Origin: Candidatus Hydrogenedentota bacterium | GTDB lineage: Bacteria; Hydrogenedentota; Hydrogenedentia; Hydrogenedentales; SLHB01 | DNA length: 64,000 nucleotides | Direction: 5' to 3' | Assembly (NCBI GenBank): GCA_035450225.1 | Contig: DAOTMJ010000027.1 | Span: forward strand, 2,631 to 66,630 | Shown: one piece after another, positions 1-64,000 of the stretch | Layout: each line of letters starts with the position of its first letter | How positions within the stretch are numbered: the first letter of the stretch is position 1 | Notes under the pieces: model-generated | Seen by the model: the letters and a program-made list of their open reading frames with translations, nothing else | What the model was told of the DNA's origin: nothing | Database searches by the model: none | Position numbers and translations under genes: made by a program

Positions 1-37
1 GTCAATCATGGAGTGCCGGCATGGCAGATACAAGGGC

Positions 38-118
38 GAATGCGTGGGACAGGCTGTCCAGCCTGTCTGTCCACGGACATGGCGTGGCTTCAAAAAAGAC
101 AGACTGGACAGTCTGTCC
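38..118. repeat. Two REP-like hairpins, family A (GGACAGGCTG-TC-CAGCCTGTC; GACAGACTG-GA-CAGTCTGTC)
   Basis: Perfect 9-10-bp stems at 47-67 and 98-118, each preceded by an A-rich run / GCGTGG. Confidence 0.65.
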
Positions 119-282
119 TACGCTCCGCGCCCAAAGGACTTCCTTTACGTGTTCGGAACAGGTGATCCATGCATGAACTCGGCCCTCTCAAGTAATGGCA
201 AAAAAAGTTGTATTATAGAAATGGCCTGTATATTCTTGACGCGGTCCATGGCGCAAAAACACACATTTCAAGGTGCGGTGAA

Positions 283-1254
283 ATGAAGAAACAAATCCTG
301 CTGGGTCTCGGCGCCGCGTTCCTCACCATTGTTGCCCTTCTTTGCGCCGCATTTGTATGGACGTTTCGCGTGCACCGCGTCGTTTTTCCAAAGGAGTCTA
401 TTTCCGACGCCCAGTGGCAAGAGTATCTTGCCGCGCCGCAAAAAACGGAAACGACCTTGAAAGTGCTGACGTGGAATATTCAGATGCTGCCCGTCATGCT
501 GTCTCCCTTCAGCGAAGACCTGCAGAAACTGCAAGCCATCCGCGCGCCATGTATTGCCGACTCGCTCATCCAGGAAGATTACGATGTCATCTGTTTTCAG
601 GAAGCCTTCGACCAGGAATCGCTGGAAAAACTGAAGGAAAAACTGAAGGACGCCTACCCTTTCATGGTATATCCCCGTTATGCTTCCCGCTGGCGTGCGC
701 TGAGCAACGGCGTTTGGTTCATAAGCCGCGTGCCGATACGATACGTGGATCACGTGACCTATCCCCAATTGCACGGCGTGAACTGGTGGACCTCGAAGGG
801 ATGCTGCCTGATTGAAGGCGTGAAGGACGGTCTGCGGTTCCAGATGGCCGGCACCCATTTCCCCACGGGCAAACAAAGCGACAAGGACGCGGCCGTCGAG
901 GCAATCCGCGAACGATTGCTGCCCCTTCGCCAGAATCGCGTGCCCTTCATAGCGCTCGGCGATTTCAACACAGACAAGGGCACGCCGGCCTACGACGCGC
1001 TGTTGAAAATCCTCGAATTGCAGGACGCGCCGATAAACGATCCCCGGCCCTATTCGTCCGATCCGGAAAATTCATGGAAAAGAGGGAAAAAAGGCCGGCC
1101 CTCGCTTATCGATCACGTCCTGCTCAACCCGAACGGGAGCGGAACCGCATTCGACACACAGACCATTTTCCGTTCCACTTCCTATTATGGCAAAAAACTG
1201 ATAGACCTCTCCGATTATTACGGCGTCTCGGCGGATATCATCCTGCGGCCCTGA
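283..1254 (+). CDS. Endonuclease/exonuclease/phosphatase (EEP) family protein, sphingomyelinase/phosphodiesterase-like, N-terminal membrane anchor
   Basis: ORF 208..1254. The likely start is ATG 283 (MKKQILLGLGAAFLTIVALLCAAFVW is a TM/signal segment). EEP-like blocks seen: LTWNIQ, DVICFQEA, GDFN, IDHVLL. Confidence 0.7.
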   Translation: MKKQILLGLGAAFLTIVALLCAAFVWTFRVHRVVFPKESISDAQWQEYLAAPQKTETTLKVLTWNIQMLPVMLSPFSEDLQKLQAIRAPCIADSLIQEDYDVICFQEAFDQESLEKLKEKLKDAYPFMVYPRYASRWRALSNGVWFISRVPIRYVDHVTYPQLHGVNWWTSKGCCLIEGVKDGLRFQMAGTHFPTGKQSDKDAAVEAIRERLLPLRQNRVPFIALGDFNTDKGTPAYDALLKILELQDAPINDPRPYSSDPENSWKRGKKGRPSLIDHVLLNPNGSGTAFDTQTIFRSTSYYGKKLIDLSDYYGVSADIILRP

Positions 1255-1332
1255 CAAGAAATATCAATAAGGCCTCCCTGTTCACTTCGACGCCATTCCA
1301 TCCCCCTGTCCGTCGCTCTTCCCTTTTTTCTT

Positions 1333-1773
1333 TCACAGGTTTTTGACCTGTAAATTGGGGATTTTAGCCTCCAAGTAGGAGGCCACCAAACGGCGGTGGC
1401 ATTTTTCAGGCGTTGGCTCGCTGCAAAGAAGACATCCATAATCGAGAAGATCGGCCGTCAACAGCGTTTCTATTTTCCGCTCCTCAATCAGAGGCAGAAA
1501 ACACGCCTCATACTCTTCCCAGTCTCCATGCTTCTTCTTGTATTTATCCAGGATCTCCTTGGTCGGCGCGCATTCCGGCACGTGAAGATAATCGGCATTG
1601 CATATTTCCCGCAGAAAGAATTTCAAGTCGTCGCGCTTGGCAAATCCGGCCAATTGCGACACGTTGTTCAATCGGATGTCAAGAACACGCCGAACCCGCG
1701 ATTCACGCAAAACCGTGAAGAAGCGTTCCGCGCCCTTCTTCGTAAAACCGATGGTAAAAAGATGTATGGCCAT
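1333..1773 (-). CDS. DUF488 family protein
   Basis: 146-aa ORF beginning MAIHLFTIGFTKKGAERFF...VLDIRL, the characteristic DUF488 N-terminus. Coding-like composition. Confidence 0.6.
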   Translation of the reverse strand: MAIHLFTIGFTKKGAERFFTVLRESRVRRVLDIRLNNVSQLAGFAKRDDLKFFLREICNADYLHVPECAPTKEILDKYKKKHGDWEEYEACFLPLIEERKIETLLTADLLDYGCLLCSEPTPEKCHRRLVASYLEAKIPNLQVKNL

Positions 1774-1992
1774 TCCGTTTCCTCACGGCGCAACGAATTC
1801 GTTTTCCGTTTGATATTCCTCGTCATGGTGAAAGGCGATGCGCTCGCCCTGCCGGTCGTAGGCTTCCTCTCTCGTTGAAAAAATCCCGAAAAATTTGTTC
1901 GTTTGACAGGGCGACAAGGCCTCTCTATAATCATTGTTCCGGAGGGCGTGGTGCATCCGGGCGAACATCCCAAGGGACAGGTGTTTTCATGA

Positions 1993-3471
<1,479 letters not shown>

Positions 3472-3474
3472 GCC

Positions 3475-5022
3475 ATGCAGGGAATGGGCCGGCCCGTCGT
3501 CGTGCTGGACTTTGGCGCGCAATACAGCAAACTCATCGCCCGCCGCGTCCGCGAAGCCAACGTGTACAGTTTGATTGTCCCCTACAACGCGCCCTTGGAC
3601 GACCTTCGCGCCCTGAATCCCGCCGGCATCATTTTCAGCGGCGGACCGGCCAGCGTCCATGCGCCGGGCGCGCCCATGCCGGATCCGGGCGTATTCGACA
3701 TGGGCATTCCCATTCTCGGAATTTGCTACGGCGTGCAACTGTTCGCGCACATGCTCGGTGGAAAGGTGGAGCGATCGGACCGCCGCGAATACGGCATCGC
3801 CCATCTGGAAAATAGCGACACATCGGGTTTTCTCGATGGAATAGATCCTCGCACGCAGGTCTGGATGAGCCACGGCGATGCCATTTCGATCATGCCGCCG
3901 GGATTTGAGGTCATCGGACGAACCGAAAACTGTCCCTACGCGGCCATCGTCAAGCCGGACGCGCGGTTCTACGGCGTGCAGTTTCATCCCGAAGTCGTCC
4001 ATACGCCCCAAGGACCGCGCATCCTGTCCAATTTCGTGCATAAAATCTGCGGATGCGCCTCCGACTGGACCATGGGATCCTTTGTGGAACACGCCATAGC
4101 CGATATCCGCGCGCGCGTGGGAAGCAAGCGTGTGTTGTGCGGTCTGAGCGGCGGTGTGGATTCGAGCGTCGCCGCCATGCTGATACACCGTGCCATCGGC
4201 GACCGGCTCACCTGTGTATTCGTGAACAACGGGCTGCTGCGCAAGGGCGAACCGGAGATGGTCCAAGAAGTGTTTCGCGGACATTTCCACATTGACTTAC
4301 GCTACGTGGACGCCGAGGCCCGATTTCTTTCCGAGTTGGCGGGGGTCGGCGAACCCGAAGCCAAACGAAAAATAATCGGACGCGTATTTGTCGAGGTGTT
4401 CGAGGAAGAAGCGGCTAAATTGGGGCACAACGATTTTCTGGCGCAAGGCACCCTGTACCCGGACGTGATAGAAAGCATGTCCGCGACCGGTGGACCTTCG
4501 GCCGTTATCAAAAGCCACCACAATGTGGGCGGTCTGCCGGACATCATGCAATTGGAACTGCTCGAACCCCTTCGGGAATTGTTCAAGGACGAGGTGCGCG
4601 CCGTGGGCAAGGAACTCGGCCTGCCGGACGACATCGTATGGCGCCACCCGTTTCCGGGACCAGGGCTTGGCGTGCGATGCATCGGAAACGTGACAAAGGA
4701 AAGACTGGACACGCTGCGCGCCGCGGACGCCATTTTTATTGAAGAAATCAAAAAGGCCGGATTGTATCGCGAAATATGGCAGGCGCTCGTTTGTCTATTG
4801 CCGGTCAAAAGCGTCGGCGTTCAAGGGGATGAACGCACCTACGAGGAAGTCTGCTCGCTGCGCGCCGTAACCAGCGAGGATGCCATGACCGCCGACTGGT
4901 ATCGTTTTCCGCCGGAGGTCTTGCAGCGCACCGCCAACCGAATTTGCAACGAAGTCAAGCACATCAACCGCGTGCTATACGACATAACATCAAAACCACC
5001 CGGAACCATTGAGTGGGAGTGA
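3475..5022 (+). CDS. guaA: GMP synthase (glutamine-hydrolysing)
   Basis: 515 aa. GATase class-I N-terminus (ICYGVQL, HPEV), ATP-PPase SGGVDSS, and C-terminal dimerisation domain ending TIEWE. Start is 4 nt after the guaB stop, with a GAGG RBS. Confidence 0.95.
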
Positions 5023-5026
5023 AACT

Positions 5027-5599
5027 TTACGCAAGTTCCTTTTCATTCTTCACGATTTTTGAAACCAACCCGTATTCAAGCGCCTCTTCCGCACTCATCC
5101 AAAAGTCGCGGTCGCTGTCTGCGCTGACTTTTTCCAGCGGCTGTCCCGTTTCCCTGGAAATCAGGAGATTGAGCCTTTCGCGGGTTTTGATAATTTGCTG
5201 CGCGGTGATACGAATATCCTTTGCTTGACCGCCGGCTCCGCCGCTTGGCTGATGCATCATATACCGTGTATTGGGCAAGGAAAATCTTCTATCATGAGGA
5301 ACGGAAAGCAAAATGGGAATTCCCATGCTCGCCACGTATCCCGCACCGATAATTGTCAACGGAGCCGTGATGAACTTGAACACATCGTGTATGGCGAATC
5401 CAACATCCACCATGCCGCCGGGCGTGGTAAGAATTATGCGGATGGGATCCTGCGATTCGGAATTGAGCAGGACGGCCTGTGCAATGACCCGTTCGGCGAG
5501 TTCCTCCTCGATGGGTCCCCCTATGAGAATCGTGCGCACTTTCAAAAGACGATCGAGAATACTCGCATTGGGATTCGGTGAAGATTCAGAACAAGACAT
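5027..5599 (-). CDS. clpP: ATP-dependent Clp protease proteolytic subunit
   Basis: ClpP triad context seen: GYVASMG (Ser) and MMHQPSGG (His). N-terminal block ILDRLLKVRTILIGGPIEE. The ORF extends to a TTG at 5650, but ATG 5599 has an AAAGGAAA RBS. Confidence 0.85.
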   Translation of the reverse strand: MSCSESSPNPNASILDRLLKVRTILIGGPIEEELAERVIAQAVLLNSESQDPIRIILTTPGGMVDVGFAIHDVFKFITAPLTIIGAGYVASMGIPILLSVPHDRRFSLPNTRYMMHQPSGGAGGQAKDIRITAQQIIKTRERLNLLISRETGQPLEKVSADSDRDFWMSAEEALEYGLVSKIVKNEKELA

Positions 5600-5668
5600 G
5601 AAACAGTTTCCTTTATCGAAGCATAAACGGTAGGAAAAAATCGCCGGCAAGAAGGACGATTTAATACA

Positions 5669-6775
5669 CTACAGCCGTATCGGCATCACGACATTGGTAT
5701 AGGTCTCGCTGGCTGCATCGGTACAAGGCTTTATAATGCCCGGACTGGTCGTATCCTTCAGAATCAATGATACCATTTCCGTGTCAATATTGCGGAGTAT
5801 ATCGAGTATAAAATCAGGATTGAATGCGATTTCGACCTGATCGCCATCGTATTCAACGCTTAGTTCTTCCTCGTATTCGCCCACTTCCGGCGTTACAACC
5901 TTCAACTGCAAAAGGCCGCTGCTCAATATAAACCGGACATTGTTGAACTTTTCGTTCGTCATCGTCCGCGTACGCCGCACTGCTTCCGTAAAAGCCAACG
6001 TATTGATTACCACTTCCTTGTCATGCTTCTTTGGAATGACCACCTCGTAATTTGGAAAGTTTCCCTCAATAATGGCTGTCACGAGCCTTGTATTATTGAA
6101 CGAGAAAGCCGTTTGCGCTTCGTCAAGATAAACGGAGACTTCGCCTTCCGTGCCGAGCAACCGTTCAAGTTCGCCTATCATTTTGCCGGGTATAATGACT
6201 TTAATATTGGCCCCCTCCGGAATGCCTTCACTCTCGGAACAAACACTCATGCGGCGGCCATCCGTCGCCACAACCGTCAATCGTCCTTCTTGGATTTCAA
6301 ACAGCAATCCCGTAAGATTGTACCTTGCCTGGTCGGTGCAAATAGCAAAAGACGTTTTCAAAAACATCTTCTTGAGCATTTCCTGCGAAAACACGAGTGG
6401 TTCTATATTGTCGAATGCACGAATGGGGGGAAATTCCTCCGGAGGCATGCTAAAGAGACGGGTCCTAATCCGTCCGCAACTCAGATGGATTATATTGTTG
6501 TCCCCGAGTTCCATCGTGACATCCGCATCGGGCAATTCCGAAAGAATCATTGCCAATCGCTGTGACGAAACTGTAAACGATCCCGGTTCCTCGACCGTAC
6601 AATCCACCATGCACTCAATGCTGACCTTCAGATCGGTGGCCGAAAGACGAACGGCGCTCTCACACGTTTCCAAGAGGAGATGCGAAAGAATCGGCAGAGC
6701 CGTTTTGGAGGACACGACGGTTTTGGCCCGATTGACGTTGTCCAGCAAGTCTTGTCGTGGAATTCGGATTTTCAT
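5669..6775 (-). CDS. dnaN: DNA polymerase III subunit beta (sliding clamp)
   Basis: Begins MKIRIPRQDLLDNVNRAKTVVSSKTALPILSHLLLE, a typical beta-clamp N-terminus, and is about 368 aa. ATG 6775 is preceded by GGAGAG. Confidence 0.9.
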   Translation of the reverse strand: MKIRIPRQDLLDNVNRAKTVVSSKTALPILSHLLLETCESAVRLSATDLKVSIECMVDCTVEEPGSFTVSSQRLAMILSELPDADVTMELGDNNIIHLSCGRIRTRLFSMPPEEFPPIRAFDNIEPLVFSQEMLKKMFLKTSFAICTDQARYNLTGLLFEIQEGRLTVVATDGRRMSVCSESEGIPEGANIKVIIPGKMIGELERLLGTEGEVSVYLDEAQTAFSFNNTRLVTAIIEGNFPNYEVVIPKKHDKEVVINTLAFTEAVRRTRTMTNEKFNNVRFILSSGLLQLKVVTPEVGEYEEELSVEYDGDQVEIAFNPDFILDILRNIDTEMVSLILKDTTSPGIIKPCTDAASETYTNVVMPIRL

Positions 6776-7037
6776 TTGAGACTCTCCATGCATGCGCTAG
6801 GAATTGTTGTCCGTATTATTATCTAGGGTTATATAAAAATCAAGTCTTAGTAATAGTCGTGTTTGTTGAATCGGTTGATATCCGGGCAAGTCGTTGCGTG
6901 AAAGCAATTTGGCTTGTTTCTATGTTGACAGTTTTTTCTGACAAATCATCCACGCTGTCCACACCTTTGGATTTCTAAAGAACTTTGAATGGCCTTTCAC
7001 GGTCTGATGACCGCCAAGAATGTCAATTTTTTTCCAT

Positions 7038-7046
7038 TTATGCACA
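7038..7046 (+). promoter_or_regulatory. DnaA box (TTATGCACA)
   Basis: Matches the TTATNCACA consensus. Confidence 0.5.
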
Positions 7047-7162
7047 CCTTATACGTAGTTGACGCGCTTTGAAAGTGGAAACCAAGTTTCACGGTTTTAG
7101 AACAGGTTATTCACCTTTGCTTCCTCAAGCATTGGAAGGGATTGGGAACTTCTTCAAACAGT

Positions 7163-7171
7163 TTATCCACA
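7163..7171 (+). promoter_or_regulatory. DnaA box (TTATCCACA, perfect)
   Basis: Exact consensus 9-mer. Confidence 0.55.
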
Positions 7172-7374
7172 GGTCGTGAAACATTTTTGTTTGAGAATTC
7201 AATAAAGTCACCTTTCGATAATGATTCGTATAAATCGTTTATAAACAATGTTTTAGAAAAATATCGACAACGGGCTTTATCGCCGTCTAATTGTCCATAA
7301 GTCTTTATATACAAATGAGTTATGGTAAAAAATAAAACATCTTTCATTTCAAGGTAAATGCTTGCGGTTTATAG

Positions 7375-7383
7375 TTATCCACA
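7375..7383 (+). promoter_or_regulatory. DnaA box (TTATCCACA, perfect)
   Basis: Exact consensus 9-mer, 150 bp upstream of the sialidase gene. Confidence 0.55.
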
Positions 7384-7532
7384 TCTTATCAACATATAAT
7401 TTTAGTACGAATATTGATAAATTGAAAATCAAATTCTAATAATTTGCCCGTTCCTCCTGTTTTTCGTTATGGTTGATAAAGCGAGGCAAAGAAGAATTTC
7501 AGTTGCATATTACATATAGGAAATGAACATTT

Positions 7533-8693
7533 ATGATTGTGCTTTATAAAGAACCACTTCGTAAATTCTTTATTATGTTGCCGGTGGCGATAATAGCGTT
7601 CATCGCTTTCGTCAATTCTTCGTTTGGAGAGAATGAAGGGATGAAACGTATTGTACTTTTCGAGTCAGGTAAAGGAGGTTATGACACTTACCGGATTCCG
7701 GCCATTGTCAAAACGACAAAGGGAACATTGCTTGCCTTTTGTGAAGGTCGAAAGAATAGTTCGTCGGATACCGGCAATATTGATCTGTTATTGCAACGAA
7801 GCCTTGACAATGGTTTCACGTGGGATGAAACGAAAGTCATTGTTGATGACGGTAACGACACCTGTGGAAATCCCTGTCCCATCGTGGATCAAAAGACCGG
7901 AACCCTTGTGCTTTTATTGACGAAGAACAAAGGCCATGAGAACGAATTCCAGATTATAAATGGCACGGCATCGCCACGCACCGTGTGGCTGACCCGAAGC
8001 ACGGACGACGGCGTTACATGGTCTACGCCATCGAACATCAGTTCGGAGGTTTGCAAACCGGATTTTCGCTGGTATGCGACGGGTCCATGTCACGGGATTC
8101 AACTTGCCGGGGGACGTATGGTTGCCCCGTGCGATCACTCGACGGGTCCGGCATTCGACGACATGCATTCGCATGTCATATTCAGCGATGACGGCGGGAT
8201 GTCTTGGCAAATCGGCGGCATCCTTGATTCGCGCACCAACGAGTGCACCGCGGTCCAATTGGCCGATGGTTCTCTTTATTTGAATATGCGCAACTATCGA
8301 AACACGAATCGTCGCGCCGTGTCTGTTAGTTCCGACAACGGCATGACGTGGCAATCTTGTCGCGATGACGAAGCCTTACTCGATCCGGTTTGTCAAGCCA
8401 GCGTATTACGATTCAGCATAGAAAAAGACGATGGAAAGAACCGCGTCCTGTTCTCAAATCCCGCCAGCAAGAAACGCGAGAATATGACAGTCCGACTCAG
8501 TTATGACGAATGCAGGACATGGCCTGTTTCCAAATCATTGTGGAACGGACCTTCCGCCTATTCTGATCTTGTAGTCACGGCGGATGGAAAGATTGGATGT
8601 TTGTTCGAGTGTGGCGTAACGAAACCCTATGAGACAATTACTCTCGCACTGTTTTCACTCGAATGGCTGACCGGCGGCGCGGATAGTCCATGA
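7533..8693 (+). CDS. Exo-alpha-sialidase (GH33, BNR/Asp-box), secreted
   Basis: YRIP motif (the sialidase FRIP variant) and four Asp-boxes: SLDNGFTW, STDDGVTW, SDDGGMSW, SSDNGMTW. N-terminal signal peptide; the start may instead be MLPVAII at 7575. Confidence 0.85.
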   Translation: MIVLYKEPLRKFFIMLPVAIIAFIAFVNSSFGENEGMKRIVLFESGKGGYDTYRIPAIVKTTKGTLLAFCEGRKNSSSDTGNIDLLLQRSLDNGFTWDETKVIVDDGNDTCGNPCPIVDQKTGTLVLLLTKNKGHENEFQIINGTASPRTVWLTRSTDDGVTWSTPSNISSEVCKPDFRWYATGPCHGIQLAGGRMVAPCDHSTGPAFDDMHSHVIFSDDGGMSWQIGGILDSRTNECTAVQLADGSLYLNMRNYRNTNRRAVSVSSDNGMTWQSCRDDEALLDPVCQASVLRFSIEKDDGKNRVLFSNPASKKRENMTVRLSYDECRTWPVSKSLWNGPSAYSDLVVTADGKIGCLFECGVTKPYETITLALFSLEWLTGGADSP

Positions 8694-8701
8694 TAGGCCC
8701 A

Positions 8702-10411
8702 TCAGCGCAGGGATAATTCCGCAAATACTTTTTGCCAGTTTCCTTGAAAGACTTTTCCTAACTGTATTTCACGGAAAAGCCGTGCGATTGTGGATCCGAG
8801 CGGCCCAAAGGATTCAGGAGACTCCGCGCCGACCCACTTTGCGACGAATGGCAGGATCGAATCCAAGTCATCCGTCTCGAGCGAAAGCAGGCCGAACAGG
8901 GGCATGTCGGGTTCAATGGACGACGCGTGCATTTCGAGAATAGCTGTTTTTTGGTTGCTAGCCAAGGCTTGAGCCAATCGGCGGCACGATTCCCGCTCGG
9001 TTGCAGCAATAGCCACATTCCCAAGGCGTCCCAGGAAAAAATAGGGGGGATAATCGGCGAAGCGTGCGCCGGGGACGTTTGGATCTTCAATCCACGGGGC
9101 CGATGACTGTGTCTTTTCAATCATCGCCTTGAGCGAGTCGAATTCCGAAACTTCGGCCAATGCGAACACGCGCGGAGAACCATTCCCGCCGACAATGCCC
9201 AGCGCCGTCTCGCCGTTCAGGAAATGAAAAGATCGAAAGAAGCCGATGGGATCGTGGATGTCTTCGGCATGAAAAGGAATCCATCTTTGTCGAAGCAGAT
9301 CCCGGACGTTTTCCGTCAATTGCAGGCACAAAAAGGCTTGGCATTCTTCAGGCATGAACGCGCCGAGCCGGGCTGGTTTCGCGTTTCCTATAATGGCCGC
9401 GTAGCGGGTATGCGCGGAAAGGTCCAGCCATGCGGCAAACTCGATCCCTTTTTCCGTGACATCCAACGTCGAAATACACGGATCGCTTCCCATGGATGCG
9501 GCGATCGGATTGTGCAGGACATTGTTCAATCCGGATGGTTTTTTTTCGGCCACTGCGATGCGTCTTAAATATTCGGACAATTCGGGCTGAAGATTGTAGA
9601 GGCGATCCAAGCGTGTTGCGCATACCACCGGCCCCGGCGCCTTGGCCGGGCATTCGGGGGCGCCGTACCGTACCGACGCGGGTTTGGATATCCTCTCCAG
9701 CGCTTCCCGAAGCATGGGAACGTGGTTGCCAACAAAGAGAAGTTTTCCCGCGACGCCACAGGCCATGCCGTCCGCGTGGATTCGAATGGTAAAATTTTCA
9801 ACGATTTCTTCGCGGAGAGGTTCTCCGCCGAGCACAATCTCAAGAAGATTTTCCAAGCGGCTCAACGCCAGAGCGGGATCGATGCACCCTATCACGGCCA
9901 CGGCGTTTATGAAATCGGAGTGGAACCAATTATTGGTATGTTTTCGGTTCGCGCCGGCGGGAAGGGCTTGCCACCATGCCGTGCCCGATTCCGCCAGTTC
10001 CGTGACCTTCCGCGCATGCAGGGCCACCGGGGACGGATCGAGAAAAAGTCCGAAAGGCGCGCCGGGATCCAGTCCGTAGGTCTGTAGCATATCCGACAGG
10101 GTTTTCTGTTCGGAAAGGCCGCTGTCGCGAAGCCATTGCATGAGGATGCGGGCGGCTCCATCCGCCGGTTCCGTGCCGGGGTCTGAAAACAAACCAGCCA
10201 GCAGATGTATTTTCTTCATGAGGTCGTTCATGGGCGGAAAGGCCAGAGACAAGGCGGCTGATTCGGGGGCAAGCCGCAGGATATCCTGCGCGGAAGCAGG
10301 CGAAGGTTCGTCTTCACCTTTAGCCGGAAAGACGGCAAGCGCCGTCGAAACGACAAGCGTAACCGCCGCTATCCGCACATAACGTTTTGATCTCATGTAT
10401 TTCGATTCCAT
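8702..10411 (-). CDS. Hypothetical secreted protein (last gene of 6-gene operon)
   Basis: 569-aa ORF with N-terminal signal peptide (RIAAVTLVVSTALAVFPA). Balanced coding composition. Start abuts the stop of the upstream membrane-protein gene. Confidence 0.5.
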   Translation of the reverse strand: MESKYMRSKRYVRIAAVTLVVSTALAVFPAKGEDEPSPASAQDILRLAPESAALSLAFPPMNDLMKKIHLLAGLFSDPGTEPADGAARILMQWLRDSGLSEQKTLSDMLQTYGLDPGAPFGLFLDPSPVALHARKVTELAESGTAWWQALPAGANRKHTNNWFHSDFINAVAVIGCIDPALALSRLENLLEIVLGGEPLREEIVENFTIRIHADGMACGVAGKLLFVGNHVPMLREALERISKPASVRYGAPECPAKAPGPVVCATRLDRLYNLQPELSEYLRRIAVAEKKPSGLNNVLHNPIAASMGSDPCISTLDVTEKGIEFAAWLDLSAHTRYAAIIGNAKPARLGAFMPEECQAFLCLQLTENVRDLLRQRWIPFHAEDIHDPIGFFRSFHFLNGETALGIVGGNGSPRVFALAEVSEFDSLKAMIEKTQSSAPWIEDPNVPGARFADYPPYFFLGRLGNVAIAATERESCRRLAQALASNQKTAILEMHASSIEPDMPLFGLLSLETDDLDSILPFVAKWVGAESPESFGPLGSTIARLFREIQLGKVFQGNWQKVFAELSLR

Positions 10412-12682
10412 TCACAGATGCGGGAAAAGTTTTAGTTTCTGGTGTGTCTTGAAAAAAGACAAATCGGACGGCAACCACACATTCATCAGAAGCGGAAAAT
10501 CTTCCTTGTTGCGAACCCGGTAAAAACCTTTTACCCGAACGCTGTCGGGAAAGACGACTCCCCGCAGTGTTGACAGGGGGGCATCATGGAACCGGGGAAA
10601 ATTTTCCGTGAAGCGAAAGACCGGAAAGAACAGGCGGAATGTGCATGGATTGGGTTCGCCCGACAAGGGGTACAGCTCCCAGGTGTCGCAACCCGAGGCG
10701 GGATCGTCGAACTTGAAGACGACGTTTGGGTCTTCGCCCGAGGATTCGATTTCGACGGCCACGTATTCAAAGAGGATATCCGGAACGCGCTCGACCGGGA
10801 GTCCGGCAAACGCTAGAACATTCCACAGTTTAACGGGTGGAATGTGTTCCAACGAAGGAAAACGGCTTGGGCAATAGATTTTTCCGCCGCCGGAATAGGG
10901 GCTGACCGTCGAGGGCAGCGGTTCGAGTTCTGCCATTCGGTATTGTTCGATCAATTCGACGATGTTTCGTTCCTGCCATGCGCGCGCCGCGTACAGTGGC
11001 GCCCACAACAGCAGCGCAGCGGCAGCGGCAAAGAAACCTGCGCGCATGGCGGCGCGCAACATGCCGCCGGGCCGGAGACGTCTGAGTTGTTGCGGATTTA
11101 CGGCGCCGACGATCCGGTCCAACACGAAGCCCGGGAACCATAGCGAGGCGAAATTGAGATGGAACGCGTGCCGGTTTTGAAATTCAAGGCTCGGGTAACC
11201 GCACAGATAGATCAACAGGCACAGAACGCCGAAGGCGATCCGCATGTCGCGTCCCGCGATGATTAGAATGGCCGCCGCGGCATACCACAGGCCGAAGCGG
11301 TACAGATGTCCGGCTATGGGCGTATGGATGTTTGCCGCCGTTTTTGCGATCGCATCGAGATGGCCGGTAAAGGTGCCGTTCGACAGGTTGCGCACGATTC
11401 GCAGCGTCGCGGCGTACCATCGCGCGACAACGTCGCCGGGAAAAGTGGCGGCGATTTCGTAGACATAGCGTCTCGCGGCCTTTTCCGCGGGCGGGGTCCA
11501 GATATCCATGCTTTCGCTCATCATGAGCGCCGCCTGGGGCGCGAACGCGAGCGTGGGCGTTGCCGGCGTGGCCAAGGCTTCTCCGAACGCCGTGAACAGC
11601 AGGGCTAGGTAAAATCCGGGCAGCGATTGGTAATAGGCCAGGTGCGTTTTTGCGTGGGTGTAGATGAAGGCATGAACGAGGTAATCGGCATTGGAGAAGA
11701 GCGGCGTATAGGACGCGCGTTCGAGATCGACGGATTGCAGGCATGGCAGCGAGAACCCCTGGGTCAGATAGAAGGCGTTGTTGCCGCCGGTTTCGGAGGT
11801 AATCGAAAGCGCGGGCCATGCCGGAACAACAAAGGCCGCAAGGGTCAGCGCGGCGCCCGTCATGCGTGTTTTCAACGGGAGGCGTTGCACACCGCGAGGC
11901 GGACAACCGGCCCGATCCGTCGGATCGGACGGATCCGACGGATTGGTCTTAGGCTCTACGGGCGGCGTCCCGCGCGCAAGGAACAACAGGAAGAACAGCG
12001 CAAGCGGCAGGCAAACAACGGCATCCTGCCGAAATCCCATCCCCGCGCCGATGACGAGTCCCATGGCCAAGGCCGTAGCGAAATAGCGCTGTCGGGTGAC
12101 GGGCCGCACGATAAGGCAGCCGCAGAGAAAAAGCGCCGCGAGGATGAACGGCGCCTTCGTGAAATCGCGAATGGACGGGAGTTCCACAAGCATCGAAGGC
12201 GACGACATGGCCGCCGCCGCGCCGGCCAGCGCGATCGGTCGCCGCATGCCGAGGCGGAAAATGCCGTAGACGACGGCGGCCGTTGCGCCGAAGAACAACG
12301 ACGACAGAATGGCCACGTTGGCCCACGAGATGCCGAACAGGCGCCACACAATCCCTACCGCGTAAATCAGGTAAAAGCGATCCTGGTAGAAAAGGCCCCG
12401 TGCCGGCTGGACGGGCAGTCCGGAAGGAAGCGGTTTTTCCAGCCGGGGCGTTTTATGGGCCAGGAAATCCTGCACGCCGTCCGGCAGCGTCTGCGATTCT
12501 GAAAATCCGTATCCCGAGGCATAAAAAACGGCCGGACGCAACATGTCCGAGACATTGTGTTCGGGACCGGTGACAATGCCGAACGCTTTCATGTAGGACC
12601 AGCAGCCGACGGTTGCGACGACGAAGATCGCCGCCACCACGGCGGCCTCCGAACGTAACCGTTTAGTGTGCGCGGGCGGCAT
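10412..12682 (-). CDS. Large polytopic integral membrane protein (glycosyltransferase-like?), 756 aa
   Basis: More than 12 predicted hydrophobic helices in the first ~520 aa, then a soluble C-terminal domain. 20-nt overlap with the upstream SGNH gene. Confidence 0.5.
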   Translation of the reverse strand: MPPAHTKRLRSEAAVVAAIFVVATVGCWSYMKAFGIVTGPEHNVSDMLRPAVFYASGYGFSESQTLPDGVQDFLAHKTPRLEKPLPSGLPVQPARGLFYQDRFYLIYAVGIVWRLFGISWANVAILSSLFFGATAAVVYGIFRLGMRRPIALAGAAAAMSSPSMLVELPSIRDFTKAPFILAALFLCGCLIVRPVTRQRYFATALAMGLVIGAGMGFRQDAVVCLPLALFFLLFLARGTPPVEPKTNPSDPSDPTDRAGCPPRGVQRLPLKTRMTGAALTLAAFVVPAWPALSITSETGGNNAFYLTQGFSLPCLQSVDLERASYTPLFSNADYLVHAFIYTHAKTHLAYYQSLPGFYLALLFTAFGEALATPATPTLAFAPQAALMMSESMDIWTPPAEKAARRYVYEIAATFPGDVVARWYAATLRIVRNLSNGTFTGHLDAIAKTAANIHTPIAGHLYRFGLWYAAAAILIIAGRDMRIAFGVLCLLIYLCGYPSLEFQNRHAFHLNFASLWFPGFVLDRIVGAVNPQQLRRLRPGGMLRAAMRAGFFAAAAALLLWAPLYAARAWQERNIVELIEQYRMAELEPLPSTVSPYSGGGKIYCPSRFPSLEHIPPVKLWNVLAFAGLPVERVPDILFEYVAVEIESSGEDPNVVFKFDDPASGCDTWELYPLSGEPNPCTFRLFFPVFRFTENFPRFHDAPLSTLRGVVFPDSVRVKGFYRVRNKEDFPLLMNVWLPSDLSFFKTHQKLKLFPHL

Positions 12683-13865
12683 GGCCGATGTCCTCCGCGA
12701 TCAAGGGCGCGACAAGATCCGCAAACAGTGCGTTGCCCGCGGGCGTAAAATGGCGATCGAATTCGAAATACAGACCGGATTCCTCTCCTCTGGCGCGAAA
12801 CCCGTCTGTCACGCAGTGAAAATCCAGGCCGGCCCGTTCGCAGGCGCGCCGCACCGCCTCGTCGGGGGCATTGGTGGCCAGCATGCCGGGATCGGTTTGG
12901 AATCCGACGCGTTGCACATTGCGATACGCCTCCTTGTTTACATAAAAGCCTTCGGGAATGGACAGGACAATGGCGCGGGCGCCGTATCGGCGTGCGGCGT
13001 TTCCGATGCGCCTGAAAGCCCTTGCCATGGGCGCGATGCGGTCTTCCAGATCTTCGATGCGCACCGTGTTCAGGAAGTAACAGGGCGATTCGGCGGCATG
13101 GTTGATCATCCACGGGTTGATCAGGCCGTTGTGAAAGTCGGCCCGGACGGATTCTTCCAGGCGATCGAAACGCGCGCGGTGTTCCGCCGGCATGTTTTTC
13201 AGCAGACCCTTGGCCACTTCAATCCATATCGCGCGGCATTCCTCCGCGGATCGTTTCGAGATCAGGGATTGGGTAGCGTAAACCCGCCGGTTTTTCCAAT
13301 ACCGCGCCCAATGGACCAGATTGGGATACCGGGAAGCGATGAGGTCTCGCCACGCGATCCCCGCGCCGGCCTGCTGAAGATCGTCCCCCGCGAGACATCC
13401 AATCAGCACAAGGTCGGGCCGCAGGACCGGCATGGCCGATTCCGCGATGGCCGCGTATTCGTTCGGTCCGGCGGCCGGCTTGCCGAGATTCAGCACCTCG
13501 ACGTCCATTCCCTGTTCGCGCAGGTTGCGCTCAAGGCGCTTGCACCACGCGTCTTCAAGGTTGACGCCCCAACCATAGGTGAATGAATCGCCTATCGCCG
13601 CGATTCTGTACGCGCTCGTCTTTTTCCGCGGTGTTTCCCGGTCGCGGAAACCGAGCGAGTTGATGTATTCATCGCACGCATAGTCGCGTGTTTTCCAATG
13701 ATCCTCCGTGCCCGGCTGAAAAAGAAGGCCCATCGGACCCGGCCACCATTTGTTGACGACCATTTCGCCGACGGTCCAATCCAGCAGCCGGACGGCTCCG
13801 GCGGCGATCCACACGGAGACAAGCGCCAGCGCCAAGTTCTTTAGAAGGCTGGCTGTTCGTTTCAT
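12663..13865 (-). CDS. SGNH/GDSL hydrolase family protein, membrane anchored
   Basis: Block I IAAIGDSFTYGWGV and block V DRHFTPAGN (Asp/His). Start MKRTASLL has an ATGA overlap with the upstream gene's stop, suggesting translational coupling. Confidence 0.7.
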   Translation of the reverse strand: MKRTASLLKNLALALVSVWIAAGAVRLLDWTVGEMVVNKWWPGPMGLLFQPGTEDHWKTRDYACDEYINSLGFRDRETPRKKTSAYRIAAIGDSFTYGWGVNLEDAWCKRLERNLREQGMDVEVLNLGKPAAGPNEYAAIAESAMPVLRPDLVLIGCLAGDDLQQAGAGIAWRDLIASRYPNLVHWARYWKNRRVYATQSLISKRSAEECRAIWIEVAKGLLKNMPAEHRARFDRLEESVRADFHNGLINPWMINHAAESPCYFLNTVRIEDLEDRIAPMARAFRRIGNAARRYGARAIVLSIPEGFYVNKEAYRNVQRVGFQTDPGMLATNAPDEAVRRACERAGLDFHCVTDGFRARGEESGLYFEFDRHFTPAGNALFADLVAPLIAEDIGHAARAH

Positions 13866-15019
13866 CGTACGGTTTTCCCGGTCAACGACGCTCGTTTCAA
13901 TTCGATTTGCTCCGTGATGCGCTCCTCGAAGGCGGCCATCATGTGCTCCACGCCTTGATCGTTGAGATGGCACCAGTCGGTGAACAGGGTCTCGCCCGGA
14001 ACGCCGTGCGGTTCCGCGGCGATGATTTTCGCCTCGACATCCGCGAGCGGGATTCCTTTTTCCCGCGCGATTTTCCGGATGATGGCGTTTTCGGTGTCCG
14101 AGGCCTGATGGCGCGTCGATCGTTTCAGAACCTCGCGCGCGTATTGCGCGCCTTCCGCGAATTGTCCGCGTGCGAAAAATTCGCGTATGGTTTCTCGTTC
14201 CCTTCCGTTATCCAGTCGCGGATTGCAGAGGTTTGACGGTACGCTTGACAAAACGAGCGGCACGTTTTTCATTTGGCACATCGCAACCATAAGCGACAGG
14301 TTGTGTTCGAACACGGTCATGCGTTCGTCAATCTGTTCCGGCGTGAAGGTCTTGAGCCGGGTGCTGCCGTTTTCCTCCGGAGACAAGCGCAGCAGTTCGC
14401 GGTTGCGTTCGCGCCGCATCGCGTTTACCCGCAGCATGGCGGCGCGATCGCGGATGAAACGGCAAAACGCGGACTTGTACAGCGCCCGCTGAAGCGGCAG
14501 CGACCACAACCGCACGAATTCCAATTGTTCCTGTTCCTCGAATTCGTTGTTTCCCTCGTAGAACACAATGAGATCGGGCTGGTAGCCGAGCAGTTCCGCC
14601 ACGACGGGGACCAGCCGGTGGGTTCCGTAGCCGCACCCGCCCGCGTTGATGAACTCGAACCGGCACAGGTCCGCATAACGGACAGCCATGCGCAACGCAA
14701 GCGATCGGATGGCGCCGCGGGCGTAGTTGATGGACGATCCGCCCACGAAAAAAACGCGGAACGTGTTTTCCGGCTTCGGCATCTTGAAGTATTGGTCTTG
14801 AAACGAGACGCGTTTTTGCGGGGCCGTGATCATCGTATCCGGCGATTTTGCGTCCGGAACGAAAAGGCGGCTGTTCGCGTCGAACCCCCATCCGTAATCC
14901 ACGGGCAGCGGCGGCCGCCAGATTTCGACCACCCGAAAGAGGGACTCCAACAGCACCGCGAGCAGCACGAGCGGCAGCAACGAATAGACAATCGTCTTGC
15001 CAACGCTAAGCGAGGACAT
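13862..15019 (-). CDS. SGNH-like hydrolase (GGS variant), membrane anchored; paralogue of 60182..61465
   Basis: N-terminal TM helix. FFVGGSSINYA block I variant; G.G.HRL.PV.AE.L.Y.PD.I.YEGNNEFEE; C-terminal DWCHLNDQG block V. Clear similarity to ORF 60182..61465. Confidence 0.55.
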   Translation of the reverse strand: MSSLSVGKTIVYSLLPLVLLAVLLESLFRVVEIWRPPLPVDYGWGFDANSRLFVPDAKSPDTMITAPQKRVSFQDQYFKMPKPENTFRVFFVGGSSINYARGAIRSLALRMAVRYADLCRFEFINAGGCGYGTHRLVPVVAELLGYQPDLIVFYEGNNEFEEQEQLEFVRLWSLPLQRALYKSAFCRFIRDRAAMLRVNAMRRERNRELLRLSPEENGSTRLKTFTPEQIDERMTVFEHNLSLMVAMCQMKNVPLVLSSVPSNLCNPRLDNGRERETIREFFARGQFAEGAQYAREVLKRSTRHQASDTENAIIRKIAREKGIPLADVEAKIIAAEPHGVPGETLFTDWCHLNDQGVEHMMAAFEERITEQIELKRASLTGKTVR

Positions 15020-15067
15020 GGCGACGTGTGGCGGCCCGGCGGCGCGCCGGTCCTTCTTGATGAATGT

Positions 15068-16135
15068 TCATATGAAATTGACGTGATCCGGAGGGTGCTT
15101 GAGATCCCACAGGTACCGGTTTACCTCGTCCATCCGGCAGTTGATGCGACATTGGTGCGCGTCCATCTCGTTTTGAACCCACGCGATGACCGCCCGCCGC
15201 TGTTCGCCGTTCCAGATTTCCCCGAAGGTATTCTCGTACAGGTTTCCCAGCAGGAACCGTTCATCGCCGAGATAATTGCAGCAGCCCCACACCTTGCCCG
15301 CGGCGTCAATGTATGTCCAGAACGACATCGCGTAACAGCGGTCATACGAACGGGCCGCCTCATCCCATTTGCGCATCGCGTGCGCTCGGAAAACGACCGT
15401 GAAATCGGGCGTGTTGAACCGCCGCAATTCTTCCGCGAGGGCGAGATCCTGCTCGTAGGAAACCTCCCGGTACTCGTCCGTGATGCTGAGTGGATGCTGC
15501 GAATACGGCTTGATTGCGAGATAATCCATGCCGATATCGCGCGCAATGCCGGCCAGCGTGACCGCTTCGGTCCGGTTTTCCGGCAACAGGATCATCTGTA
15601 GGCCAAGGGCGCAGGCCCACCCGTTGGCCCTTCGCATCTGGGCGGCTTGCTGGAGATTTTCGATGACGGTGTCGAAATCGCCCGGCTGCGTGCGGTGCAG
15701 ATAGGCGTAGGTGTCCCGTGTGCCCGCGTCGAAACTGACCCGGACCCATTGCGCATGCGGAAGAATCGCCTCCGCCTTTTCGGGCGTGAACAGGACCCCG
15801 TTGGTATTGAGCGCCTGATCTATGCCCGCGGCCTTGCCGGCCTGAATAATCTCCGCCATGTGTTTGTGCAGCAGCGGCTCCCCCTCCCCCGCGTGCATGA
15901 TGCTTTTGACGCCCAGGCGTCCCATTTCCGCCAGGCGCTCCCGGAACATGTCCCAATCGAGAAACCGCCGCTGGTACTTCATGAAGTCTTTGCCGCAGAA
16001 CCGGCACCGGTGGTTGCAGGCGCCCGAGGGGCTCGTCTCGATGTAGATGGGATAAACGTTATCCCCCTGCAGCCACGCGCCCACCCGTCCCGCGTGATAC
16101 ATCATCTTGTGGCTGTCTATGCGGAACTTGTCCAT
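15068..16135 (-). CDS. Radical SAM domain protein with C-terminal Cys-rich (SPASM-like?) region
   Basis: CNHRCRFC (CxxxCxxC) in the N-terminal third. Additional Cys at CCNYLG and CRINC near the C-terminus. Confidence 0.8.
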   Translation of the reverse strand: MDKFRIDSHKMMYHAGRVGAWLQGDNVYPIYIETSPSGACNHRCRFCGKDFMKYQRRFLDWDMFRERLAEMGRLGVKSIMHAGEGEPLLHKHMAEIIQAGKAAGIDQALNTNGVLFTPEKAEAILPHAQWVRVSFDAGTRDTYAYLHRTQPGDFDTVIENLQQAAQMRRANGWACALGLQMILLPENRTEAVTLAGIARDIGMDYLAIKPYSQHPLSITDEYREVSYEQDLALAEELRRFNTPDFTVVFRAHAMRKWDEAARSYDRCYAMSFWTYIDAAGKVWGCCNYLGDERFLLGNLYENTFGEIWNGEQRRAVIAWVQNEMDAHQCRINCRMDEVNRYLWDLKHPPDHVNFI

Positions 16136-16147
16136 GGGATTCCTGGC

Positions 16148-17689
16148 TTACTTCATCAACGAGGAGACGCTGCGGAAATACGAGACCGGGTCGAGATAGC
16201 TCTTGTTGCCGATGACGGCGCAGGCCGCCGCGCCCGCCACGTTCCCGATGAATCCGAGGATTTCGGTGGGCGCGCCGAGGGCCGCGCACGGCGCCGTCAG
16301 CGCGAGGCACGCGTCGCCCGCGCCGATGCGGTCCACGAGTTTCACGCTGAAGACCGGCGTGCGCGAAAAGCCGGTCCGCTCGTCGTAGCCGACCGTGCCG
16401 TTCTGGCCGCGGGTGAGCAGGAAACTCCGGCATTTCAACTGTTGGGCCAGCACCTGCGCGATGTTCTGGATGTCCACGTGCTTTTTCTTCATTTCGAGCC
16501 GCGCTTCCGGTTCGTCAATTGTCACGAAGTCCGCGCGCGGATACCGCGACACCAGATTGAAACCATAGTTGCCAGGGTTGACCTGTACGTTCAACGCCAG
16601 GAAAGGCGCCTTTTCGCACAAGACTTCGATTACCTTTTCCGTCATCAGCCCATGGCCATAATCCGCCACGATAACGACATCATGCTCCGGCGCCAGCGAT
16701 GCGACCTTTTCAATAAACGCCGCCTCGTCCTTGGGCAGCAGCGGATCGTCGTTCATCGCGTCGGTTTCCAGCAATTTGATGCTGAGATAATCCTCCAGGT
16801 AACGCCGCTTGACAATGGTCGGCCCGTCTGTTTTGCGGATGAAATGCAGGCCGACGTTGCCGTTCAGGTGTTCTCGGATGAATGCTTCCTGCGTGTCGTG
16901 GTCGCCCAGCGCCGTCAGGCAGTTCAGGCGGCCGCAGAATCCCGCCAGGTGGTTGTTGATGGCCTGGATGCCGCCTAGGTAGCGCTCCATGTACTTGAGT
17001 TTCGCGGCGAGAATGGGATCCTTGTTGGCCTTGTTCATCACGTCGCAAAAACAATACTCGTCAATGATCGTCTCGCCGATGGTGAGGATTTTGAGCGTGG
17101 CGATGTCACGCAGATACTTGAAGATATCTTCTTCGGAATAACGCGACCGGAATTCCTCGAGATACAGCCGCACTTCAGGGGAAAAAAGATCCGTGTACCG
17201 GTTGATCAGGGCCGATGCGCTGAACGTGTCCTCTTCCGTAAGATGGAGTTGGCCGCCGATGCTCCTGACCGCTTCCTCTTCCTTCAGGATGGCGCCGGTA
17301 TGATCGCGCAGGCCGGTTTCGTTTGTCGCGCCTTTCACAAAAAAATTGGGTTTCAGCAGGAGAATCGTTTCGACGGCGCTCGGCCACTTGTTGATGGCCA
17401 CATAATCCACGCATTCGAGCGCGGCCAAGGCCTCGGCGCGCAACTGGTCCGTGAAGACGGGCCGGTGCGGTCCTTTGTCCACGAAATGGTCCGGCGTCAG
17501 CGTGACGATGAGCACATCGCCCAGCCGACGCGCCGCCTGCAGATGTTTGATGTGGCCGATATGCAGCAGATCGAACACGCCGTGGCAATGGACGATGGTC
17601 TTGCCGTTCGCGCGTGCGGCGTCCAGTTTGGCCTTCAGATCGTCGAGGCTCATTATTTTTCCGGATAGAGGCACGGCATTCCGCTCCAT
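16148..17689 (-). CDS. Bifunctional cytidylyltransferase-like nucleotidyltransferase / PfkB-family sugar kinase (HldE-like, reversed domain order)
   Basis: The N-terminal ~140 aa carry HCHGVFDLLHIGHIKHL, the HxGH signature of the cytidylyltransferase superfamily. The C-terminal ~330 aa carry the PfkB signature DRIGAGDA. First gene of the operon. Confidence 0.75.
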   Translation of the reverse strand: MERNAVPLSGKIMSLDDLKAKLDAARANGKTIVHCHGVFDLLHIGHIKHLQAARRLGDVLIVTLTPDHFVDKGPHRPVFTDQLRAEALAALECVDYVAINKWPSAVETILLLKPNFFVKGATNETGLRDHTGAILKEEEAVRSIGGQLHLTEEDTFSASALINRYTDLFSPEVRLYLEEFRSRYSEEDIFKYLRDIATLKILTIGETIIDEYCFCDVMNKANKDPILAAKLKYMERYLGGIQAINNHLAGFCGRLNCLTALGDHDTQEAFIREHLNGNVGLHFIRKTDGPTIVKRRYLEDYLSIKLLETDAMNDDPLLPKDEAAFIEKVASLAPEHDVVIVADYGHGLMTEKVIEVLCEKAPFLALNVQVNPGNYGFNLVSRYPRADFVTIDEPEARLEMKKKHVDIQNIAQVLAQQLKCRSFLLTRGQNGTVGYDERTGFSRTPVFSVKLVDRIGAGDACLALTAPCAALGAPTEILGFIGNVAGAAACAVIGNKSYLDPVSYFRSVSSLMK

Positions 17690-17917
17690 AGGTTCAAACC
17701 GATGCTAACACACCCCTTGTTTGAAGGACAAACGAAGGAAACGACGGGATGGGTGCATCGAATGGCGCCCATAATCGTGTTTTCCCGGTTGAGAACCGCG
17801 CCGGCTATTTTAGTCTTCTGCTGTCGCGGCAATGACTAATGTTGTCGGGACGAAAAAAAGAGGAAAAGGCGCGCTTTTCGGCGGGTTGGAGAGGGTCGGG
17901 CGGGATCCGTTCGCCGG

Positions 17918-20074
17918 TTGCATTGCTTCCGCAAAAGGTATAACGTTGGGCTTCGTATTGAGCCCGTGCTACAGGCTGGTAAACGAATGGGGTGTACCGT
18001 GCACAGGAACATCGAGGAGGCGCTGCGCGAAAGCGAGCAACGGCTGCGCGCCTTGGCCGACAACCTTTCCAATGCCGTGGTTTATCAGTTGATGGCCGAA
18101 CCGGACGGCGGACGGCGCTTCACTTATATCAGCCGATCGGTGGAACGCCTGAACGAAGTAACTGTGGAGGAGGTGCTGGCCGATGCCGGGGCGCTTTACG
18201 GCCAGGTCTTGCCCGAATATCGCGCATTGGTTGCGGCACGCGAGGAAGAGGCCTTGAAAACACTCACTCCATTGCATGTCGAGGTGCAGAGCCGCCTTCC
18301 CGGCGGCCGCCTGCGGTGGTTTGAATTTACTTCCACTCCCCGTTATATAGCGGAGGGCGTTCTGGTCTGGGACGGGGTCGAAGTGGACATTACCGATCGC
18401 AAGCGGACCGAAGCGGAACTGGAAAGACTCGTTGCGGAGCGAACGTCGGAGTTGATCGAGACCAATCAGAGGCTGCTGAATGAGATTGCCGATCGGTCCC
18501 AAATGGAGATGTTGCTTCGGGACAGCGAGGAACGTTATCGGTCGCTTTATTGGGAGTCCCGGGACGCCATCATGGTTTTGTCGCCGGAAGAGGGTTTTTT
18601 GGCCGCAAACCCGGCCACGGCCGCCCTGTTTGCCTGCCGTGACGAGCAAGAGTTTATCACCCATTCGCCGGCTTCCCTGTCGCCGGAATTTCAGCCGGAC
18701 GGCATCCGATCGGATGTCAAGGTCCGTGAGATAAAGCGCCTTGCCCTGGAAAAGGGCTCCCGCTTTTTCGAATGGACGCATCGCCGGGTGGACGGGACTG
18801 AGTTTCCGGCCACGGTATTGCTTTCGGGTTTCAATTACTGCGGCAAGCGCCTGCTGATGGCCACTGTTCGCGACATTACCGAAAGCAAGCGAGCCGAAGC
18901 GGAACGGCGGGATCTCGAAAGGCAAGTTCAGCATGCGCAGAAACTGGAAAGTCTCGGCGTGCTTGCCGGCGGACTCGCCCACGATTTCAACAATATTCTG
19001 CATCTCATTCTTGGCAACGTGCATCATATCAAGAAAATCGTGTCGGATCTGTCGCCCGCCCGCCCGTTTATCGAAAATATCGAACGTTCCACGCGCCGCG
19101 CCGCGGTGTTGACGCGCCAGATGCTGGCCTACGCGGGCAAAGGGTCTTTCACTCTTCAAGTATTGAATTTGGGCGATCTTGTGGGCGAAATCGTCGGGCT
19201 GATTCAGTCATCCATGTCAAAAAAAGCGCGGTTGCGGCTGAATCTGGTCGGCGATCTTCCGCCGATAGAGGCCGACGCGGCCCAAATCCAGCAGGTGGCA
19301 ATGAATGTGATACTGAATGCGGCCGAGGCGTTGGATGCCGATGAGGGCGGCGAGGTGATCGTGTCCACTTCGGCGCTTTATTGTACGGAAGACGATTTGC
19401 GCGGCAGCCGTGTTATGTTTGGCGCTCCGGCGGGGGATTATGTTTGCCTGGAGGTGACTGATACGGGATGCGGAATGGACGGGGAAACTTTGGAACGGCT
19501 CTTCGATCCGTTTTTCACAACCAAATTCACGGGTCGTGGATTGGGAATGTCGGCGGTGCTCGGAATCGTACGCGCCCATAAAGGCGTCATCCTGGTTCGC
19601 AGCGCTCCGGGCGCGGGCACGACGGTCCGGATACTTCTGCCCGTGGCGGACCGTACTGATCCGGCGCCATCCGACAGCGCGCCGGCATCTGCCGCGGACC
19701 GGCCCTCATGCGCAGGCGTCATTTTGTTTGTGGACGACGAGCCTGACATGCTGGAACTCGGCGCCATGACGCTTGAACAGATGGGATATCGCGTTCTTAC
19801 GGCCGCCGATGGTCTGGACGCACTCGAATTGTTCGAGGAGCAATCGAAGGATATTGGCTGTGTGCTGCTCGATCTGAGCATGCCGCGCATGGACGGTGTG
19901 CAGACGCTGGCGGAATTGCGCCGAATCCGGCCGGATATCCCCGTCATTCTAGCGAGCGGTTACGCCGAACGCGAACTTCAATCGCGCCTGGCCGGCTTGG
20001 AAGTAAGCGCGCTGATCGAAAAACCTTACGATTTCGACAAGTTGGCGTCTATTCTGCAACAGGTGCTTGCCTGA
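17918..20074 (+). CDS. PAS-domain sensor hybrid histidine kinase / response regulator
   Basis: PAS regions, H-box LAHDFNNIL, HATPase GRGLGMS...GAGTTV, and a C-terminal receiver domain (ILFVDDEPDML...LLDLSMPRMDG). The true start may be downstream at MGCTV or a GTG. Confidence 0.85.
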   Translation: MHCFRKRYNVGLRIEPVLQAGKRMGCTVHRNIEEALRESEQRLRALADNLSNAVVYQLMAEPDGGRRFTYISRSVERLNEVTVEEVLADAGALYGQVLPEYRALVAAREEEALKTLTPLHVEVQSRLPGGRLRWFEFTSTPRYIAEGVLVWDGVEVDITDRKRTEAELERLVAERTSELIETNQRLLNEIADRSQMEMLLRDSEERYRSLYWESRDAIMVLSPEEGFLAANPATAALFACRDEQEFITHSPASLSPEFQPDGIRSDVKVREIKRLALEKGSRFFEWTHRRVDGTEFPATVLLSGFNYCGKRLLMATVRDITESKRAEAERRDLERQVQHAQKLESLGVLAGGLAHDFNNILHLILGNVHHIKKIVSDLSPARPFIENIERSTRRAAVLTRQMLAYAGKGSFTLQVLNLGDLVGEIVGLIQSSMSKKARLRLNLVGDLPPIEADAAQIQQVAMNVILNAAEALDADEGGEVIVSTSALYCTEDDLRGSRVMFGAPAGDYVCLEVTDTGCGMDGETLERLFDPFFTTKFTGRGLGMSAVLGIVRAHKGVILVRSAPGAGTTVRILLPVADRTDPAPSDSAPASAADRPSCAGVILFVDDEPDMLELGAMTLEQMGYRVLTAADGLDALELFEEQSKDIGCVLLDLSMPRMDGVQTLAELRRIRPDIPVILASGYAERELQSRLAGLEVSALIEKPYDFDKLASILQQVLA

Positions 20075-20088
20075 CAGGACGTCCACAA

Positions 20089-20805
20089 TTATCCGGCTCG
20101 GCGAAGCATGACGATTTCCACCCACAATCCCGCCAATTGCCATAGGGTGCGCGCGATGCGCGGGAAATTGAAGAACTGCGATTTGCCGTAGGTGCGCTGG
20201 TAGTGATGGACGGGCACTTCCACGCACCGGAAACCCGCGCGGTGAATCTTGGCCATCATTTCGACGCAGATCACGCCGCTGTCGCGTGTCAATGTGATCT
20301 TGTCGAACACGCTGCGGCGAATCAGCCGGAAATCGCAATCCACGTCGCGATAGGGAAGCGCGAAGGCGATTTTCACGATCCAATGATAGATGCGGCCGAT
20401 GATGCGGCGGTGCATCGGATCGCCGCGCGCGATTTTGTACCCCTGCACGATATCCACGTCCGGCCCGGCATGCGCCAGCAGAAGTTCCAGTTCGCGCACA
20501 TCGTATTGGGCGTCGCCATCCGTGTAGAAAATCCACTCGCGCGTGGCCGCGCCGAAACCGGTTCGCAGCGCGCCGCCGTATCCGCGGTTTTTCGGATGCC
20601 GCACGATGCGCACATTGGGAAATTCGCGCTCGATTTCCGCCAGCGCCGCCAGCGTTTTCTCGCGGCTGCCGTCGTCCACGATGGTGATGTCGCCGTCCAT
20701 GCCCAGCCGCCGGAACGTCTGTTCCGTAAGCAGCACCATGCTGCCGATCGTTCCCCAGTCGTTGTAGCAGGGATAAAACACCGATATGGATGGCTTAGGG
20801 TCCAC
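20089..20805 (-). CDS. Glycosyltransferase family 2 (polyprenyl-phosphate sugar synthase, DPM1/ArnC-like)
   Basis: ITIVDDGSREKT, DGD, and RGYGGALRTGF motifs typical of GT2. Confidence 0.85.
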   Translation of the reverse strand: MDPKPSISVFYPCYNDWGTIGSMVLLTEQTFRRLGMDGDITIVDDGSREKTLAALAEIEREFPNVRIVRHPKNRGYGGALRTGFGAATREWIFYTDGDAQYDVRELELLLAHAGPDVDIVQGYKIARGDPMHRRIIGRIYHWIVKIAFALPYRDVDCDFRLIRRSVFDKITLTRDSGVICVEMMAKIHRAGFRCVEVPVHHYQRTYGKSQFFNFPRIARTLWQLAGLWVEIVMLRRAG

Positions 20806-22468
20806 GCCGGGCGCTCCATGGGCCGTTAGGCGTTTCCGCCGGCGGAAGCAGGCGGAACGTCCGGTCCTCTCTCACGATCAGCCACTTGCGCGGCAACCGC
20901 TCCGCCGGAACGTGTTCGACCACCTCGGCCTGTCTTTGGGCCAACAGGCACAATATCCATGCCAGCGGTTTGTCCGCCGTGCAAACGGCGGCGCATTTTG
21001 GCAAATTCCGCACGGCGGACGCCACTTCGTAATAGCCGCGCATTTCGTCCGCCGTCCAAATCGTTGCCATCGTGCTTGCCAGTCGCGCGCCCGGCGCCGC
21101 CGCCACCGACACGACGAAAATCGCCAGAACGATCCGCCGGAATCGCGTTGCGGGACCGATCGCGCGGTACGCTTGCCATGCCGCCACCCCGCCGAAGAGA
21201 CCGCCGACAGCCTGGCTGAACCACAAGTAGCGGTGGATGTGGCCCGGCGTGAAAAAAAGCCACCAGTAAAGATAAAAAACGGCGATCATGAACAGAACAG
21301 CCGTTGACCGGTTGTAACGGCGCGCTGAAAGGGTCCACGCGGCGAAGGCAAGGCCCGCAAGGGCCGTATACCATGTAAACGGCTCGCGCCACAGCGCCGG
21401 AAGGGTCCGCGCTAGACAGCGCAGGCCGAAGATCAAATTGTGCTGATATTCGCCCAGCATGCCGCCCGCCGCCCCGGCCACATCATGCCGCAGCAGCGTT
21501 TGCGCCGCCCACCACGCCCCAACGACCGCCATGCCGCCGATAGCGGGCATTGTCCATTCCGACAGCCGCGCGCGGCGCCCCGTCATGTATTCGAAACACA
21601 GGACGCCGAAAAACGGAAACACGGCCAGCATGACGATCGTCTTGCACAACACCGCCATGCCGAAGCACACGCCCGCCGCAAGACCCGGTGCGATATTTCC
21701 CGGACGGCTCCAAATAATCAATCCCGCCAACAGCCACGCCAGGGCCGGCGCTTCGCCGTACAGTGTCCGCGCTAGATACGCCGATCCCGGCATGGCCAGC
21801 ATCATGACCACGCCGGCCAGCGCCGTCCCCGCGCCGAAAAATGGGGCCAGTGTTGCGTAGGCGAGCGCGCACAGAAGGCCGAAATACAACGCCATCGCGG
21901 CGCGCGCCCACGCAATCGTTTTCGGTCCGGCCGGATCGCTTCCCGCCAGCGCCATGGCCGCGGCCACCGGCGCAATCACGGGCGCGCCCACCGAATCGTA
22001 GGCGTCGAACCAGCGGAAACCCGTTTCGGGCAAGCCCGATCCGTAAACGTGATACGCCGCCACGTTACGCGCGACGCCCATGTGATGCGCCTCGTCGGGC
22101 GCAATCCACGGATACGCGTCCAGCCGGGGAAACGCCACGATCGCCCCGGCCAGCAGGGCGGCCGGAAGCAGCCGCCAGTCCGTTTTTCGAGTGGAAACGG
22201 AAGAGGCTTCCGCGATCGGTCTGGAAGCCGAATGCCGCGCACGGACCAGCACGCCCCATGCCGCGACCGCCGCCATCCCGCCGAACAGCGCCGTCCGCGC
22301 CCATGCGGCGCCGGGCGCAATCGTTTCCGCGCCTTTCCACGCCAGCAACGCGATGGCCGCCGAGGCTGCGGTGCTGAAAAGGATCAGCATCAATGCCGCC
22401 GCCAGCATCAAACCGATCGCGTCCTGCCGGCTGGCTGCCTTGTGCGCTGTGCGAATCGTATGAATCAT
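20795..22468 (-). CDS. Polytopic membrane glycosyltransferase, GT39/ArnT/PMT-like
   Basis: 557 aa, very hydrophobic multi-pass protein. Start overlaps the downstream GT2 gene by 11 nt; a GT2 plus GT39-like pair is a classic arrangement. Confidence 0.65.
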   Translation of the reverse strand: MIHTIRTAHKAASRQDAIGLMLAAALMLILFSTAASAAIALLAWKGAETIAPGAAWARTALFGGMAAVAAWGVLVRARHSASRPIAEASSVSTRKTDWRLLPAALLAGAIVAFPRLDAYPWIAPDEAHHMGVARNVAAYHVYGSGLPETGFRWFDAYDSVGAPVIAPVAAAMALAGSDPAGPKTIAWARAAMALYFGLLCALAYATLAPFFGAGTALAGVVMMLAMPGSAYLARTLYGEAPALAWLLAGLIIWSRPGNIAPGLAAGVCFGMAVLCKTIVMLAVFPFFGVLCFEYMTGRRARLSEWTMPAIGGMAVVGAWWAAQTLLRHDVAGAAGGMLGEYQHNLIFGLRCLARTLPALWREPFTWYTALAGLAFAAWTLSARRYNRSTAVLFMIAVFYLYWWLFFTPGHIHRYLWFSQAVGGLFGGVAAWQAYRAIGPATRFRRIVLAIFVVSVAAAPGARLASTMATIWTADEMRGYYEVASAVRNLPKCAAVCTADKPLAWILCLLAQRQAEVVEHVPAERLPRKWLIVREDRTFRLLPPAETPNGPWSARRGP

Positions 22469-22561
22469 TCACCCGCCTCGCTGCCAAAATCGGGATGTGT
22501 GCGCCATTGTACACGCCTCTCAATGGCTATACCCAAATTCCCGCATGCAGGGATCGAGGCA

Positions 22562-22600
22562 GGGATGCCGCGTCCACGGTAGAAGCGGCATCTTGCCGCT
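22562..22600. repeat. Family B-related element (GGGATGCCGCGTCCACGG ... GCGGCATCTTGCCGC)
   Basis: Contains the GATGCCGCGTCYACG core plus an inverted copy of the GCGGCAAGATGCCGC hairpin. Intergenic, upstream of the GT39-like gene. Confidence 0.55.
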
Positions 22601-22666
22601 TATCCGCCGCCCCGTTCGATCAAGCGCGCCATGCCCAAACGTGCAGACAGTCGTTTCCCTGTCTGC

Positions 22667-23272
22667 TTATAAAAAGAGGCATCGGGCGGCGTTCATTTCC
22701 TCGAACAGGCTGACGCCGAGTTCGCGCAGCAACCGGTCGAGGCGAACGACGGGCAATCCCAGCACGTTCTGGTAACAACCGTCGTAGCGGGCGACGAGGA
22801 GGGATCCCGGCCCGTCCACGGTATAGGCGCCGGCCCGGTCAATCGGATTGACGGCGTCCACGAACGCCTCGATTTCGGACGGGGCGAGATCGCGGAACGT
22901 GACGCCGGTTGATTCGTACCCTTCGGCGGTGCGGCCCGTGGAGGTGTCCACCATCGAAAGGCCGGTCAGCACGTGATGTGTTTTTCCCGAAAGCCGGGCG
23001 ATCATCGCGCAGGCTTCGGTCCGGTCCGCCGGTTTGCCGAGGACGTGTTTGCCCAGGAACACCAGGGTATCCGCCGCGATGACGATCGGTCCCGGCGCGA
23101 TCTTTTTTGCGGTGTCGTCGCGTTTCGCGCGTGCGTTGGTTATCACCATTTCTACGGGCGTTCCCTCGAAGGTTTCTTCGGCGCCGCTGACGACGACCTC
23201 GAAATCGAGGCCGAGCGCGGCCAGCAGGGCGCGGCGGCGGGGCGACGCGGAAGCCAGCACCAATCGGGTCAC
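22667..23272 (-). CDS. maf: Maf-like nucleoside triphosphate pyrophosphatase
   Basis: LVLASASPRRRALL N-terminus, 201 aa. Confidence 0.85.
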   Translation of the reverse strand: MTRLVLASASPRRRALLAALGLDFEVVVSGAEETFEGTPVEMVITNARAKRDDTAKKIAPGPIVIAADTLVFLGKHVLGKPADRTEACAMIARLSGKTHHVLTGLSMVDTSTGRTAEGYESTGVTFRDLAPSEIEAFVDAVNPIDRAGAYTVDGPGSLLVARYDGCYQNVLGLPVVRLDRLLRELGVSLFEEMNAARCLFL

Positions 23273-24030
23273 GGCTTGGGCGCCTCGTTCGAGGAAGGCT
23301 GATCGAGCGATTCCACGGCGACGGCGGCGTTCGCGGGAACGGTTTTGCCTTCGGGGCCGACGGTTTCGACGAGCGCGTCGTTTTCGATGATTTTCGTGCC
23401 CGGCGGTAGCGCGATATGCGTTTTGGCCAGATCGAGTTTTCCGTTGACGGCGATGTCCGACACGGCAATGTGGACCTTCGACTCGTCGTCGTTGACGATG
23501 TGGATGCGATAGGGCAGGAAATCCTTGTCGCGCAGAAACAGGCGCACTTCGCGAAAACGCCCGAACTCTTCTTCCTTGCCCTTGGGTCTGATGAGAATGC
23601 CCTTGGATCCGTTCGGCTTGTCATCCGAATCGAACACGCTCACCTCGTAATGCTCGCGAAGCGATTCGGTGTTTTGATCGAATCCGAGAAAGAAGACTTC
23701 CGTTTGCGGGCTATCCTGCAAATCGTATATCTGTAGTTGACGGATGTCGGCTTCGAATTCATAAGCCTTTCCGTCCTGAATGAGGTACGCGGGGCCTTCC
23801 TTGGGCTGGTCGTAGCGAAAGACGATTCGTCTGGGTTTGACGTAGACGATGCTTCCACCGGCCTCAATGGTTTCTTCCGGGGAAACGGTTTCCTGCGTGA
23901 AGCGCGCCTCGAGCGCCTGAATGCCGTCGCGCTTTTTCGCAAATTCTTTGAAAAACGCGTCGAAGGACGGGGGAGCCTCCGGCGCGGCCATCCAGGCCAG
24001 CGCCATGCCAGCCGCCAGCAGCAAGGTCAT
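23269..24030 (-). CDS. LolA-like outer-membrane lipoprotein carrier family protein (secreted)
   Basis: Signal peptide and LolA-like pattern (FTQ...SDG.Y). 4-nt overlap with maf. Confidence 0.5.
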   Translation of the reverse strand: MTLLLAAGMALAWMAAPEAPPSFDAFFKEFAKKRDGIQALEARFTQETVSPEETIEAGGSIVYVKPRRIVFRYDQPKEGPAYLIQDGKAYEFEADIRQLQIYDLQDSPQTEVFFLGFDQNTESLREHYEVSVFDSDDKPNGSKGILIRPKGKEEEFGRFREVRLFLRDKDFLPYRIHIVNDDESKVHIAVSDIAVNGKLDLAKTHIALPPGTKIIENDALVETVGPEGKTVPANAAVAVESLDQPSSNEAPKP

Positions 24031-24530
24031 TCGGACGTCTCCTGGGTTTGCCGATCGATCAATGCGCGGTGGGTTTCGATCACCGAAAGCAGGTCGTCCC
24101 GCAGGCGGTTCCGTTGATCCTTCAACCGCCGTATTTCGTCCTGTAGTTCTTCCGGCAGTTTCCCCGCGCGCGCCAAGAGTCGTTCGTGTTCGGCATGTCC
24201 CGCCTCGCGGAGGCTGTCGGCTTCCCGGCGCGCCGCGTCAATCAAATCCTCGCCGAGCCGCTGGGAGGTGATGAGGGCGTTGCGCAGCGTCGTTTCCATT
24301 TGGCGGTACTCTTCCATCTGCGCCTTGAGCGATTCCTGTTCTTCCTTCAATTCGCGGATTTTGTTGATCAGCGATTCAATGATGTCGGCCAGGCGGTGTA
24401 GATACTCGTCCACGTCCAGCGTTTGGTAGCCGCCGAACAGCGCATGGCGGAATTGTTTGCTGTACACGTCGCTGGGGTTGATGGCTATCTCGCTTCCCAG
24501 CATCTGCGATACGACTTTGTGATCGCGCAT
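24027..24530 (-). CDS. DivIVA domain-containing protein
   Basis: N-terminal DivIVA signature (FRHALFGGYQTLDVDEYL) followed by coiled coil. Confidence 0.75.
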   Translation of the reverse strand: MRDHKVVSQMLGSEIAINPSDVYSKQFRHALFGGYQTLDVDEYLHRLADIIESLINKIRELKEEQESLKAQMEEYRQMETTLRNALITSQRLGEDLIDAARREADSLREAGHAEHERLLARAGKLPEELQDEIRRLKDQRNRLRDDLLSVIETHRALIDRQTQETSE

Positions 24531-24547
24531 TGAGCGTTACCCCCTGG

Positions 24548-25915
24548 CTATCGGCCCAGTTCCCTGGAACGCGCCGCGGCCGCGGCGACGCCTTCGGCAA
24601 TCACGCGATCGAAGCCGTTTTTCCGGAAGGATTCGAGCGCGGCGGCGGTCGTGCCGCCCTTGGAGGTGACCCGTTCGCGCAACACGGACGCCGGTTCGCC
24701 GGACTGATCCAGCAGGCGTCCGGCGCCGAGGAGCGTCTGCGCCGCCAGCCGCGTGGCCTGTTCGCGATCCATGCCTTGTGCGACGGCCGCGTCCACCAGA
24801 CATTCGGTCATGTAAAAAAAGTAGGCCGGGCCGCTTCCGCTCAGGGCGGTGACGGCGTCAATCATCGCCTCGGGCACTTGCTCGGCCACGCCGATGGCCT
24901 CGAAGATGCAACGGGCCGCTTCGGCATCGGTTTCGGTGCAGTTTTCGCTTGTCGCAAAGCCGGCCGCGCCCGTGTTGACCATGGCGGGCGTGTTCGGCAT
25001 GACGCGAATCACGCGGATATCCGGGCCGAGCAAGGATTGGATGCGTGCGATTGAAATGCCGGCGGCGATGGAAACCACGCGCGTTTGCGGAGTGATCGCC
25101 GTCGCGAGGGGCGCCAGCGCCTCGGCCATTGCCTGCGGCTTTACCGCAAGGACGATCGTGTCGCAACCGGCGGCCAGCTCTTCGGGGGAGGAGGCCACGT
25201 CCATGCCGAGCGCGGCGGCTTCGACGCGTTTGTCCTCGGCGACATCGTAGACTCGGATCCGGCCGGGCGCAATCATCCGCGCCGCCAGCAAGCCCTTCGC
25301 GATGGCCGCGCCCATGTTTCCAAAGCCGAGCAATCCGATCACGCCGCACGCATCGGCCCTTGGATTGGCCACGAACCTCTCGGACGGATGAATCGGACGG
25401 ACCATCGCGATTTCATCGCAGTCGGGAAACAGCGAGCAGCGGACACAATCGTTGAACACCTTGTGCGGCAATTCGTGCTTGTCCACCTCCGCGAATCCGT
25501 TCTTGCCGAAAAACGCCGGGCTGCGCGTCAGGCAATAGACGCGGGCGATATGGAGGGCGCGCGCTTCCTCGAGGCAGGCGCCCAGCAGCGCCTTTCCGAT
25601 GCCCTGCCCGCGCAGGTTCGGGCGGACCACGAGCGATCGCACTTCGGCCAGATCCACGGTGTCAATGTGCAGCGCGCAGCAGCCGCCCACACCTTCCTCG
25701 TCCGCGTAGGTATAAAAATCGCGGACGTTTTCATAGAGTTCCATCAGGGGCCTGCGCAGCACCGCGCCGCCCTCGGCCGCATTGTCGAGCAATTGCTTGA
25801 TCGCCGGTATTTCCGTCAACTTCGGTTTGCGAACCGTATGCATGCGGCTTGTGTCAGTCCTTCCATGGCCTCTGCCCAAGAGGCCTCTCGTCACGGTTAT
25901 CGCCTCGTTGTCCAA
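24548..25915 (-). CDS. proC: Fusion protein: GNAT N-acetyltransferase (short N-acetylglutamate-synthase-like) + pyrroline-5-carboxylate reductase
   Basis: The N-terminal ~170 aa are a GNAT domain (VRPNLRGQGIGKALL acetyl-CoA motif). The C-terminal ~270 aa are ProC (IGLLGFGNMGAAIAKGLL Rossmann; TSKGGTT). Confidence 0.8.
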   Translation of the reverse strand: MDNEAITVTRGLLGRGHGRTDTSRMHTVRKPKLTEIPAIKQLLDNAAEGGAVLRRPLMELYENVRDFYTYADEEGVGGCCALHIDTVDLAEVRSLVVRPNLRGQGIGKALLGACLEEARALHIARVYCLTRSPAFFGKNGFAEVDKHELPHKVFNDCVRCSLFPDCDEIAMVRPIHPSERFVANPRADACGVIGLLGFGNMGAAIAKGLLAARMIAPGRIRVYDVAEDKRVEAAALGMDVASSPEELAAGCDTIVLAVKPQAMAEALAPLATAITPQTRVVSIAAGISIARIQSLLGPDIRVIRVMPNTPAMVNTGAAGFATSENCTETDAEAARCIFEAIGVAEQVPEAMIDAVTALSGSGPAYFFYMTECLVDAAVAQGMDREQATRLAAQTLLGAGRLLDQSGEPASVLRERVTSKGGTTAAALESFRKNGFDRVIAEGVAAAAARSRELGR

Positions 25916-25991
25916 ACGGTCCCTCGGATTTCCGAACCGCTTGGCCAGGAATCATAACACAGAACGGATCCAATCCACGACGGGATGCAGG

Positions 25992-27038
25992 CTAGAAATC
26001 TACCGCGTCGAGACCGGGAATGCAGGATTCGAGCGGGATGGTTTCGATGTGCGTCGCGCCGAGCATAGCCAATTCGAATCGGGCCCGCGCCAGCGGCAGC
26101 GTCGTGCCCTGCGTGTCCATCTGGACGCTGAATTCGGTAAAGTTCGCGCCCTCGTTCATGGTCGGCTCGTCGCCGAACAGCCGGTTGTCGCGCAAATAAT
26201 CGAGCAGGCGCGGCACATTTTCCTTCCGGGCGTTGAAAAAGACCAGCACCTTGTTTTCGGCAAAGATCGAACCATACAGGTTGAGCAGGAACATTCGGGC
26301 GAGGTTGTATTTGGCCGGGTTTTCCTTGATATGCGGATTCGCCCAGATGCCGGTCTCCGACACCATGATCTCATCCATGATGCGCAGCCCGTAATTTTGG
26401 ATGGCGCTGCCGGTCTGGGTGATTTCGAGGCCGAAGTCCACCGATCCATTCCTGACTTTGGCCTCGGTCTTGCCCCATGTCTCGTAGACGACGATGCCCG
26501 AGGCGATGCGCGGCGGGGTCTTGAATTTCTGTACGGAAAACGCCGCGTGCGTCTCGCCGAATCCCAACGCCGCGCTTTTCGACTGGAACCATTCGAGCGC
26601 GACATAGGGCATTTCCGAAACCATCGTGACGAGGCGGTTGCGTTCGAGCAGGCCGCGCAGCCATGCGTCGCACGGCGCCGCTTCTTCCGTCCGCGCGATG
26701 ATGACGATGCGGACGCCGCCGCGTTCGAGCGAAAGGATTTTGCGCGGGAGGATTTCCCGGTTGAACTCGTATTTGAATTCAAGCACGCGTTCGCGCATCC
26801 AGTCGTCGCCGCCGATGGCAATGTCTATTTCGCCCAGACCCAGTTGGGCGCCGAATTCCTGGGGGCGGCCATCCCAGCCGACCAGGTACGGCATGATGGG
26901 AAAGGTGCTGGGGCCGCCTTTCTCGTATCCGCGCGTCGGAAATCCCGCGCTCTTGAGCAGGTTGACGAGGTTGCCGCCGCGCGACGGATCGGCCAGCGAT
27001 CCCGCGGGAAGTCCGATTATCAGAGTTTCGCCGTTCAT
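25992..27038 (-). CDS. hisG: ATP phosphoribosyltransferase
   Basis: LIIGLPAGSL N-terminus, IDIAIGGDDW, and LEITQTGSAIQNYGL (HisG TGxTL signature region). Start taken at MNGETLII. Confidence 0.65.
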   Translation of the reverse strand: MNGETLIIGLPAGSLADPSRGGNLVNLLKSAGFPTRGYEKGGPSTFPIMPYLVGWDGRPQEFGAQLGLGEIDIAIGGDDWMRERVLEFKYEFNREILPRKILSLERGGVRIVIIARTEEAAPCDAWLRGLLERNRLVTMVSEMPYVALEWFQSKSAALGFGETHAAFSVQKFKTPPRIASGIVVYETWGKTEAKVRNGSVDFGLEITQTGSAIQNYGLRIMDEIMVSETGIWANPHIKENPAKYNLARMFLLNLYGSIFAENKVLVFFNARKENVPRLLDYLRDNRLFGDEPTMNEGANFTEFSVQMDTQGTTLPLARARFELAMLGATHIETIPLESCIPGLDAVDF

Positions 27039-27145
27039 GTTACCACCCTTGTTCATGCATACCAGCCAGCCGGGGTATTATACGATTCGGGCCGTCCGTA
27101 TTGAAACGGCGATCCCGGGCCCGCGCCAATGGGTTCGCAAGCCCA

Positions 27146-29437
27146 TCAGCGAGGCAGCAGCCATACTTCCGAGAGAAACGATCGATGCCGCCAGTTGAGG
27201 TGCGCTTCATCGGGCGCATCCCATGTCAGGGTAATCTTGCCCGTCGCCACGGCGGCCCTTGGAACGGGGAACTCCTTGATCCCGCCAAGTTCCTTGTCGT
27301 AACGCGCGGGTTGGACCCGCGCGCCGTTGATTTTCAGCAGCGATTCGCCGCGGCCGGTGGTCCGGACCACGTACTCGCGCTGGGTGTCAATGCCCTCATA
27401 CACGACGCCGATCGGCCAGTCGAGCGAACTGAGCCACGACAGCCGCCAGCGGTTCGGCCCCAGCCATGTGCCGTACCCCGGCAGCGGCGCGCGGAGATCC
27501 TCGACATCGAGCAGCGTCGGTTCGCCCCGCAACACGTGGGGATTGCGCGCCGTGTCGCCGACAACGTCGTATCGGCTGCCGGGCACGGGGTTTTCCCATG
27601 TGCGGATTCGGTCGAGTTCGGCGCATTTCGCCGCCTCGTCCGGCAGGGCGCGGATCCGCGCAAACTGGTCTTCCAACCACCAGCGGTTGTTCAGGGGCCG
27701 GTCGAGGAAATCGAGCACCGCGCCGCGCTCGAAATTTCTTGCGTGGTATTTTTCGACGCTCATCTGCATGCCGATTTGACGGAACAAGTCCTCGCCGTCG
27801 GTTTCGAGGCGCGCGCGCAGCCCGGCGCAGGCCGGATCGGTTCCGGCGCGCCGCAACACGTCCTCCGCCGCGTCCATCGCGGCATCCGCGCCAATGTCCA
27901 CCGCCCGGGCCAGCGCGGTGTGGGCGTCCTGTTCCAGCGCGGTCTCGTGCAGCAGCCGTCCGCGAACATAGGCGTCGTACGCCGCGCGAAAGGCCAGCAA
28001 CCGCCAACGCCAGTTGTCCCGGAGTTCGGGGGCGCGCGCCTCGATGGCCTGCCAGCGCGCCCACACGGCGTCAATCGCGCCGTTCAGCGCGGCGGATCCC
28101 TCCCAGTTCGTTTCCAGGGCGAGGATGGCGTCGGCGGCGTCGGCGGCAACGCCCGGTCCAAAAAAGAAACGCGCATATTCGATGAGCATATCGCGGACGC
28201 CGCGATCCGGATCCCATGCGAGCAGGGTCCAGACGATCTTGTTCACGTCATCATGCACGCCGTCCGAGTACGAAAGGAATCCGTCCGTGTACGGCGCAAA
28301 GCGGTTGTGGACGCGCGCATAGAAGCGCGGGCGCGGATTGACGCATTCCCGCCCTTCGGTCAGCGCGAACGCGGGATCCCACCATGGGACGGGAAACTGG
28401 CACAGGATCGTGTGCGTGATGTCGGGATAGGCGCGCAAGCGATAGGTCTTCGCGAGCCGTTGCCGCGTTTCCGCGAGCGGCGGGCTTTGCGGTCCGTGGA
28501 CCACGCCCGCCAGCCATTCCGGCGCCTTTTCGTTCATGTACGCGAAAAACCAGTCCACCTCGTCTCTTTCGAAGCCTTGGAGCGAAATCCACATCGTGGC
28601 CTTCGGATGATGCGCCCGCAACCGTTGCGCGGCCTGTTCGAGAAACGGCATGACGTGTTGCGGGGCGTTGTCCCCCGGATCGCCGCCTGGAAAGAACACC
28701 GCGTCGAGCCGCGGGCAGGTCCGGTAGAAGGCTTCCCACATGTCCAAGGCTTCGGCGCACACCGCCGGATCGGCCAGATCGGCCTCCACCGGCGTCCAAA
28801 TCCAATAGTCCAACCCGTACCGTTCGCATATCTCGCTCATGGCGATGTTCATGCGTTCGCGCGTCACGGGCATGACGGGACTGGACTCGTCCTGGAATGG
28901 AATGTTTTCGACGGCGTTCGCGCCGAACAGGGCGAGTTCGCGAATGTAGCGATCGTACCGCGCCTCGTCCCACGCGTCGTAACTGTTCGCCGTGTGGCGG
29001 TAGCCCAACTGGTGACCGCGGATGGCATAGGCCGGCCGGGTCTCGATAGCGAGATCGACCGGCAGCGTCACGCGCCCCGGCGCCCAATCCATTTTGCGCA
29101 GGAAATCCCCCACGCCGTACAACGCGCCCCGCCGATCCGCGCCCTCGATGCGCACCAGTCCACGGTCCGCGTCCACGGACAGGCGGTAGGCCTCCGGCGG
29201 CAGATCCTTCGCGGCGAAACCGATTTCGACGGACGGTCCCGACGGCGGGCGCGCGTCCGTTGTGGTCCATTCGAGGCCCGTTCGCGCCTTCACTTCCTCG
29301 ATCAACACGCGCGCCGCGATCCGATCCGCCGTCGAAACGCCGGAATCGCCCGCGACGACCACCGCCTTCGTCAGATCAATCCCGCCGTGCATCGCCATGA
29401 AACATATTACTCCCGACAGACATAGAGAACCGGTCAT
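27146..29437 (-). CDS. Secreted 763-aa putative glycoside hydrolase (GH20/GH89-like fold?)
   Basis: Signal peptide. RGALYGVGDFL resembles the GH20b-domain 'GafYG' block, followed by a TIM-barrel-like region. Family assignment uncertain. The opposite-strand 774-aa ORF is an Arg/Ala-rich GC artefact. Confidence 0.45.
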   Translation of the reverse strand: MTGSLCLSGVICFMAMHGGIDLTKAVVVAGDSGVSTADRIAARVLIEEVKARTGLEWTTTDARPPSGPSVEIGFAAKDLPPEAYRLSVDADRGLVRIEGADRRGALYGVGDFLRKMDWAPGRVTLPVDLAIETRPAYAIRGHQLGYRHTANSYDAWDEARYDRYIRELALFGANAVENIPFQDESSPVMPVTRERMNIAMSEICERYGLDYWIWTPVEADLADPAVCAEALDMWEAFYRTCPRLDAVFFPGGDPGDNAPQHVMPFLEQAAQRLRAHHPKATMWISLQGFERDEVDWFFAYMNEKAPEWLAGVVHGPQSPPLAETRQRLAKTYRLRAYPDITHTILCQFPVPWWDPAFALTEGRECVNPRPRFYARVHNRFAPYTDGFLSYSDGVHDDVNKIVWTLLAWDPDRGVRDMLIEYARFFFGPGVAADAADAILALETNWEGSAALNGAIDAVWARWQAIEARAPELRDNWRWRLLAFRAAYDAYVRGRLLHETALEQDAHTALARAVDIGADAAMDAAEDVLRRAGTDPACAGLRARLETDGEDLFRQIGMQMSVEKYHARNFERGAVLDFLDRPLNNRWWLEDQFARIRALPDEAAKCAELDRIRTWENPVPGSRYDVVGDTARNPHVLRGEPTLLDVEDLRAPLPGYGTWLGPNRWRLSWLSSLDWPIGVVYEGIDTQREYVVRTTGRGESLLKINGARVQPARYDKELGGIKEFPVPRAAVATGKITLTWDAPDEAHLNWRHRSFLSEVWLLPR

Positions 29438-29565
29438 GATCGCCTTCCTTGAGCATGTTCTTTGCGCGTATTGTACACGAATTCAACGCAAAGGCGCGGA
29501 AGACGTAAAGAATCGCGAACAACCTCGTTGTTCCTTGAAAACAAGCGTCGTCCGTGCCGTCCGAA

Positions 29566-30729
29566 TCAATCCGTTTCGGGATGGATGATCACCTCGATCG
29601 GTTCCCGGATGCCCTGGACGGCCGCGTATTTTCGCAGACGGACCAAGTACGCGCTAGTCATGACGGTTCCGCGCGCGACAAGCGTCCTGCCCTGCGTGGT
29701 CAGGATGGGCGCGGCCAAGGTCGTGCCCGGTCCAAGGTCCTTGAATGCAATCGAGATGACCTTGCCCTTGTCGGCTTCCGGCGGCGCAACCACCGCGGGT
29801 ATTTTGGAAAACACGGCCAGCACGGCGGGATCGTATTTTTCCTCCTGGTCTTGCAGGGCCTTGACGCTGTCCATCCGCGACAATCCCCTGGATCGCAATT
29901 GAAGATAATCGGCGGCCACCTTCAGCACGCGGCTCCCCAGGGGGATTTCCTTGCCGGCCACGCGGTCGCGGGGAAAACCGGATCCGTCGAAATACTTGTT
30001 CTGATACATCACGATTCGGGCGACGTTTTCCAGCCGGGGAATGCGTTCGAGCAGTTCGGCCCCGATGGCGGGAACGCTTTCGACCGTCCGCTGTTCCTCA
30101 TCGTCGAGCGATTCGCCGCCGATGGCCTTCGTGAGAATTTCGGGCGGAAGGGCCAGCATGCCGATCTGGCACAGCATGGCCGCCAGTTCGATTTCCCATG
30201 TGTTTCCCATGCCCATTTTGGCGGTAATGGCCCGCGCCAAGTTGCGGAGATGCACGGAGCGACCGAATATTTCGGGATTGGCCCACGAGAGCACTTCGAT
30301 CAACAGTTCCGCCGTGCCCTGAAGCGTCCCCTCCAAGACCTCCTTCTCGGCGGTGACGAGGCGGTACTGCCGGATGGCGGCGATGAGCGACTCGCCCATC
30401 AGGGCGGCGGGGCACGGTTTTGTCAGAAAACGGAACACGCATCCCTCGTTGACGGCTTCCATGGCCAATTTGATATCGGCGTTGCCCGTCAACATGATTC
30501 GGACGGTGTCGGGCGCGATTTCGCGCACCTTTTTCAGAAATTCGATGCCGTTCATCAACGGCATGTGCATGTCGGCCACGACCACCGCGAAGGGGCCTTT
30601 TTCCTGGATTTCGCGCAGTCCGGCATGCGCGCCTTCCGCGGTGCGCACCCGCAGCACATGCTGTAGTTTCCGCTGGTACGCTTCAAGCACGTTCGCGTCG
30701 TCGTCCACAAAGAGCACACGTTCTTCCAC
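29566..30729 (-). CDS. Response regulator, REC + HDOD-like domain (degenerate HD)
   Basis: Likely GTG start at 30729 with a GAGAGGAGA RBS 2 nt after the upstream gene's stop. REC VLFVDDDANVL...VVADMHMPLMNG; the HDOD-like region has CQ in place of HD (AAMLCQIGML). Confidence 0.65.
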   Translation of the reverse strand: MEERVLFVDDDANVLEAYQRKLQHVLRVRTAEGAHAGLREIQEKGPFAVVVADMHMPLMNGIEFLKKVREIAPDTVRIMLTGNADIKLAMEAVNEGCVFRFLTKPCPAALMGESLIAAIRQYRLVTAEKEVLEGTLQGTAELLIEVLSWANPEIFGRSVHLRNLARAITAKMGMGNTWEIELAAMLCQIGMLALPPEILTKAIGGESLDDEEQRTVESVPAIGAELLERIPRLENVARIVMYQNKYFDGSGFPRDRVAGKEIPLGSRVLKVAADYLQLRSRGLSRMDSVKALQDQEEKYDPAVLAVFSKIPAVVAPPEADKGKVISIAFKDLGPGTTLAAPILTTQGRTLVARGTVMTSAYLVRLRKYAAVQGIREPIEVIIHPETD

Positions 30730-30731
30730 GG

Positions 30732-31943
30732 CTATTCGTCTCCTCTCTCGTCCATTTCCGCGCAGGCGTGTTCCCATTCGGGCAGGCGATCCGCCAGGCC
30801 CAGTCTTTCGAGGTACGCCAGGTCCACTTTCGAGGGGGGGCAGTTGAACAGTTCCTTGCGCCGCGCGAAGGCCAGCGCATCCGCGACATGGGTGGCGGCG
30901 AGAGGCGAGAAGGCATTTCCGATGGCGTCCATGGGCCGGTGATGAAACGCCACGGCCTCGACGATGGGATGCGGCAGCCCCCAGATGCCCAGCAGATAGG
31001 CGCCGACCTCGCCGTGCGTGCAGCCCAGCAAGGCTTTTTCGGCGGCCGCCAGCGGAAGGGACTCCGCGACGGCGCGATCGAAAACGCACGCGTAGTCCTC
31101 CGGGCAGGCGCTGGCCAGCACCAGTTCGCCCGTGTCGTGCAACAAACCCGCCGTGTAGGCGTCGTTTGCCGTTTCCTTGGGCGCCGATTCGGCGCGGCAG
31201 ATGGCCTGTACATAGGCGCCCACGATCATGCTGTGACGCCACAACGCGTCCAGCGAAAAGCCGCGGGGCAATTTCGCGCCTTCCAGCGGGGCGAAGAGGC
31301 CCGTGGTAAGAACCAACGCCCTGACCGTATTCAATCCAAGCAGGGAGACGGCCTGGGTGGCGCTGGCCACCTGCCGCCTGAGACCAAAGAAAGCGGAGTT
31401 GGCCAGTTGGAGTATTTTCGCGGTCATGGCCAAATCGGTCTCGATGATGCGGCCCACGTCCGCAATCGAACTGTCCGGCGATTTCAGCGCCTCGCACAGT
31501 TTCGCATAGACCCGCGGAACCGGCGGCAGCGCGCCGATCTGCGCCACGACGGCCTTCAGGGAATCGCTCGACAGCAATTCGCGCAGGGCAAAGGCCCTGT
31601 CCACGCACTCCTTCAACAGCGCCGGCTTGCAGGGCTTGCTGAGGAACTGGTGCGCTTCCCCCACCGACCGATAGAGGGTTTCGCTGTCCGACTGGCCGGA
31701 CAAGACGAAACGCAATGTGTCGGGATGGCGCTTCTTGACCTCGGCCAACAACCGGCTGCCATCCATGCCGGGCATGCGCATGTCGGTCACGACGACATCG
31801 AAATGACGGGCTTCGAGCTGTTCGAGCGCCTGCGCGCCGCTCCGGGCAAAGGCCATCTCCCATTCGCGCTGCATCGGAAACAGCATCCGTCGCAATCCAT
31901 CCAGCACGTTGGGCTCGTCGTCAACAAAGAGAATGCTTTTCAT
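30732..31943 (-). CDS. Response regulator, REC + HDOD domain
   Basis: MKSILFVDDEPNVL...VVTDMRMPGMDG receiver; HDOD with AGLLHDTGELVL. Confidence 0.8.
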   Translation of the reverse strand: MKSILFVDDEPNVLDGLRRMLFPMQREWEMAFARSGAQALEQLEARHFDVVVTDMRMPGMDGSRLLAEVKKRHPDTLRFVLSGQSDSETLYRSVGEAHQFLSKPCKPALLKECVDRAFALRELLSSDSLKAVVAQIGALPPVPRVYAKLCEALKSPDSSIADVGRIIETDLAMTAKILQLANSAFFGLRRQVASATQAVSLLGLNTVRALVLTTGLFAPLEGAKLPRGFSLDALWRHSMIVGAYVQAICRAESAPKETANDAYTAGLLHDTGELVLASACPEDYACVFDRAVAESLPLAAAEKALLGCTHGEVGAYLLGIWGLPHPIVEAVAFHHRPMDAIGNAFSPLAATHVADALAFARRKELFNCPPSKVDLAYLERLGLADRLPEWEHACAEMDERGDE

Positions 31944-32001
31944 GTCCGCCTCCCCGTTCGGATAAACCGGGAACCTTCAACGGCCGCGGCCGAAACAGGG
32001 T

Positions 32002-33126
32002 TCATTCGCCCTCTTCTCCGAATCGATCGTACACCTCCACAATATGGTTGTTTTCGTCGAGAAACGATTCGAGCATGCGCGGATCGAAGTGGCTTCCCTC
32101 GCCTTTTTGCAGGATGGCGACAGCCTCCTCGTTGCTCATGGCGGGTTTGTAGGGCCGTTTCGATCGCAGGGCGTCGTAGACGTCCACCAAGGCGACCATG
32201 CGCGCCTCGACGGGGATGTCCTCGCCGGCCAGCCCGTCCGGATATCCGGAACCGTCCCATTTCTCGTGATGGCTGCGCGTGATGACGGTGGCCATTTGCA
32301 GCAACGGGGACGGCAGCGCCTCGTCGTCCGTCGTATATCCGTTCGGGATGGCCTGCGCGGCCATCATGATGGATTTGGGCGGCTGCCGCAGAATGCTTTC
32401 GCCGATTTCCGTGTGAGTTTCAATCACGGCCCGCTCCTCCGGCGTCAAGGGGCCTTCCTTGAGCAGAATCTTATCCGGAACGCCTATTTTTCCGATATCG
32501 TGCAGCGGGCTGGTCAGAAAAAGCAATTCCGCGAACCCGCCGTTTCTTCCCATCCTCCGGGCAAGGATGTAGGAACACCACGCGACGCGCGCCACGTGAT
32601 TGCCGGTCTGGTCGTCGCGGAATTCGCCCGCCTTGGCCAGCCGCCACACGACCTCGCGGTGCGATTTTTCCAATTGCCGGGTGCGTTCGCGGACAAGGCC
32701 ATCCAGCACTTCGACCTGGTTCGCGAGATGATCCTCGAATTCCTTGATGCGGATTGCGCTTCGCAAGCGGGCGATCAGATCCTCGCGGCCCACGGGCTTG
32801 TTCAACAGATCGGTCGCGCCCAGATCGAGCACGCGCCGCTTCAGCGTCCGATCGCCTTCGCCGGTGAGGATGATGATGGGGATCCGGGATAATGCCTCGT
32901 CGCCGCGCACGGCCTCGAGGAGGGCGATGCCGTCCTTTTTGGGCATGCGTATGTCCGACACGATCACGTCGAACGCCTCGCGGCGCAGCGCGTCGAGCGC
33001 GTCGTCCACGCCGGTGCAAAAGACGCCTTCCCACGGCTCGCCGCACAGGTCCAGCAAACGCCTCAGGACTTCGAGCACGTTCGGTTCGTCGTCAACGAAC
33101 AAGAGTCTCTTTTTCCCTTTGGTCAT
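32002..33126 (-). CDS. Response regulator, REC + HD-GYP phosphodiesterase domain (c-di-GMP)
   Basis: LLFVDDEPNVL...VVSDIRMPKKDG receiver. HD-GYP motifs HDIGK and HHEKWDGSGYP. Confidence 0.85.
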   Translation of the reverse strand: MTKGKKRLLFVDDEPNVLEVLRRLLDLCGEPWEGVFCTGVDDALDALRREAFDVIVSDIRMPKKDGIALLEAVRGDEALSRIPIIILTGEGDRTLKRRVLDLGATDLLNKPVGREDLIARLRSAIRIKEFEDHLANQVEVLDGLVRERTRQLEKSHREVVWRLAKAGEFRDDQTGNHVARVAWCSYILARRMGRNGGFAELLFLTSPLHDIGKIGVPDKILLKEGPLTPEERAVIETHTEIGESILRQPPKSIMMAAQAIPNGYTTDDEALPSPLLQMATVITRSHHEKWDGSGYPDGLAGEDIPVEARMVALVDVYDALRSKRPYKPAMSNEEAVAILQKGEGSHFDPRMLESFLDENNHIVEVYDRFGEEGE

Positions 33127-33132
33127 ATTCCT

Positions 33133-34410
33133 TCACCCTTCGACAACGGGCAGCCGAATGATGAACGCCGTTCCTTTTCCGACCTCGCTTTCGACGGAAA
33201 GGGTTCCGCTGTGCTTGTTCACCACGACGTTCCGCGCGATGGCCAATCCCTGGCCGGTGCCCTTGCCCACTTCCTTGGTGGTGAAAAACGGATCGAAAAT
33301 GCGGTCGCGGAACTCGTCCGGTATGCCGGTTCCGGTGTCGGAAATGCGAATCTCCACCCAATCGCCGTCGCGACGGGTGCTAATCATGATTCGTCCCTTG
33401 GTTTCCGAACCGTCGCCGACAACGTCTGCGATAGCGTGCGCCGCGTTCACGATCAGATTGAGAAAGACCTGGTTGAGTTCGGCCGGCAGACACCAGACAC
33501 GGGGCAGACTCGGGTCCAGGTCCATTTCGAGATCGGCCACGTATTTCCATTCGTTGCGCGACACGGTGGCCGTGCTCTCGATACAGTGATTGATGTCCGC
33601 GAGGGTCTTCTCCGTCACGCCGGGATGCGAGAATTCCTTCATCGCCTGGACGATGGACGTGATCCGTCCGATGCCCTCGATGGACTGCGCGATGGCGCGG
33701 GGGATTTCGTTCGCAAGGTACTCGAAATGGGCCGTTTCATTCAGATCGCGGGCCTCGTTCAACAGATCCGGCGGCAGGGCGTCCGCCGCCGGCGATTCCA
33801 TCAGCCTGCGAAACAGGTTTATCAGGGCCACGATGTCCGCGTGGGCCGACTGGAGGAATTCGAGGTTGTCGCCCACGTATTGCGCGGGCGTGTTGATCTC
33901 GTGGGCGATGCCCGCGGCCAGGCGTCCCACCGATTCCAGTTTCTGCGCCTGGTTGAGGGCGCGTTCGAGTTGGAGGGCCGTACGCGTTTCGTCCGCCTCG
34001 GCTTCCATTTTCCGCGCGTGCCTGTGCGCGCGGCGGTATTCGCCGGCGCGGCGGATGGTGTGTTCGAGCAGATGCGGGTTGCAGGGCTTTTCGAGAAAAT
34101 CGAACGCGCCCAGTTTTACGGCCTTGACGGCGCGCGGAATGTCGCCCTTGCCCGTCAGAATGACGGGAACGGTGTCCGGATGTTTCCCGTGCATGGCGTC
34201 CAGCACCTGGAAACCGTCCAACTCCGGCATCTCGATGTCGAGCAGGGCCACGTCGAATTCCGCTTTGCCCATCGCCTCCATCGCGGCGGCGCCGTCGGAC
34301 ACGGTCTCGCACGCGAAACCCTTGCCCAAGAGTTCGCGCGCAACCAGTTTCAGCAGGTTCGGGTCATCGTCCGCGACGAGTACGCGGATCGCGTTGGTTT
34401 CAGCATCCAT
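33133..34410 (-). CDS. Response-regulator/histidine-kinase hybrid (REC-HisKA-HATPase)
   Basis: Start MDAETNAIRVLVADDDPNLL preceded by GGGAG. H-box IAHEINTP, N/G boxes, C-terminal GKGTAFIIRLP. Confidence 0.8.
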   Translation of the reverse strand: MDAETNAIRVLVADDDPNLLKLVARELLGKGFACETVSDGAAAMEAMGKAEFDVALLDIEMPELDGFQVLDAMHGKHPDTVPVILTGKGDIPRAVKAVKLGAFDFLEKPCNPHLLEHTIRRAGEYRRAHRHARKMEAEADETRTALQLERALNQAQKLESVGRLAAGIAHEINTPAQYVGDNLEFLQSAHADIVALINLFRRLMESPAADALPPDLLNEARDLNETAHFEYLANEIPRAIAQSIEGIGRITSIVQAMKEFSHPGVTEKTLADINHCIESTATVSRNEWKYVADLEMDLDPSLPRVWCLPAELNQVFLNLIVNAAHAIADVVGDGSETKGRIMISTRRDGDWVEIRISDTGTGIPDEFRDRIFDPFFTTKEVGKGTGQGLAIARNVVVNKHSGTLSVESEVGKGTAFIIRLPVVEG

Positions 34411-34575
34411 CTGCGGGATCTCCCATGGGGTTGTCCGGCAATCCGCGCGGCAGGCGGAAGGCCGGGAATTCAAGGGACGAACAGGACATCGGCGACCTGC
34501 CCCCGCGGAAGAAAAAAAACGGTACGGATGGCAGAAACGTAAACAACGTAGCAGAGGCTTCCATCTTCTTTTTGA

Positions 34576-34600
34576 ACGCGGCAAAGATGCCGCGTCTACG
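34576..34600. repeat. REP-like hairpin element, family B (ACGCGGCA-AAGA-TGCCGCGT + CTACG)
   Basis: Perfect 8-bp stem; intergenic between 33133..34410 and 34675..39129. Confidence 0.7.
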
Positions 34601-34674
34601 TTGAACACCCTTATATTCATCGTTCTTCCTGTTTACGACAAACCTCACACCAGCCGCCATCCACCAACTCCCGA

Positions 34675-37600
34675 CTACGGACTCCTACTCTCCAACAATT
34701 CCCTGATTTTCCGCAGCAGCGCCTCGGGCGAATACGGTTTCTGGATCAATTGTGTGCCGTCGTGCAGCACGAAGTTCGTGTGGACGGCGTTTACGCTGTA
34801 TCCGCTCGAAAAGAGGAACCGCAGGTCCGGATGGTCCTTGTGTAGCGCCTCGTAGAGTCCCTTGCCGCCGAGTTCCGGCATGACCACGTCCGCCAGCACG
34901 AGATCTATCTTTTCTTTGCTTTCGCGAAATACGCGGAGCGCATCCATGCCGTTGACCGCCGTCTGGACCGTGTACCCCGCTTTTTCGAGGATGCGCGCGG
35001 CGAGGTTGCGGACTATTTCGTCGTCTTCGGCCAGCAGGATGGTTTCGTTGCCGCCGCCGGCCCGCTGTTCGATCTTGGCGCCGATTTTCGAAGCCGCCCG
35101 TTCGACGATCGGCAGGTAGATCTTGAATGTGGAGCCCTTGCCCACTTCGCTGTACGTCTGGATCATGCCTTGGTGCTGCCGGACGATGCCGTAAACGGTG
35201 GCCAGTCCCAGCCCCGTGCCCTTGCCCAATTCCTTGGTGGTGAAGAACGGCTCGAAGATATGCTTTCGGGTCTCGGCTTCCATGCCGTGGCCGGTATCGG
35301 TGACGCTCAGCAGCACATACCGTCCCGGAACGGCCCATGCGTGCGTCGCGCAGTAGTCGCTGTCGAACACGACATTCTCCGTTTCGATGGTCAACTCGCC
35401 GCCGTCGGGCATGGCGTCGCGCGCGTTGACGCACAGGTTCATCAACACCTGCTCCATCTGGCCGCGGTCGGCGTGGACCGTGCCCAGGCGGTGACCGGGA
35501 ATAATGCTTAAGCGAATATGTTCGCCGATTACCCGGCGAATTATTTTCATGATATTTTCGACGACCTCGTTGAGGTCGAGGTCCTCCATTTCGAGGACCT
35601 GCCGGCGGCTGAAGGCCAGCAGTTGCCGGGTCAGGCCCGCGGCGCGTTCGGCGGCCTTGGCCACTTCCTCGGCGAATTCGCCCAGTCTGTCTCCCTCCGG
35701 CAGGTGGTCGAGTATCATCTGGTTGTATCCCACGATCCCCTGCAGGAGGTTGTTGAAATCGTGCGCCACGCCGCCGGCCAACTGACCCACCGCCTCCATC
35801 TTCTGCGCCTGTATCAACTGTTCCTGCATCTGTTTGCGATCGGTGATCTCGGCAATCATATGAATCGCGCCATTGAAACGGCCATCGGCATCCACAATCG
35901 GATCCACGGTGATTTCGTACCATGATGTGCCTATTTGCAATTCCATGGTTTCACGCCGCAGGCTTGTGCGTGCCCGAAGTATTGGGCATTCCGCAATTGG
36001 AGCGTCTGTGCCGTGGACGACGTCCCAGCAATGCTTGCCCGCCAATTCTTCGGGCTTCAGACCGAAAATCCGATAGGTAGGATTATTGCATCGCAGTATT
36101 TTTTGGGTGGAATCCAAAATCCAGATGGCGTCGTGGGTCGAATCGAAGGTCTTCTGCCATTGTTGGCCGATCCGGGCCGCCTCTTCTTCGGCGCGGACCC
36201 GGTTTACCGCTTCGGCCAGGATATCGGCCACCGCTTGCACGAAAAGCACATCGTCGTTTGTGAACGATCGCCGTTGCCGGGTATGCAGGCCGAGCACGCC
36301 CCAAGGTGCTTCCTGCTTGCCGATAATCACGCTGATGCCGCTGACCACTCCGTGATCGCGAAGCAGGGGCGGGCCCTTGAAACGCGTTTCCGAACGCAGA
36401 TCGTCCACAATGACGGGTGTTCTGCTCTTGAGCGTGAATCCGGCTTGCGAATCCAAGTCCGTTCCAACGGTGGCCTTTCCGACAAGCCCCTCCTTCCACC
36501 CGATTCCGGCGCGCAGCAGCAGTGCACGGCCATCGGGAAGCAATTCCAGGATTTTACTATATTCTGTTCCCACTATTTCGGCGAGTTGGACAACCGCCTT
36601 GTCGAACAACGATTGTAAGTCGTTGTTTTCCAAGGCGGCTTTGGCGAGTTTTGCCAAGGCGCGATGTTGTTGTTCCTGGACAAAAAGTTTTTCTTCAAGC
36701 CGCCTGCGGTCAACCATTTCCCCGATCAGGCGGGCCGAGGCTTCCAGCCGGCGCTTGGCCATCTCGATGATAAACGGGGGACGCGATTCATAGGCTTTGG
36801 CGCGTTCCAGCAATTCTTCATGGCTGACACCGTAGGCCGCGGCGAGTTCAGCCAGTTTCGCGGGATCGCGGGGCGGGTCGCCGTAGCCGACGTTGATGGA
36901 ACCGACAATTTCATCGCCGGCCTTTACCGGAACGGCGTACACGTGAATCCCGCCGGCGCATTCGATATCCACGGGGCCGCCGGATGCCATGGACGCCCGC
37001 GATGCGCTTTCCCAGCAGGATTCGTGGCATAGCCATTTGCCGCAAGCCAATGCGACGCGGTTGTCGTCCGTGCCGCACAGCTGCCGCGATGCGTTATCCA
37101 TGAATTGGCACCAACCAGAAGACAATATGCCCAGGGCATAATCGCCATTCTTCTCGTACACGGCCGCGGACGTGCCCAACAGATCCAGATATTCCGAAAC
37201 GATATCGAGCAGCATGTCCTTCCCCACGGACGACCGGATCAATCCGTTCTCGTTCAATTCGGTAAGATCCCCGTAGAGCGGCGCATACGGGTCGTCGGCC
37301 GTGGGGGGCTTTTTCGTCAGCAGCCATTCGATGCGGCGCAGGGCCTCTTCGCCGCGCACCGTTTCGGCCGATTTCCAGACCGCTTCCATCAGAAGGGTCA
37401 ATTCCAGGATGTCCGTTTCGGTGTAGTCCGTGGATTTGTTGGCAATACCGACCACGGCGACAATCCGGTCCTGGTGGAAAATGGGGACGGCCAGGAATCG
37501 CGTGAGCCTGACATGACCTTCGGGATAGCCCTTTTTCAAGGGGTGATCGGCCTGAAAATCGTTGACGAGGATCGGCTTCCGCTGGCGGACGGCCTCGCCC

Positions 37601-39129
37601 CAGATACCCGTCTTGTCCAGTTCGTAGCAGGTCTGGGGATTGATGACGGCGCATTCCTTCATCACATCCTTTGACCAGGTGTTTAGCTCGAACTGCCTGC
37701 GCTCCTCATCATAGAAGTAGATATATCCGATCTTGCTTTCGGTCAGGCCGATGGCCTTTTCCAGCGCATAATCGAGGAAATCCTGCCGGTTTTCGGCGCG
37801 ATATTGCAGAATGTCCGCCAGTACTTTCAGGCGCTGCATATTTCGTTGGTTCTGTTCCTCGACTCGTTCGCGCGTCCGGCGAATGGAGATCAAAGGCGCC
37901 AGGTAGGAAGCGACGGATTCCATCCGGCTTTCGTCGGTTTCATCGTATTCCGTCTCCTTGTTCGCCACGACAATCAATCCAAACAGTTCGTCTTCAAAGA
38001 AAATGGGAACCGCAATGCACCTCGTCAACGACACATGACCGGATGGCGGATGCAACGGCGCATTGGTTCGCAGGGTCCGTTTTTCCAACAGGGATTGCCC
38101 CCAAAGACCGCCCCATGCCGCGCGCGGAAACACGAAGGTTTTGTCCCGAACCTGGCAACAATCCCAAACATGACGGGTAAGCGAGGGACAGACCAGATCG
38201 CCGTTGTCGTTGATGTAACCGAACAAGCCCAGCGGGCTTCCTGTGTGCCGCAGGATTAGTTCCAGGACGTCCGCGTAGGCCTCGTCGCCCGGATGCGTCA
38301 ACAGGACGTCGGCAATGCCCTTTTGCAGGGCCAGTTCGGACAAGGTTTGCCGCAAGGTTTCTTCCGTCCGTTTTTTATCGGTGATGTCTAAAAATACGGT
38401 GGAAAAAAACCCTTTGGCCGGGCTTCCCGCGGTTATGGCGAGATGTTTTCCGATGGGAGGGAAAAAACTCTCGAAAGAAGCGGCTTCGCCCGTTTCCGCA
38501 ACACGTGTGTAGATATCGAGAAAGGGGGCCGATCCCGTTCCATACAGTTCGGAGGCCAGGGATCCCGCGGCGCGATCCCTGGACAGGCCGGTGATGCGTT
38601 CATAGGCGGGATTCACGTCGAGAATCCGGTAATCCACCGCCCGTCCGTCTTTGTAGACGATTTGGTCGAGGCAACAAGCAGCCGCCATGTTTTCGAAGAT
38701 AGCCCGGTACCGTGCCTCGCCTTCCCTTGAGAGGGCCATGATCCGGCCTTGTTCGAAATGCGACCGTATGCGGGCGACACATTCCCTGCCATCGAACGGC
38801 ATGGTGATGCAGTCCACCGCGCCCAAGCGAAATCCCTCTTCGATTTCCGCGGCCTCGATGTTGCGCCCGGCCGAAGCAAGGAACACAACGGGGATGTCGC
38901 GCGTTTCCTTGCGATTCTTCAGGCGGCGGCATACTTCGAGTCCGCTCATGTCCGGCAGGTCCGTTTCGATTGCCATCAGGCCAGGACTATACGTGGACGT
39001 TATCCGTAACGCTTCCTCCCCGCTGGATACTGTTTGCACCGAAAATCCTTCCGAAACAAGGATATTCGAGAGAAATTGCATCGGTTCCGAGTCGTGACCG
39101 ACGATCAGGATTGTATTTGCGTATGCCAT
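34675..39129 (-). CDS. Giant hybrid sensor histidine kinase (REC-PAS-GAF-GAF-PAS-HisKA-HATPase-REC), 1484 aa
   Basis: N-terminal REC ([11 protein letters not shown]...), multiple PAS/GAF-like blocks, [10 protein letters not shown]-box, HATPase [11 protein letters not shown], and C-terminal REC ([13 protein letters not shown]...[11 protein letters not shown]). Confidence 0.85.
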
Positions 39130-39334
39130 GAAAAAAGCCTTTCCCTTGGAACGCCTTTCATAAGCACGTAACGGTTGAAGTCCAGTTTGTTGCGAAAAGG
39201 GATCCCCGGAAAATAGGCGATCGCTTCTTCCGTGAAGTAACCGCGATCCTCGATTTCATGGGTGGTAATGCAGAAGACGGCTATAGCGTTGTGAACAGGC
39301 GCCGTTGTCGCGTCGGGCCGCCGCACGGGATCGA

Positions 39335-40240
39335 TCATGGCCGGTTCTCCGCGAGGCGCAGGGCGTTGCGTCCGGCGAGGGCGCTGCGCGCGGCGTCGAG
39401 GAGGGGTTTCATGCGGATCGGTTTCGCCAGCACGAACAGGGGCGAATAGTTCATCGTTTGGTCCATCAATTCGCTGTCCGGATAACCCGTGACGACGATG
39501 ACCGGCAAGGTGTCGTCGAGTTCGCGAATCGCGCGGATGACCTGCACGCCGGAGCCGCCCGGCATGACGAGATCCACGAACGCGATGTCGGGCGCTTCCC
39601 GTTTCATTTCCGCGATGGCCTCGTCGGCCGTGGCCGCCGGGACGACCCGGCAGCCGGCCTGTTCGAGCAGAGTCGTGAACGCCTTGCGGATCGCCTCCTC
39701 GTCGTCCACGACCAGTGCGCGGGGCGGGCGGGCGGCCAGCCGATCCCCCGCCTTGCGCCAGAGCGCCGGAACCCGCCCGTCGGCGGCGCCGGCGTCCTCC
39801 GGAGGCGGCGCTAAATCCCCGTTGTCCGTTGCGTCGTCCTCGCCGGCGATGCCGGGGCTGAGATAGTTTTCTCCGGCCCGGATCGTTTCCAAAGCCGCCG
39901 GCAGTTCCTCGAAGGCGCGGTCTTCGATCATGAAACCCGACGCGCCCGCCATGAAGGCGCGCAACGCGAGACGGCTGTCGTTGTGCCGCGAAATCACGAG
40001 GATCCTCGTGGCCGGCGACCGTTCGACGAGCGCCCGTATGGACGGCACAAGGTTTGCCCGGGCCATTCCGTGGGACAGAATCACCATGTCCGGATGTTCC
40101 TGTTCCGTTAGACGCAGCATCTCGCCGGTTTCGTTCACGGTCCACTTCAGGTCGAAGCCCGCGTGATGTTCGATGGCGCCGTGCATCGTTTCGGCGGACG
40201 CGCCGGCGAAGAGCAGTTTACAGGTCGCTTGGGTTGTCAT
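39335..40240 (-). CDS. Tandem receiver protein (pseudo-receiver + canonical REC)
   Basis: Start MTTQATCKLLF. The first domain is REC-like but lacks the acidic pocket; the second has ALVVDDEEAIRKAF...DIAFVDLVMPGGSG. Confidence 0.6.
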   Translation of the reverse strand: MTTQATCKLLFAGASAETMHGAIEHHAGFDLKWTVNETGEMLRLTEQEHPDMVILSHGMARANLVPSIRALVERSPATRILVISRHNDSRLALRAFMAGASGFMIEDRAFEELPAALETIRAGENYLSPGIAGEDDATDNGDLAPPPEDAGAADGRVPALWRKAGDRLAARPPRALVVDDEEAIRKAFTTLLEQAGCRVVPAATADEAIAEMKREAPDIAFVDLVMPGGSGVQVIRAIRELDDTLPVIVVTGYPDSELMDQTMNYSPLFVLAKPIRMKPLLDAARSALAGRNALRLAENRP

Positions 40241-41187
40241 TTTTCCGAATGCTCCATGGAACCGCTTTCGTTTCCGTTGCCGGCCACGCCACCGCGCGCG
40301 CACACACGGCGTTGCGCCGTCCTGCTTTGCAATGGCGCCGGATGGCAGCCGTCCGGCCGCTCATCAAGCAATACTATACTATACAATAAACGCCGGCGGT
40401 TGGGTATCAGAAAAATCCTGATACCTGGACTTTGTGCATGACCGATGAGGATACCCGTCAAATGAGGTCGTACACCGGACCGGTGAGTCCTGTAGGGATG
40501 GTTTGAGAAGATCCGGAAGAAAGCCAAAAGACCGTCCCTCCGGGATTTCGTGCCGAACGCCGTCTCATTCGACCGATTCTGAAAAAAGTATAAACGCCTT
40601 GAGGCTACCGTGTTCTCGAAGTCGTGAACGTCTCAGAATGTAACGCCGATTTCCAAATCGGCTTGCTGAAATACAAAATGCCGATCGGCATCTTGCCGCT
40701 TTCAGGCGTGTTGGCGAGTCTGAACCCGTTATGAGCCCGAAATTCTCACCACAAAGAATGCATGGATCGCGTGGAAGCCTCGCGATGGCCCAAGACCCCT
40801 GCGTGTTGCGCGCGGTATCAGAAGGGATGATGTGACGAACCATCCGTCACGAACAGAAGCCCCTTTTCCACGCGCGTAATTCGTTCATTCGTACACTTTT
40901 GTGATCCTTGCGATCCTTGCGGTTGTGAGAGATTCGGATTAGGCGCGCGGTTTTGCGGATTTGTCCGGACAGTGGTACTATCGTTGCGATCATGACATTC
41001 CGGCAAGTGGGCGGAATGGAACATCGTTCACATCGAGACAGTGGTCCTTGACGGGGCCGCAAACGGTATCCCGTGCCGGTGGGCGCAGGTGTTATCGCCG
41101 CGCACGACGGGGATTTTGCGGAGTCGGGCGCCTGTCCGCCCGGTGAAAAGGCGTATGTGCGCGTGGCGGCCTGCCCCCTCGCTCGCG
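40241..41187. other. ~950-bp non-coding, hairpin-rich region (candidate structured RNA / long leader)
   Basis: No credible ORF on either strand. Several perfect stem-loops: GGTATCAG-N7-CTGATACC (~40400), CCGATTTCCAAATCGG, ATGCCGATCGGCAT plus GCGGCATCTTGCCGC, and GTGACG-N7-CGTCAC (~40830). Confidence 0.4.
40675..40699. repeat. Family B-related hairpin (ATGCCGATCGGCAT-CTTGCCGC)
   Basis: Inverted orientation of the GCGGCAAGATGCC core, in the long non-coding region. Confidence 0.45.
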
Positions 41188-42516
41188 ATGGGTCCGAAAA
41201 TGGATAGACTCTTGAGGATTTTTAGCGCGTTATTGGCAATGGGCCTGCTGGCGTTGGCGGTCGGCTGCGGCTGCGGCGTATCGAAGGACGCGAACGTAAT
41301 CCGCGTGACGCGGAACATCGGCGGGCGCGAGGGGTTTCGCCGGCATTTCGACGGGTGGAAGGCGGCCTTTGAGAAGAAGAACCCCGGCTGGATCATGGAA
41401 TTGATCGATCTCGGCAACATGGAAGGAACGGAATATTATAAATCCCGCATTGCGACGGACGATCTGCCGGAAATCGTCATGACGTGGGAAATGACGAATT
41501 TCCTCGCCGACGGCGGGCACCTGGTTCCCCTTCCCGACAGTTATTACGAAAAGTTCGGCATCGCCTTGCCCGCCGCGTACAAGGGCAAACGGTACAACAC
41601 GCAGTGCGGCCTCCAATTGCAAGGCATCGTCGTCAATAAAAAGATGTGGGACGACATCGGCGTGACGGAACCGCCCGCGACGTGGGATGCGTGGTTCGCC
41701 GCGTTCGACCAACTCAGGGCGAAGGGTTATAAGCCGCTGGTGTTCGGCGGGCGCGAATGGCCGGCCTCGATGCCGCTGTTCTACGCCATCGCGTCGGATC
41801 TGTACGATCGCGCCACGACGCCGGAAGCCGGGACGCCGTCGTGGACGATTCGCCGCGACAAGGGGGAAATCTCGTTTGCAACGGACCCGATCATGCCGAA
41901 GATCATGGAGACAATGATCCGGCTCGTCGAAAAGTACGTTGACAAGGGCGCGCTCAGCGACGGGTACAACGAGGAGCAGCGCGCGTTCTACGGCGGCAAG
42001 GGCGCGACGTGGATGATGGGTTGCTGGATGGCCGGCGACATCGAGCCGAACAAGGTGGATTTCGACATGGCGTACTGGCCCGTGCCGTCGCTTGTCGGAC
42101 GGCCTCCGGTCTTCATACGGACATCCGGCATGCAATCGGGGTGGGCCGTCACGACCTCCGCGACGGGCGAAAAACTCGAAAAGGCCATGTCCGCCATGGA
42201 ACTGTTCTACGATCCGGAGGTCTACCAGTTGTTCCTGGACGGCGAGTGCCAGTTCGCCGAGGCCGCCAAAGTGCCCGTCAAGGGACCGAGGAGCGATTGG
42301 CCCCCCGCGCAGCGTCTCATTGACGACATGCAGGCGAACCTGAACAAGTATGGCACGACGCTGGGATACCATGTCGCGCTCGACGATTTGCCCCCGCCCA
42401 CCATGACGCTTATCCTGGCAAGGATCATGCAGGAAATCGTCGCCGGCGAACGCGACGTCAATAAGTTGCTCAAGGCGCTCGACGCCGAATGGGACAGCGC
42501 CCGAAAAGGGACGTGA
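41188..42516 (+). CDS. ABC transporter substrate-binding lipoprotein (sugar-type, SBP family 1)
   Basis: Lipobox LALAVGC. Length and composition typical of carbohydrate SBPs (KGYKPLVFGGREWPASMP...). Confidence 0.75.
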   Translation: MGPKMDRLLRIFSALLAMGLLALAVGCGCGVSKDANVIRVTRNIGGREGFRRHFDGWKAAFEKKNPGWIMELIDLGNMEGTEYYKSRIATDDLPEIVMTWEMTNFLADGGHLVPLPDSYYEKFGIALPAAYKGKRYNTQCGLQLQGIVVNKKMWDDIGVTEPPATWDAWFAAFDQLRAKGYKPLVFGGREWPASMPLFYAIASDLYDRATTPEAGTPSWTIRRDKGEISFATDPIMPKIMETMIRLVEKYVDKGALSDGYNEEQRAFYGGKGATWMMGCWMAGDIEPNKVDFDMAYWPVPSLVGRPPVFIRTSGMQSGWAVTTSATGEKLEKAMSAMELFYDPEVYQLFLDGECQFAEAAKVPVKGPRSDWPPAQRLIDDMQANLNKYGTTLGYHVALDDLPPPTMTLILARIMQEIVAGERDVNKLLKALDAEWDSARKGT

Positions 42517-42583
42517 AGACCCGCGCGCGTTTCGCCATCGGCACGGCGTGCTGCGGGTTGCCGTTCCCGTTATCCGTGGCGAA

Positions 42584-44317
42584 TCAGGAGCCGAAATAGG
42601 TCCGGAGCGCATCCACGTAGGCTTCGGCGAATGTCTGCCGCCACGAGGGATCCGCCAAGTTTTTCCGGTCAATTTCGTTGGTGATGTTGGCGGATTCGAT
42701 GAGGATTTTGGTCGGGATTTGGGTATTGCGCAACACGGCGGGCACGTAAACGCGCCCTCCGTCCTGCCGGATTTGTGAACGGATCCAATCGCCTTCCAGG
42801 TGGCGGCGGATGCGTTTCTTGCCCAGGGACTCCATGACGTCCTCGGCGAGATTGCGCGACAAGGCCTCGTCGCGCCGGCGTTCCGCCGCGCTGAAGGTCA
42901 CGGCGCGGCATTCCCGTGCCTCCCTGAAGCGATCGTAAATGCCGCCGCCGGGTTCCTCGCGCGGGCGGCGGTAATTCGCGCCGGGCAGGTAGATCATCGT
43001 CCCGCGCAGGCGTCCGTCGAACAGGGCGTCGGTATGAAAACTCGTGAAGATCATTTTGCGGGGTTCGACGCCTTTTGCGGTTTCGGCGCGAAAGATGGCG
43101 TTTGCAAGGTACCAGCGCAAATTCGCCGAAATTTTCGCGTCCTCGTTTTCATAATGGGGAGTCGTCAACACCACCACGCGATTGTCGGGCGAGAACCGCC
43201 GCGCGTCGCTTGTCGCATAGCCGCGTTTCAAATCCTTCGTGGTGACGTACACTTTCGCTTGCGTTTTTGTTTCCAGTAATTGTTTCACGCGGCACACGAT
43301 GTCATAGTTGATGGCGTATTCGTATAATCCGGAGGCGGCATGTTCGGCGCCGCGGTCGCGTCCGCCGTGTCCGGCATCCAGCACGACCACGACGCCCTGA
43401 AGGTCCTTCGAACGCAGGCGGTCCTTGCGCAGCCGCTTCGCTTCGACGATGGTCTCGTCGTATTCCTGGCGGTCCTTGTCTCCCCGGGGCTTGTAGCGGT
43501 TGGACAACATGTCGAGGGGAATCAGAATTTTCTGGCCGGCCTGCATGTCGCGCACATCCTTGATGCCGCTGCGGCGTTGGATGACGTCGCAGGCTTCCAA
43601 GACGGCGTTATGGCCCTGGATATCCGTGAAGCGCACGACGACGGCCGTATACAGCGCCTCGCCGGACTTCAGGCGATAGACGGCATAGGGTCCTTGGGCA
43701 TCCGAACCGTAGGTAAGTTCCGCGGCCAGCGCGTCCAGGTTTGCGGGCGCCTCTTCGGACGCCCGGGCCGTGTCGCCGGTGGTTCCGGCGGATTTTGCGT
43801 CGGCTTGCGCCTTCATTACGTCGAGCAGCAGTTCGGCGGGAATCAAAACACGTTGCCCCTTTTCCAGCACGGTGTTCGCCGCGTGATTGCGCTTGTCCGC
43901 CATGACCACGCGATAATTCGTGCCTTTGCCCGTCACCCATTCGCACAGCGCCCAGAGTGATTCTTGGCCCTCGCGCCCTTCGCACAACACCGTATGCCAC
44001 CAGCCCGTTTCGTCCACGGTGTCCTGCCTGAAAATGGACAACAGAACCTTCCGCCGCGTTTCCCCGTTCAACTGATCGAAACGAAGAGCAACCGCCACGC
44101 GGTCCTTGTATCGTTGCGCATCCTGCGGATTGGAAAGGTATCGGGCGAAAAAGGCCGCCGGATCCGCGCCTTTCGGCGGACGGCATTCGGCAAACAATTG
44201 ACGGCCATCGCGCAACACGCCCACCAAGCCCGGTTCGACCGGCGCGTAGACAGGTTCGCCCCCGTGCGCTTCCACCGCGCACAACGCCACGACCAGACAA
44301 AAAGCGTATACCCGCAC
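42584..44317 (-). CDS. N-acetylmuramoyl-L-alanine amidase (Amidase_3) with LysM-like repeats
   Basis: VVVLDAGHGGRDRGA amidase_3 signature. Two LysM-like blocks (GQRVLIPAELL; GQKILIPLDML). GTG start 44317 has an AGAGGGAG RBS; the longer ORF to 44680 is Arg-rich and probably not translated. Confidence 0.75.
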   Translation of the reverse strand: MRVYAFCLVVALCAVEAHGGEPVYAPVEPGLVGVLRDGRQLFAECRPPKGADPAAFFARYLSNPQDAQRYKDRVAVALRFDQLNGETRRKVLLSIFRQDTVDETGWWHTVLCEGREGQESLWALCEWVTGKGTNYRVVMADKRNHAANTVLEKGQRVLIPAELLLDVMKAQADAKSAGTTGDTARASEEAPANLDALAAELTYGSDAQGPYAVYRLKSGEALYTAVVVRFTDIQGHNAVLEACDVIQRRSGIKDVRDMQAGQKILIPLDMLSNRYKPRGDKDRQEYDETIVEAKRLRKDRLRSKDLQGVVVVLDAGHGGRDRGAEHAASGLYEYAINYDIVCRVKQLLETKTQAKVYVTTKDLKRGYATSDARRFSPDNRVVVLTTPHYENEDAKISANLRWYLANAIFRAETAKGVEPRKMIFTSFHTDALFDGRLRGTMIYLPGANYRRPREEPGGGIYDRFREARECRAVTFSAAERRRDEALSRNLAEDVMESLGKKRIRRHLEGDWIRSQIRQDGGRVYVPAVLRNTQIPTKILIESANITNEIDRKNLADPSWRQTFAEAYVDALRTYFGS

Positions 44318-44413
44318 AAAAGGCTCCCTCTTATCCTTTACAACGATGGATTGTAGCCTATTATTTTTTGGAACACAACAGGTTGTATGTGGCCCCGGAT
44401 TGGATTGTAAAGA

Positions 44414-44437
44414 ACGCGGCAAGATGCCGCGTCTACG
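44414..44437. repeat. REP-like hairpin element, family B (ACGCGGCAAGATGCCGCGTCTACG)
   Basis: Same 24-mer as at 34576; intergenic between the amidase gene and ORF 44541. Confidence 0.7.
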
Positions 44438-44540
44438 GCGCCGACATTTTCTTGATGGAAAAACAGGAGACAAGGCATGACACAGACGACACGGTGTTTC
44501 GTCCAATCGTCGCCGCAGGGGCGAGAAATGCGTGCGTCCG

Positions 44541-45572
44541 CTACGGATTTGATTTGCCGGACGCGGTTTTCCAATCCTCGAGGGACCATGGTTCCACAAT
44601 CGGCAGCCGGCCTTCCTCGATGGCCGCGCGGCAGGCGTCCATCCATGCGCGGGCTTCCTCTTTTCCCCGCGCCCTGGCAAGGCCTTCGTAAAGCGCGGGT
44701 AATTCGGCCGGTGCGATGCGGAACGATTTGCCGCCCCAGTCCCACGTCGTCGAAGCGATGCGATGGACCAGCCGGGCGGGCGTAAGGTGGCGCGCGAGAC
44801 GGCGGCATGCGATGAGTTTCAGTTTCAGGGGACCGGGGGAGGGCGGTGTCACCACGAAATCGCCCGAAGCCACCTGGGGCATGTCCATACCGTCGCGGCG
44901 TTCGGCGTCATAGGTGCGCGCGATGATTTCCACCATCCTGGCCTTCAATTCCTCCGTTTGCGCGAGGGTGAAGGTGTGTGGTTTGGCGACGTTGATGAAG
45001 AATTGGAGGTCGCGGTTGACGCCCAATTCGTGATACCCGGAAAGCCATTGCGTGAGATAGGCGTACACTTCGCGCCCGCGATCCTTGCGGTGGTGCCGGT
45101 CCGGCAGGAAGATGGGGCCGCCGCGGAACGGGCGCACAATCCAGTTCGGCGCGCGTTCATGCAGCAGGCGCAGGTTGGCGTGTTCCGCGCGGGCCACGTC
45201 GCTGTATGCGCCCTCGTGCTTGGCCACGACGAATCCAAACACGAACCGTTTCCGTTTCGCGTTGAACGCCTGCAGCCGGAAAATCAACTGATATTTCCCC
45301 TCCTGAAACAACTCGAATACGAGCGAGGTCACCGCCGAGGGGCCCATCACGTCCTGGATAGTGGGAAGGATGAAGCGGTCCGGGCCACGCAAGGACCATT
45401 CCGTCGCGCTGGCCAGCGTTTCCAGTTTGTAAAACCGCTGGATTTCACGGCCCCAGAAATCCAGCATCGGCACAAGATTCAACCACTGAATCCGCGGACC
45501 GGCCGCGTCGTGGATTCCGCCGCGTATCCGGCGAGCGTCCGGCGCTTTCTTTCTTTTGGACATAGGCAGCAT
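44541..45572 (-). CDS. Hypothetical protein (343 aa)
   Basis: Long ORF with balanced composition; no recognisable motif. Confidence 0.4.
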   Translation of the reverse strand: MLPMSKRKKAPDARRIRGGIHDAAGPRIQWLNLVPMLDFWGREIQRFYKLETLASATEWSLRGPDRFILPTIQDVMGPSAVTSLVFELFQEGKYQLIFRLQAFNAKRKRFVFGFVVAKHEGAYSDVARAEHANLRLLHERAPNWIVRPFRGGPIFLPDRHHRKDRGREVYAYLTQWLSGYHELGVNRDLQFFINVAKPHTFTLAQTEELKARMVEIIARTYDAERRDGMDMPQVASGDFVVTPPSPGPLKLKLIACRRLARHLTPARLVHRIASTTWDWGGKSFRIAPAELPALYEGLARARGKEEARAWMDACRAAIEEGRLPIVEPWSLEDWKTASGKSNP

Positions 45573-45677
45573 TCCTGAATCGGTTGTTGGCCGCGGTCAT
45601 TGTACAGGAAACGGCTTCTCCATTCCTTGTTTCGCGCGATGCGCGGGTGATAGCATAACGATGGGCATGAACACTAC

Positions 45678-47177
45678 GTGGAGGCTTTTCCGATGAATCG
45701 TTATGTCGCTTTGGCCGTGCTGGTTGCGGGATGGATAGGTATCGTTTCGGGCGCCGCGGCGCGCGGGGATCTCGGCGGCGGATTGTTGGGCAATCTGCCG
45801 CTGCTGAAGGATTTCACGGCGGCCCGCCAATCGAGTTTCGATCCGTCGGGCGGAAACGCCGACGGGCGCCAAGACTGGCCCATTCAGCCGGGCGAAACGC
45901 GGCCGATGGCCCTTATCGAAGGAGCGGGCGCAATTACGCACATTTGGGTGACGATCGCATCGGACGATCCGAGGCACCTTAAAAACCTCGTTCTGCGGAT
46001 GTATTGGGACGGCGAGGAGCATCCGTCGGTCGAGTCGCCAATCGGCGACTTTTTCGGGCTGGGCCACGGCAAATATTACCAGTACGACTGCCTGCCGATT
46101 CAGATTGGAACGAGCCATGCCCTGAATTGTTTCTGGCGGATGCCCTTCGCGAATGGGGCGCGGGTGACGGTGACGAACGACGGCCCGGTCGCGTGCGGCG
46201 CATTTTACTATTACGTGGACTACGAGCAATACAAGAGGCCGATGGCGGACGCCGCCTGTTTCCATGCGCAATACCGGCAGGAATACCCCTGCACGCCGGG
46301 CCAGAACTACCTGTTGGTGGAAGCGAAAGGGCGCGGGCATTACGTGGGCTGCAACCTTTCGATCCACAACCGCGCGGACGGATGGTGGGGCGAGGGGGAC
46401 GACATGATCTATGTGGACGGCAGCGAGAAGCCCGCCCTGCACGGCACGGGATCCGAGGATTACTTCTGCGGCGCGTGGTGTTACGGCCCCGCGTTCAGCA
46501 ACCCGTATTTCGGCTGCCCGCTACGCGGGGAACACGCGCGCAACGCGTTGTGGAACGTCTACCGCTATCACCTGGCCGATCCCGTTCCGTTCACGACCGA
46601 TATTCGTGTGACCATCGAACACGGCCATGCAAACGATCGAAACGACGACTTCTCGTCGGTCGCGTATTGGTACCAGACCGAGCCGCATGTGCCGTTCCCG
46701 CCGCTGCCGGCCCCGGATGAACGGCTGCCGGGCGAGGCGACGGTACACGGCGAGGCCGGCGCCACGGAAGCGGAGGAACTGGCAACCGCAATCGGCGCGG
46801 AAGAGGTGGTTGTGCAGCCGATGGGCGGTTACGGCGGGGAGTGGAGCAACGGCAGCCATCTCTGGTTCCGCCCGGACGCGCCGAAGAACTACGCCATCCC
46901 GGTCCCTCCGGCCGGGGAATCCGACGCAGGCGCCTACAAGGTCGAACTTTGGTACACGGGAGCGCCGGATTACGGGACGTGCGAACTGTGGGTGAACGGC
47001 GAAAAGGCGGCGGCGTGGGACGGCTACGACGCGGGCGGCGTCGTGCGGCGCAAGATCGAATTTCCGATCACGCTCAAAGCCGGCGCGAACACGATGGAAT
47101 TACGCATTACCGGCAAGAATGACGCGTCACAAGGCTTCATGGCCGGCCTTGATTGTTATCGCATCTCGCGCATGTAA
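45678..47177 (+). CDS. DUF2961 / glycoside hydrolase family 172-like protein, secreted
   Basis: Signal peptide. YVDGSEKP...GTGSEDYF block recalled as characteristic of DUF2961 (GH172). Confidence 0.6.
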   Translation: MEAFPMNRYVALAVLVAGWIGIVSGAAARGDLGGGLLGNLPLLKDFTAARQSSFDPSGGNADGRQDWPIQPGETRPMALIEGAGAITHIWVTIASDDPRHLKNLVLRMYWDGEEHPSVESPIGDFFGLGHGKYYQYDCLPIQIGTSHALNCFWRMPFANGARVTVTNDGPVACGAFYYYVDYEQYKRPMADAACFHAQYRQEYPCTPGQNYLLVEAKGRGHYVGCNLSIHNRADGWWGEGDDMIYVDGSEKPALHGTGSEDYFCGAWCYGPAFSNPYFGCPLRGEHARNALWNVYRYHLADPVPFTTDIRVTIEHGHANDRNDDFSSVAYWYQTEPHVPFPPLPAPDERLPGEATVHGEAGATEAEELATAIGAEEVVVQPMGGYGGEWSNGSHLWFRPDAPKNYAIPVPPAGESDAGAYKVELWYTGAPDYGTCELWVNGEKAAAWDGYDAGGVVRRKIEFPITLKAGANTMELRITGKNDASQGFMAGLDCYRISRM

Positions 47178-47202
47178 CGGCAAAAGACGGGAGGGTTGCG
47201 AA

Positions 47203-47763
47203 ATGCCGATGCCGATCAAAATCCAGGAAACGGATTTTCCGGGTGTGTTGTTCATCGAGACGGGATGTTTCCACGACGAACGTGGTTTTTTTTCCGAAAC
47301 GTATTCAGCCGTCATCTGGCGCGAGGCCGGTTTCGCCGAACGCTTCGTGCAGGACAACCTGAGCCTGTCCGTCAAGGGGACCATGCGCGGACTGCATTAT
47401 CAGTTGGAACCGCACGGCATGGGAAAACTCGTTCGGGCGATCAAAGGCGCGGTATACGATGTCGGCGTGGACTTGCGCAGGGGATCGCCCACGTTCGGCC
47501 GTCATTTCGCCGCCACGCTGAAGGAAGGCGACAACCGCTGGCTGTGGCTGCCGTCCGGGTTCGCGCACGGGTTCGTGGCGCTGGAAGACGACACGATGGT
47601 CTACTACAAATGCAGCGGCATGCACGCCCCGGAGGCGGAGCGCGCCCTGCGATACAACGATCCGGCGCTGGGCATCGCGTGGCCCCTCGCGCCGACGGTC
47701 GTGTCGAACAAGGACGCGCAGGCGCCCCTGTTCGCGGATGCAGAATACAATTTCACGTTCTGA
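47203..47763 (+). CDS. rmlC: dTDP-4-dehydrorhamnose 3,5-epimerase
   Basis: GVLFIE, DERGFF, RGLHYQ and WLP.GFAHGF blocks. GGGAGGG RBS before ATG 47203. Confidence 0.9.
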   Translation: MPMPIKIQETDFPGVLFIETGCFHDERGFFSETYSAVIWREAGFAERFVQDNLSLSVKGTMRGLHYQLEPHGMGKLVRAIKGAVYDVGVDLRRGSPTFGRHFAATLKEGDNRWLWLPSGFAHGFVALEDDTMVYYKCSGMHAPEAERALRYNDPALGIAWPLAPTVVSNKDAQAPLFADAEYNFTF

Positions 47764-47794
47764 AACGGGAACGCTTCCCTGAAGGACGGCGAAA

Positions 47795-48934
47795 ATGAAT
47801 TTGAGACGCTTTGTCTGGCGAAACGCGTTGCGCAACAAGCGGCGCACGGCGCTGACGATGCTGAGCATCGGCTTCTCGCTGTTTCTTTTGATGATCCTCC
47901 TCACCTTCATGGGGATGCTGTTGAACCCGGTGATTGAAGACGACTCCGCGCTGCGCCTGCTGACGATCCGCACCACGTCGCTCGCGGACATGATGCCGAT
48001 TTCGTATCTGGACAAAATCAAGCGCGTTCCGAACGTGACCCATGCCGCGCCGCTCCAATGGTTCAACGGCACATACCGCGATCCCAATTACCAGTTCGCC
48101 AATTTCGCGACGGATCCCAAGGCCATTTGGGAAATCTATTCCGAACAGAAAATCGCGCCCGAACAGGTCGCGGCATTCATCGCGGATCGCACCGCCGCCG
48201 TCGCGGGCGAGGATCTGATGCGGCGGTACGGATGGAAGATCGGCGACCGGTTCACGTTGAACGGCAACATCTTTCCGGTGGACCTCGATCTGAAAATCGT
48301 GGGATCGTTTACCGCGCCCATCACCCAGAACATGCTGTATTTTCATTACGACTACTTCAACGAGGCCATGGGCGGCCTCAACCAAGCGGGATCCTACGTC
48401 ATTAAGGTGGCGGACGCGGCCTCGGTGCCGCTCGTGAGCGAGGCCATTGACGCCATGTTTCGCAACACGCCCGCCGAAACGAGGACGCAAACCGAAAAGG
48501 CGTTCGTCCTCGGATTCGTCTCCATGCTCGGCAACATACAACTGATTATCCTGTCGGTCGCGGGCGTGGTGGTGTTCACGATGCTGCTGGTATCGGTGAG
48601 CACCATGGCGATGAGCGTGCGCGAACGGTTGCGCGAGGTGGCCATTCTGCGCACGATCGGCTTCTCGCGCTGGACCGTCATGGCGCTGGTCGTCGCGGAG
48701 GCGATCTTCGTCGCGCTGGCGGGCACGGGCATGGGCATCGCGCTGGGCGAATCGCTGCGATTGATCGATCTGGACCGGATCACCCAGGGTTTCATCCCCA
48801 AATTCGATCCAAGCCTGTCCGCGTATCTCTCGGTACTGGCCGCCGGCATTGCGATCGGCTTGATCTCCGGTCTTTTGCCCGGATGGCAAGCCACGAATAC
48901 CCCCATTACAAGCGCCATGCGGCAATTGGAATAA
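47795..48934 (+). CDS. ABC transporter permease, FtsX-like (MacB/LolC-type)
   Basis: N-terminal TM, large periplasmic loop, and three C-terminal TM helices typical of the FtsX family. Confidence 0.8.
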   Translation: MNLRRFVWRNALRNKRRTALTMLSIGFSLFLLMILLTFMGMLLNPVIEDDSALRLLTIRTTSLADMMPISYLDKIKRVPNVTHAAPLQWFNGTYRDPNYQFANFATDPKAIWEIYSEQKIAPEQVAAFIADRTAAVAGEDLMRRYGWKIGDRFTLNGNIFPVDLDLKIVGSFTAPITQNMLYFHYDYFNEAMGGLNQAGSYVIKVADAASVPLVSEAIDAMFRNTPAETRTQTEKAFVLGFVSMLGNIQLIILSVAGVVVFTMLLVSVSTMAMSVRERLREVAILRTIGFSRWTVMALVVAEAIFVALAGTGMGIALGESLRLIDLDRITQGFIPKFDPSLSAYLSVLAAGIAIGLISGLLPGWQATNTPITSAMRQLE

Positions 48935-49053
48935 ACAATGGAATAAACAATGGAAGAAATTCGGGAGTCAGTGGTTGGTGATGGGCGGTTGCTGGTCAGA
49001 AGTCAAGATGGCGATTTCCAACTCCCAACTCCTAACTCCTTGTCAAGGACAAC
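48935..49053. repeat. Short tandem repeats in inter-permease spacer (GGAATAAACAAT x2; CAACTCC x3)
   Basis: ggaataaacaatggaataaacaatgg and ccaactcccaactcctaactcc are seen directly. Confidence 0.5.
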
Positions 49054-50214
49054 ATGCTTATCCCCATCAAATACAACATCCGGTACTTGGCGGCGCGCTG
49101 GCGCGGCACGATGATTACCGCCGCGACATTCGCCCTCGTCGTGGCGACGTTCATCATCGTGATGTCGCTCGCACAAGGCATCGAACGCGCCCTGACCACG
49201 ACGGCCAATCCGCTCAACGTCATCATCATGCGGTCGGGCGTGCAGGCCGAGGGCCAGAGCGAGATCGGCATGGAACAATACCGGATCGCCCGTGGCGTGC
49301 CGGGCGTTGCCACGGACGAGAACGGCGACACCATCACCGCGCCCGAAATCCTTGCCATGGTGAACAAGCCGCGATACAACGGGAAAATGACCAACCTCCA
49401 GATACGCGGCGTCGAGCGGATGGCCTTCGTCCTGCGGCCGGACGTCCGAATCGTCGAGGGACGCATGTTTCGTCCGGGACTGCGCGAGGCCATCGTCGCC
49501 CGTACGATTTCCAACCGGTTCCAGGGCTTCCGATTGGGCGACACGCCCCGGCTCGGACGCGGCCATTTCACCATTGTCGGCATTTTCGACGCACGCGGCA
49601 CGGCCTACGATTCGGAAGTGTGGGCGGACGCCCGCGAAATCATGCAGGAATTCGACCGGGAACGGTACAGCACGGTGGTCGTCCGCGCACGCGACGAGGA
49701 CGCCGTCCAGCGCATCAAGGACTACGTTGACAAAGATCCCCGCCTGAAACTCATGGCGAAAGACGAGGCCGCCTACTACGCCGAACAGACCAAGACCGCC
49801 CGGCCCGTGCGCGCGTTCGCGATGTTCCTCGCGTTCACCATGGCCATTGGCGCGTGTTTCGCCGGCATGAACACGATGTACGCCAACGTTGCCAACCGCG
49901 TCCGCGAAATCGGCACGCTGCGCATCCTCGGATTCACCCCCGCGGCGGTGTTGGCCAGTTTTCTGATCGAATCCGTCTGCCTTGCGCTGATCGGCGGCGC
50001 CGTGGGCTGCATCGCCGCCCTGCCCATCAACGGACTCGCCACCGGCACGACCAACTTCGACTCCTTTACCGAGATCACCTTCCACTTCACCATCACCCCG
50101 CAACTGATGTTGCGAGGCATGGTCTTCGCCGCATTCATGGGTCTTTTCGGCGGATTCCTCCCCGCATGGTCCGCTTCCCGCCAGCCCGTCCTTGCCGCCC
50201 TCCGGCAGGTGTAG
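49054..50214 (+). CDS. ABC transporter permease, FtsX-like (second subunit)
   Basis: Same architecture as the preceding gene; probable heterodimeric partner. Confidence 0.8.
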   Translation: MLIPIKYNIRYLAARWRGTMITAATFALVVATFIIVMSLAQGIERALTTTANPLNVIIMRSGVQAEGQSEIGMEQYRIARGVPGVATDENGDTITAPEILAMVNKPRYNGKMTNLQIRGVERMAFVLRPDVRIVEGRMFRPGLREAIVARTISNRFQGFRLGDTPRLGRGHFTIVGIFDARGTAYDSEVWADAREIMQEFDRERYSTVVVRARDEDAVQRIKDYVDKDPRLKLMAKDEAAYYAEQTKTARPVRAFAMFLAFTMAIGACFAGMNTMYANVANRVREIGTLRILGFTPAAVLASFLIESVCLALIGGAVGCIAALPINGLATGTTNFDSFTEITFHFTITPQLMLRGMVFAAFMGLFGGFLPAWSASRQPVLAALRQV

Positions 50215-50270
50215 CGACCGCTGGTTCGACAAAAGGCCTCGCGTCCTTCTGTCACATTCCTGAACGTGTG

Positions 50271-50341
50271 CGAAAAAGGCGTGGGACAGGCTGTCGAGCC
50301 TGTCCGCAAAAAAGGCGTGGGACAGGTTGTCCAGCCTGTCC
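50271..50341. repeat. Tandem pair of family A hairpin units (AAAAAGGCGTGGGACAGGYTGTC[GA/CC]AGCCTGTCC x2)
   Basis: Two ~35-nt units at 50271-50305 and 50308-50341. Same palindrome as at 47-67. Confidence 0.7.
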
Positions 50342-50424
50342 GGCGGCGCACGTTTCCCCGGAGGATTCCGCGTCTGTGGTAATGGTAGAAGAGTCTTCCA
50401 GACTCTTGTGCTTCGCCACCGGGA

Positions 50425-50448
50425 TGCGGCAAGGATGCCGCGTCTACG
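50425..50448. repeat. REP-like hairpin element, family B (TGCGGCAAGGATGCCGCGTCTACG)
   Basis: Variant copy inside the permease-to-adaptor intergenic island. Adjacent to another perfect hairpin, AAGAGTCT-TCC-AGACTCTT (50391-50411). Confidence 0.65.
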
Positions 50449-50618
50449 TTTGAACGAACGCGCCATGCTGAAAAACGCGGACGGTCTTCACCCGCCAAGC
50501 GGCATTTGCGTGTAACGGCCTTCGGTAATTCTTCGGGTATGAAGTCTATACATGCACACGTCCAACAGTGTAGAGTACTGCGTGTTGGTGGGAGTGGTCG
50601 AAGAAGTGAAGGTGTTTG

Positions 50619-51977
50619 ATGGACGGCGCGAATCTGGACAGTGAACTGTCGAAGTTACGGATTGACAAGGAACGCAAGCGGGCGCGGCGCAATCGCGGGC
50701 GGCGGGTTTGGGCCGTGCTTGCCGCGGCGGTGGTTTGTGCGGGCGGTGTTCTCGCGTATGGGAAATGGTCCGCGCCCCTAACGGTTACGACGGCGCGGGT
50801 GGAAGTCGAGACGGCCGGTTCGGGCCGGGGACCGGCGCTGGTTACGGCGAGCGGCTATGTGGTTCCGAGACACAAGGTCGAGGTCAGTTCCAAGATCATC
50901 GGACGCATTCAGGACATCCGTGTAAAGCGCGGCGACACGGTCAGGCAGGGCGACGTGCTGCTGACCATTGACGACGCGGAGTACCGGGCGCGATTGCAGG
51001 CGGCGGAGGCCCAGGTCGAGGCCATCAAGGCCCGCCTGGCGGAACTCGAAACCGGGTCGCGTCCGCAGGAAATTGCGGCGGCCGAAGCGGCGGTGGCTTC
51101 GTCGGAAGCTTCGCTGCGCAACGCCGTCCTCGATTTGCGCCGAATCGAGGCGCTCGAAAGGCAGGGCGCGATCGCGCGGCAGGAACTGGATCGTGCCCGC
51201 GCCGCGCGCGACATGGCCCAAGCGCGCCTCGATGCCGATCGCAAGCAGGCTGAACTGGTCCGGATCGGTCCGCGGCGCGAAACGATCGAAGCGGCGCAGG
51301 CGCAGTTGCGGCAGGCCGAAGCGAACGTCGAGGCCGCCAAAACGGAACTGGATTACACGATTATCCGCGCGCCCATGGACGGGACCATCCTCGAAAAACT
51401 GGCGGAACAGGGCGAACTCGTGACAAACATGAATTTCGGCGGCACGCGCGGCGCCAAGAACTCGGTCGTCTCGATGGCGAATCTCGGCGACTTGCAGGTC
51501 GAGGTGGATCTGAACGAGAGCGAAATATCGAAAGTGGCGCTGGGCCAGAAGGCGGAGATCCGGCTCGATTCGGTACCGGATCGCGTGTTCGACGGTGAAG
51601 TGGACGAAATTTCGCCGCAGGCGGATCGCCAGAAAGGCGCCGTCCAAATCAAGGTCCGGTTGACGAATCCGGACAGCGCGGTCAAGACCGAATTCAACGC
51701 GCGCGTGACGTTCCTGGGCGAACCGCCCGCCGACGCGCAGGGCGTCGAGGCGCGGCCCCGCCTCCGGGTTCCAAGATCCGCCGTGGTCCGAACCGGCCCG
51801 GATCCCGTGGTGTATGTCCTCTCCGAAGGCCGGGCCAAGGCCGTGCCGGTCAAGACCGGCCCGGAAGGTGAAAACGGCGTCGGGATCGAAGAGGGGCTTT
51901 CGGGATCGGAAATTGTCATCACGGGACCGATGGACAAGATCGCGGACGGCGCGCACGTCGCGGTGGCTGAAAAATGA
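50619..51977 (+). CDS. HlyD/MacA-family periplasmic adaptor
   Basis: N-terminal TM, long coiled-coil hairpin ([13 protein letters not shown]...), and beta-barrel/MP domain. ATG 50619 follows GAAGGTG. Confidence 0.8.
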
Positions 51978-52669
51978 ACGACACGGGAAGGCCGGGCCGG
52001 CCGATTATCCAGATTCGCGGTCTGCGGAAAGTATTTGTCCACGGCGAGGCGGAGGTGGTGGCGCTGGACAATATAGATTTGGATGTGCAGGCGGGGGAAT
52101 TCTTGTCGTTGATGGGTCCGTCGGGATCGGGAAAGTCAACGTTGCTGCACATTCTCGCCGGTATTGACCGCCCGACGAGCGGCGAATGTTGGGTGTTGGG
52201 CCGCGACATCGGCGATCTGGGCGAAGACGAACTTTCCGAATGGCGGAGCGATCACATCGGCTTCATCTTCCAGTCGTTCAACCTGATTCCCGTGCTGACG
52301 GCGTTTGAAAACGTGGAAATGCCGCTGCTTCTCACCGATCTGTCCCGGAAGGAACGCGCCGAACATGTGCGGACGGCGCTCGACATTGTCGGTCTCGGCG
52401 ATCGCATGACGCATTACCCGCGCCAACTGTCCGGCGGGCAGGAGCAGCGCGTGGCGATTGCCCGCGCGCTCGTGACCGATCCGGATCTCATATTTGCCGA
52501 CGAGCCGACCGGCGACCTCGACGCCCGTTCCGCCGAAGACGTGTTGAGCATCCTGCGGAAACTCAACCGCGATTTCGGCAAGACCATCATCATGGTCACG
52601 CACGATCCGAAAGCCTCGACCCACGCAACCGTCATCCGCCACCTCGATAAGGGCGAAATGCTGCCCTGA
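51974..52669 (+). CDS. ABC transporter ATP-binding protein (MacB/LolD-type, unfused)
   Basis: Walker [10 protein letters not shown], signature LSGGQEQR, Walker [13 protein letters not shown]. 4-nt overlap with the adaptor gene. Confidence 0.9.
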
Positions 52670-52697
52670 TCCGGCAATTCCCATGCAACAGGTGGAT

Positions 52698-53216
52698 TTA
52701 CGCGACGGCCAATCCGGCCAGGCGCCGCGAAACGGCCCCGTATCCCATGATGCGGGCAAGCGCCAGGGGCGTCAAACCGTCGAGATAAGGCGCCGGGACC
52801 AGCGGATCGGCGCACGCGTCGAGCAAGAGATCCGTTATCGCCGCGTTGCCGGTGATCGCGGCCCAATGCAGCGGCGTCAAGCCCTGCACGCATGCGGCGT
52901 TCGCGTTGGCGCCGGCATCGAGGAGCATCCGCGCAATATCGCTGTGCCCATTTCGGGCGGCCTTGTGAAGCGGCGTCTCTCCGATCGAATCGCGCAAGTC
53001 GGGATCCACGTTTTCCGACAACAACGCTTCGACCACGCGGCCCAAACCCAAGGCCGCCGAACGATGCAGCAGACTCGAACCGGCCAGCCCGCTTTCGCGG
53101 TCCGCCCGTTCCAGCTGAAGCATCAAGGACGTCAGAACGCCGTGGTTGCTGTGTTCTGCGCGGCTCAAAGGCGTCTCGAACGCATCGTCCATCGTGTTCA
53201 GCCATGTATTCGTCAT
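52698..53216 (-). CDS. Ankyrin-repeat protein
   Basis: At least four ANK repeats ([29 protein letters not shown]..., [13 protein letters not shown]...). Start MTNTW has a GGAGGAAC RBS. Confidence 0.7.
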
Positions 53217-53569
53217 TTTCCGTTCCTCCGGGTTCACACAATCTACTGTGTTGGGTCCCGAGGGTGTCCGGGTTCCGCGTCCCGGTCGCGCCCAGTGACA
53301 CTCTTTGCATGAAAGAGAGCAACCGCCATGCCGGGAAAACCGGGTGAAAATACCGGCAAAATCCAGTAAAACCGAACCGGAACCGCGTCCGGATTCGTCA
53401 AAATGACAAAGGACTGCCGCTTCTGAAAAAGCAAACCGGAAATCGGCTGGCAAAAACGGCTTTTCGCCCGTCAGATTCTCCAACTTGACCTTTTGTCCTT
53501 GAACGTTGGGGGCGGATCTGACATCGGGGCGCTTGCTGTGCTAATCTGTGCGCACGAGGAATCCGGACC

Positions 53570-56500
53570 ATGAATCTCCAGTGGGTTGACGAGAAATGCC
53601 ATGCGCTGGCTGTGCTGAAGCAGCAGGGACAGCATGAGGGCGCGTTGGCCGTCATTGGTGAACTCGAACCGCTGGTTCCGGGCAATATTCCGCTGCTTTC
53701 GCTTCGCGCGCAGCATTTGGCTGCGTTGGGCCGGAACGACGAAGCCGCGGTCTGTTGCGAAACGGCGCTCGCGCGCGTCCGCGAGGCGCAGGAAGACTGC
53801 GCCGCGATGCGCGATCTGCTGAGCGCGGAACAGTTGGACCATTGGCAGATGGTGCTGGAGGCGCTCGAACAGCCGATCGCCGCGCTCCGGGACAAACTCA
53901 AACCCAAACCCAAACCCGCGCGGGACGATCGCGAGCAATTGCAGCAGGTCGTCGAATCCTTGCGCCGCGAACTGCAACTCGTGCGCGGCATGGCCGAGGA
54001 AGCGTCGGATTCCGAGCGACAACTCGCCTCCGAAGTCGAGCGTTTGCGCGCGGAGGATGAGGCGAAGAAGAAGGCCCTCGAGGAAGCCCGCCGCGAACAG
54101 GAAGCGCTTCGGCAGTCGCTCGAGGCGCGCGAAGAGGCCTTGGCGGCGGCCGAACGCAGCAACGCCGAGCGCGAAGCCCAGGTTGCCTTGCTTCAATCCG
54201 AACTGGCGGCCCTCGGCGAACAGGCCCGTCGCACCGTATCGTCGGAACAGGCGCTGTCGGCGGAACTCGAACAGGTGCGCGCCAACGAACGCGCCAAATC
54301 GGAGGCGCTCGAACACGCGCGCGGCGAGTTGCAACAACTTATGCAGACGCTTAGCGAGCGCGAGGCCGCCATTGCCGAAGCGGAACGCCGAAGCGCGGAG
54401 CGCGAGGAAGTGCTGGCCCGGCTTCGCGGTGAAATGGACGGCCTGCGCAATCAGGCGGGGGATGCAGCCCGATCCGAGCAGGCGCTGGCGGCGGAAGTCG
54501 AGTCGCTCCGCACGAACGAGGCGGCCAAGGCCAAGGCGCTTGAAAATGCGCGGTTGGAACTCGAATCGCTCAAGACAGCCCTTCAGGATCGCGAAGCCGC
54601 CATTGCCGAGGCCGAGCGCAAGAACGCGGAACGCGAACGGGCAATGGCCGCATTGCAGCAGGAACTCGGCTCGCTGAAATCGCGCGCCCTACAGGCCACG
54701 GAATCCGAGGAACGCCTCCGGGACGAAGTGGATCAACTGCGGGCCACGGAAACGGCCAAGTCGCAACTGCTCGAGGGCGCGCGCGCCGAACTGGACGCGC
54801 TCAAACACGCGTTGGCGGAACGCGAAACGGCCATTGCCGAGGCCGAGCGCAAGAATGCCGAGCGGGAACGGTTGCTTGAGGCGTTGAATCGGGAAGTCCA
54901 GGGACTGCGGAATCAGGCGGCGGGCGCGGCCAACGCGCAGGAAGCCCTGTTGCGCGAGGTGGAACAGTTGCGCGCCAACGAGACGGGCAAGGCGCAACTG
55001 CTCGAGGCGGCGCGGGCCGAACTGGAAAGCGTGCGCGGGGCCCTGCGCGAACGCGAGGCGGCCGTGGCCGAGGCCGAGCGCAGGAATGCCGAGCACGAAC
55101 GGCAAATGGCGGCGTTGCGGGCGGAACTCGACAGTGTGCAGGAACGGACGCGCAAGGCGGCCGATTCCGAACGGCGCCTGCTGGCCGAAATTGAACAACT
55201 GCGCACCAATGAGCGCGCGAAATCGCGTGAACTTGAAGACGCCCGCAAGAATCTCGAATCGCTGGAACAGACGGTGCGCCGGCAGGAAGCCGCCGTCACC
55301 GCAGCGATTCAGAGCAATACCGAGAGCGAGGAGGCCATTGCCGCGCTGCAACGCGACCTCGCCAAGACCCGCGCGCTGGCCGAAAAGGCGGCGTCGTCCG
55401 AGCAGCGGCTCGTGTCGGAAGTCGAGCAGTTGCGCACGAACGAAAGCGAAAAATCGCACGCGCTGGGCGACGCGCGATCGGAACTTGAGCAACTCCGGGC
55501 GGCATTGGCCGAACGGGAAAGCGCCATCGGCGCGGCCGTGCACAGCCGGCAGGAACAGGAGCGCGAATTGGCCGCACTGCGCCGCGAACTCGAGGAATTG
55601 CACACGCATGCGGCCGATGCGTCGAGTTCGGAACAGGCGTTGATGGCGGAGATCGAACAACTGCGCGCCAACGAGCAGGCAAAAAGCGGGGAACTGGAAC
55701 AAGCCCGCAACGAACTGGCCGCGCTCAAGGAGTCGCTTGCGGCGCGCGAAGACGCCGTGGCGGCGGCCATGCGCAGCAGCGCCGAACATGAACAGGCCAT
55801 GGCGGTGCTGCGCGAGGAATTGAATGCGCTGCGCGGCCAAGCCGCGAAGGCCTCCAGTTCCGAGGAAGGACTGCGGGCCGAACTGGATCAACTGCGCGCG
55901 CAGGGCGACGCCAAGTCGCAGGCGCTGGACGAGGCCCGCGCCGAACTGGAAACGCTGAAGGGCACGCTGAACGCCCGCGAAGAGGCGATTGCCGAAGCGC
56001 GGCGCGGCCAATCCGAACAGGCGCAGGCCATGGCGGCGCTCCGGCAGGAATTGGAGGGCTTGCGCGCCTCGACAGCCCGCGCGTCCGATTTCGAGCGTGG
56101 CTTGCTTGCGGAAATCGAACAACTGCGATCGAACGGCGACGCCAAATCGAAGGCGCTGGACGAGGCCCGCGCGGAATTGGAAACGTTGCGCGCTTCGCTT
56201 ATGGAACGGGAAAAGGCCGCCGCCGCCGCCGAACACAGCCGCCTCGAACAGGAAAAAATTACCGAATCCCTTCAGCAGGAACTAACGCAACTGCGCGCGC
56301 AAACCCGGAATGCCTCGGCGTCCGAACAATCCCTGATGGAAGACCTTCAACAGATTCAAAGCCGCGAGCAGGCCAAATCGAAAGAACTCGAACGGGCGCG
56401 CGCGGAACTCGAAACCCTCCGCCAATCGCTGCAGGCGCAGGAAGAGGCGCTGGCGGCCGCCCGGCGCGATCGATCCGAACAGGATGCGGCCGTGGCGGCC

Positions 56501-57562
56501 ATGCAGCGGGAGCTGGACCGGCTTCACGGTGAAGCAGCCAAAGGATCGGACGACGAGGAACGCCTGGTACAACAAATGGAAGCTTTGCGCGCCGCGCAGA
56601 ACGCCAAAGCGGAAGAACTGGACAAGGCGCAAGCCGAATTGGAACGCCTCCGCGACCAACTGGAGAAAAAACCGGAGGCTGTCCCACCGGCGGGTCCACG
56701 GAGTTACACGCCGCCGCCTGAATCCCATCCCGCCGAAGCGCCCGCGCGCCGGGGCCTATGGCTTGCCCTTGCCGCCGCTTTTCTCGTGCTGGTTGTTGCG
56801 GGCGGAGGATACCTCCTGTTGAAAGGACGGGCGCCCTCCGAACCGGTTTCCGCGCCCATCGTCGCGACAACGCCTTCCCTGACGCCGGAGCCGATCCCAC
56901 CGCCCGCCGAACCGGCGCCGGTGGTGGACGAAAAACCCGCAGCGCCCGTGTTGCCGGAAGCGGACAAGCCGCAGGGGCAGCGCACATTGGTGTTTCCCAA
57001 CAACCGTTCGATGGGCCAGTTGTTCGAACGCGATTGGAATGCCACGGGCGCCAAACCATGGAAACCGATAGGGCGCGCCGAACGCACCATCACGATTCCG
57101 GCGGGGAAAGTCGTTAAACTGGTCGTGAATCAGAGCGACAGCAAGGACCTGTCGCCGCTGGTTCCCCTTGGCCCCGATGCCCTGCACACGCTTGTGCTTA
57201 TCGGCAACGATGTGACCGACGTCAGCATGGCTTCGCTGGCCGGCATGACCGGACTAAGACGGCTCGATGTCAATTCGAGCGGCGTGACGGATGCGGGGTT
57301 GAAGCACCTCGCGAACCTTTCCAACCTGCGCGAACTCAGCCTGGCCGGCCTCAAAATGACCGACGAGGGATTTTCCGTGATAAACCATTTTCCGTTGCTC
57401 GAATCGCTGAGCGTGACGGATTGCGCGATTACCAACGCGGTCCTTCCGCACGTGAAAAAACTGACCGGTTTGCGCCGGCTGACCATTTCGGGGACGAAGG
57501 TTTCGCAGGAAGGGATGACCCTGCTCAAATACGACATGCCCAAATGCGAAATCACCCCCTGA
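53570..57562 (+). CDS. 1330-aa coiled-coil tandem-repeat protein with single TM and C-terminal leucine-rich-repeat domain
   Basis: N-terminal TPR-like segment; about 11 copies of a 77-aa coiled-coil unit (...SEQAL.AE.EQLR.NE.AKS..LE.AR.ELE.L...L.EREAAIAEAER.NAERE...); TM RRGLWLALAAAFLVLVVAGGGYLLL; Pro-rich linker; LRR (LRRLDVNSSGVTDAGLKHLANLSNLRELSLAGLKMTD...). Confidence 0.7.
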   Translation: MNLQWVDEKCHALAVLKQQGQHEGALAVIGELEPLVPGNIPLLSLRAQHLAALGRNDEAAVCCETALARVREAQEDCAAMRDLLSAEQLDHWQMVLEALEQPIAALRDKLKPKPKPARDDREQLQQVVESLRRELQLVRGMAEEASDSERQLASEVERLRAEDEAKKKALEEARREQEALRQSLEAREEALAAAERSNAEREAQVALLQSELAALGEQARRTVSSEQALSAELEQVRANERAKSEALEHARGELQQLMQTLSEREAAIAEAERRSAEREEVLARLRGEMDGLRNQAGDAARSEQALAAEVESLRTNEAAKAKALENARLELESLKTALQDREAAIAEAERKNAERERAMAALQQELGSLKSRALQATESEERLRDEVDQLRATETAKSQLLEGARAELDALKHALAERETAIAEAERKNAERERLLEALNREVQGLRNQAAGAANAQEALLREVEQLRANETGKAQLLEAARAELESVRGALREREAAVAEAERRNAEHERQMAALRAELDSVQERTRKAADSERRLLAEIEQLRTNERAKSRELEDARKNLESLEQTVRRQEAAVTAAIQSNTESEEAIAALQRDLAKTRALAEKAASSEQRLVSEVEQLRTNESEKSHALGDARSELEQLRAALAERESAIGAAVHSRQEQERELAALRRELEELHTHAADASSSEQALMAEIEQLRANEQAKSGELEQARNELAALKESLAAREDAVAAAMRSSAEHEQAMAVLREELNALRGQAAKASSSEEGLRAELDQLRAQGDAKSQALDEARAELETLKGTLNAREEAIAEARRGQSEQAQAMAALRQELEGLRASTARASDFERGLLAEIEQLRSNGDAKSKALDEARAELETLRASLMEREKAAAAAEHSRLEQEKITESLQQELTQLRAQTRNASASEQSLMEDLQQIQSREQAKSKELERARAELETLRQSLQAQEEALAAARRDRSEQDAAVAAMQRELDRLHGEAAKGSDDEERLVQQMEALRAAQNAKAEELDKAQAELERLRDQLEKKPEAVPPAGPRSYTPPPESHPAEAPARRGLWLALAAAFLVLVVAGGGYLLLKGRAPSEPVSAPIVATTPSLTPEPIPPPAEPAPVVDEKPAAPVLPEADKPQGQRTLVFPNNRSMGQLFERDWNATGAKPWKPIGRAERTITIPAGKVVKLVVNQSDSKDLSPLVPLGPDALHTLVLIGNDVTDVSMASLAGMTGLRRLDVNSSGVTDAGLKHLANLSNLRELSLAGLKMTDEGFSVINHFPLLESLSVTDCAITNAVLPHVKKLTGLRRLTISGTKVSQEGMTLLKYDMPKCEITP
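53990..56675 (+). repeat. Tandem 231-bp coding repeats (~11.6 copies) inside ORF 53570..57562
   Basis: The GCC ATT GCC GAG GCC GAG CGC landmark recurs at 54371, 54602, 54833 and onward, exactly 231 bp apart. Confidence 0.8.
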
Positions 57563-57580
57563 CTTTCCCCGCGCCGCCGG

Positions 57581-58747
57581 TTATTCAACCCGGCTCGCCC
57601 CGTCGGCTGGCGAGGACAGAAACGTTTGGCCTTGCAGGCCGGTCCGTTGCCGGTAATCGGCAATCAAACGTTCGCAAAATGCGGGCGCGGCGTCGGTCTC
57701 GACTAGGCAGATCGTGCATCCGCCAAAGCCCGCCCCGGTCATCCGCGCACCGTGACAGCCGGGCAGCCCGCGCGCAATCGCTGTCATCGCGTCCAATTCC
57801 GGGCACGTGACCTCGTAATCGTCGCGCAGGCTCTCGTCCGAGGCGTTCATTAGTTCGCCGAGCCGGACCGCGTCGCCCGCGCGCAGCACGGCACAGGCCG
57901 CCTGCGTGCGCGCATTTTCCGAAATGACATGCCGCGCGCGGCGGAAAACAATATCAGACAAGACCCCGCGACACGCCGTCAACTCGTCCTCGTTGAAATC
58001 GCGCAGGTGGGTTCCGGGACGGTTCAGGGTTTTTGCCATGCCCGCCACCGCCTCGCGGCATTGCGCCACGCGCTCGTTGTATTTGGACGATGTCAGGCCG
58101 CGCGCCACGCCCGTGTTGGCGATGACGAACGTGGCCGACGCAAACGCGACCGGCACGAGTTCGTACGCGAAACTTCGGCAATCGAGAAACAGCGCATGTC
58201 CTTTGCGGCCCATGCGCGATATGAACTGGTCCATGATGCCCGAACTCAGGCCGAGAAAACGGTTTTCCACGCGCTGGCCGAGCCGGGGCGCCTCGGCGCC
58301 TTCGACCCGAAAACCGCCGAGGGCCTCGAACATGCACAAGGCCGCCATTTCGAGACTCGCGGAACTGCTGAGTCCGCAGGCGATCGGCACGTCGCCGGCA
58401 ATCAGCAACTCCGCGCCGATCAGCGGCAGCCCAAGCGCGGCGACCTCGTCCGCCACGCCGACGACGTAATCAATCCACGGCTCGTCCGCGTTGCGCGCGC
58501 GATGGTCCAAGTCCGCTTCGACGCAACGGTCCAGGTTCGCCGCGAAGGCGTGCAGACGCCGGTCGGCGCGCCGCCTGGCCGCGATGACGGTCTCGTGCTC
58601 AATGGCCATGGGCAGCACAAACCCGTGATTGTAGTCTGTATGTTCGCCGATGATGTTGACGCGGCCCGGCGCCCGTACCACGACCTCCGCCGCATGGCCA
58701 AAGCGGTGCTCAAACTGTCGTTTTACGTCATGAATGTGCAGACTCAT
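57581..58747 (-). CDS. galK: Galactokinase
   Basis: GRVNIIGEHTDYN galactokinase signature; GHMP motif PIACGLSSSAS. Confidence 0.9.
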   Translation of the reverse strand: MSLHIHDVKRQFEHRFGHAAEVVVRAPGRVNIIGEHTDYNHGFVLPMAIEHETVIAARRRADRRLHAFAANLDRCVEADLDHRARNADEPWIDYVVGVADEVAALGLPLIGAELLIAGDVPIACGLSSSASLEMAALCMFEALGGFRVEGAEAPRLGQRVENRFLGLSSGIMDQFISRMGRKGHALFLDCRSFAYELVPVAFASATFVIANTGVARGLTSSKYNERVAQCREAVAGMAKTLNRPGTHLRDFNEDELTACRGVLSDIVFRRARHVISENARTQAACAVLRAGDAVRLGELMNASDESLRDDYEVTCPELDAMTAIARGLPGCHGARMTGAGFGGCTICLVETDAAPAFCERLIADYRQRTGLQGQTFLSSPADGASRVE

Positions 58748-58830
58748 GGTTGATCCCCGGATCGGCGGCCGTTTTCAGGCCTCGAAAAGCACGCCGGCGC
58801 GCGCCATGGATTTCCATGCACCCCGCCGCC

Positions 58831-59937
58831 TCAAATGATGGTCTTTTCCGTGGCGGCGTCGAAATAGTGGACCTTGTCCATCAGGACGTCTATGACATAC
58901 GGCTTGTTCACTTCGGGCTCGATGTTGGATTTGATGCGCGCCGTCAGCGACTTCCCTCCGATGCCGATATAAAGGTAGATTTCCGATCCCATCGGCTCGA
59001 CCACCTCGACGTTCGCGGTGATGCTCGAACCCGGAACGGGCGTTTGCGTAATGTTCTCGCGCACATCCTCCGGGCGAATGCCGAGGGTCACCTGTTTTCC
59101 CACATAGGACTGCAACGCATCGCGATGCGGCGGCGCCACTTCCAAATCGAGGCTGCCGCCAAGGTCGCGGAACCGCAGGGAACCGTTCTCGGCCGACAGG
59201 CGGCCATCCACCATGTTCATCGGGGGACTGCCGATGAATCCGGCCACGAACTTGTTTACCGGCTTGTTGTAAAGCGTCAGCGGATCGGCCACCTGCTGGA
59301 TTACGCCGTCGAGCATGACCACGATACGATCGCCCATCGTCATGGCTTCGACTTGGTCGTGCGTCACGTAAATCATGGTGGATTGCAGCCGCGTGTGGAG
59401 TTTGCTGATTTCGGCGCGCATCTGGACCCGCAGTTTGGCGTCAAGGTTCGACAACGGCTCGTCGAATAAAAACACCTTCGGCTGGCGGACAATGGCGCGA
59501 CCCACCGCCACGCGTTGACGCTGGCCGCCCGACAGGGCTTTCGGCTTGCGATCGAGCAGGTCTTGGATGCCCAAAATTTCCGCCGCCGCCTGGACGCGCG
59601 CCTGGATTTCCTTTTTCGGATATTTCCGCAAAATGAGGCCGAACGCCATGTTTTTATAGACGGTCATGTGTGGATACAGGGCGTAGTTCTGGAACACCAT
59701 CGCGATATCGCGGTTTTTGGGCGGTACGTCGTTGACAATCTTCCCGTCAATGTAAATTTCGCCATCCGTAATTTCTTCGAGACCGGCGATCATACGCAAG
59801 GTTGTGGATTTACCGCAGCCCGACGGACCCACAAGCACCACGAATTCCTTGTCTTCGATAACGAGATCTGCGCCCTTTACCGCCTCGACGCCGCCCGGAA
59901 AGACTTTCCGCACCTTTTTCAGTTCGACTCTTGCCAT
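58831..59937 (-). CDS. Sugar ABC transporter ATP-binding protein (MalK/UgpC-type)
   Basis: Walker [27 protein letters not shown], and a C-terminal TOBE-like regulatory domain. Confidence 0.9.
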
Positions 59938-60181
59938 GGATGTTTCCGCCTCCTTGCCGTTGCCAGCCCGCGGGAAAACTTGAGACTCGTTGCATCATAT
60001 AGCAGGTTTTTCGATGGAGTCAAGCCGTTCTGGGACAATCCAACGTGGATCCCTCATGCTGGTCGTGGGACGGGGTATGCGTCATCGGACCTTGTGGACT
60101 TCACCGGAATGGGGAAATCTTGCGGGCTTGTCTCGTCCGCAAAATCCGCTACGGAACGCGGCAGGATGATTTGTCTGCCGG

Positions 60182-61465
60182 TCAGCGCCGGATGAGCCGG
60201 GCGGGCGAAACCGAGAAATCAATGTTCTCCACGATTGCATCGAAAAAGACGTCCAGCATGATTTCGTTTCCCCGCGGATAGAAATGGCAGTCGTCCCAAA
60301 ACAGGGTTTCACCGGGAAAATGGTTGGGCTCCGCGGCGACGATGGCGGCCTTGACGTCGGCCAGCGGCAGCTCGTTGCGCGCCGCGACGCGCCGGAGGAT
60401 CGTGTTTTCCGCTTCGCTGGCCTGATGGCGGAAAATTTCCGAGAGCACTTTTTCGGCAATCGTCCGCGCCTCGTCGTACCGGCCTTGCCGGTACAAGTCA
60501 TGGACGGGCTGGTAGCGCGCCTTGTCCCGTTCGCAAAATTCATGGGGTTTCAGGAGATTCGAGGGCGCCGTGGAAAGAATCAGGGGCACGCCGCGCCGTC
60601 GGCAGAGCGCGGCCATCATTTCCAGATTGTTTTCGAGCGATTGCATCCGATCGCCGAGCAGCCCGGCGTCGTAATCGTCGCGGCAGGGCTTTTCGTCCGC
60701 GAGTTGCGGCCAGCGGCGCACCAGCAGCCGCCGGTTTTCCGGCTTGACCAGTTGGCGCGAGCGAAGTGTCGTAAGATAGTTGCGCATCAACCGGTAGACG
60801 GCCAGGCGTTCCAGCAGGTTCTGTATCCGCAGCGTGCCGAAGGGAACGTACCGCATCTGCTCGATTTCCTCAAATTCATTGTGCCCTTCGTAATAGAGGA
60901 TGGCATCGGGATCATAATTCAGCACTTCGGCCATCACCGGCAGCAGGCGGTGGCTCCCGTACGAACCCGCGCCGCAGTTGACGATCTCGAACCGCCAGCC
61001 GTTTCCGAAATGCTTTTCGAGCCGTTCGCGCAAGCGCGACAAGCCCGGCCCGGGAAATCCCGGAAAGGCCAGCGTTTCCATTTGGACGTTCAGCGCCTCT
61101 TCGACGCGCCGGTAGAACGGCATGCCGTTTTCATCCTGCAAGAGCAATACGCAACTGCCCCCGACCATGAAAATGCGGCGCACGCCGGGGTCCTTGCGAA
61201 GACGGAAGCGTTGTTCGTGGAAGGTCAGGAGTTTCACCGGATTGGTGATCAGGTAGTTCGCGTCGTTGGGATCGGGAACGAACACCCGGCTTTCTTCCGT
61301 GAAGCCGAGTCCATAGTCCGCGACCACCGGGCGAATCCAATGTTCGGCGATTCGGCTTCCCGCTTCGACGATCCCCAACAGCGCCAGCGTGCACAATGCG
61401 ATGACCGCGGCCGTGCGCCCTGCGGCGCGGCCCGGACTTCCCGCTTTGTGCGCCGAATCGTCCAT
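60182..61465 (-). CDS. SGNH-like hydrolase, membrane anchored (paralogue of 13862..15019)
   Basis: IFMVGGS block I; G.GSYGSHRLLPVMAEVLNYDPDAILYYEGHNEFEE; RHQASEAENTILRRVA...PLADVKAAIVAAEP...PGETLF.DDCH aligns with 13862..15019. Confidence 0.55.
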   Translation of the reverse strand: MDDSAHKAGSPGRAAGRTAAVIALCTLALLGIVEAGSRIAEHWIRPVVADYGLGFTEESRVFVPDPNDANYLITNPVKLLTFHEQRFRLRKDPGVRRIFMVGGSCVLLLQDENGMPFYRRVEEALNVQMETLAFPGFPGPGLSRLRERLEKHFGNGWRFEIVNCGAGSYGSHRLLPVMAEVLNYDPDAILYYEGHNEFEEIEQMRYVPFGTLRIQNLLERLAVYRLMRNYLTTLRSRQLVKPENRRLLVRRWPQLADEKPCRDDYDAGLLGDRMQSLENNLEMMAALCRRRGVPLILSTAPSNLLKPHEFCERDKARYQPVHDLYRQGRYDEARTIAEKVLSEIFRHQASEAENTILRRVAARNELPLADVKAAIVAAEPNHFPGETLFWDDCHFYPRGNEIMLDVFFDAIVENIDFSVSPARLIRR

Positions 61466-61478
61466 GGGGCGGGATCCG

Positions 61479-62915
61479 TTAGAACGCCTGCTTGGGGGGC
61501 GGCGCGCCCAGCGCCTCCGTCATTCGTTTCATCAAGGCCGTGAAGAAGGCTTCCTGGTGCGGGCCCATCCAGGACATGAAGCCCGTTTCGTAGTCGCTGG
61601 TCGCCTTCGGTTCGTTGTAGTATTTGTCCGGCGAGATATAGCCGATGTAGGCCGCGCAGAAACTCGACGTCCAGAGGCTGTATCCTGCGTCGTCGGCGGC
61701 GCGTTTCCATTGCGCGCTGATTTCGCCGCTGAAATCGGCGGGGATTCCCACCAGAAACAGATCGCCGACGCGCGCGGCGTGCATCCAACCCTCGATGGGC
61801 AGTCCCAAGACTTTTGGAAGCAGCGGCGACACGCGCAGACTGTGCGACAAGCGCATCTGGAACGACGGCAGTTCAATCGGGATGCCGATGGAGGCGACGT
61901 CCACATTGGTCTGCCACTTCAGATCGTGCAGGTTGGCCATGACGAGTCCGGCCAGTTCTTCTCCCATGGCCTGCGCCCGTTCGATGTCGGTCGGGCGGTC
62001 CGGCGCCACGGGACCGGAACTGCCCAGTGCGCCGCCCAAATACGCGACCGTCGTGTCCGGCATGGCCTTCTCGATGGCCGACTGGAGGAAACCGGGATAC
62101 TCGGCCGTGAATTCGACGAACCGCGAACCGACGACGGTCGGATGGGCCGAGTAGTTCAGCAGGATGCAACGGCGGCCGCCGGCCTTCTCCACCACAAGGT
62201 AACTCAACCGGGAATCAACGGGGCCCTTGCGCGCGCGGTTGCGGATATATTGCGGCGCATCGAAATGGCCGTGCGCCATCCGGGCGGTTTCAAGGCGGTT
62301 GTACGCCTCGACGATGGCGTCGGTAAAAGCCGCCGTCAGCATCGCGGGCACCTTGGGATTGTACAGACCGCCGACGAAAAACGCGGCCAAACCCTCTCCA
62401 AATCCGCCGGGGCCGTCGTGGGTATGACTGGCGCCAAAATAAAGGTTGTTGGCCGTCAGCGGCGTCTTTCGCGCCACCTCCTTGCGAACGGCCTCGGCAA
62501 TGTTCGGTGGAACAATCAGCATGTCCGCGCCCGCGATGACGACGACGTCCTCGCCGTCGCTCAAGGCAATCGCTTTTACATGCAAATCGTCGTGGATGCC
62601 GGTGGCCGTTTTTTTCGGCTTTTCGCCGAAGAGGTATTCCTTGATGTTGTGCCGCGCGCCGTACCCGGCCAGAGGCATGCCGGGTTCGAGGTCCATCCGC
62701 GCGACACCCCAACCGGCCTTCAACGGTCCGGGCGTGTCCGTAAGATGGTTCAGCCGGGCGTTTGTCTCGATAGCCGCGAGATTGCGCGTGTAATAGCCCG
62801 TTCCCTCGAAACCGGACGTATACACCGGCCACGGACCGACAAACACCACAAACAATCCCGCCAACGCCAGCGCCGACACGCCCATGCCTATCGCAATCTT
62901 TTTCCAGAGACGCAT
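61479..62915 (-). CDS. Neutral/alkaline ceramidase-like hydrolase, secreted
   Basis: Signal/TM at start MRLWKKIAIGMGVSALALAGLFVV (ATG 62915, AAGGAA RBS). Motifs GYG, IHDDLHVKA and GASHTHDGPGG resemble the neutral-ceramidase family. Confidence 0.55.
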   Translation of the reverse strand: MRLWKKIAIGMGVSALALAGLFVVFVGPWPVYTSGFEGTGYYTRNLAAIETNARLNHLTDTPGPLKAGWGVARMDLEPGMPLAGYGARHNIKEYLFGEKPKKTATGIHDDLHVKAIALSDGEDVVVIAGADMLIVPPNIAEAVRKEVARKTPLTANNLYFGASHTHDGPGGFGEGLAAFFVGGLYNPKVPAMLTAAFTDAIVEAYNRLETARMAHGHFDAPQYIRNRARKGPVDSRLSYLVVEKAGGRRCILLNYSAHPTVVGSRFVEFTAEYPGFLQSAIEKAMPDTTVAYLGGALGSSGPVAPDRPTDIERAQAMGEELAGLVMANLHDLKWQTNVDVASIGIPIELPSFQMRLSHSLRVSPLLPKVLGLPIEGWMHAARVGDLFLVGIPADFSGEISAQWKRAADDAGYSLWTSSFCAAYIGYISPDKYYNEPKATSDYETGFMSWMGPHQEAFFTALMKRMTEALGAPPPKQAF

Positions 62916-63000
62916 AACGGTTCCTTTCCTGTGCCCAATGCCCAATGCCGCCATTGTACTCTTTTGCCCCGCATTTGCGTAAGCGGACTTTTCCCGGGAA

Positions 63001-64000
63001 TTATGGTTTTTCGGCGCGAAGGCCCAAGAGCCGGGCCGCATGCATGCCCGCAACGGCGCCGGACGACCATGCCCACTGCAGATTGTAGCCCCCGGAATCG
63101 CCGTCAATGTCCAGCACCTCGCCGGCAAAATGAACGCCGGGCATCCGCCTCGATTCGAGCGTAACCGGGTCCACCTCGCGGACATCCACCCCGCCCGCAG
63201 TCACTTGCGAAAACATCCACGATTGCGTGCCCGTGCAGGGAAGGGTCCACGCTTTCAGGACGGACGCTATGCGTTCCGTTTCTTTGGCGTCCAGCGTTCC
63301 GCACGGCCGTTGTTGCGCTTCCCGGATGTTCGCCGCCTGCAGCAGGACGGGTATCAGGCGCTTGTGGATAAACCCCACGAAACTGAACGCGATGGATTTT
63401 CCCGGATCGTTCGCCGTACGTTCATTGATCAGGGCCGTCAACGCCTCGCGCGACAACGCCGGAAACAAGTCAATCCGCAGATGCGAGGCGCGCCCGCGCG
63501 TCGTGGCCTCCGAAAGGACCCGACTCAATTGAAGGATGGCCGTTCCGGAAATGCCGTACTTCGTGAACAGCAGTTCGCCGCGCTCCGTCTGCGCCGGGCG
63601 ATCCGACACCCACGCCGCTGCTTCGCCCTGAAGGCTCACGCCCGCGATTTGGTCGAGGTAGGGCGCGTCGAGACGGACTTGGACCAGCGCGGGAAACGGC
63701 TCGACAAGGGCATGGCCCATCGCCCGGGCGATTTTGAACCCGCCGCCGTTGGAGCCCAGATTCGGGGAGGATTGCCCGCCCGCGCACACCACAACGCGCG
63801 ACGCCTCGAAGATCCGCCCGTCGCCGCACACGCACCGGAGTCCCCCGCGCCGCCGTTCGACGGCATGCACGATGGTGTCGCACACCTCCGCCACGCCCCG
63901 TTGCGCCATCTCGTAACGGAGCACGTCGAGAACGCTCGACGCCTGCCGGCTCGCCGGGAACAATTTACCCGCGTCTTCCTCCTCGACCCTTACCCCCAGC
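63001..64000 (-). CDS. HI0933/BaiN-like FAD-dependent flavoprotein (5'-truncated by window end)
   Basis: C-terminal 320 aa of an NAD(FAD)-utilising dehydrogenase family. GGGFKIARAMGH, FAGEVLDIDGDSGGYNLQWAWSSG. The N-terminus lies beyond position 64000. Confidence 0.65.
   Translation of the reverse strand, partial: LGVRVEEEDAGKLFPASRQASSVLDVLRYEMAQRGVAEVCDTIVHAVERRRGGLRCVCGDGRIFEASRVVVCAGGQSSPNLGSNGGGFKIARAMGHALVEPFPALVQVRLDAPYLDQIAGVSLQGEAAAWVSDRPAQTERGELLFTKYGISGTAILQLSRVLSEATTRGRASHLRIDLFPALSREALTALINERTANDPGKSIAFSFVGFIHKRLIPVLLQAANIREAQQRPCGTLDAKETERIASVLKAWTLPCTGTQSWMFSQVTAGGVDVREVDPVTLESRRMPGVHFAGEVLDIDGDSGGYNLQWAWSSGAVAGMHAARLLGLRAEKP

Follow-up and report, generated by a model that had tools for sequence, protein, structure and literature searches.

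A probable chromosomal replication origin beside dnaN, without an adjacent dnaA, in a Candidatus Hydrogenedentota genome

Among the described bacterial replication origins, the bipartite ones include the incAB-dnaA-incC arrangement of Bacillus subtilis and the oriC1-dnaA-oriC2 arrangement of Helicobacter pylori (PMC8235120). The unwinding scaffold of B. subtilis, which has been validated by experiment, has the sequence 5'-TAGTAGAAGTAATAGTAG-GGCC-TGTGGATTTGTGGATAAGT (Richardson 2016; Richardson 2019, PMC6669920; Pelliciari 2021, PMC8287927), and this organism also needs distal DnaA boxes, which act over distances of up to 462 bp, probably by means of a loop (Richardson 2019, PMC6669920; Pelliciari 2021, PMC8287927). 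In the corresponding general pattern, the basal unwinding system (BUS), a box is separated from three or more NAN trios by a spacer of no more than 16 nt, most often 13 nt (Pelliciari 2021, PMC8287927). In the cyanobacteria Synechococcus elongatus PCC 7942 and Anabaena PCC 7120, oriC adjoins dnaN and dnaA is located elsewhere (Ori-Finder/DoriC surveys, PMC4009838). No described origin for Hydrogenedentota was found in the literature that we searched.

Here, we analyze a 64-kb stretch of the genome of a Candidatus Hydrogenedentota bacterium (hereafter, the window), in which the intergenic region 6776-7532 beside dnaN is most probably a functional chromosomal oriC, a reading of initiation that is drawn from sequence. 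An initial annotation of this DNA had already proposed an oriC linked to dnaN without an adjacent dnaA, and the proposal is now supported by the conservation of the DnaA boxes, by an unwinding module, by a local switch of the GC skew at third codon positions (GC3 skew) and by the pattern of dnaA occurrence.

The order and orientation of the elements relative to dnaN, as well as the approximately six trios of the TAG type, are the same as in the incC/BUS region of B. subtilis (boxes #6/#7, trios and an AT-rich 27-mer). The consensus of the phylum, AAGTAGTCGTAGTAGTAG-GGCC-TGTGGAAAC-TGTGGATAA, closely resembles TAGTAGAAGTAATAGTAG-GGCC-TGTGGATTTGTGGATAA of B. subtilis, and the length of the spacer and the presence of further boxes hundreds of base pairs away are also alike. 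Unlike in B. subtilis, neither dnaA nor incA/incB is found upstream, where the neighbor is the gene of a T2SSE ATPase or, in the window, of a sialidase, and the distal element consists of two boxes in tandem at a nearly fixed distance of ~527 bp. Differences restricted to the window are the degenerate boxes proximal to the trios and the loss of the GC-rich spacer, which reads TGTT here. Judged by this layout, the putative window origin is homologous to the dnaN-proximal half of an ancestral dnaA-oriC-dnaN origin, the best studied case of which is incC.

With the cyanobacterial origins, the locus shares the position at dnaN without an adjacent dnaA, a trait that extends across the phylum. The annotation had suggested a “dnaN-only” origin like those of cyanobacteria; the arrangement itself holds, but the membership does not, because the host belongs to Hydrogenedentota and the cyanobacterial case is thus an analogy. 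Given that the phyla are different, the arrangement is either independent or anciently inherited. The boxes also differ, the strongest ones of the window being TTATCCACA, not TTTTCCACA, in a set that includes TTATCCACA, TTATCAACA, TTATGCACA and TTATTCACC.

The Escherichia coli oriC, which lies between mnmG and mioC, is likewise apart from dnaA. An AT-rich unwinding element flanks its cluster of high- and low-affinity boxes, and low-affinity ones can function there despite 3-4 mismatches. Unlike E. coli oriC, the 757 bp examined here contain no GATC (0 compared to 4.6 expected from the density in the window) and no family of repeated 13-mers, and the gene context is different; the trio array is clear at this locus, whereas E. 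coli scores weakly for the box-trio module. The likeness to bipartite origins is confined to a subclade of the relatives, in which the gene flanked by two DnaA-box clusters is dnaN, not dnaA; the upstream cluster of this subclade carries trios, and no conserved trio array was found in the downstream one. In the window, no boxes were found downstream of dnaN, so that only the upstream cluster is present.

Borders of the region and absence of dnaA nearby

The GC content of the segment 6794-7532 is 34.6%, that of the whole window 60.0%, and no other 739-bp stretch of the window has a lower value. The AT-rich island reported in the initial annotation is accordingly real, and its surroundings, given there as ~62% GC, measure 60.0%. 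On one side, the region is bordered by dnaN, which encodes the DNA polymerase III beta clamp on the minus strand (5669-6775; 368 aa from an MKIRIP start at 6775) and whose product matches the N-terminal, central and C-terminal DNA_pol3_beta domains of Pfam with E-values of 1e-28 to 7e-30. The open frame extends to an upstream ATG at 6793 (ORF 5669-6793), which is probably not used: the relatives begin at MKI, the product is 368 aa long in public gene calls of this species, and a candidate ribosome-binding site for the start at 6775, GGAGAG on the minus strand (6782-6787), is kept, as CTCTCC on the plus strand, in nearly all relatives. Because the true start is probably the ATG at 6775, the intergenic region was taken as 6776-7532, a gap of 757 bp with ~35% GC. 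In the window, clpP begins 18 bp after dnaN.

On the far side, the border is a plus-strand gene of a BNR-repeat sialidase (7533-8693; Pfam BNR_2, E 3.8e-42), which lies outside the origin. The gap between a minus-strand dnaN and a plus-strand gene had been recognized before, and Pfam now identifies the two products as the beta clamp and a BNR sialidase. The part of the gap next to the sialidase gene (7395-7532, plus strand) is a lineage-specific flank, shared only with a close relative, L029, and includes a very AT-rich tract (7395-7445, 14% GC); the sialidase gene probably has its promoter region here (TTGATA 7414, 18 nt, AATAAT 7443). An Rfam scan of the window yielded no RNA family, and a search for a convincing small ORF in the gap between dnaN and the sialidase gene found none.

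The reported absence of dnaA from the 64 kb was reproduced: tblastn with the E. coli DnaA protein, a query confirmed as DnaA with Pfam, gave a best E-value of 9.9 in the window. dnaA was also not found in the 8.7 kb by which the sequence was extended to the left with DNA of this species, nor within 10 kb of dnaN in the Hydrogenedentota loci (~55 relatives). As a positive control, the same query was run on 50 loci of other phyla and detected dnaA directly upstream of dnaN in 40 of them, with E-values from 1e-11 to 1e-114. Given the null result within the phylum and the recovery in other phyla, the separation of dnaA from dnaN appears as a trait of the phylum and not as a gap of the window. The conserved boxes and trios described below suggest that the genome encodes DnaA elsewhere.

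DnaA boxes and a putative unwinding module

The four boxes listed in the initial annotation, all on the plus strand, were found at their positions, namely the perfect TTATCCACA copies at 7163-7171 and 7375-7383, TTATGCACA (one mismatch) at 7038-7046 and TTATTCACC (two mismatches) at 7107-7115. One more box had been overlooked: TTATCAACA at 7386-7394 and the 7375 box, spaced by 11 bp, form the distal tandem pair TTATCCACA-tc-TTATCAACA (7375-7394, plus strand). Compared to 2000 dinucleotide-preserving shuffles of the region itself, the numbers of boxes are 2 vs 0.012 expected for perfect matches (~170-fold), 4 vs 0.25 for at most one mismatch and 15 vs 3.1 for at most two mismatches. The other 63 kb of the window contain one perfect box and four with at most one mismatch, and these are unclustered. 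Of the 15 boxes that deviate at no more than two positions, eleven have the plus orientation, that is, the sense of TTATCCACA.

These counts bear on the explanation that the gap is a mere AT-rich intergenic or horizontally acquired segment, carrying the promoters of dnaN and of the sialidase gene and matching the box sequence by chance. It would agree with the atypically low GC3 of the sialidase gene (0.52, compared to about 0.75 for typical genes of the window), with the lineage-specific character of the distal AT tract and with the ease with which AT-rich DNA yields weak box-like and trio-like matches. However, it does not account for perfect boxes at ~170 times their frequency in shuffles of the same region, nor for boxes and trios that occupy the same positions in ~50 loci and are avoided by strain SNPs; these loci are not mis-assembled copies of one sequence either, as the identity of their dnaN products ranges from 50% to 94%. 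We regard a chance origin of the pattern as highly improbable.

The remaining candidate sites are distributed between the trios and the distal pair. Two adjacent box-like sequences, TCATCCACG and CTGTCCACA, each with two mismatches (6946-6963, plus strand), align with a conserved TTATCCACA..ATCCACA block of the relatives. The 7038 box is partly conserved in close relatives, and the 7107 box aligns with a TTaTcCACA consensus block, its TT(A/C)TTCAC sequence being shared by the whole close lineage of four loci (the window, L029, L028 and L001). The perfect box at 7163 belongs to a composite element (7163-7183, plus strand), in which TTATCCACA is followed by GGT and by an inverted box-like CGTGAAACA, and this composite recurs in relatives. 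Beyond it lies a central AT-rich spacer (7185-7370, 29% GC) with weak, non-conserved box-like sites, in which TTATAAACA (7239-7247) is conserved only in close relatives. The tandem pair at the distal end is conserved across loci.

The initial annotation suggested long A/T tracts as an unwinding element; the probable site is not the stretch 7200-7450 but an AT-rich tract at 6800-6841 (29% GC) between a trio array and dnaN, which we propose as the duplex unwinding element. Of all 40-mers in the 64 kb, the one with the least stable duplex begins at 6814-6816 (dG -40.25 kcal/mol; window mean -60.5, sd 4.6). The array itself, AAG TCT TAG TAA TAG TCG (6842-6859, plus strand), aligns with the phylum consensus AAG TAG TCG TAG TAG TAG, four of the six aligned trios having the middle A, and is proposed to represent single-strand DnaA-binding repeats of the 3'-GAT-5' type, read as 5'-TAG on the plus strand. 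The BUS polarity, 5'-(AT-rich)-(TAG)n-spacer-TGTGGATAA-3', is shared by the window and every aligned relative. Three consecutive trios with a central A, the minimum of the BUS rule, are present at 6848-6856 (TAG TAA TAG).

The box that should accompany these trios is poorly preserved. The trio-proximal positions of the window, TGTTGAATC (6864-6872) and GGTTGATAT (6873-6881), both on the minus strand, align with TGTGGAAAC/TGTGGATAA of the relatives and differ from TGTGGATAA by four and three mismatches, respectively; L029 has GGTTGATAA at this site, with two mismatches. According to the BUS rule, the trios should have a box with no more than two mismatches at a distance of 0-16 bp; the window has none at this site, GGTTGATAT having three. 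The spacer between the trios and GGTTGATAT is 13 nt long in the alignment register, and 16 nt in the module scan, where the array begins 3 nt earlier. Taken alone, the module score of the window is equalled by 13% of shuffles, which counts against the origin reading; because it is not significant alone, the module was identified through homology.

This degeneration, which also affects L001, would be expected of a relic origin, in which dnaA was lost, function was subsequently lost in the window lineage and initiation now takes place elsewhere. The same explanation would accommodate the decay in the window of all the TGTGGATAA-orientation boxes found in relatives, and the rearrangement of both flanks compared to other relatives. 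Against it, boxes with 3-4 mismatches work in E. coli oriC, and selective retention of elements within the lineage, described in the next section, is not what a decaying origin would leave. A relic appears quite unlikely to us.

The AT tract probably also holds the promoter of dnaN (TTGATT 6843-6838, 17 nt, AATAAT 6820-6815, minus strand). Since a dnaN promoter must fall within the gap, and a promoter-like site overlaps this tract, the region might instead serve to regulate dnaN under the control of DnaA or to titrate DnaA, which would function there as a transcription factor or be sequestered, with the real origin elsewhere, for example beside dnaA. Such a region would have no need for conserved, correctly oriented trios beside the AT tract, nor for some 10 boxes over 600 bp at fixed geometry. 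Additional evidence on this alternative, which we consider unlikely although less so than a relic, comes from the neighboring genes and the strand asymmetry discussed below.

Several other candidate elements were rejected. At the distal edge, the 7375/7386 boxes are followed by (.T.) trios (ATA ATT TTA GTA) and the 14%-GC tract, which ties for the lowest duplex stability, so that the published pattern is matched in formal terms. Even L029, however, does not conserve the periodicity of these trios, and most relatives are not AT-rich there; the tract is more simply explained as the promoter region of the sialidase gene, and a second unwinding module at this edge is an idea of low probability. 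Direct repeats at 6836-6880 and 7425-7478, considered as a duplicated module, are attributed to chance, as 20% of dinucleotide shuffles score equally. A BUS after the 7163 box (TTT TTG TTT, 12-nt spacer) is not conserved in relatives, and a terminator-like hairpin at 7265-7287 is probably a chance structure, given that two strain SNPs break its stem.

Conservation across Hydrogenedentota

Relatives of dnaN with 64-84% identity were collected from species-representative genomes and proved to be Candidatus Hydrogenedentota MAGs or mislabelled bins clustering with them; a scan of metagenomes added the closer loci L029 (94% dnaN identity) and L028 (84%), along with ~50 distant loci from other phyla. 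In total, ~50-55 Hydrogenedentota loci with dnaN identities of 50-94% were compared, 52 distinct ones in the module scan. The architecture of trios, AT tract and distal pair was absent from the initial annotation and emerged from the comparison of these 52 loci.

A box cluster is found at the same position upstream of dnaN in ~50 Hydrogenedentota loci. In the alignment of the upstream regions, conservation is low outside discrete blocks, the order of which, starting from dnaN on the plus strand, is ribosome-binding site, AT tract, trios, GC-rich spacer (GGCC/GGGC), TGTGGAAAC and TGTGGATAA, followed by several boxes in both orientations, the composite element at ~380-390 nt from the start codon and the tandem pair, spaced by 11 bp, at ~580-640 nt. 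Of the 52 loci, 49 possess a middle A in four or more of the six trios, and 48, the window among them, have 67-93% AT over the 30 nt that precede the array. In 39 loci, the trios are accompanied within 16 nt by a box deviating at no more than two positions, the spacer being most often 12-13 nt long. Module scores average 4.77 over these 52 loci and 1.42 in shuffles.

The most enriched 7-mers in 49 upstream regions are fragments of DnaA boxes: TTATCCA occurs in 43 of 49 (4 expected) and GTGGAAC in 34 (1.4 expected), and TTTTCCA is present in 32, boxes of the TTTTCCACA type being common in the relatives. About half of the loci carry the composite TTATCCACA-N3-CGTGGAACA, at a distance of 374-392 nt from the ATG of dnaN. 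Fifty loci were counted as offering 760 bp or more of upstream sequence, and in 42 of them the tandem pair, defined by at most three mismatches in total, is located 580-671 nt from this ATG; its distance from the trio array has a median of 527 bp with an interquartile range of 522.5-529 (35 loci).

Within the close lineage (the window, L029, L028 and L001), the AT tract, the trios and the main boxes are almost unchanged amid an otherwise diverged gap. Between two strains of the species, 23 of the 757 intergenic sites vary, and none of the differences falls within the ~168 bp of conserved elements (AT tract, trios and conserved boxes), where ~5 would be expected (p ~0.003); 6800-6841, 6946-6963 and 7375-7394 are free of SNPs. 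Thirteen of the 23 SNPs lie in the central spacer 7185-7370, and SNPs strike the non-conserved box-like sites at 7261-7269, 7291-7299 and 7305-7313. Both the retention of the elements in the four members of the lineage and their freedom from strain SNPs argue against a relic.

Gene context is less stable than the origin-dnaN unit. In most relatives, the gene of an ATPase with T2SSE and MshEN domains (type II/IV secretion), co-oriented with dnaN, reads toward the origin and ends about 50-200 bp past the tandem boxes, and a conserved promoter-like motif, TTGCTT-N17-TAGCAT, occupies the place of the lineage-specific distal flank of the window. In the window and L029, the divergent, low-GC3 sialidase gene replaces that of the T2SSE ATPase. 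On the other side, clpP, guaA and guaB downstream of dnaN are common only to the window and L001, the comparison with L029 covering the upstream side alone. From this synteny, it follows that the origin-dnaN unit was kept while both flanks were replaced in the window lineage. The divergent gene arrangement that the initial annotation had considered typical of an origin is indeed present in the window, but it is not a general feature of these origins, since the T2SSE gene reads inward in most relatives. The promoter-like element of many relatives, which reads through the tandem boxes to dnaN, is a point in favor of the regulatory explanation introduced above.

Strand asymmetry and a proposed course of initiation

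Skew was examined over 72.7 kb, i.e., the window plus the 8.7-kb leftward extension. The raw cumulative G-C curve has minima at ~7 kb and, slightly deeper, at 38,169; raw GC skew is uninformative here because coding-strand effects dominate it, and third codon positions were therefore analyzed separately by gene strand. For plus-strand genes, the GC3 skew measured on the plus strand is -0.171 on the left (n=11, with the extension) vs -0.010 on the right (n=10; p = 0.003-0.004), and for minus-strand genes it is -0.062 on the left (n=3) vs +0.073 on the right (n=25; p = 0.02-0.04). The polarity of this switch, seen in both gene orientations, fits an origin and not a terminus. The cumulative GC3 curve over the 72.7 kb is V-shaped with a minimum at 8576, but its shape is partly confounded by gene orientation; because the V results in part from converging genes, the comparisons within the same orientation are relied upon.

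In the pooled relatives, strict gene calls reveal a switch of the same sign (r about +0.036) in both orientation classes. Looser ORF calls can pick antisense shadow frames, and the stricter calls weakened the GC3 support from the relatives. Individually, 14 of 21 relative loci show the switch, and the effect is nearly absent on the upstream side. The switch is stronger in the window genome than in the relatives, which counts against a relic. Gene orientation points the other way: about two thirds of the coding bases on both sides are directed towards the site, head-on to departing forks and hence terminus-like, and the pooled relatives display no co-orientation bias. This gene-strand bias is not origin-like; it is unusual for an origin, counts against one and is compatible with a regulatory region for dnaN. 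Such a region, however, would not produce a sign change of the GC3 skew that is independent of gene orientation.

For a functional oriC at 6776-7532, the following course of initiation can be proposed. DnaA would fill the double-strand boxes over ~600 bp, the strongest being those at 7163 and at 7375/7386 (the tandem pair), 7038 and 7107, and the weak boxes at 6864-6881 would place an ATP-DnaA oligomer on the trio array 6842-6859. By stretching one strand, the oligomer would open the AT tract 6800-6841, where the helicase would be loaded and from where two forks would leave. The distal tandem boxes, ~527 bp away, would probably supply DnaA to the proximal module via a DNA loop, in the manner of the distal boxes of incC. 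A more elaborate scenario, which we put forward tentatively and hold to be doubtful, is that of a fixed-geometry origin, in which a B. subtilis-like module at dnaN would be combined with the tandem pair at ~527 bp (roughly 50 helical turns) and, in most lineages, with a promoter reading into the origin; in one subclade it would be bipartite around dnaN, and the window lineage would possess a natural minimal version without the promoter, the downstream cluster and the high-affinity proximal boxes, and thus dependent on looping.

The position of an origin in a candidate phylum without a cultured model would help to orient and rotate assemblies, to estimate growth rates from metagenome coverage (peak-to-trough ratio) and to compare origins across bacteria. 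The near-constant 527-bp spacing and the additional cluster after dnaN in some relatives provide leads on the role of distal boxes in initiation. More broadly, the locus adds evidence that a box-trio-AT module beside dnaN may be ancestral in bacteria and may outlast the loss of the neighboring dnaA.

Architecture of the putative origin and the start of dnaN

The putative origin occupies the AT-rich gap (6776-7532) between dnaN, on the minus strand, and the BNR sialidase gene on the plus strand. Two of its conserved landmarks, the DnaA-trio array beside dnaN (6842-6859) and the distal tandem DnaA boxes (7375-7394), are separated by a near-constant distance (median 527 bp, interquartile range 522.5-529) across 35 loci, measured in the window over 6842-7394 and in the others between the equivalent positions. 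The intervening sequence diverges freely despite its near-constant length. The dnaN edge of the gap depends on the start codon chosen, with the stretch in question spanning 6775-6793, where the dnaN ORF opens at an upstream ATG (6793). The true start is probably 6775, because the dnaN proteins of relatives begin with MKI at the position equivalent to 6775, a GGAGAG ribosome-binding site precedes the 6775 codon, and public gene calls give a dnaN product of 368 aa.

Outside the distal tandem boxes, at a distance of ~35-45 nt, a promoter-like element is conserved among relatives (dnaN-bearing loci L004-L010, L012, L015, L016, L019, L021, L023, L025, L027, L030, L034-L036, L038, L042 and L045). 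It reads TTGCTT-N17-TAGCAT, includes a TGn extended -10, and is directed through the tandem boxes toward the origin and dnaN. No recognisable copy of it was found in the window or in the close relative L029.

DnaA boxes beyond the putative origin

In a subclade of relatives, a further DnaA-box cluster is located 20-480 nt past the dnaN stop codon (L004-L007, L009, L010, L013-L015, L018-L021, L023, L025, L026, L038, L046 and L047). Summed over 25 loci, one 500-bp bin of this downstream cluster contains 40 boxes with at most one mismatch, against a background of 1-2, and nearly all boxes share a single orientation. The cluster starts with a tandem TGTGGAnAA pair and includes a stereotyped pair of boxes, ~210 bp apart, flanking an AT-rich dip; no conserved trio array was found in it. 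The presence of box clusters on both sides of dnaN in these relatives resembles the organization of bipartite origins. The lineage of the window is without the downstream cluster. Elsewhere in the 64 kb, the only perfect TTATCCACA box is at 63363-63371 on the minus strand, inside a called ORF (63227-63532), and no further boxes lie near it.

Gene context and strain variation

On both flanks of the putative origin, genes are transcribed mostly toward it, the reverse of the usual co-orientation with replication. Over the window plus the 8.7-kb leftward extension from the same species (L109, -8667 to 64000), genes with this orientation account for ~85% of the coding bases to the left of the site and ~65% of those to its right. 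Within window positions 1-10000, the genes surrounding the origin (dnaN, clpP, DUF488, a phosphatase-family gene and the sialidase gene) have a third-codon-position GC (GC3) of 0.52-0.66, much lower than the 0.70-0.84 of genes further right. The sialidase gene (7533-8693), which adjoins the origin, stands in place of the type II/IV secretion (T2SSE) ATPase gene of most relatives; its GC3 is 0.52, compared with ~0.75 in typical genes, and the neighbouring genes have a GC3 skew of the opposite sign. The gene may recently have been acquired or inverted at this boundary of the origin.

Two co-occurring strains of the same species are nearly identical across 10.4 kb (the window compared with L108 and L110), and 50 of the 52 differences between them fall within 5669-8693, with 19 in dnaN, 23 in the origin and 8 in the sialidase gene. 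This dnaN-origin-sialidase segment looks like an imported recombination tract with the origin at its centre.

Follow-up and report, generated by a model that had tools for sequence, protein, structure and literature searches.

Six minus-strand genes in the window, the whole 64,000-nucleotide stretch of Candidatus Hydrogenedentota DNA analysed here, are spaced as a tight operon in which a widespread cytoplasmic pair is joined to a Hydrogenedentota-specific triad. The pair comprises a reversed HldE-like fusion enzyme (FUS) and a radical-SAM enzyme (rSAM1), and the triad comprises the second of two SGNH proteins (SGNH2), a 756-aa GT-C protein and a 569-aa secreted protein. On a modest balance of evidence, the operon seems to encode part of a system that glycosylates the envelope by way of a lipid carrier, much as Arn does, and that draws its sugar from a new NDP-(heptose-like) pathway. 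As the earlier note had supposed, we found no described pathway with this six-gene composition in the literature.

The six open reading frames lie exactly where the earlier note had placed them, and independent public gene calls made on that contig (JGI 3300010347, Ga0116238_10000518) agree on all six products (Table 1). Reading the junctions confirmed the two overlaps and the abutment previously noted: the SGNH1 stop overlaps the SGNH2 start in ATGA (13865-13862), the GT-C and SGNH2 genes share 20 nt (GT-C ATG at 12682, SGNH2 TAA at 12665-12663), and the GT-C TGA (10414-10412) directly abuts the ATG (10411) of the 569-aa gene. The FUS/rSAM1 and rSAM1/SGNH1 gaps are 12 and 48 nt, respectively. 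From this spacing of the frames we infer co-transcription. Terminator-like sites are not enriched within the operon (17, versus 13.5 +/- 4.8 expected from shuffled sequence). The presumed promoter region, which separates FUS from a divergent hybrid histidine kinase gene, matched neither an Rfam family nor the sigma-70 consensus.

Table 1. Window coordinates of the operon genes, the presumed promoter region and two genes upstream.
Feature	Coordinates	Strand	Length	Basis
Secreted protein, TP0453-like alpha/beta/alpha fold	8702..10411	-	569 aa	AF2 and Foldseek; signal-like N-terminal segment
GT-C-fold glycosyltransferase	10412..12682	-	756 aa	AF2 and Foldseek; Pfam PMT_2 borderline
SGNH2, SGNH-type esterase/acyltransferase	12663..13865	-	400 aa from ATG	Lipase_GDSL_2 41.1 bits (above gathering score)
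SGNH1, SGNH-type esterase/acyltransferase	13862..15019	-	385 aa	Lipase_GDSL_2 32.1 bits
rSAM1, radical-SAM enzyme	15068..16135	-	355 aa	Pfam Radical_SAM 69.7 bits, SPASM 39 bits
FUS, reversed HldE-like fusion	16148..17689	-	513 aa	Pfam and NCBIfam domain positions
Presumed promoter region of operon, divergent intergenic	17690..17917		228 nt	Sequence
GT2, polyprenyl-phosphate glycosyltransferase type	20089..20805	-	238 aa	NCBIfam ArnC best, 69 bits
Polytopic membrane protein	20795..22468	-	557 aa	At least 7 hydrophobic segments

The domain order proposed for FUS, an N-terminal cytidylyltransferase-like nucleotidyltransferase followed by a C-terminal PfkB kinase, is the reverse of that in HldE and is borne out by both Pfam (CTP_transf_like at residues 36-141, PfkB at 200-494) and NCBIfam (rfaE_dom_II at 23-165, rfaE_dom_I at 195-495). 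Nor do the domain searches make it an ordinary HldE: its NCBIfam scores of 150, 116 and 104 bits are 2- to 3.5-fold under the equivalog cut-offs of 521, 345 and 181.5. FUS nevertheless shares with HldE, HldA and HldC the PfkB kinase and HIGH-motif nucleotidyltransferase families, with conserved GG, GAGD and HxGH motifs, and HIGH (43-46) and GAGD (456-459) are invariant across its own family. The solved structure nearest to the kinase domain is HldA (4e84), the heptose-7-phosphate kinase, with which it aligns full-length, and those nearest to the nucleotidyltransferase domain are HldC (5x9q) and ECT (3elb). Characterised heptose nucleotidyltransferases carry a GxSTT motif (PMC11461863), in place of which FUS has TFSAS in an alignment made by hand, not computed; the sugar handled by FUS may therefore not be a heptose. 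Three types of heptose nucleotidyltransferase have been described, and the reversed-order type is not among them (PMC11573728). The FUS family is very large and multi-phylum, with 6852 homologues at E<=1e-10, and at least 576 species genomes encode a relative.

We fetched the flanks of 85 fusion-bearing loci from many phyla and counted the neighbours of FUS. The commonest partners are SDRs (63 loci), a split transketolase (48/40) and a methyltransferase (31), followed by an APH-like kinase (28) and a GmhA-like isomerase (25); Zn-ADH and radical-SAM genes are also usual. GSU2086-family genes, which in Geobacter accompany hldE and gmhA (PMC5585712), lie beside FUS in eight loci. The triad is absent from about 75 of the 85.

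The extra C-terminal cysteines previously noted in rSAM1 are real: besides the CX3CX2C motif (C40/C44/C47), a SPASM/twitch-type C-terminal domain carries four invariant cysteines (C267, C285, C329 and C333), and one auxiliary cluster is predicted. BtrN, too, ligates its one auxiliary cluster through four Cys. Among solved structures, the rSAM1 profile matched DesII, BlsE, MoaA and BtrN best. Of these, DesII, BlsE and BtrN are radical-SAM enzymes whose substrates are TDP-sugars, nucleoside sugars or aminocyclitols, and rSAM1 probably also has a small-molecule sugar substrate; however, the resemblance is limited to the radical-SAM core (E about 1e-13 to 1e-7), and no NCBIfam equivalog threshold was met. 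In colinear clusters rSAM1 occupies the exact SDR_b slot after FUS (L016 versus L039; L068 versus L067 and L054). Because an NDP-sugar-type SDR fills this slot in most related clusters, the substrate of rSAM1 is most likely a nucleotide sugar, and the earlier suggestion to that effect agrees with both the relatives and the replacement.

Both SGNH proteins share blocks I, II, III and V, with the motifs intact, and the view that they are membrane-anchored holds, each protein having one N-terminal hydrophobic segment (residues 10-28 in SGNH1). SGNH1 scores just below the Lipase_GDSL_2 gathering score of 32.9, and its GGSS, GGCGYG, GxNE and DWCH blocks are invariant in orthologues. SGNH2, whose mechanical open reading frame extends back to a GTG at 13973, conserves GDS, G128, GDD and DxH. 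It shares a fold signature, its single anchor and a weak AlgX-type match (residues 274-392) with the periplasmic SGNH O-acetyltransferases/esterases of the AlgX/AlgJ and PatB/Ape types, but its scores are weak. No partner MBOAT or AT3 acyl-transporter was found in the operon.

The 756-aa protein, for which polymerase, transferase and flippase had all been candidates, consists of a polytopic N-terminal part and a C-terminal beta-sandwich domain (about 586-756). Its sole Pfam match, PMT_2, scores 25.4 bits and so falls slightly short of the gathering score (26.1). The AF2 model (pLDDT 88.5, pTM 0.89) is that of an ArnT/PMT-type transferase with a GT-C fold: in Foldseek against the PDB, ranks 1-13 and 23 of the 25 best matches are GT-C enzymes, with ArnT best and AglB, EmbC, Pmt1/2, Pmt4, STT3, AftA, PglB and ALG3 also present, at weak E-values of about 2e-3 and TM 0.2-0.3. 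Of the three candidacies, that of a transferase with the GT-C fold thus stands, and those of flippase and polymerase fall. Conserved residues include D101, R143, R172 and D220. Some family members (P0158, P0168, P0169, P0171 and P0176) bear C-terminal TPR repeats.

The last protein was rightly called secreted, since it has a single N-terminal signal-like hydrophobic segment. It has no Pfam, NCBIfam or PDB sequence match, and 140 representative relatives were found among 1.84 billion proteins. In Foldseek its AF2 model (pLDDT 84.4) has TP0453 as the best and sole significant fold match (E=2e-4, probability 1.0), which spans only about 240 columns. TP0453 has been proposed to carry lipids or glycolipids (PMC5421087). 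The 569-aa protein is twice as large, and no similarity between the two sequences could be detected. In many distant relatives the signal peptide ends in G-C (family consensus), as in lipoproteins, whereas the copy in the window lacks a lipobox cysteine.

All six genes occur together only in Hydrogenedentota relatives (loci L005, L085 and L093); a further locus, L001, has five orthologues, SGNH1 not being detected. In L005 and L085 the six orthologues lie within about 18 kb and in differing orders, and three different orders were seen within Hydrogenedentota. Conservation of the neighbourhood therefore holds among Hydrogenedentota relatives but not beyond them, and the six do not constitute one conserved unit. 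The triad is present in several copies in Hydrogenedentota and occurs without FUS in L091 and L092, where SGNH2 precedes a GT-C paralogue, and FUS mostly occurs without the triad; the substrates of the two halves might differ. In L085, L086, L087 and L001 the orthologues have as neighbours varying sets drawn from GT2, LAB_N, two small membrane proteins, split transketolase, methyltransferase and a second radical-SAM gene. The 64-kb window contains no orthologue of any of these, and GmhA and GmhB were not found in it, so the proposed pathway would need genes not seen there.

Four other readings were weighed. That FUS is simply the functional HldE of this lineage, making ADP-D-glycero-D-manno-heptose for the LPS core while the remaining genes carry out ordinary LPS decoration, agrees with its best NCBIfam matches (HldE and rfaE domains I and II) and with the GmhA-like and GSU2086-family neighbours described above. 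We consider it improbable, however, given scores that all fall far under the cut-offs, a domain order outside the three described types, the altered GxSTT motif, and usual neighbours that are foreign to the ADP-heptose pathway (split transketolase, Zn-ADH, APH-like kinase, methyltransferase and radical-SAM genes). A system in which FUS and rSAM1 act as in viperin-type production of a modified antiviral nucleotide, or in RiPP-type peptide maturation, instead of on a glycan, seems very remote. The radical-SAM core does match PADLOC pVip models (57-59 bits), SPASM peptide maturases are among the weak NCBIfam matches, and a kinase and nucleotidyltransferase adjoin rSAM1; yet the pVip match (residues 39-168) covers the generic core alone, the C-terminal half is of SPASM/twitch type and not the viperin C-terminal domain, the other five proteins have no PADLOC match, no short precursor-like gene was seen in the spacers, and it is in sugar clusters that rSAM1 replaces an SDR.

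The acceptor could instead be a protein, with the GT-C enzyme a PMT/TMTC-like protein O-glycosyltransferase and the SGNH and secreted proteins its accessory factors or substrates. The PMT_2 match, the protein glycosyltransferases among the fold matches (Pmt1/2, Pmt4, STT3, AglB and PglB) and the TMTC-like TPR repeats of some family members all point this way, but the best fold match acts on lipid A, the 569-aa partner resembles a lipid- or glycolipid-binding lipoprotein, and the window enzyme ends in a beta-sandwich, not TPR; we regard a protein acceptor as rather unlikely. Unlikely, too, is the idea that two unrelated functions are merely adjacent, FUS and rSAM1 supplying sugar to cytoplasmic LPS or capsule glycosyltransferases, and SGNH1, SGNH2, the GT-C enzyme and the 569-aa protein forming a separate envelope module with another donor. 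The separate occurrence of triad and FUS would fit it, and identical six-gene order is confined to the very close relatives L005 and L093, so that the synteny is possibly just inherited. Against this, the genes stay neighbours through three rearrangements at 63-80% FUS identity (L085, L001 and L009), frames in the window overlap or abut, and in L085 and L005 SGNH1 follows rSAM1 and a paralogue of the 569-aa protein (sec569).

Under the favoured Arn-like glycosylation system, the donor for the GT-C enzyme must be a polyprenyl-phosphate-sugar, which in turn calls for a GT2 synthase and a flippase. Neither was found inside the operon, which is thus incomplete as a pathway. A candidate supplier of the lipid-linked donor is encoded 2.4 kb upstream. 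This GT2 has ArnC as its best NCBIfam match, followed by PpgS, PgfS and AglJ, all under cut-offs, and in L093 a 96% identical copy closely precedes FUS in the same orientation. Overlapping its gene by 11 nt is that of the 557-aa membrane protein, which has an orthologue in L093, no Pfam or PDB sequence match and no similarity to the 756-aa enzyme; a possible role for it is that of a second transferase for lipid-linked sugars.

The Arn system (ArnC GT2, ArnE/F flippase, ArnT GT-C) likewise tailors an NDP-sugar in the cytoplasm before a GT-C enzyme acts outside it, and the ArnT fold match, the nearby ArnC/PpgS-like GT2, and the GT2 and small membrane proteins beside the relatives' genes extend the likeness. 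The operon differs in using an HldE-like fusion and a radical-SAM enzyme instead of ArnA/ArnB, in having two SGNH proteins in place of the ArnD-type deformylase, in its TP0453-like partner, and in the absence of an internal GT2 and flippase. Gtr, Francisella FlmF2/FlmK and Bordetella Lgm are lipid A or glycan decoration systems that also resemble Arn.

In the proposed scheme, FUS would phosphorylate a heptose-type (or other higher-carbon) sugar phosphate at the anomeric position and couple the product to NMP, giving an NDP-sugar, as homology to HldA and HldC suggests. In place of an NAD-dependent SDR, rSAM1 would then oxidise, dehydrate or epimerise this NDP-sugar, a step suggested by its position and its relatives DesII, BlsE and BtrN. 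A GT2, presumably the product of a gene outside the operon, would transfer the sugar to polyprenyl phosphate, a presumed flippase would move it across the membrane, and the GT-C enzyme would attach it to an envelope acceptor on the periplasmic side. SGNH1 and SGNH2 would add or remove O-acyl groups, and the TP0453-like protein would bind or present a lipidic acceptor or product. FUS and rSAM1 would thereby probably provide these bacteria with an unusual activated sugar, which the four envelope proteins would attach outside the cytoplasm.

The six consecutive minus-strand open reading frames of the operon, listed in the table, encode products of 513, 355, 385, 400, 756 and 569 aa, and the same six products are present in the public gene calls for Ga0116238_10000518 of JGI metagenome 3300010347. 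The gene coordinates and overlaps given in an earlier note on this DNA are thus borne out: as read from the sequence, the genes for the two SGNH proteins (SGNH1 and SGNH2) are joined by ATGA at 13865-13862, those for SGNH2 and the 756-aa protein overlap by 20 nt (12663-12682), and the TGA of the latter abuts the ATG of the 569-aa protein at 10412/10411. The first two junctions have spacers of 12 nt (fusion/radical-SAM enzyme, hereafter rSAM1) and 48 nt (rSAM1/SGNH1). Neither terminator-like hairpins inside the operon nor internal promoters are more frequent than in shuffled sequence, and no Rfam family was recognized anywhere in the window, nor any regulatory RNA upstream of the operon. This layout is what one transcript would look like, and co-transcription of the six genes is predicted. 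The 48-nt spacer contains a GC-rich palindrome, CCGGCGCGCCGCCGG, which lacks a T-tract on the coding (minus) strand and may act not as a terminator but as a hairpin in the mRNA.

Coordinates of the operon genes and other features in the window
Feature	Position	Strand	Remarks
Reversed HldE-like fusion, 513 aa	16148-17689	-	
Radical-SAM enzyme (rSAM1), 355 aa	15068-16135	-	
GC-rich palindrome	15036-15050		in rSAM1/SGNH1 spacer
SGNH1, 385 aa	13862-15019	-	
SGNH2, 400 aa	12663-13865	-	from ATG
GT-C protein, 756 aa	10412-12682	-	
Secreted protein, 569 aa	8702-10411	-	
BNR_2 sialidase-like secreted protein	7533-8693	+	converges on operon, 8 nt from stop of 569-aa gene
Hybrid histidine kinase (PAS, HisKA, HATPase, receiver)	17918-20074	+	divergent from operon; separates GT2 pair from fusion gene
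GT2, 238 aa	20089-20805	-	ArnC/PpgS-like, below cut-offs; 2.4 kb upstream of operon
Polytopic membrane protein, 557 aa	to 22468	-	overlaps GT2 gene by 11 nt (pair spans 20089-22468)
Dense signalling-gene run	29566-40303	-	
SGNH1 paralogue, 427 aa	60182-61465	-	far from operon
tRNA-Thr (GGT) called by ARAGORN	61212-61287	+	inside SGNH1-paralogue coding region
Ceramidase-like gene	61479-63185		adjoins SGNH1 paralogue

The first protein had been described as an HldE-like enzyme with its two domains in reverse order, and profile searches agree. Pfam places CTP_transf_like at residues 36-141 and PfkB at 200-494 (55.2 bits), and the NCBIfam matches are to rfaE domain II over 23-165 and to domain I over 195-495, so that the nucleotidyltransferase precedes the kinase, whereas in HldE the kinase is N-terminal. 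Scores against the equivalog profiles fall below their cut-offs (PRK11316, 149.7 against 521 bits; TIGR02198, 116.2 against 345; TIGR02199, 103.8 against 181.5). Based on these positions and scores, the domain order is truly reversed, the protein is not an HldE equivalog, and an ordinary HldE with misread domain order is ruled out. HIGH (43-46) and GAGD (456-459) are invariant in the family, with G456, G458 and D459 invariant in a 12-sequence alignment from several phyla. The kinase domain, a PfkB domain homologous to HldA, aligns over its full length to that enzyme (4e84), the nearest solved kinase, keeping LGG and GAGD; for the nucleotidyltransferase domain, HldC (5x9q) and ethanolamine-phosphate cytidylyltransferase are closest among solved structures. 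Three types of heptose nucleotidyltransferase have been described, namely monodomain, kinase/transferase and isomerase/kinase/transferase (PMC11461863, PMC11573728), and the motif (F/L)xxGxSTT is common to them according to Tang et al. 2024, cited here through the summary in PMC11461863. The fusion matches none of these three types, and its family reads EDTFSAS(A/T)LI at 153-162, S157 being invariant. It thus does not carry (F/L)xxGxSTT: at the place that we take, from our own alignment rather than from a computed one, to correspond to GxSTT of E. coli HldE, it has TFSAS.

The fusion belongs to a large family: 6852 homologues reach E<=1e-10, and at least 576 species genomes have relatives, which come from the Hydrogenedentota, Planctomycetota, Verrucomicrobiota, Nitrospirota, Acidobacteriota, Chloroflexota, Elusimicrobiota and other phyla. 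Using profiles of candidate partners, we counted neighbours in the 10-kb flanks of 85 fusion loci. An SDR was recognized in 63, the C- and N-parts of a split transketolase in 48 and 40, a methyltransferase in 31, an APH-like kinase in 28 and its partner of about 225 aa in 26, a GmhA-like isomerase (SIS gene) in 25, a Zn-ADH in 22, an rSAM1-like protein in 18 and a GT2 in 13. Far down the same list stand the 756-aa protein (six loci), SGNH2 (four), the 569-aa protein (three) and SGNH1 (two), and these counts establish that the six-gene set is not the usual context of the family. In most phyla the cluster consists of SDR, fusion, sometimes a GmhA-like and a GSU2086-family gene, SDR, split transketolase, Zn-ADH, the 225-aa protein with the APH-like kinase, SDR and methyltransferase, as in loci L010, L016, L039, L054, L060, L067, L068, L079 and others, with the fusion gene at about 10001-11520 in each. 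The product of this cluster may be a nucleotide sugar that is branched or of higher carbon number. In the literature searched, which was incomplete, we found no description of the family or its cluster, including under GSU2086, CDP- and UDP-heptose enzymes and transketolase with higher-carbon sugars, nor of a cluster combining PfkB, cytidylyltransferase and radical SAM; within that literature, the statement that no described pathway has this composition stands.

The second enzyme, rSAM1, has the cluster motif CX3CX2C at C40, C44 and C47 and a Cys-rich C-terminal domain, and so belongs to the radical SAM/SPASM-twitch enzymes (Pfam Radical_SAM 69.7 bits, cut-off 29.5; SPASM 39 bits, cut-off 21.5). 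Its C-terminal C267, C285, C329 and C333, conserved without exception across 11 orthologues, suffice for one auxiliary cluster. The solved enzymes nearest to the family profile are DesII, BlsE, MoaA, BtrN and viperin, whose substrates are all nucleotides, nucleotide sugars or a cyclitol. The best evidence for its substrate is positional replacement between colinear clusters. Locus L039 has the order fusion, GmhA, GSU2086, SDR, 225-aa protein, APH-like kinase, transketolase N-part, transketolase C-part, methyltransferase and a second radical-SAM gene (rSAM2), and L016 has the same order except that rSAM1 stands in the place of the SDR. Similarly, L067 and L054 have fusion, SDR, transketolase N-part, transketolase C-part, ADH, 225-aa protein, APH-like kinase, a further SDR and methyltransferase, and in L068 rSAM1 again stands where the SDR following the fusion would be. 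The replaced SDR is an extended one of the GalE/4,6-dehydratase type. From this replacement, rSAM1 is predicted to act on the nucleotide-sugar product of the fusion.

Both SGNH proteins have one N-terminal hydrophobic segment, and we count both in the SGNH/GDSL superfamily on blocks I, II, III and V. In SGNH1, S95, G127, N158 and D348/H351 are invariant; SGNH2 has S94, G128, G160-D-D and D370/H372, with Asp for Asn in block III and DxH spacing. SGNH2 scores above the Pfam gathering score (41.1 bits), and SGNH1 is 0.8 bit short of it (32.1 against 32.9). The SGNH1 paralogue elsewhere in the window is 37% identical to SGNH1 and scores 273 bits against the orthologue in the relative L085. The tRNA-Thr that ARAGORN places inside its coding region is probably a false positive; Rfam gave no tRNA there at the gathering threshold.

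For the 756-aa membrane protein, which had been proposed as a polymerase, transferase or flippase, structure prediction favours the transferase option. The AlphaFold2 model, built on a 43-sequence alignment, has pLDDT 88.5 and pTM 0.89 and adopts a GT-C membrane fold: in a Foldseek search of the PDB, GT-C enzymes fill ranks 1-13 and make up 23 of the best 25 matches, with weak E-values and TM-scores. Pfam PMT_2 is borderline (25.4 bits against a gathering score of 26.1), and several orthologues carry a precomputed PF13231 match. As for a conserved acidic residue in the first extracytoplasmic loop, position 101, where that loop ends, is occupied by Asp in 35 of 43 sequences (D101); Asp is invariant at D220, D333 and D417. 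A search for the family gave only 64 matches, mostly from Hydrogenedentota and often with several members per contig, some of them with C-terminal TPR repeats.

The 569-aa protein has a signal-like N-terminus, and its sequence matches nothing in Pfam, NCBIfam or the PDB, the last also when searched with a profile. An exhaustive search of 1.84 billion proteins found 140 representative relatives, and a word-index search two. The BNR_2 sialidase-like gene that converges on it is syntenic in L005 and L093; this synteny was seen in close relatives only, and a functional link would be tentative.

In the Hydrogenedentota relatives (L001, L005-L009, L085-L087 and L093) the fusion and rSAM1 are always adjacent, and are accompanied in varied combinations by split transketolase, methyltransferase, a second radical-SAM gene, two membrane proteins of about 170 aa, GT2, LAB_N protein, SDR, APH-like kinase and orthologues of SGNH2 and the GT-C protein. 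As genomic context for a putative polyprenyl-phosphate-sugar donor of the GT-C protein, GT2 genes are adjacent in L085, L001 and L009 and stand beside the fusion and rSAM1 in L086. The source of the L001 protein P0023 (contig ctg9686l) is named as Roseovarius pacificus; this is probably contamination or mis-binning, the contig carrying N_methyl/SBP_bac_10 genes and a Hydrogenedentota-type cluster. Judged by the fusion gene, Hydrogenedentota MAGs are the nearest relatives (92.5% identity in L093, 87% in L005); the window order is kept in both of these loci, L005 having an extra paralogue of the 569-aa protein. Conservation of the gene neighbourhood, raised in the earlier note as a check, holds in Hydrogenedentota relatives (L005, L085 and L093) and does not hold as the usual context over the 85 loci. 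Since the fusion/rSAM1 pair is widespread and the triad of SGNH2, GT-C and 569-aa protein also stands without the fusion, the operon combines this widespread pair of cytoplasmic enzymes with an envelope module that is specific to the lineage, SGNH1 lying between the two.

Upstream of the operon, the GT2 and the 557-aa protein could be a second lipid-linked-sugar transferase pair; the latter has no Pfam family, no sequence match to a solved structure and no similarity to the 756-aa protein. In L093 the intervening kinase gene is reduced to a 45-aa C-terminal remnant (L093:2974-3108, 84% identical) and was therefore deleted, so that the GT2 lies directly upstream of the fusion on the same strand; with L093 so closely related, the adjacency does not amount to independent evidence. 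Further along the window, the signalling-gene run comprises two response-regulator/HD-GYP-like (HD_5) proteins, a receiver-HATPase protein, a 1484-aa GAF/PAS/PocR hybrid kinase and a double-receiver protein.

The most economical reading of the operon is an Arn-like scheme. The fusion would make an NDP-sugar, possibly an NDP-heptose, and rSAM1 would tailor it by radical chemistry; a GT2 would transfer the sugar to polyprenyl phosphate, followed by flipping across the membrane; the GT-C protein would move it onto an envelope acceptor; and the SGNH proteins would edit O-acyl groups, while the TP0453-like 569-aa protein would handle a lipidic partner. No part falls outside the known superfamilies, and in its general logic the scheme is close to Arn/Gtr-type systems, but this operon differs in having an HldE-like fusion that is reversed and scores below threshold, a radical-SAM enzyme in place of an SDR, the SGNH pair and the TP0453-like partner. 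Arn-like systems encode a GT2 and a flippase with the GT-C enzyme, and neither lies within 8702-17689. Moreover, homology search of the 64-kb window found no orthologue of the relatives' GT2, LAB_N protein, small membrane proteins, transketolase, methyltransferase or rSAM2. The lack of that GT2, LAB_N protein, small membrane proteins and transketolase block, and the sole nearby GT2 forming its own pair with a membrane protein that could be assigned to no family, on the far side of the divergent kinase gene from the fusion, are weak points of the scheme.

Two independent modules that are merely neighbours would be one alternative: paralogous copies of the triad, in the same order, recur without the fusion in L091 (2836-12178) and L092 (2844-18834), the latter with three GT-C paralogues in 22 kb, a B12-binding radical-SAM gene preceding one triad and a different rSAM/SPASM gene preceding one GT-C gene. 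On the other side, L085 has orthologues of all six window genes within 18 kb, in a different order. A protein, rather than a glycolipid, could also be the acceptor; the GT-C matches include AglB, Pmt1/2, STT3 and PglB as well as ArnT, EmbC, AftA and ALG3. Against a protein acceptor, ArnT is the best fold match, and the model of the 569-aa protein (pLDDT 84.4) matches TP0453 of Treponema pallidum alone (E=2e-4, probability 1.0, TM (target) 0.46, about 240 columns), an outer-membrane-associated lipoprotein proposed to carry lipid or glycolipid (PMC5421087).

An ordinary ADP-heptose pathway draws on the PfkB kinase with GG and GAGD that the fusion shares with HldE, from which it differs in domain order, cut-off scores and the GxSTT motif. 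Homology search of the 64-kb window, with queries that included no GmhA-like protein, found neither GmhA nor GmhB, and no conserved HAD phosphatase was seen among the family loci. As for a viperin/RiPP system, viperin is among the solved enzymes nearest to rSAM1, but rSAM1 was rejected as a prokaryotic viperin (pVip), only residues 39-168 matching (viperin_w_prok 55 bits against a cut-off of 180). An anti-phage defence system was likewise rejected, PADLOC giving only generic radical-SAM-core matches to pVip (59 bits) and none for the other five proteins.

Beyond the Arn-like scheme, we put forward tentatively, and as a rather doubtful proposition, that the fusion marks a large pathway, undescribed so far and spread over many phyla, whose product is a higher-carbon sugar in NDP-activated form; in Hydrogenedentota this sugar would be put on an envelope glycolipid by the lineage-specific, multi-copy triad. 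A plausible route would be oxidation of a heptose by an SDR or, anaerobically, by rSAM1, then extension or branching by the dedicated split transketolase, and then reduction, methylation and phospho-substitution.

If rSAM1 stands in for the SDR, this would be a clear case of a radical-SAM enzyme displacing an NAD-dependent nucleotide-sugar step. The large fusion family has no known product, and its neighbours (split transketolase, SDRs or their radical-SAM substitute, methyltransferase and APH-like kinase) point to sugar chemistry that we did not find described in the literature searched; the finding would gain in interest should a new higher-carbon sugar be what the wider pathway makes. If the triad does put that product on an envelope glycolipid, it would represent a novel type of machinery for glycolipid decoration in the periplasm. 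ALPK1 senses NDP-heptoses, which are agonists of innate immunity, and a new class of NDP-heptose-like synthases would therefore matter for innate immunity. The expansion of the triad in the Hydrogenedentota, an uncultivated phylum, offers an entry into their envelope biology and places the TP0453 fold, itself poorly understood, in a functional context.

Follow-up and report, generated by a model that had tools for sequence, protein, structure and literature searches.

A run of six consecutive genes that each encode a receiver (REC) domain raises the question of whether they form one signalling circuit and, if so, of what kind. We addressed it for the genes g1–g6 in the window, the whole 64,000-nucleotide stretch of DNA analysed here, in which an earlier note had seen a single multi-step phosphorelay. 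The six genes all lie on one strand, as that note had described, namely the minus strand; they fill positions 29566–40240 exactly, and Pfam matched Response_reg in 6/6 of the products. Identical protein and the same gene calls were found on 21 independent metagenome or MAG contigs, two of which are 100% identical to the window. We lean towards reading the cluster as a branched two-component network with two tiers, cytoplasmic and of the Hno/NosK–NosR type, from a Hydrogenedentota-like bacterium of anaerobic digesters. The features are as follows.

29517–29533, minus strand: terminator-like hairpin (consensus scan), 33 nt past the g1 stop codon
29566–30729, minus strand: g1, 387 aa, GTG start, REC plus HD_5/HD-GYP-like domain (Pfam, E = 2e-39)
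30732–31943, minus strand: g2, 403-aa REC-HDOD response regulator (Pfam HDOD, E = 1.2e-58, profile positions 1–196 of 196; REC, 2.2e-21)
32002–33126, minus strand: g3, 374-aa REC-HD-GYP protein, RpfG family (Pfam REC, 3e-22; HD_5, 3.5e-34; HD, 6.5e-16)
33133–34410, minus strand: g4, 425-aa REC-input histidine kinase (Pfam REC and HATPase_c)
34411–34674, minus strand: non-coding gap between g5 and g4, 264 nt (GC pattern)
34675–39129, minus strand: g5, 1484-aa soluble hybrid sensor kinase (Pfam)
39105–39338, minus strand: s77, doubtful 77-aa ORF filling the g6/g5 spacer, called by metagenome annotators
39335–40240, minus strand: g6, 301-aa protein with tandem receivers (two separate Pfam Response_reg matches; also 301 aa on metagenome contigs)
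40241–41238, no strand assigned: intergenic region of ~1 kb between g6 and a divergent solute-binding-protein gene

The earlier note had correctly recognised the 1484-aa hybrid kinase, the REC-HK, the REC-HD-GYP protein, one REC-HDOD protein and the protein that joins a pseudo-REC to a REC. Its spacers of 2–60 nt hold for g2/g1 (2 nt), g3/g2 (58 nt) and g4/g3 (6 nt), but not for g5/g4 (264 nt) and g6/g5 (205 nt). The short g5/g4 spacer had resulted from an N-terminal ORF extension to 34620, which we rejected on its non-coding GC pattern (GC3 0.51 versus 0.79) and its lack of conservation in the sister species. Conservation of this gap with locus L093 is limited to the last ~80 nt, Rfam gave no match, and an 86-aa ORF inside it has no Pfam match; the gap may be a transcription-unit boundary or an internal-promoter site. 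The doubtful s77, whose overlaps with its neighbours are 4 nt at the g6 stop and 25 nt at the g5 start, has a GC3 of ~0.6 versus 0.71–0.82 in the adjoining genes, lacks a Pfam or NCBIfam match, and has no homologue in any fetched locus. Upstream of g6, the region 40241–41238, with an AT-rich TATAGTATAGTAT stretch ~130 nt before g6, is presumably the promoter region of the upstream unit; it gave no Rfam match, and a 92-aa ORF within it has no Pfam match. At the other end, the hairpin may mark the end of a transcription unit, as suggested by its position only, since the number of terminator-like sites in the region does not exceed the shuffle expectation; the promoter scan likewise gave nothing above chance. 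A second hybrid kinase is encoded elsewhere in the window, at 17918–20074.

The REC domains total eight, of which six are canonical and two are pseudo-receivers; the note had counted seven, while Pfam placed an N-terminal REC in g5 besides its C-terminal one. In an alignment to CheY, the six canonical domains retain D12/D13/D57/T-S87/K109, whereas the corresponding residues are G,H/E/A/M in the N-terminal REC of g5 and G,A/S/S/E in that of g6. The genes are intact rather than degenerate, and the full phospho-acceptor set is kept in 6/8 RECs. The RECs of g1–g4 are mutually 32–37% identical, compared with at most 29% identity to the other four. TM-like segments are missing from 6/6 of the proteins, in support of the cytoplasmic location proposed earlier.

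Among the three regulators with outputs, only g2 is a REC-HDOD protein; g1, which had been taken for another, is a REC fused to a catalytically dead HD-GYP domain. Its canonical REC is followed by a long helix, the degenerate HD-GYP domain and a ~65-aa beta/alpha C-terminal domain, for which we found no Pfam match and no significant PDB fold match. Alignments revealed that HD has become CQ, HHE has become YQN and GYP has become GFP, and that the K and H ligands are gone, and an AF2 model (pLDDT 89.5) gave the HD-GYP structures 9rbz, 4mcw and 4r8z as Foldseek matches. In combining a REC and an HD-GYP fold with the loss of HD and HHE, g1 thus agrees with the HnoD-like inactive REC-HD-GYP proteins. 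Since HD and HHE are missing in every member of the g1 family (motif table), with all metal ligands lost family-wide, g1 represents an old pseudoenzyme. Its best NCBIfam match is the NosR family NF053512, aligned over profile positions 165–416 of 422 with the C-terminal part included, and its 247.4 bits fall below the family cutoff of 400. By contrast with g1, g3 retains the complete catalytic set, LHDIGK, HTEIG, SHHEKWDGSGYP and VYDAL (HD, H, HHE, GYP and D in the alignments), and thus has the REC Asp and all of the metal and substrate motifs (H, HD..K, H, HHE, GYP, D) of active RpfG-family proteins. It is predicted from these motifs to be an active cyclic-dinucleotide phosphodiesterase, and its orthologues occupy the same position in loci L088, L091, L092 and L093 (56–83% identity). 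The REC of g2 is canonical, with D/S/K kept and the REC residues conserved in 44 family members, and together with the Pfam HDOD domain it makes g2 a REC-HDOD response regulator.

On the kinase side, a coiled linker in g4 connects a canonical REC with a DHp domain (H-box AGIAHEINTP), which is followed by HATPase_c. Apart from g4, the window has no copy of the kinase core that accompanies the conserved module described below; this core is 48–69% identical to the module kinases of other phyla, and its H, N, G1, F and G2 boxes are invariant across 47 members of the family. The much larger g5 is arranged as pseudo-REC, PAS, GAF, GAF, PocR, GAF, PAS, HisKA (H-box AHDFNNLL), HATPase_c and canonical REC, and thus carries the HisKA His, the HATPase_c domain and the C-terminal REC Asp of a hybrid histidine kinase. 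Its top NCBIfam matches are CckA-type (447 and 350 bits, below the CckA cutoff of 1000), a likeness restricted to the kinase–REC core. In g6, the N-terminal domain is indeed a pseudo-receiver, as the note had supposed possible: it lacks an acidic pocket and has Ser in place of Asp57 and Glu in place of Lys109. The REC at the C terminus is canonical, and an output domain is absent. In the sister species, g1 is 90% identical, an 815-aa kinase replaces the 1484-aa g5, and an extra PAS-PAS kinase is present. What g5 shares with the 815-aa kinase is confined to one GAF (55%) and the last ~540 aa (74%), and no g6 homologue was detected in the recovered part of the sister-species contig.

We inspected the neighbourhoods of g1 homologues in Hydrogenedentes, Nitrospiraceae, Armatimonadota and Verrucomicrobiota MAGs, in further contigs and in one Polyangiaceae locus. 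All of them show one order, in which a g4-type kinase core is followed by (sometimes) an active REC-HD-GYP, a REC-HDOD and a REC-pseudo-HD-GYP. This order spans no fewer than five phyla, namely Hydrogenedentota, Nitrospirota, Armatimonadota, Verrucomicrobiota and Myxococcota. Among the 31 loci with enough upstream DNA, a REC-HDOD gene lies no more than 5 kb from the g1 homologue in 30 and directly upstream in 24; a g4-type kinase core lies within 7 kb in 25/28 loci and is colinear in 19. As a control, an HDOD neighbour was found in 1/5 loci that encode an intact-HD REC-HD-GYP and have adequate flanks. An active HD-GYP gene adjoins the cassette in 6/31 loci and is absent from 25/31, and the minimal form, in Armatimonadota, comprises a PAS-HK, a REC-HDOD and a REC-pseudo-HD-GYP. 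Since g4–g1 are co-conserved across phyla beyond chance, a functional link among the kinase, the REC-HD-GYP, the REC-HDOD and the REC-pseudo-HD-GYP is very likely. Co-conservation in relatives thus holds for g4–g1 in several phyla, but not for g5 and g6, even in the sister species.

A literature search found no description of this gene set, and to that extent the "distinct undescribed module" of the note stands; its components, however, match c-di-GMP networks of the Hno and NosK/NosR types, including a Vibrio H-NOX-linked cluster, and the four-gene set looks like a variant of the nitric-oxide-linked Hno circuits and not like a new kind of system. In the accounts given by PMC6335343 and PMC8846402 (after Plate & Marletta 2012), the Hno network of Shewanella oneidensis and Vibrio comprises HnoX–HnoK, HnoS, HnoB, HnoC and HnoD; several kinases converge on several REC proteins, among them a c-di-GMP phosphodiesterase that is active and a REC-degenerate-HD-GYP protein by which this phosphodiesterase is regulated. 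HnoD inhibits the phosphodiesterase HnoB, and phosphorylation lifts this inhibition (PMC6335343; PMC8846402; bioRxiv 10.1101/2021.11.05.467447). The window cluster has the same component set of kinases, an active-type REC-phosphodiesterase and a REC-degenerate-HD-GYP modulator. Compared with the network as given in those accounts, its phosphodiesterase is an HD-GYP instead of an EAL protein, its input runs through a REC-input relay kinase and a giant PAS/GAF/PocR hybrid kinase, and it lacks an H-NOX or NosP accessory sensor, an HnoC-type transcription factor and an Hpt; indeed, no HNOB or FIST domain was found in the cluster or its flanks. On a plasmid of Vibrio coralliilyticus, a cluster beside H-NOX encodes a REC-HDOD, a PAS-HK, a REC-EAL and a REC-degenerate-HD-GYP, the second of which shares the H-box of g4 (36% identity to the g4 core, E = 7e-66) and the last the C-terminal domain of g1. 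Identities to the Vibrio proteins are 22–36%, with ~23–27% between g1 and the HnoD-like protein.

In the NosP-associated two-component system of Burkholderia, NosK, which is sensor-less and has an H-box of the form H-E-I-N-x, is the kinase that phosphorylates NosR, a REC-degenerate-HD-GYP regulator (PMC12570481). The likeness to g4 and g1 is evident in these features, whereas the degenerate motifs differ (HG-GTP in NosR, CQ...GFP in g1), nosRPK has no reported REC-HDOD, and the window cluster does not encode NosP together with a NosK, as a FIST match was obtained neither in g1–g6 nor in the gap ORFs and those flanking genes that we examined. Within the RpfG family, which has active and inactive forms (Galperin & Chou, bioRxiv 10.1101/2021.11.05.467447), g3 has the full motif set and g1 is an inactive member of the same architecture, set apart by its additional conserved ~65-aa C-terminal domain and by the loss of HD and HHE throughout its clade. 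Likewise, g2 has the architecture of the REC-HDOD regulators GsmR of X. campestris and DVU0330 of D. vulgaris (PMC4114195), from a family without known c-di-GMP hydrolase activity, but its clade is nearly always encoded beside a REC-pseudo-HD-GYP and a dedicated kinase, a pairing that the literature we found does not describe for them.

In the branched network that we favour, g4–g1 would constitute an evolutionarily stable cassette, in which the g4-type kinase (DHp/CA core, H-box AHEINTP) would phosphorylate the three regulators g1, g2 and g3, whose RECs belong to one subfamily. We infer all of these phosphotransfer steps from the domain content, as we do c-di-GMP as the substrate and the inhibition of g3 by g1. 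The output of g3 would be HD-GYP cyclic-di-GMP phosphodiesterase activity; by analogy with HnoD, g1 may bind and restrain a phosphodiesterase, most simply g3, until g1 is phosphorylated, and g2, its near-constant companion, probably acts together with it. In most relatives the kinase core bears its own PAS/GAF sensors, whereas the input of g4 is a REC only, which would make g4 a relay kinase under the control of another one. The likeliest candidate is the adjacent g5 (PAS, three GAF, PocR), and g6 would be a lineage-specific accessory that may serve as a phosphate sink or connector for g5. We counted against this reading the C-terminal REC of g5 in a cluster without an Hpt, the lack of conservation of g5 and g6 with the core, the 264-nt g5/g4 gap, the many cassettes (25/31) with no active HD-GYP beside them, the modest strength of the association between REC-input and hybrid kinases described below, the score of g1 below the NosR cutoff, and its low identity to the Vibrio HnoD-like protein.

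How the upper tier is connected separates this network from two of its alternatives. That all six genes form one operon, with a single linear His-Asp-His-Asp phosphorelay ending in c-di-GMP outputs, would fit the single strand, the three junctions of 2–58 nt and the order of a hybrid kinase with a C-terminal REC before a REC-HK. However, no Hpt domain was found in g1–g6, s77 or the gap ORFs, gaps of 205 and 264 nt interrupt the row, the sister species keeps g4–g1 with g5 and g6 replaced or absent, and three parallel regulators behind one kinase core indicate branching; we therefore regard the linear relay as improbable, and the note's phosphorelay is not supported. There may instead be two independent units, g6 and g5 having targets elsewhere and g4–g1 being self-contained, with the g4 REC either serving as a sink or autoinhibitor within its own protein or receiving its input from a distant kinase. 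The non-coding signature of the 264-nt gap, the lack of co-conservation of g5 and g6 with the core, and the second hybrid kinase in the window all speak for two units. A CckA-like hybrid kinase core lies just upstream in 5/10 g4-type kinases with an N-terminal REC, leaving half without one, versus 2/20 without a REC (Fisher p = 0.026, a modest association among loci that are not phylogenetically independent). Since this arrangement is thus commoner for REC-input than for sensor-bearing kinases, and is also seen in the sister species as well as in loci of Nitrospiraceae and Verrucomicrobiota, we think two units rather unlikely, though not implausible. A chance pile-up of unrelated two-component genes, in a genome that has many of them, is scarcely credible: adjacent response-regulator genes are common in bacteria with large signalling repertoires, and the promoter and terminator scans would agree with it, but the order and content of g4–g1 recur with orthologue-level identity per gene, which contradicts it for these four and leaves it possible for g6 only.

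The nature of the output raises a different alternative. Since 25/31 cassettes lack an adjacent active HD-GYP, inhibition of a phosphodiesterase in cis is not the general function of g1 and g2; the two may have a target elsewhere or may themselves act as effectors. It is accordingly conceivable, though unlikely, that the output is not c-di-GMP turnover and that g1 and g2 are pseudo-phosphohydrolase effectors acting through nucleotide binding or protein contacts on, for example, motility or secretion, with g3 as an occasional add-on. The active HD-GYP in just 6/31 cassettes, the family-wide loss of metal ligands in g1 and its extra C-terminal domain without a fold match are consistent with this, as are the HDOD proteins studied to date, which have no c-di-GMP hydrolase activity and affect motility (PMC4114195; PMC6543031). 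Nevertheless, the only characterised proteins of the g1 architecture, HnoD and NosR, are linked to c-di-GMP phenotypes, and a spacer of just 6 nt places the intact g3 in translational proximity to the kinase gene. We also entertain, tentatively, that the kinase, the REC-HDOD and the REC-pseudo-HD-GYP with its C-terminal domain form an ancient cassette of many phyla, in which the two dead-hydrolase regulators act jointly, as a heteromeric nucleotide receptor or a protein–protein switch, with no requirement for a phosphodiesterase in cis. If true, this would for the first time set the HDOD domain and the unassigned C-terminal domain of HnoD-like proteins in a general functional context; in any case, the conserved cassette makes HDOD function testable.

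Finally, the statement that the locus lacks CheA/CheW proved correct, as no CheA, CheW or MCP was found in the cluster or its flanks. A kinase cascade with a REC-input kinase is represented by CheA3 and CheS3 of Rhodospirillum centenum, in which CheA3 acts on CheS3. The likeness to g4, whose sole input is a REC and which is placed behind another kinase, serves as a lead only; the window cluster has no CheA, CheW or MCP gene. In the Polyangiaceae relative, CheA-like and CheB genes adjoin the module.

The cluster at 29566-40240 consists of six intact genes on the minus strand, given here in transcription order with their Pfam domains, together with a 77-aa ORF that some annotators call in the first spacer.

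g6, 39335-40240, minus strand, tandem-receiver protein, REC-REC
s77, 39105-39338, minus strand, 77-aa ORF occupying the interval between g6 and g5 and overlapping the g6 stop codon (ATGA)
g5, 34675-39129, minus strand, 1484-aa hybrid kinase, REC-PAS-GAF-GAF-PocR-GAF-PAS-HisKA-HATPase_c-REC
g4, 33133-34410, minus strand, REC-input histidine kinase, REC and HATPase_c, with an H-box (AGIAHEINTP) missed by the Pfam HisKA model
g3, 32002-33126, minus strand, REC-HD-GYP
g2, 30732-31943, minus strand, REC-HDOD
g1, 29566-30729, minus strand, REC-HD_5

On 21 metagenome or MAG contigs carrying an identical REC-HD-GYP protein, independent annotation yielded identical gene models, and two of these contigs match the window at 100% identity. 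Related proteins carry the label Candidatus Hydrogenedentes, and the best genome match of g5 is a Hydrogenedentota MAG, so that the DNA most likely comes from a Hydrogenedentota-like inhabitant of anaerobic digesters. None of the six proteins has a TM-like segment, in agreement with the earlier note's description of the large PAS/GAF kinase g5 as cytoplasmic. The spacers of 2-60 nt described there hold within g4-g1 (2, 58, and 6 nt), but not for the g5/g4 and g6/g5 intervals, which measure 264 and 205 nt, respectively. Extending the g4 ORF would narrow the 264-nt gap, but this reading was rejected, since the added stretch has a non-coding GC pattern and lacks conservation in the sister species. 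Within g5, residues ~640-806 form a PocR-type sensory domain that is cysteine-rich (GWCQFMDN...LCG...) and may serve in redox or metal sensing.

We then analyzed the domains of the six proteins. The product of g1, previously read as a second REC-HDOD protein, instead carries a degenerate HD-GYP-type domain, as indicated by its Pfam match to HD_5 (E 2e-39). In this domain, the HD dyad is replaced by CQ, the HHE triad by YQN, and GYP by GFP, and neither the lysine of HDxGK nor a further His ligand is retained, while g3 keeps all of the motifs that are degenerate in g1. The HD and HHE motifs are absent from every member of the g1 family, most of which have SQ at the HD position, indicating that the domain is an old pseudoenzyme. 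An AF2 model of g1 (pLDDT 89.5, from 48 sequences) consists of REC, a long connecting helix, a helical domain with the HD-GYP fold, and a small beta/alpha C-terminal domain, and Foldseek matched it to the REC of 3kcn and to the HD-GYP domains of DvhD (9rbz), PmGH (4mcw), and PA4781 (4r8z). The C-terminal domain was also modelled confidently by itself (pLDDT 88), with no Pfam match and no significant PDB neighbour. As for the receivers, Pfam and alignment to CheY revealed eight rather than the seven counted from the sequence, six of which retain the full set of acidic pocket, Asp57, Thr/Ser87, and Lys109. The remaining two, located at the N-termini of g5 (G,H / E / A / M) and g6 (G,A / S / S / E), are pseudo-receivers, the latter as the earlier note had anticipated. 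The RECs of g1, g2, g3, and g4 belong to one subfamily, with 32-37% mutual identity.

We next turn to co-conservation, which the earlier note had named as the decisive test, and for which g1 was used as the query because it is the most distinctive protein. Relatives of g1 number in the thousands, and the best 120 are all full-length, with 46-100% identity. The neighbourhoods of eight of them (from Hydrogenedentes, Nitrospiraceae, Armatimonadota, Verrucomicrobiota, and further contigs), as well as one Polyangiaceae locus, share a common gene order: a kinase without a Pfam HisKA match, sometimes a REC-HD-GYP gene, a REC-HDOD gene, and the g1 homologue. The tblastn identities in these loci (48-69% for the g4 kinase core, 45-72% for g2, 37-67% for g1, and 56-68% for the g3 counterpart where present) indicate orthologue-level matches, and scanning metagenomes with an alignment of g1 brought in more distant family members (29-44% identity). 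In the pooled set, 31 loci extend 1.5 kb or more upstream of the g1 homologue; a REC-HDOD gene lies within 5 kb in 30 of them, and directly upstream on the same strand in 24. For the 28 loci that extend 3 kb or more upstream, a g4-type kinase core was found within 7 kb in 25 (colinear in 19/28). An active-type HD-GYP is present in only 6/31 loci, and in control loci found via REC alone, with an intact HD-GYP and good flanks, one of five has an HDOD neighbour. The H, N, G1, F, and G2 boxes are invariant in the kinase family, and the REC residues are retained in the HDOD family. The cluster is a genuine signalling module, and a co-evolved one.

The genome-contig scan with the full 1484-aa g5 returned mostly paralogous kinase cores, with only the Polyangiaceae locus and a few others being informative. 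In that MAG locus (8312-20881), the trio of g4-type kinase core, REC-HDOD, and REC-pseudo-HD-GYP is flanked by two CheA-like kinases, CheB, a triple-REC kinase, and a REC-PAS hybrid kinase; the Myxococcota cassette is thus embedded in a chemosensory-like cluster, unlike that in the window. In the metagenome contig Ga0181516_10000253, g1-family pseudo-HD-GYP paralogues and g4-type kinase cores each occur three times at 7919-14845, which shows that the cassette has been amplified locally.

Comparison with the sister species showed how far this conservation extends. There, g1, g2, g3, and g4 have counterparts with 90, 92, 83, and 84% identity, respectively, and the downstream genes are the same. 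The hybrid kinase, however, has 815 aa, of which no more than a single GAF and the C-terminal ~540 aa are held in common with g5, an additional PAS-PAS kinase with a g4-type core is inserted before g3, and no g6 homologue was detected in the recovered DNA. Other loci contain two or three g4-type cores with differing PAS, GAF, or REC inputs. Taken together, these differences show that the kinase core and the regulators form a stable unit, whereas the sensory input is exchangeable; co-conservation thus applies to g4-g1, kept across at least five phyla, but not to g5, which is replaced, or to g6. REC is the only input of g4, the sole kinase of its type in the window. A CckA-like hybrid kinase core lies immediately upstream of 5 of 10 complete REC-input g4-type kinases and of 2 of 20 lacking REC (p = 0.026, the cases not being phylogenetically independent), a suggestive association.

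The nearest characterized systems are those of Hno and NosK/NosR. The best NCBIfam match of g1 is the NosR family, full-length and including the C-terminal domain, although at 247 bits it falls below the 400-bit cutoff. In Burkholderia, the sensor-less kinase NosK, whose H-box reads HEINN, phosphorylates NosR, a regulator of REC-degenerate-HD-GYP architecture (PMC12570481). Reports on Shewanella oneidensis describe HnoD as a REC-degenerate-HD-GYP protein that does not hydrolyze c-di-GMP and that inhibits the REC-EAL phosphodiesterase HnoB until kinase input lifts the inhibition, within a network of two kinases and three regulators (PMC6335343, PMC8846402, bioRxiv 10.1101/2021.11.05.467447). 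A tblastn search of plasmids with g1 led to a Vibrio coralliilyticus plasmid cluster encoding REC-HDOD, CheY, CheC, PAS-HK, REC-GGDEF-EAL, REC-degenerate-HD-GYP, Hpt, and HAMP-HK proteins, with an H-NOX gene and its kinase 5 kb away. Its REC-degenerate-HD-GYP protein (motifs HE / HQD / GHP) has the same C-terminal domain as g1, its PAS-HK shares the H-box and 36% identity (E 7e-66) with the g4 core, and its REC-HDOD aligns over the full length with g2 (22%, E 2e-24). A Pseudoalteromonas plasmid match, merely a kinase and REC-HD pair, was set aside. From the Vibrio, HnoD, and NosR comparisons, we conclude that g4-g1 represent the component set of an Hno-type network, from which the window differs in that its active enzyme is an HD-GYP instead of an EAL protein, H-NOX and NosP are absent from the cluster, and the input arrangement is different.

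The earlier observation is therefore confirmed in part, and its interpretation is partly supported. A single linear multi-step phosphorelay was not borne out, as the search for an Hpt domain was negative throughout the cluster, and a branched network is preferred. The suggestion of a distinct undescribed module holds insofar as we found no description of the kinase/REC-HDOD/REC-pseudo-HD-GYP set in the literature on REC-HDOD proteins, HDOD phosphotransfer, and HDOD and HD-GYP operons, but the components do not constitute a new class. The best reading is that of a branched network, Hno/NosKR-like, whose upstream layer is lineage-specific. In such a network, g5 would integrate cytoplasmic signals via PAS, GAF, and PocR, autophosphorylate, and set the phosphorylation state of the g4 REC, while its C-terminal REC, and perhaps g6, would act as sinks or modulators. 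In turn, g4, which carries the H-E-x-x-T motif typical of bifunctional kinases, would control the phosphorylation of g3, g1, and g2. Phosphorylated g3 would degrade c-di-GMP, g1 would modulate a phosphodiesterase, here g3, in the fashion of HnoD, and g2 would work alongside g1. The main weakness of this mechanism is that most cassettes lack an in-cis phosphodiesterase, so that g1 and g2 must serve some role independent of g3. Alternatively, g4 might receive its phosphate from a second hybrid histidine kinase (17918-20074, plus strand, 718 aa, PAS-PAS-HisKA-HATPase_c-REC) situated 10 kb from the cluster.

For the window, the practical outcome is a corrected annotation as a variant of the Hno-like network. 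The main point of interest is how tightly and widely REC-HDOD is paired with a dedicated kinase core and an HnoD-like pseudo-phosphodiesterase; the three travel together in at least five phyla while the kinase sensor domains are freely swapped and an active HD-GYP is occasionally added. HDOD is a common bacterial output domain for which we know of no established mechanism, and, to our knowledge, the degenerate HD-GYP regulators described so far are few and all proteobacterial (HnoD, NosR). The cassette thus offers a defined, compact system for testing HDOD action, as well as the generality of pseudo-phosphodiesterase inhibition and the mode of input-module exchange on a fixed kinase/regulator core.

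Regulatory signals were also sought around the cluster. Rfam (29000-42000) detected no riboswitch, for c-di-GMP or otherwise, in the gaps of 264 nt and ~1 kb, and a sub-threshold Guanidine-II match inside g3 was rejected. Promoter and terminator scans gave counts at or below shuffle expectation, and a hairpin after g1 is alone among the scanned sites in being positionally suggestive. The ORF s77 matches no family, its coding signature is weak, about 170 loci contain no homologue of it, and its sequence is invariant among near-identical contigs; it is doubtful and either encodes a small protein confined to this species or does not code for protein. An unusually long (~1 kb) intergenic region (40241-41238) separates g6 from a divergently oriented gene for a solute-binding protein. 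It has no Rfam match and contains a direct repeat (caaggatcgcaaggatc), a stretch rich in AT (TATAGTATAGTAT), and a terminator-like hairpin (40524-40543, minus strand).

Elsewhere in the window, tRNA-Thr(GGT) is predicted at 61212-61287 (plus strand) inside the long ORFs 60182-61465 (minus) and 60284-61543 (plus), and thus at least one of the two ORFs is probably spurious or shorter than listed. A 1330-aa ORF (53570-57562, plus strand), with only weak C-terminal leucine-rich-repeat matches, may encode a repetitive, compositionally biased surface protein; the highest GC of the window (0.668) and an extreme AT skew (0.355) occur at 54-56 kb. The dnaN gene (5669-6793, minus strand) is preceded by a low-GC (0.425) intergenic region of 740 nt reaching 7532; dnaA does not adjoin it, the next gene (7533-8693, plus strand) encoding a BNR/sialidase-like protein. 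With DnaA-box-like sites at 7038, 7163, 7375, and 7386, including two perfect TTATCCACA, this region is probably the chromosomal origin.

Follow-up and report, generated by a model that had tools for sequence, protein, structure and literature searches.

Organisation of the gene and its product

The window, 64 kb of DNA of a Hydrogenedentes bacterium not yet cultured, carries a long open reading frame whose product combines a repetitive coiled coil with a TPR-like head and an LRR domain. Is this frame, with its internal repeats, a real gene, how is its product built, and what could such a protein do in the cell? The features that bear on these questions are as follows.

52698..53216, minus strand: ankyrin-repeat gene, 172 aa as called (Ank_2 E = 1.8e-25); a place in the same system is not supported
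53570..57562, plus strand: complete gene of the putative tether, 1330 aa plus stop, from the list of open reading frames
53570..53899, plus strand: N-terminal TPR-fold head, aa 1-110, five helices with an invariant Cys63
53900..53929, plus strand: flexible KPKPKP linker from head to rod, aa 111-120, AF2 pLDDT <50 at residues 113-119
53930..56701, plus strand: rod of 12 tandem 77-aa units, aa 121-1044, from the unit HMM, offset-77 identity and heptad phase
56753..56821, plus strand: single TM segment, ~aa 1062-1084 (GLWLALAAAFLVLVVAGGGYLLL), from Kyte-Doolittle hydropathy and flanking charges
56822..56977, plus strand: Pro-rich extended linker on the predicted extracytoplasmic side, aa 1085-1136 (~52 residues), from the translation
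56978..57559, plus strand: beta-cap and six or seven 24-aa LRRs, aa 1137-1330, from AF2, Foldseek and Pfam LRR_4

The frame at 53570..57562(+) is a real gene and encodes a conserved inner-membrane protein. The sequence GAGGA lies 9 nt 5' of its ATG, and at least 16 contigs carry the exact 1330-aa protein. Nothing suggests an assembly artefact, since the gene shows 0 nucleotide differences (100% nt identity) in four differently sourced assemblies (L001-L004); the worry that the repeats had been collapsed or expanded is also weakened by the fact that copies only 57% identical cannot collapse. Against the closest orthologue (L010, 75% identity), dN/dS was 0.115 for the rod, 0.15 for the head and 0.14 for the LRR domain. 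Judged by these ratios, together with the one-to-one correspondence of the repeat units, the gene is under purifying selection and functional.

On the 1330-aa protein no Pfam or NCBIfam family reached its cut-off except the generic LRR, and a full-text literature search returned nothing relevant. The original prediction of a family not yet described was therefore correct; it is assembled from known parts. The same prediction was sound on the architecture (a TPR-like head, a long coiled coil, one TM and an extracytoplasmic LRR domain, in that order), the TM helix, the LRR and the repeat period, but it erred on the number of units, the regularity of the nucleotide repeats, the pairing with the ankyrin gene and the variability of length in the query lineage.

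Head, rod, membrane segment and LRR domain

The head has the fold of the TPR superfamily, which is defined by tandem helix-turn-helix pairs of ~34 residues, and its TPR-fold domain is specific to the family beyond generic TPR similarity. In the rod that follows, an HMM of the unit matched twelve times, all matches being 77 apart, where eleven repeats had been counted before; the last unit degenerates past ~aa 1033. Each unit is 77 aa, exactly 11 heptads, with no indels. The period of 77 aa or 231 nt was confirmed, with an amino-acid self-identity of 47% at offset 77 (19% or less at offsets other than multiples of 77) and a DNA identity of 57% at an offset of 231 nt (~36% otherwise). The nucleotide repeats had been called highly regular, which is true of the period and not of the sequence: Tandem Repeats Finder reported nothing on the array, because the units share only ~47% aa and ~57% nt identity.

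Over the 132 heptads of the rod, 141 of the 169 LIVMF residues (83%) lie in a single a/d phase, and the spectrum of the rod has a peak at 3.5 residues. No stutters, linkers, hinge or heptad breaks were found in the rod, and AF2 gave one continuous helix from residue 120 to 351, across three unit boundaries, with pLDDT >90. As twelve indel-free 11-heptad units follow one another in one a/d phase, the ~924 residues have a computed length of ~137 nm, in agreement with the earlier estimate of ~130 nm. Mostly Glu is found at the g positions (43 negative, 8 positive) and mostly Arg/Lys at the e positions (51 positive, 28 negative), so that the g-to-e'(i+5) pairs are attractive in 37 cases and repulsive in 1. 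Antiparallel pairing is disfavoured, since like charges would meet in such packing. Conserved core positions of the unit hold charged and Ala residues (E29, E43, K46, R67), and under established coiled-coil rules Ala and charged core residues are typical of two-stranded rods. At the sequence level, the continuous a/d pattern and complementary g-e' charges are those of a canonical two-stranded parallel coiled coil, and the rod is probably a parallel, in-register dimer.

The rod is acidic, with a net charge of -50 across 924 residues. Among 118 units from 14 proteins, conservation reached 3.2 bits at d, 2.7 at a, ~2.2 at e and g and 1.1-1.5 at b/c/f; this peak at the helix interface (a/d), with the lowest values at b/c/f, suggests that the repeats are structural rather than docking sites. 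No long-range charge banding was found in the rod, the spectral power at 77/k (k = 1-6) being at most 3.4 compared with 35 at 7 residues.

The membrane segment and topology were assigned from hydropathy and the positive-inside rule (flanking charges). The best 19-residue window, aa 1065-1083, has a Kyte-Doolittle value of 2.35 and is the sole segment above 1.8; the next-best window in the protein reaches 1.26. A single equivalent maximum was present in 14/14 family members examined (KD 1.78-2.95). The N-flank carries more K+R than the C-flank in 13 of the 14, the query's own flanks being balanced (2 vs 2). Because of this excess, the absence of any N-terminal signal peptide or signal-like segment in the query, the presence of one TM and the frequent signals of LRR relatives (below), the N-terminus and rod are probably cytoplasmic and the LRR domain extracytoplasmic, in the periplasm.

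The modelled part of the Pro-rich linker has low AF2 confidence (pLDDT 62-74). The LRR domain after it was modelled with a pLDDT of 90.8 and a pTM of 0.80: a beta-cap with the motif FP..S.G..W..A.G precedes a solenoid in which strand and helix alternate every 24 residues (pLDDT >93), built of tandem LxxLxLxxN/C-type units as in the LRR superfamily. Pfam LRR_4 scored 29.3 bits on the tail (cut-off 27), and its PDB sequence matches were internalin/LRR proteins, so the LRR domain of the original prediction is well founded. Foldseek matched the tail model to many LRR structures with a probability of 1.00, and FBXL2, Roco LRR, ribonuclease inhibitor and InlB were found at E = 1e-6 to 1e-5; the repeats are closest to the RI/FBXL type.

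The module is homologous (E = 1e-32 to 1e-10) to capped LRR proteins of ~300 aa that occur on their own; two of these carry the labels Verrucomicrobia and Gemmataceae. Such proteins have the same FP..S.G cap and 24-aa LRRs but not the TM, rod or head. A signal- or anchor-like N-terminus was seen in 17/29 of these relatives. Internalins combine an N-terminal signal peptide and cap with 22-aa LRRs, an inter-repeat Ig-like domain and a cell-wall anchor. Assignment to the Listeria type was rejected, as internalin_A scored 21 bits against a cut-off of 1600, the repeats are of 24 and not 22 aa and the query has no signal peptide.

Family and gene neighbourhoods

The family is small (~25 clusters at 50% identity), and all taxon-labelled members are Hydrogenedentes except one fragment binned as Chloroflexi. 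L010 has the same 12 units as the query, matched one to one (identity 0.65-0.84 on the diagonal and 0.27-0.56 off it), from which the query array is judged, by sequence comparison, to be old and stable. A repeat number variable in length, as had been expected, was not found in the query lineage, where L010 has the same 12 and the four assemblies are identical; it does vary across the family, with 7, 8, 12 or 16-17 units. In one other lineage, variants that are 98-99% identical differ by 308 aa (4 units) or 301 aa (43 heptads), and departures of the unit from 77 residues are almost only by 3, as in the 74-residue period of P0004/P0005. Large deletions of whole units or heptads (308 aa, 301 aa) suggest that rod length is constrained.

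The ankyrin gene is genuine (its called frame could be extended from a TTG at 53483 to 261 aa) and is divergently transcribed, as had been stated. These facts, with the 353-bp gap that separates the two genes in the window, are what favours the proposal that they encode a functional pair of eukaryote-like repeat proteins. However, no ankyrin gene is present near the 75%-identical L010, tblastn with the ankyrin gene gave no match in any of seven homologue loci, gene calls showed none in an eighth homologue context, and the homologue neighbourhoods differ. The partnership with the ankyrin gene is not conserved, and the pair, already disfavoured, is to be regarded as very improbable.

A different neighbour recurs in the more distant homologues. 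A gene for MshEN+HDOD (or MshEN alone), MshEN being a c-di-GMP-binding domain type, is the immediate upstream neighbour, in divergent orientation, at L007, L012, L013 and L011, and at L005 it is removed by one gene; these five loci represent at least four lineages and are only 30-47% identical in that neighbour. L005 runs directly into flgBC-fliEFGHIJ, L011 lies near pilMNOPQ, and L008 is near FtsA-like, M23 and bactofilin genes. No MshEN-HDOD gene lies beside the query gene or L010, and the 64-kb window has a single HDOD gene, at 30732..31943 (minus), which encodes a receiver-HDOD protein and is not the MshEN-HDOD orthologue. Since the neighbourhoods are otherwise unrelated, context constrains function little. 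In relatives of the organism there are genes for a PilQ secretin and an LptC-like protein, a sign that an outer membrane is present.

A proposed transmembrane tether and its alternatives

The explanation that we favour, to which we give about an even chance, is that the 1330-aa protein is a bitopic transmembrane tether, spacer or landmark scaffold, N-in and C-out, and a parallel dimer. Two chains would pair parallel and in register to form an uninterrupted coiled coil of 132 heptads, ~137 nm long, whose membrane-proximal end would continue into the TM helices. At the distal end, a short flexible hinge would hold a small TPR head for protein binding, and across the membrane the ~52-residue Pro-rich linker would present the capped LRR to the periplasm. 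There the LRR might fix the molecule to the envelope or a periplasmic partner, while the TPR head might capture a cytoplasmic partner, whose distance from the membrane would be set by the stiff rod in quanta of 77 residues (11.4 nm). Of the functions that had been suggested, membrane tethering is still the best reading, one that we infer from the sequence. With less confidence, we suggest that the protein may act together with polar or motility machinery linked to c-di-GMP, because the divergent MshEN(+HDOD) gene lies directly upstream at four distant loci and one gene off at the fifth.

TipN has N-terminal TM anchors and is not known to carry an LRR, a TPR or a regular 77-residue repeat. It resembles the query in being membrane-anchored and rich in coiled coil, but no homology was detected, and the partner at the homologue loci is MshEN-HDOD, not an EAL protein. 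In Caulobacter, TipN is a landmark that places the flagellum together with the c-di-GMP-binding TipF (PMC3792480, PMC4085708). FimV/HubP of Pseudomonas and Vibrio are, according to PMC12918733 and PMC8789113, polar organisers tied to pili, flagella and second-messenger pathways. As described there, they are bitopic inner-membrane proteins that are anchored through a domain in the periplasm and cross the membrane once; their cytoplasmic region is very long, acidic and repetitive, and a protein-binding domain of TPR type sits at its membrane-distal end. The query shares the single TM and long acidic cytoplasmic region as a matter of design, which is not evidence of homology; its chain polarity is reversed (head N-terminal, periplasmic domain C-terminal), an LRR stands in place of LysM, and a canonical heptad coiled coil in place of acidic, largely disordered repeats. 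No LysM, FimV or HubP model of Pfam or NCBIfam matched the query, and the FimV C-terminal TPR model was not among the NCBIfam matches at E <= 0.01. Membership of FimV/HubP was rejected, given the N-terminal TPR and the periplasmic LRR; the tether resembles FimV/HubP or TipN in logic and is not homologous to them.

A special case of the tether, tentative but the foremost of the alternatives, is a landmark or hub at the cell pole, acting in the manner of FimV/HubP or TipN. The LRR would anchor at an envelope site while the acidic rod and TPR head recruit the MshEN-HDOD c-di-GMP receptor and position flagella or type IV pili. The conserved MshEN(+HDOD) neighbour, the adjoining flagellar operon and pilMNOPQ cluster, the acidic charge of the rod and the PMC12918733 account of FimV/HubP layout all agree with this, as does the action of TipN with c-di-GMP-controlled TipF (PMC3792480). 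However, that synteny is missing at the query and its closest orthologue, L008 lies near the other genes listed above, sequence homology to FimV, HubP or TipN is absent, and conservation at the helix interface rather than the surface is unlike a multivalent docking scaffold. A membrane-attached element of intermediate-filament type (crescentin, FilP, Scy), whose rods would associate side by side to give filaments or a submembrane lattice, is quite unlikely. It could draw on the long dimeric rod and on weak compositional matches to the crescentin rod, tropomyosin and SMC coiled coils, but these fall far under the cut-offs (Rod_CreS 22 bits vs 100, in homologue P0001 only; SMC 99 vs 567), the rod has neither the charge banding that would drive staggered assembly (<=3.4 vs 35) nor the stutters or linkers typical of such rods, and its surface positions are poorly conserved.

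The remaining two readings are less probable still. An extracytoplasmic, M-protein-like fibrillar adhesin would have head and rod outside and the LRR in the cytoplasm; its order of head, repeat-bearing parallel coiled coil, Pro-rich region and C-terminal membrane segment is superficially that of M proteins. The surface adhesin of the original prediction nevertheless appears unlikely, since the highly charged 1060-residue N-terminal region has no signal peptide, the charges flanking the TM favour N-in (13/14 members), most relatives of the LRR module (17/29) are secreted or anchored proteins, and a periplasm, which the PilQ and LptC-like proteins of relatives indicate, would have no room for a rod of 137 nm unless the rod lay flat. 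It is just as hard to credit a transmembrane receptor in which ligand binding by the periplasmic LRR would send a signal along the helix to the head in the cytoplasm. Although an extracytoplasmic LRR is indeed joined through one TM to a continuous helix, no member has an output domain (kinase, cyclase or similar), unit number runs from 7 to 17 between members, and we know of no precedent for a conformational signal that travels 137 nm through a two-stranded coiled coil.

M proteins, tropomyosin and myosin rods are two-stranded parallel heptad coiled coils with superimposed repeats and Ala or charged core residues, the streptococcal M protein rod being anchored at its C-terminal end. Compared with the M protein, the query rod probably lies in the cytoplasm, has more than double the length and shows no break in its heptads, and a folded LRR domain follows; myosin-like charge periodicity was not found in it. 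Some homologues carry the JGI label 'chromosome segregation ATPase'. Proteins of the SMC/Rad50 type have N- and C-terminal halves of an ABC-type ATPase head, a hinge and a coiled coil that is antiparallel within the chain. This type was rejected, because SMC_prok_B (99 bits, cut-off 567) matched over coiled-coil segments only, Pfam found no P-loop domain, there is no hinge or heptad break and the e/g charges disfavour antiparallel pairing.

Eukaryotic golgins and the nesprins of the LINC complex, which are tail-anchored tethers made of coiled coil or spectrin repeats, join a capture head, a rod of at least 100 nm, a TM and a small lumenal or extracytoplasmic domain. The query follows the same logic by analogy, in a bacterium and with no homology; to our knowledge, Hydrogenedentes have no internal membrane system. 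By this analogy the protein could be a bacterial molecular ruler or tether that fixes the spacing between a specific cytoplasmic structure and the inner membrane, a reading that we consider unlikely. If it were so, length would be set genetically in 11.4-nm quanta, at ~80, 91, 137 and ~190-200 nm across Hydrogenedentes lineages, the structure held would be a nucleoid region, storage granule, internal compartment or motor-associated complex, and the periplasmic LRR would couple it mechanically to the envelope. For the favoured tether itself, it would be unusual for a rod of 137 nm to project into a cell whose width is perhaps 500 nm, and the rod may lie along the membrane instead.

Domain layout of the 1330-residue protein

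The gene is an uninterrupted open reading frame on the plus strand of the window (53570..57562, 1330 aa), with a GAGGA motif 9 nt 5' of its ATG. Scans of the locus found no sigma-70-like promoter, and terminator-like sites did not exceed the shuffle expectation. The original prediction of a TPR-like head, a coiled coil, one TM helix and an LRR domain was borne out by AF2, heptad phase, hydropathy, Pfam LRR_4 and Foldseek. The protein is laid out as follows.

Layout of the protein
aa 1-110: TPR head of five helices, pLDDT ~90 (AF2, 10-sequence family alignment)
aa 111-120: hinge KPKPKP, AF2 pLDDT < 50
aa 121-1044: rod of 12 units of 77 residues, exactly 11 heptads each, 132 heptads
~aa 1062-1084: hydrophobic (TM) stretch, best 19-residue window aa 1065-1083, Kyte-Doolittle 2.35
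~52 residues between TM and beta-cap: Pro-rich linker
Tail: small beta-cap with motif FP..S.G..(W)..A.G, then six or seven 24-residue strand/helix repeats

By superfamily the head is a TPR, the tail an LRR and the rod a canonical coiled coil. A Pfam search of the protein gave no TPR model at E <= 0.01. When the head profile was run against 1.84 billion representative proteins, ~25 clusters matched end to end at their N-termini; beyond those, it found thousands of generic multi-TPR proteins with repeated matches to profile positions ~10-68. Cys63 (window 53756-53758) is the sole invariant Cys of the head (10 of the 10 aligned family members), and the 924 residues of the rod contain no Cys, Trp or Tyr.

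The rod had been described as eleven units encoded by highly regular 231-bp repeats. A repeat-unit HMM built from the 77-residue rows raises the number to 12 units, spaced by exactly 77 throughout, and aa 121-1044 can be written in such rows with zero indels. Protein self-identity reaches 44-47% at the multiples of 77 (77, 154, 231 and higher) and no more than 19% at any other offset. The regularity thus holds for the period, which is exact, but not for the nucleotide copies, which are only 57% identical at offset 231 (background ~36%). Tandem Repeats Finder reported no arrays in 52-59 kb of the window because the DNA copies have diverged too far, so the periodicity is shown through offset identity instead. 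At 54001-56000 of the window AT skew (0.355) and GC (0.668) both peak; the cause is the rod's codon usage, rich in Ala/Glu/Arg/Gln, and not a replication signal.

A single a/d phase holds 141 of the 169 Leu/Ile/Val/Met/Phe of the rod, Fourier analysis gave a peak at 3.5 residues and nowhere else, and no stutter, stammer or skip was found across the 132 heptads. AF2 predicted one unbroken helix from 120 to 351, across three unit boundaries, with pLDDT mostly > 90. A rise of 0.1485 nm per residue gives the rod a length of 137 nm. Its net charge is -50. Glu predominates at g, with 43 acidic against 8 basic residues, and Arg/Lys at e, with 51 basic against 28 acidic, so placed that 37 g-to-e'(i+5) pairs are attractive and 1 is repulsive. 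By coiled-coil rules attractive g-to-e' pairs mark parallel in-register packing, and antiparallel packing would juxtapose like charges; the 37:1 pairing is therefore the signature of a parallel, in-register rod, and we infer a parallel dimer. The core positions of the unit hold conserved Ala (22, 25, 53, 74) and charged residues (E29, E43, K46, R67), both common in the core of two-stranded rods.

Mean information by heptad position, over 118 units, was 3.2 bits at d, 2.7 at a, 2.3 at e, 2.2 at g, 1.5 at b, 1.3 at c and 1.1 at f. Conservation that is highest at d/a and least at b/c/f means that selection acts on the contact between helices and on length, not on outward-facing residues, and speaks for a structural rod over a row of identical docking sites. 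Periodic surface docking sites were unsupported for the same reason, and the myosin-like charge periodicity of staggered lateral assembly was not found in the rod. Matches to SMC, Rad50, ATG16, CCDC39, crescentin and tropomyosin all fell far under cut-offs and reflect coiled-coil composition only; an SMC-like identity was further rejected on the lack of an ATPase and of a hinge.

The TM segment is the only stretch with a Kyte-Doolittle mean > 1.8, and hydropathy revealed no hydrophobic N-terminal segment. In 13 of 14 family members the 15 residues that precede the TM hold more K+R than the 15 that follow it; the protein studied here is balanced (2 vs 2). The positive-inside rule and a 1060-residue charged N-terminal region with no signal peptide point to a cytoplasmic head and rod and a periplasmic C-terminus, that is, to a putative N-in/C-out topology. 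By our own very rough estimate the Pro-rich linker would span ~15 nm when fully extended and could reach the wall.

AF2 modelled the LRR tail with pLDDT 90.8 and pTM 0.80, and Foldseek matched the model to FBXL2, Roco LRR, ribonuclease inhibitor and InlB. Pfam LRR_4 was above cut-off in the tail, and a PDB sequence search returned internalins and designed LRRs. The capped LRR module also has stand-alone relatives of ~300 aa, two of them labelled Verrucomicrobia and Gemmataceae. A signal- or anchor-like hydrophobic N-terminus is present in 17 of the 29 module relatives that start with Met, which fits an extracytoplasmic LRR.

Age, constraint and unit number in the family

The array had been open to the objection of an assembly collapse or expansion artefact. 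This objection is weak: the 3993-nt gene showed 0 differences from the window in all four loci compared, and an assembler cannot collapse or expand copies that are 57% identical. The exact protein was found on at least 16 contigs (ENA, JGI and one NCBI MAG).

A single-protein scan of genome contigs returned a sole relative, an orthologue ~75-80% identical at L010, a locus of a 'Candidatus Hydrogenedentes bacterium' MAG of a second species. The units of the two proteins correspond one-to-one for all 12, with a diagonal identity of 0.65-0.84 and an off-diagonal identity of 0.27-0.56, and the array is therefore older than the split of the two species, its units evolving independently and not in concert. 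At a dS of ~1.1 between the two genes, the rod has a dN/dS of 0.115, the LRR 0.14 and the head 0.15; all parts of the protein are under purifying selection.

A whole-protein search gave 11 clear homologues, and all those with a taxon label are Hydrogenedentota; a 100%-identical fragment of the protein carries the Hydrogenedentes label. The head-profile search added a few further full-length members. P0048, a partial N-terminal sequence of 128 aa with 70% identity to the head, is filed at NCBI as 'Chloroflexi bacterium', probably through a binning error, since all other labelled family members are Hydrogenedentes. The order of head, 77-residue units, TM and one or two capped LRR modules is common to all members, and the number of units differs.

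Unit number across the family
7 units and a long disordered spacer rich in Q/P/S: four proteins
8 units: six proteins
12 units: the protein studied here and its L010 orthologue
16-17 units: the homologues P0004 and P0005

In P0004 and P0005 the rod period becomes 74 residues in the second half (77 minus 3, one stutter per unit). P0009 and P0011 are 98-99% identical to P0004 (GCA_038916785.1 lineage) but shortened by in-frame deletions: a large one of 301 aa, equal to 43 heptads, or of 308 aa, which is exactly 4 units, as well as minor ones of 43, 6 and 3 aa. The variants reflect either a unit-number polymorphism between strains or differences between MAG assemblies. The variable repeat number of the original prediction is thus found across the family (7, 8, 12 and 16-17 units), mostly in heptad-compatible steps, but is unsupported for this lineage, where unit number is fixed.

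No description of the family was found in Pfam, NCBIfam or the literature on Hydrogenedentes coiled coils and MshEN/HDOD/c-di-GMP, so that the architecture indeed belongs to no described family and we rate it an undescribed scaffold variant. The family is a small, membrane-anchored coiled-coil scaffold type, so far almost only in Hydrogenedentes.

Gene neighbourhood and candidate function

The gene is flanked on one side by a MacB-type ABC/MFP efflux operon and the divergent ankyrin gene, and on the other by galK and a MalK-like ATPase. The ankyrin neighbour is genuine (Pfam Ank_2, E = 1.8e-25). No ankyrin gene was present in the gene tables of eight homologue contexts, including the closest orthologue, nor in Pfam scans of the L010 neighbours, and tblastn of the ankyrin protein against seven homologue loci gave no match. 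The proposal that the two genes form a 'eukaryote-like' pair is therefore unsupported.

The recurring divergent neighbour at the homologue loci, in at least four lineages and not in the window, encodes a zinc-ribbon + MshEN + HDOD protein.

MshEN genes beside family genes at distant homologue loci
L007 6200-7723, minus strand: zinc-ribbon MshEN+HDOD gene, directly upstream of the family gene
L012 1405-2925, minus strand: zinc-ribbon MshEN+HDOD gene, directly upstream of the family gene
L013 280-1554, minus strand: zinc-ribbon MshEN+HDOD gene, directly upstream of the family gene
L011 6841-7842, minus strand: MshEN gene without HDOD, upstream of the family gene
L005 4145-5671, minus strand: zinc-ribbon MshEN+HDOD gene, one gene removed from the family gene

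The MshEN and HDOD domains are above Pfam cut-offs, and the five proteins share 30-47% mutual identity, except the L007/L012 pair (74-75%). MshEN is a c-di-GMP-binding module, and its combination with HDOD appears not to have been characterised. At L005 a flgBC-fliEFGHIJ operon (11903-19720) lies directly downstream of the family gene on the same strand, and at L011 the family gene adjoins pilMNOPQ (1-5010; pilM/O and a secretin); some Hydrogenedentes MAGs thus encode flagella and type IV pili. The L008 family gene has genes for FtsA-like, M23 peptidase and bactofilin proteins in its vicinity. A ~580-aa unannotated gene that seemed shared upstream of L010 and L005 proved to be two unrelated genes (BLASTP E = 0.68).

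The protein could well be a tether or spacer across the inner membrane, a reading that we hold at about even confidence. The LRR would bind an envelope or periplasmic component, with the extended Pro-rich linker possibly reaching the wall, the TPR head would bind a cytoplasmic client, and the rod would fix the distance between the partners on the two sides or run along the membrane as a strut. We give some additional weight to a specific version of the tether, in which the protein serves as a hub associated with the pole or with motility and works with the MshEN-HDOD c-di-GMP receptor of the distant loci; the synteny is absent at our locus and at L010, and we consider this version unlikely. 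That the rod would build an IF-like filament is still less probable, given that it has no stutters and no charge banding and that its surface conservation is weak. The chances are slight for an M-protein-like external fibril, as the topology evidence points the opposite way, and we give as little credence to receptor signalling, no family member having an output domain. Partnership with the divergent ankyrin protein is equally improbable, because the pairing is not conserved.

In model bacteria, coiled-coil scaffolds anchored in the membrane organise the cell poles, division and motility, but each phylum seems to have its own invention. The family would be the Hydrogenedentes counterpart of such scaffolds in other phyla; we know this phylum mainly from metagenome-assembled genomes, with essentially no cell biology. 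Closest to the tether in design is FimV/HubP, which is described as a periplasmic anchor, a TM, a long acidic cytoplasmic region and a terminal TPR domain (PMC12918733); also close is TipN/TipF, a coiled-coil landmark with a c-di-GMP effector (PMC3792480). In contrast to FimV/HubP, our protein has no LysM and no FimV C-terminal domain, and its chain polarity is reversed. Pfam and NCBIfam models detected no homology to FimV/HubP or TipN/TipF, and by its predicted domains the protein falls outside the known hub systems on their defining features.

What is unusual is how regular this giant rod is, in a phylum of which little is known; the component folds are all ordinary and the function we propose is read from sequence. 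The rod is an unusually clean natural case of length quantisation, with exact 11-heptad units, no stutter in 132 heptads and 7, 8, 12 or 16-17 units by lineage, and each of the two large deletions among the near-identical variants removes a whole number of heptads. Given a host or heterologous system, the idea that the length of the rod sets a cellular distance is thereby directly testable through deletion or insertion of units, and the rod could be a model for designing long, rigid protein spacers.

Elsewhere in the window, a receiver-domain cluster occupies 29566-34620 on the minus strand.

30732..31943, minus strand: REC-HDOD
32002..33126, minus strand: REC + HD-GYP-like, with HDIGK and HHEKWDGSGYP motifs
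33133..34620, minus strand: REC + histidine kinase

The first of these, the sole HDOD gene in the window, was considered as the missing MshEN-HDOD partner and rejected, since it is a receiver-HDOD protein and sits in a two-component cluster 22 kb from the family gene. At 5669-6793 on the minus strand is an ORF resembling dnaN (beta sliding clamp), followed by a ~740-bp gap (6794-7532) with no ORF >= 100 aa; block 6001-8000 has 42.5% GC (~60% elsewhere in the window), and the region could be origin-proximal or foreign DNA. Going by its translation, the ORF at 7533-8693 on the plus strand may encode a secreted protein of BNR/sialidase-like type, as it shows four Asp-box (SxDxGxTW) motifs and is hydrophobic near the N-terminus.
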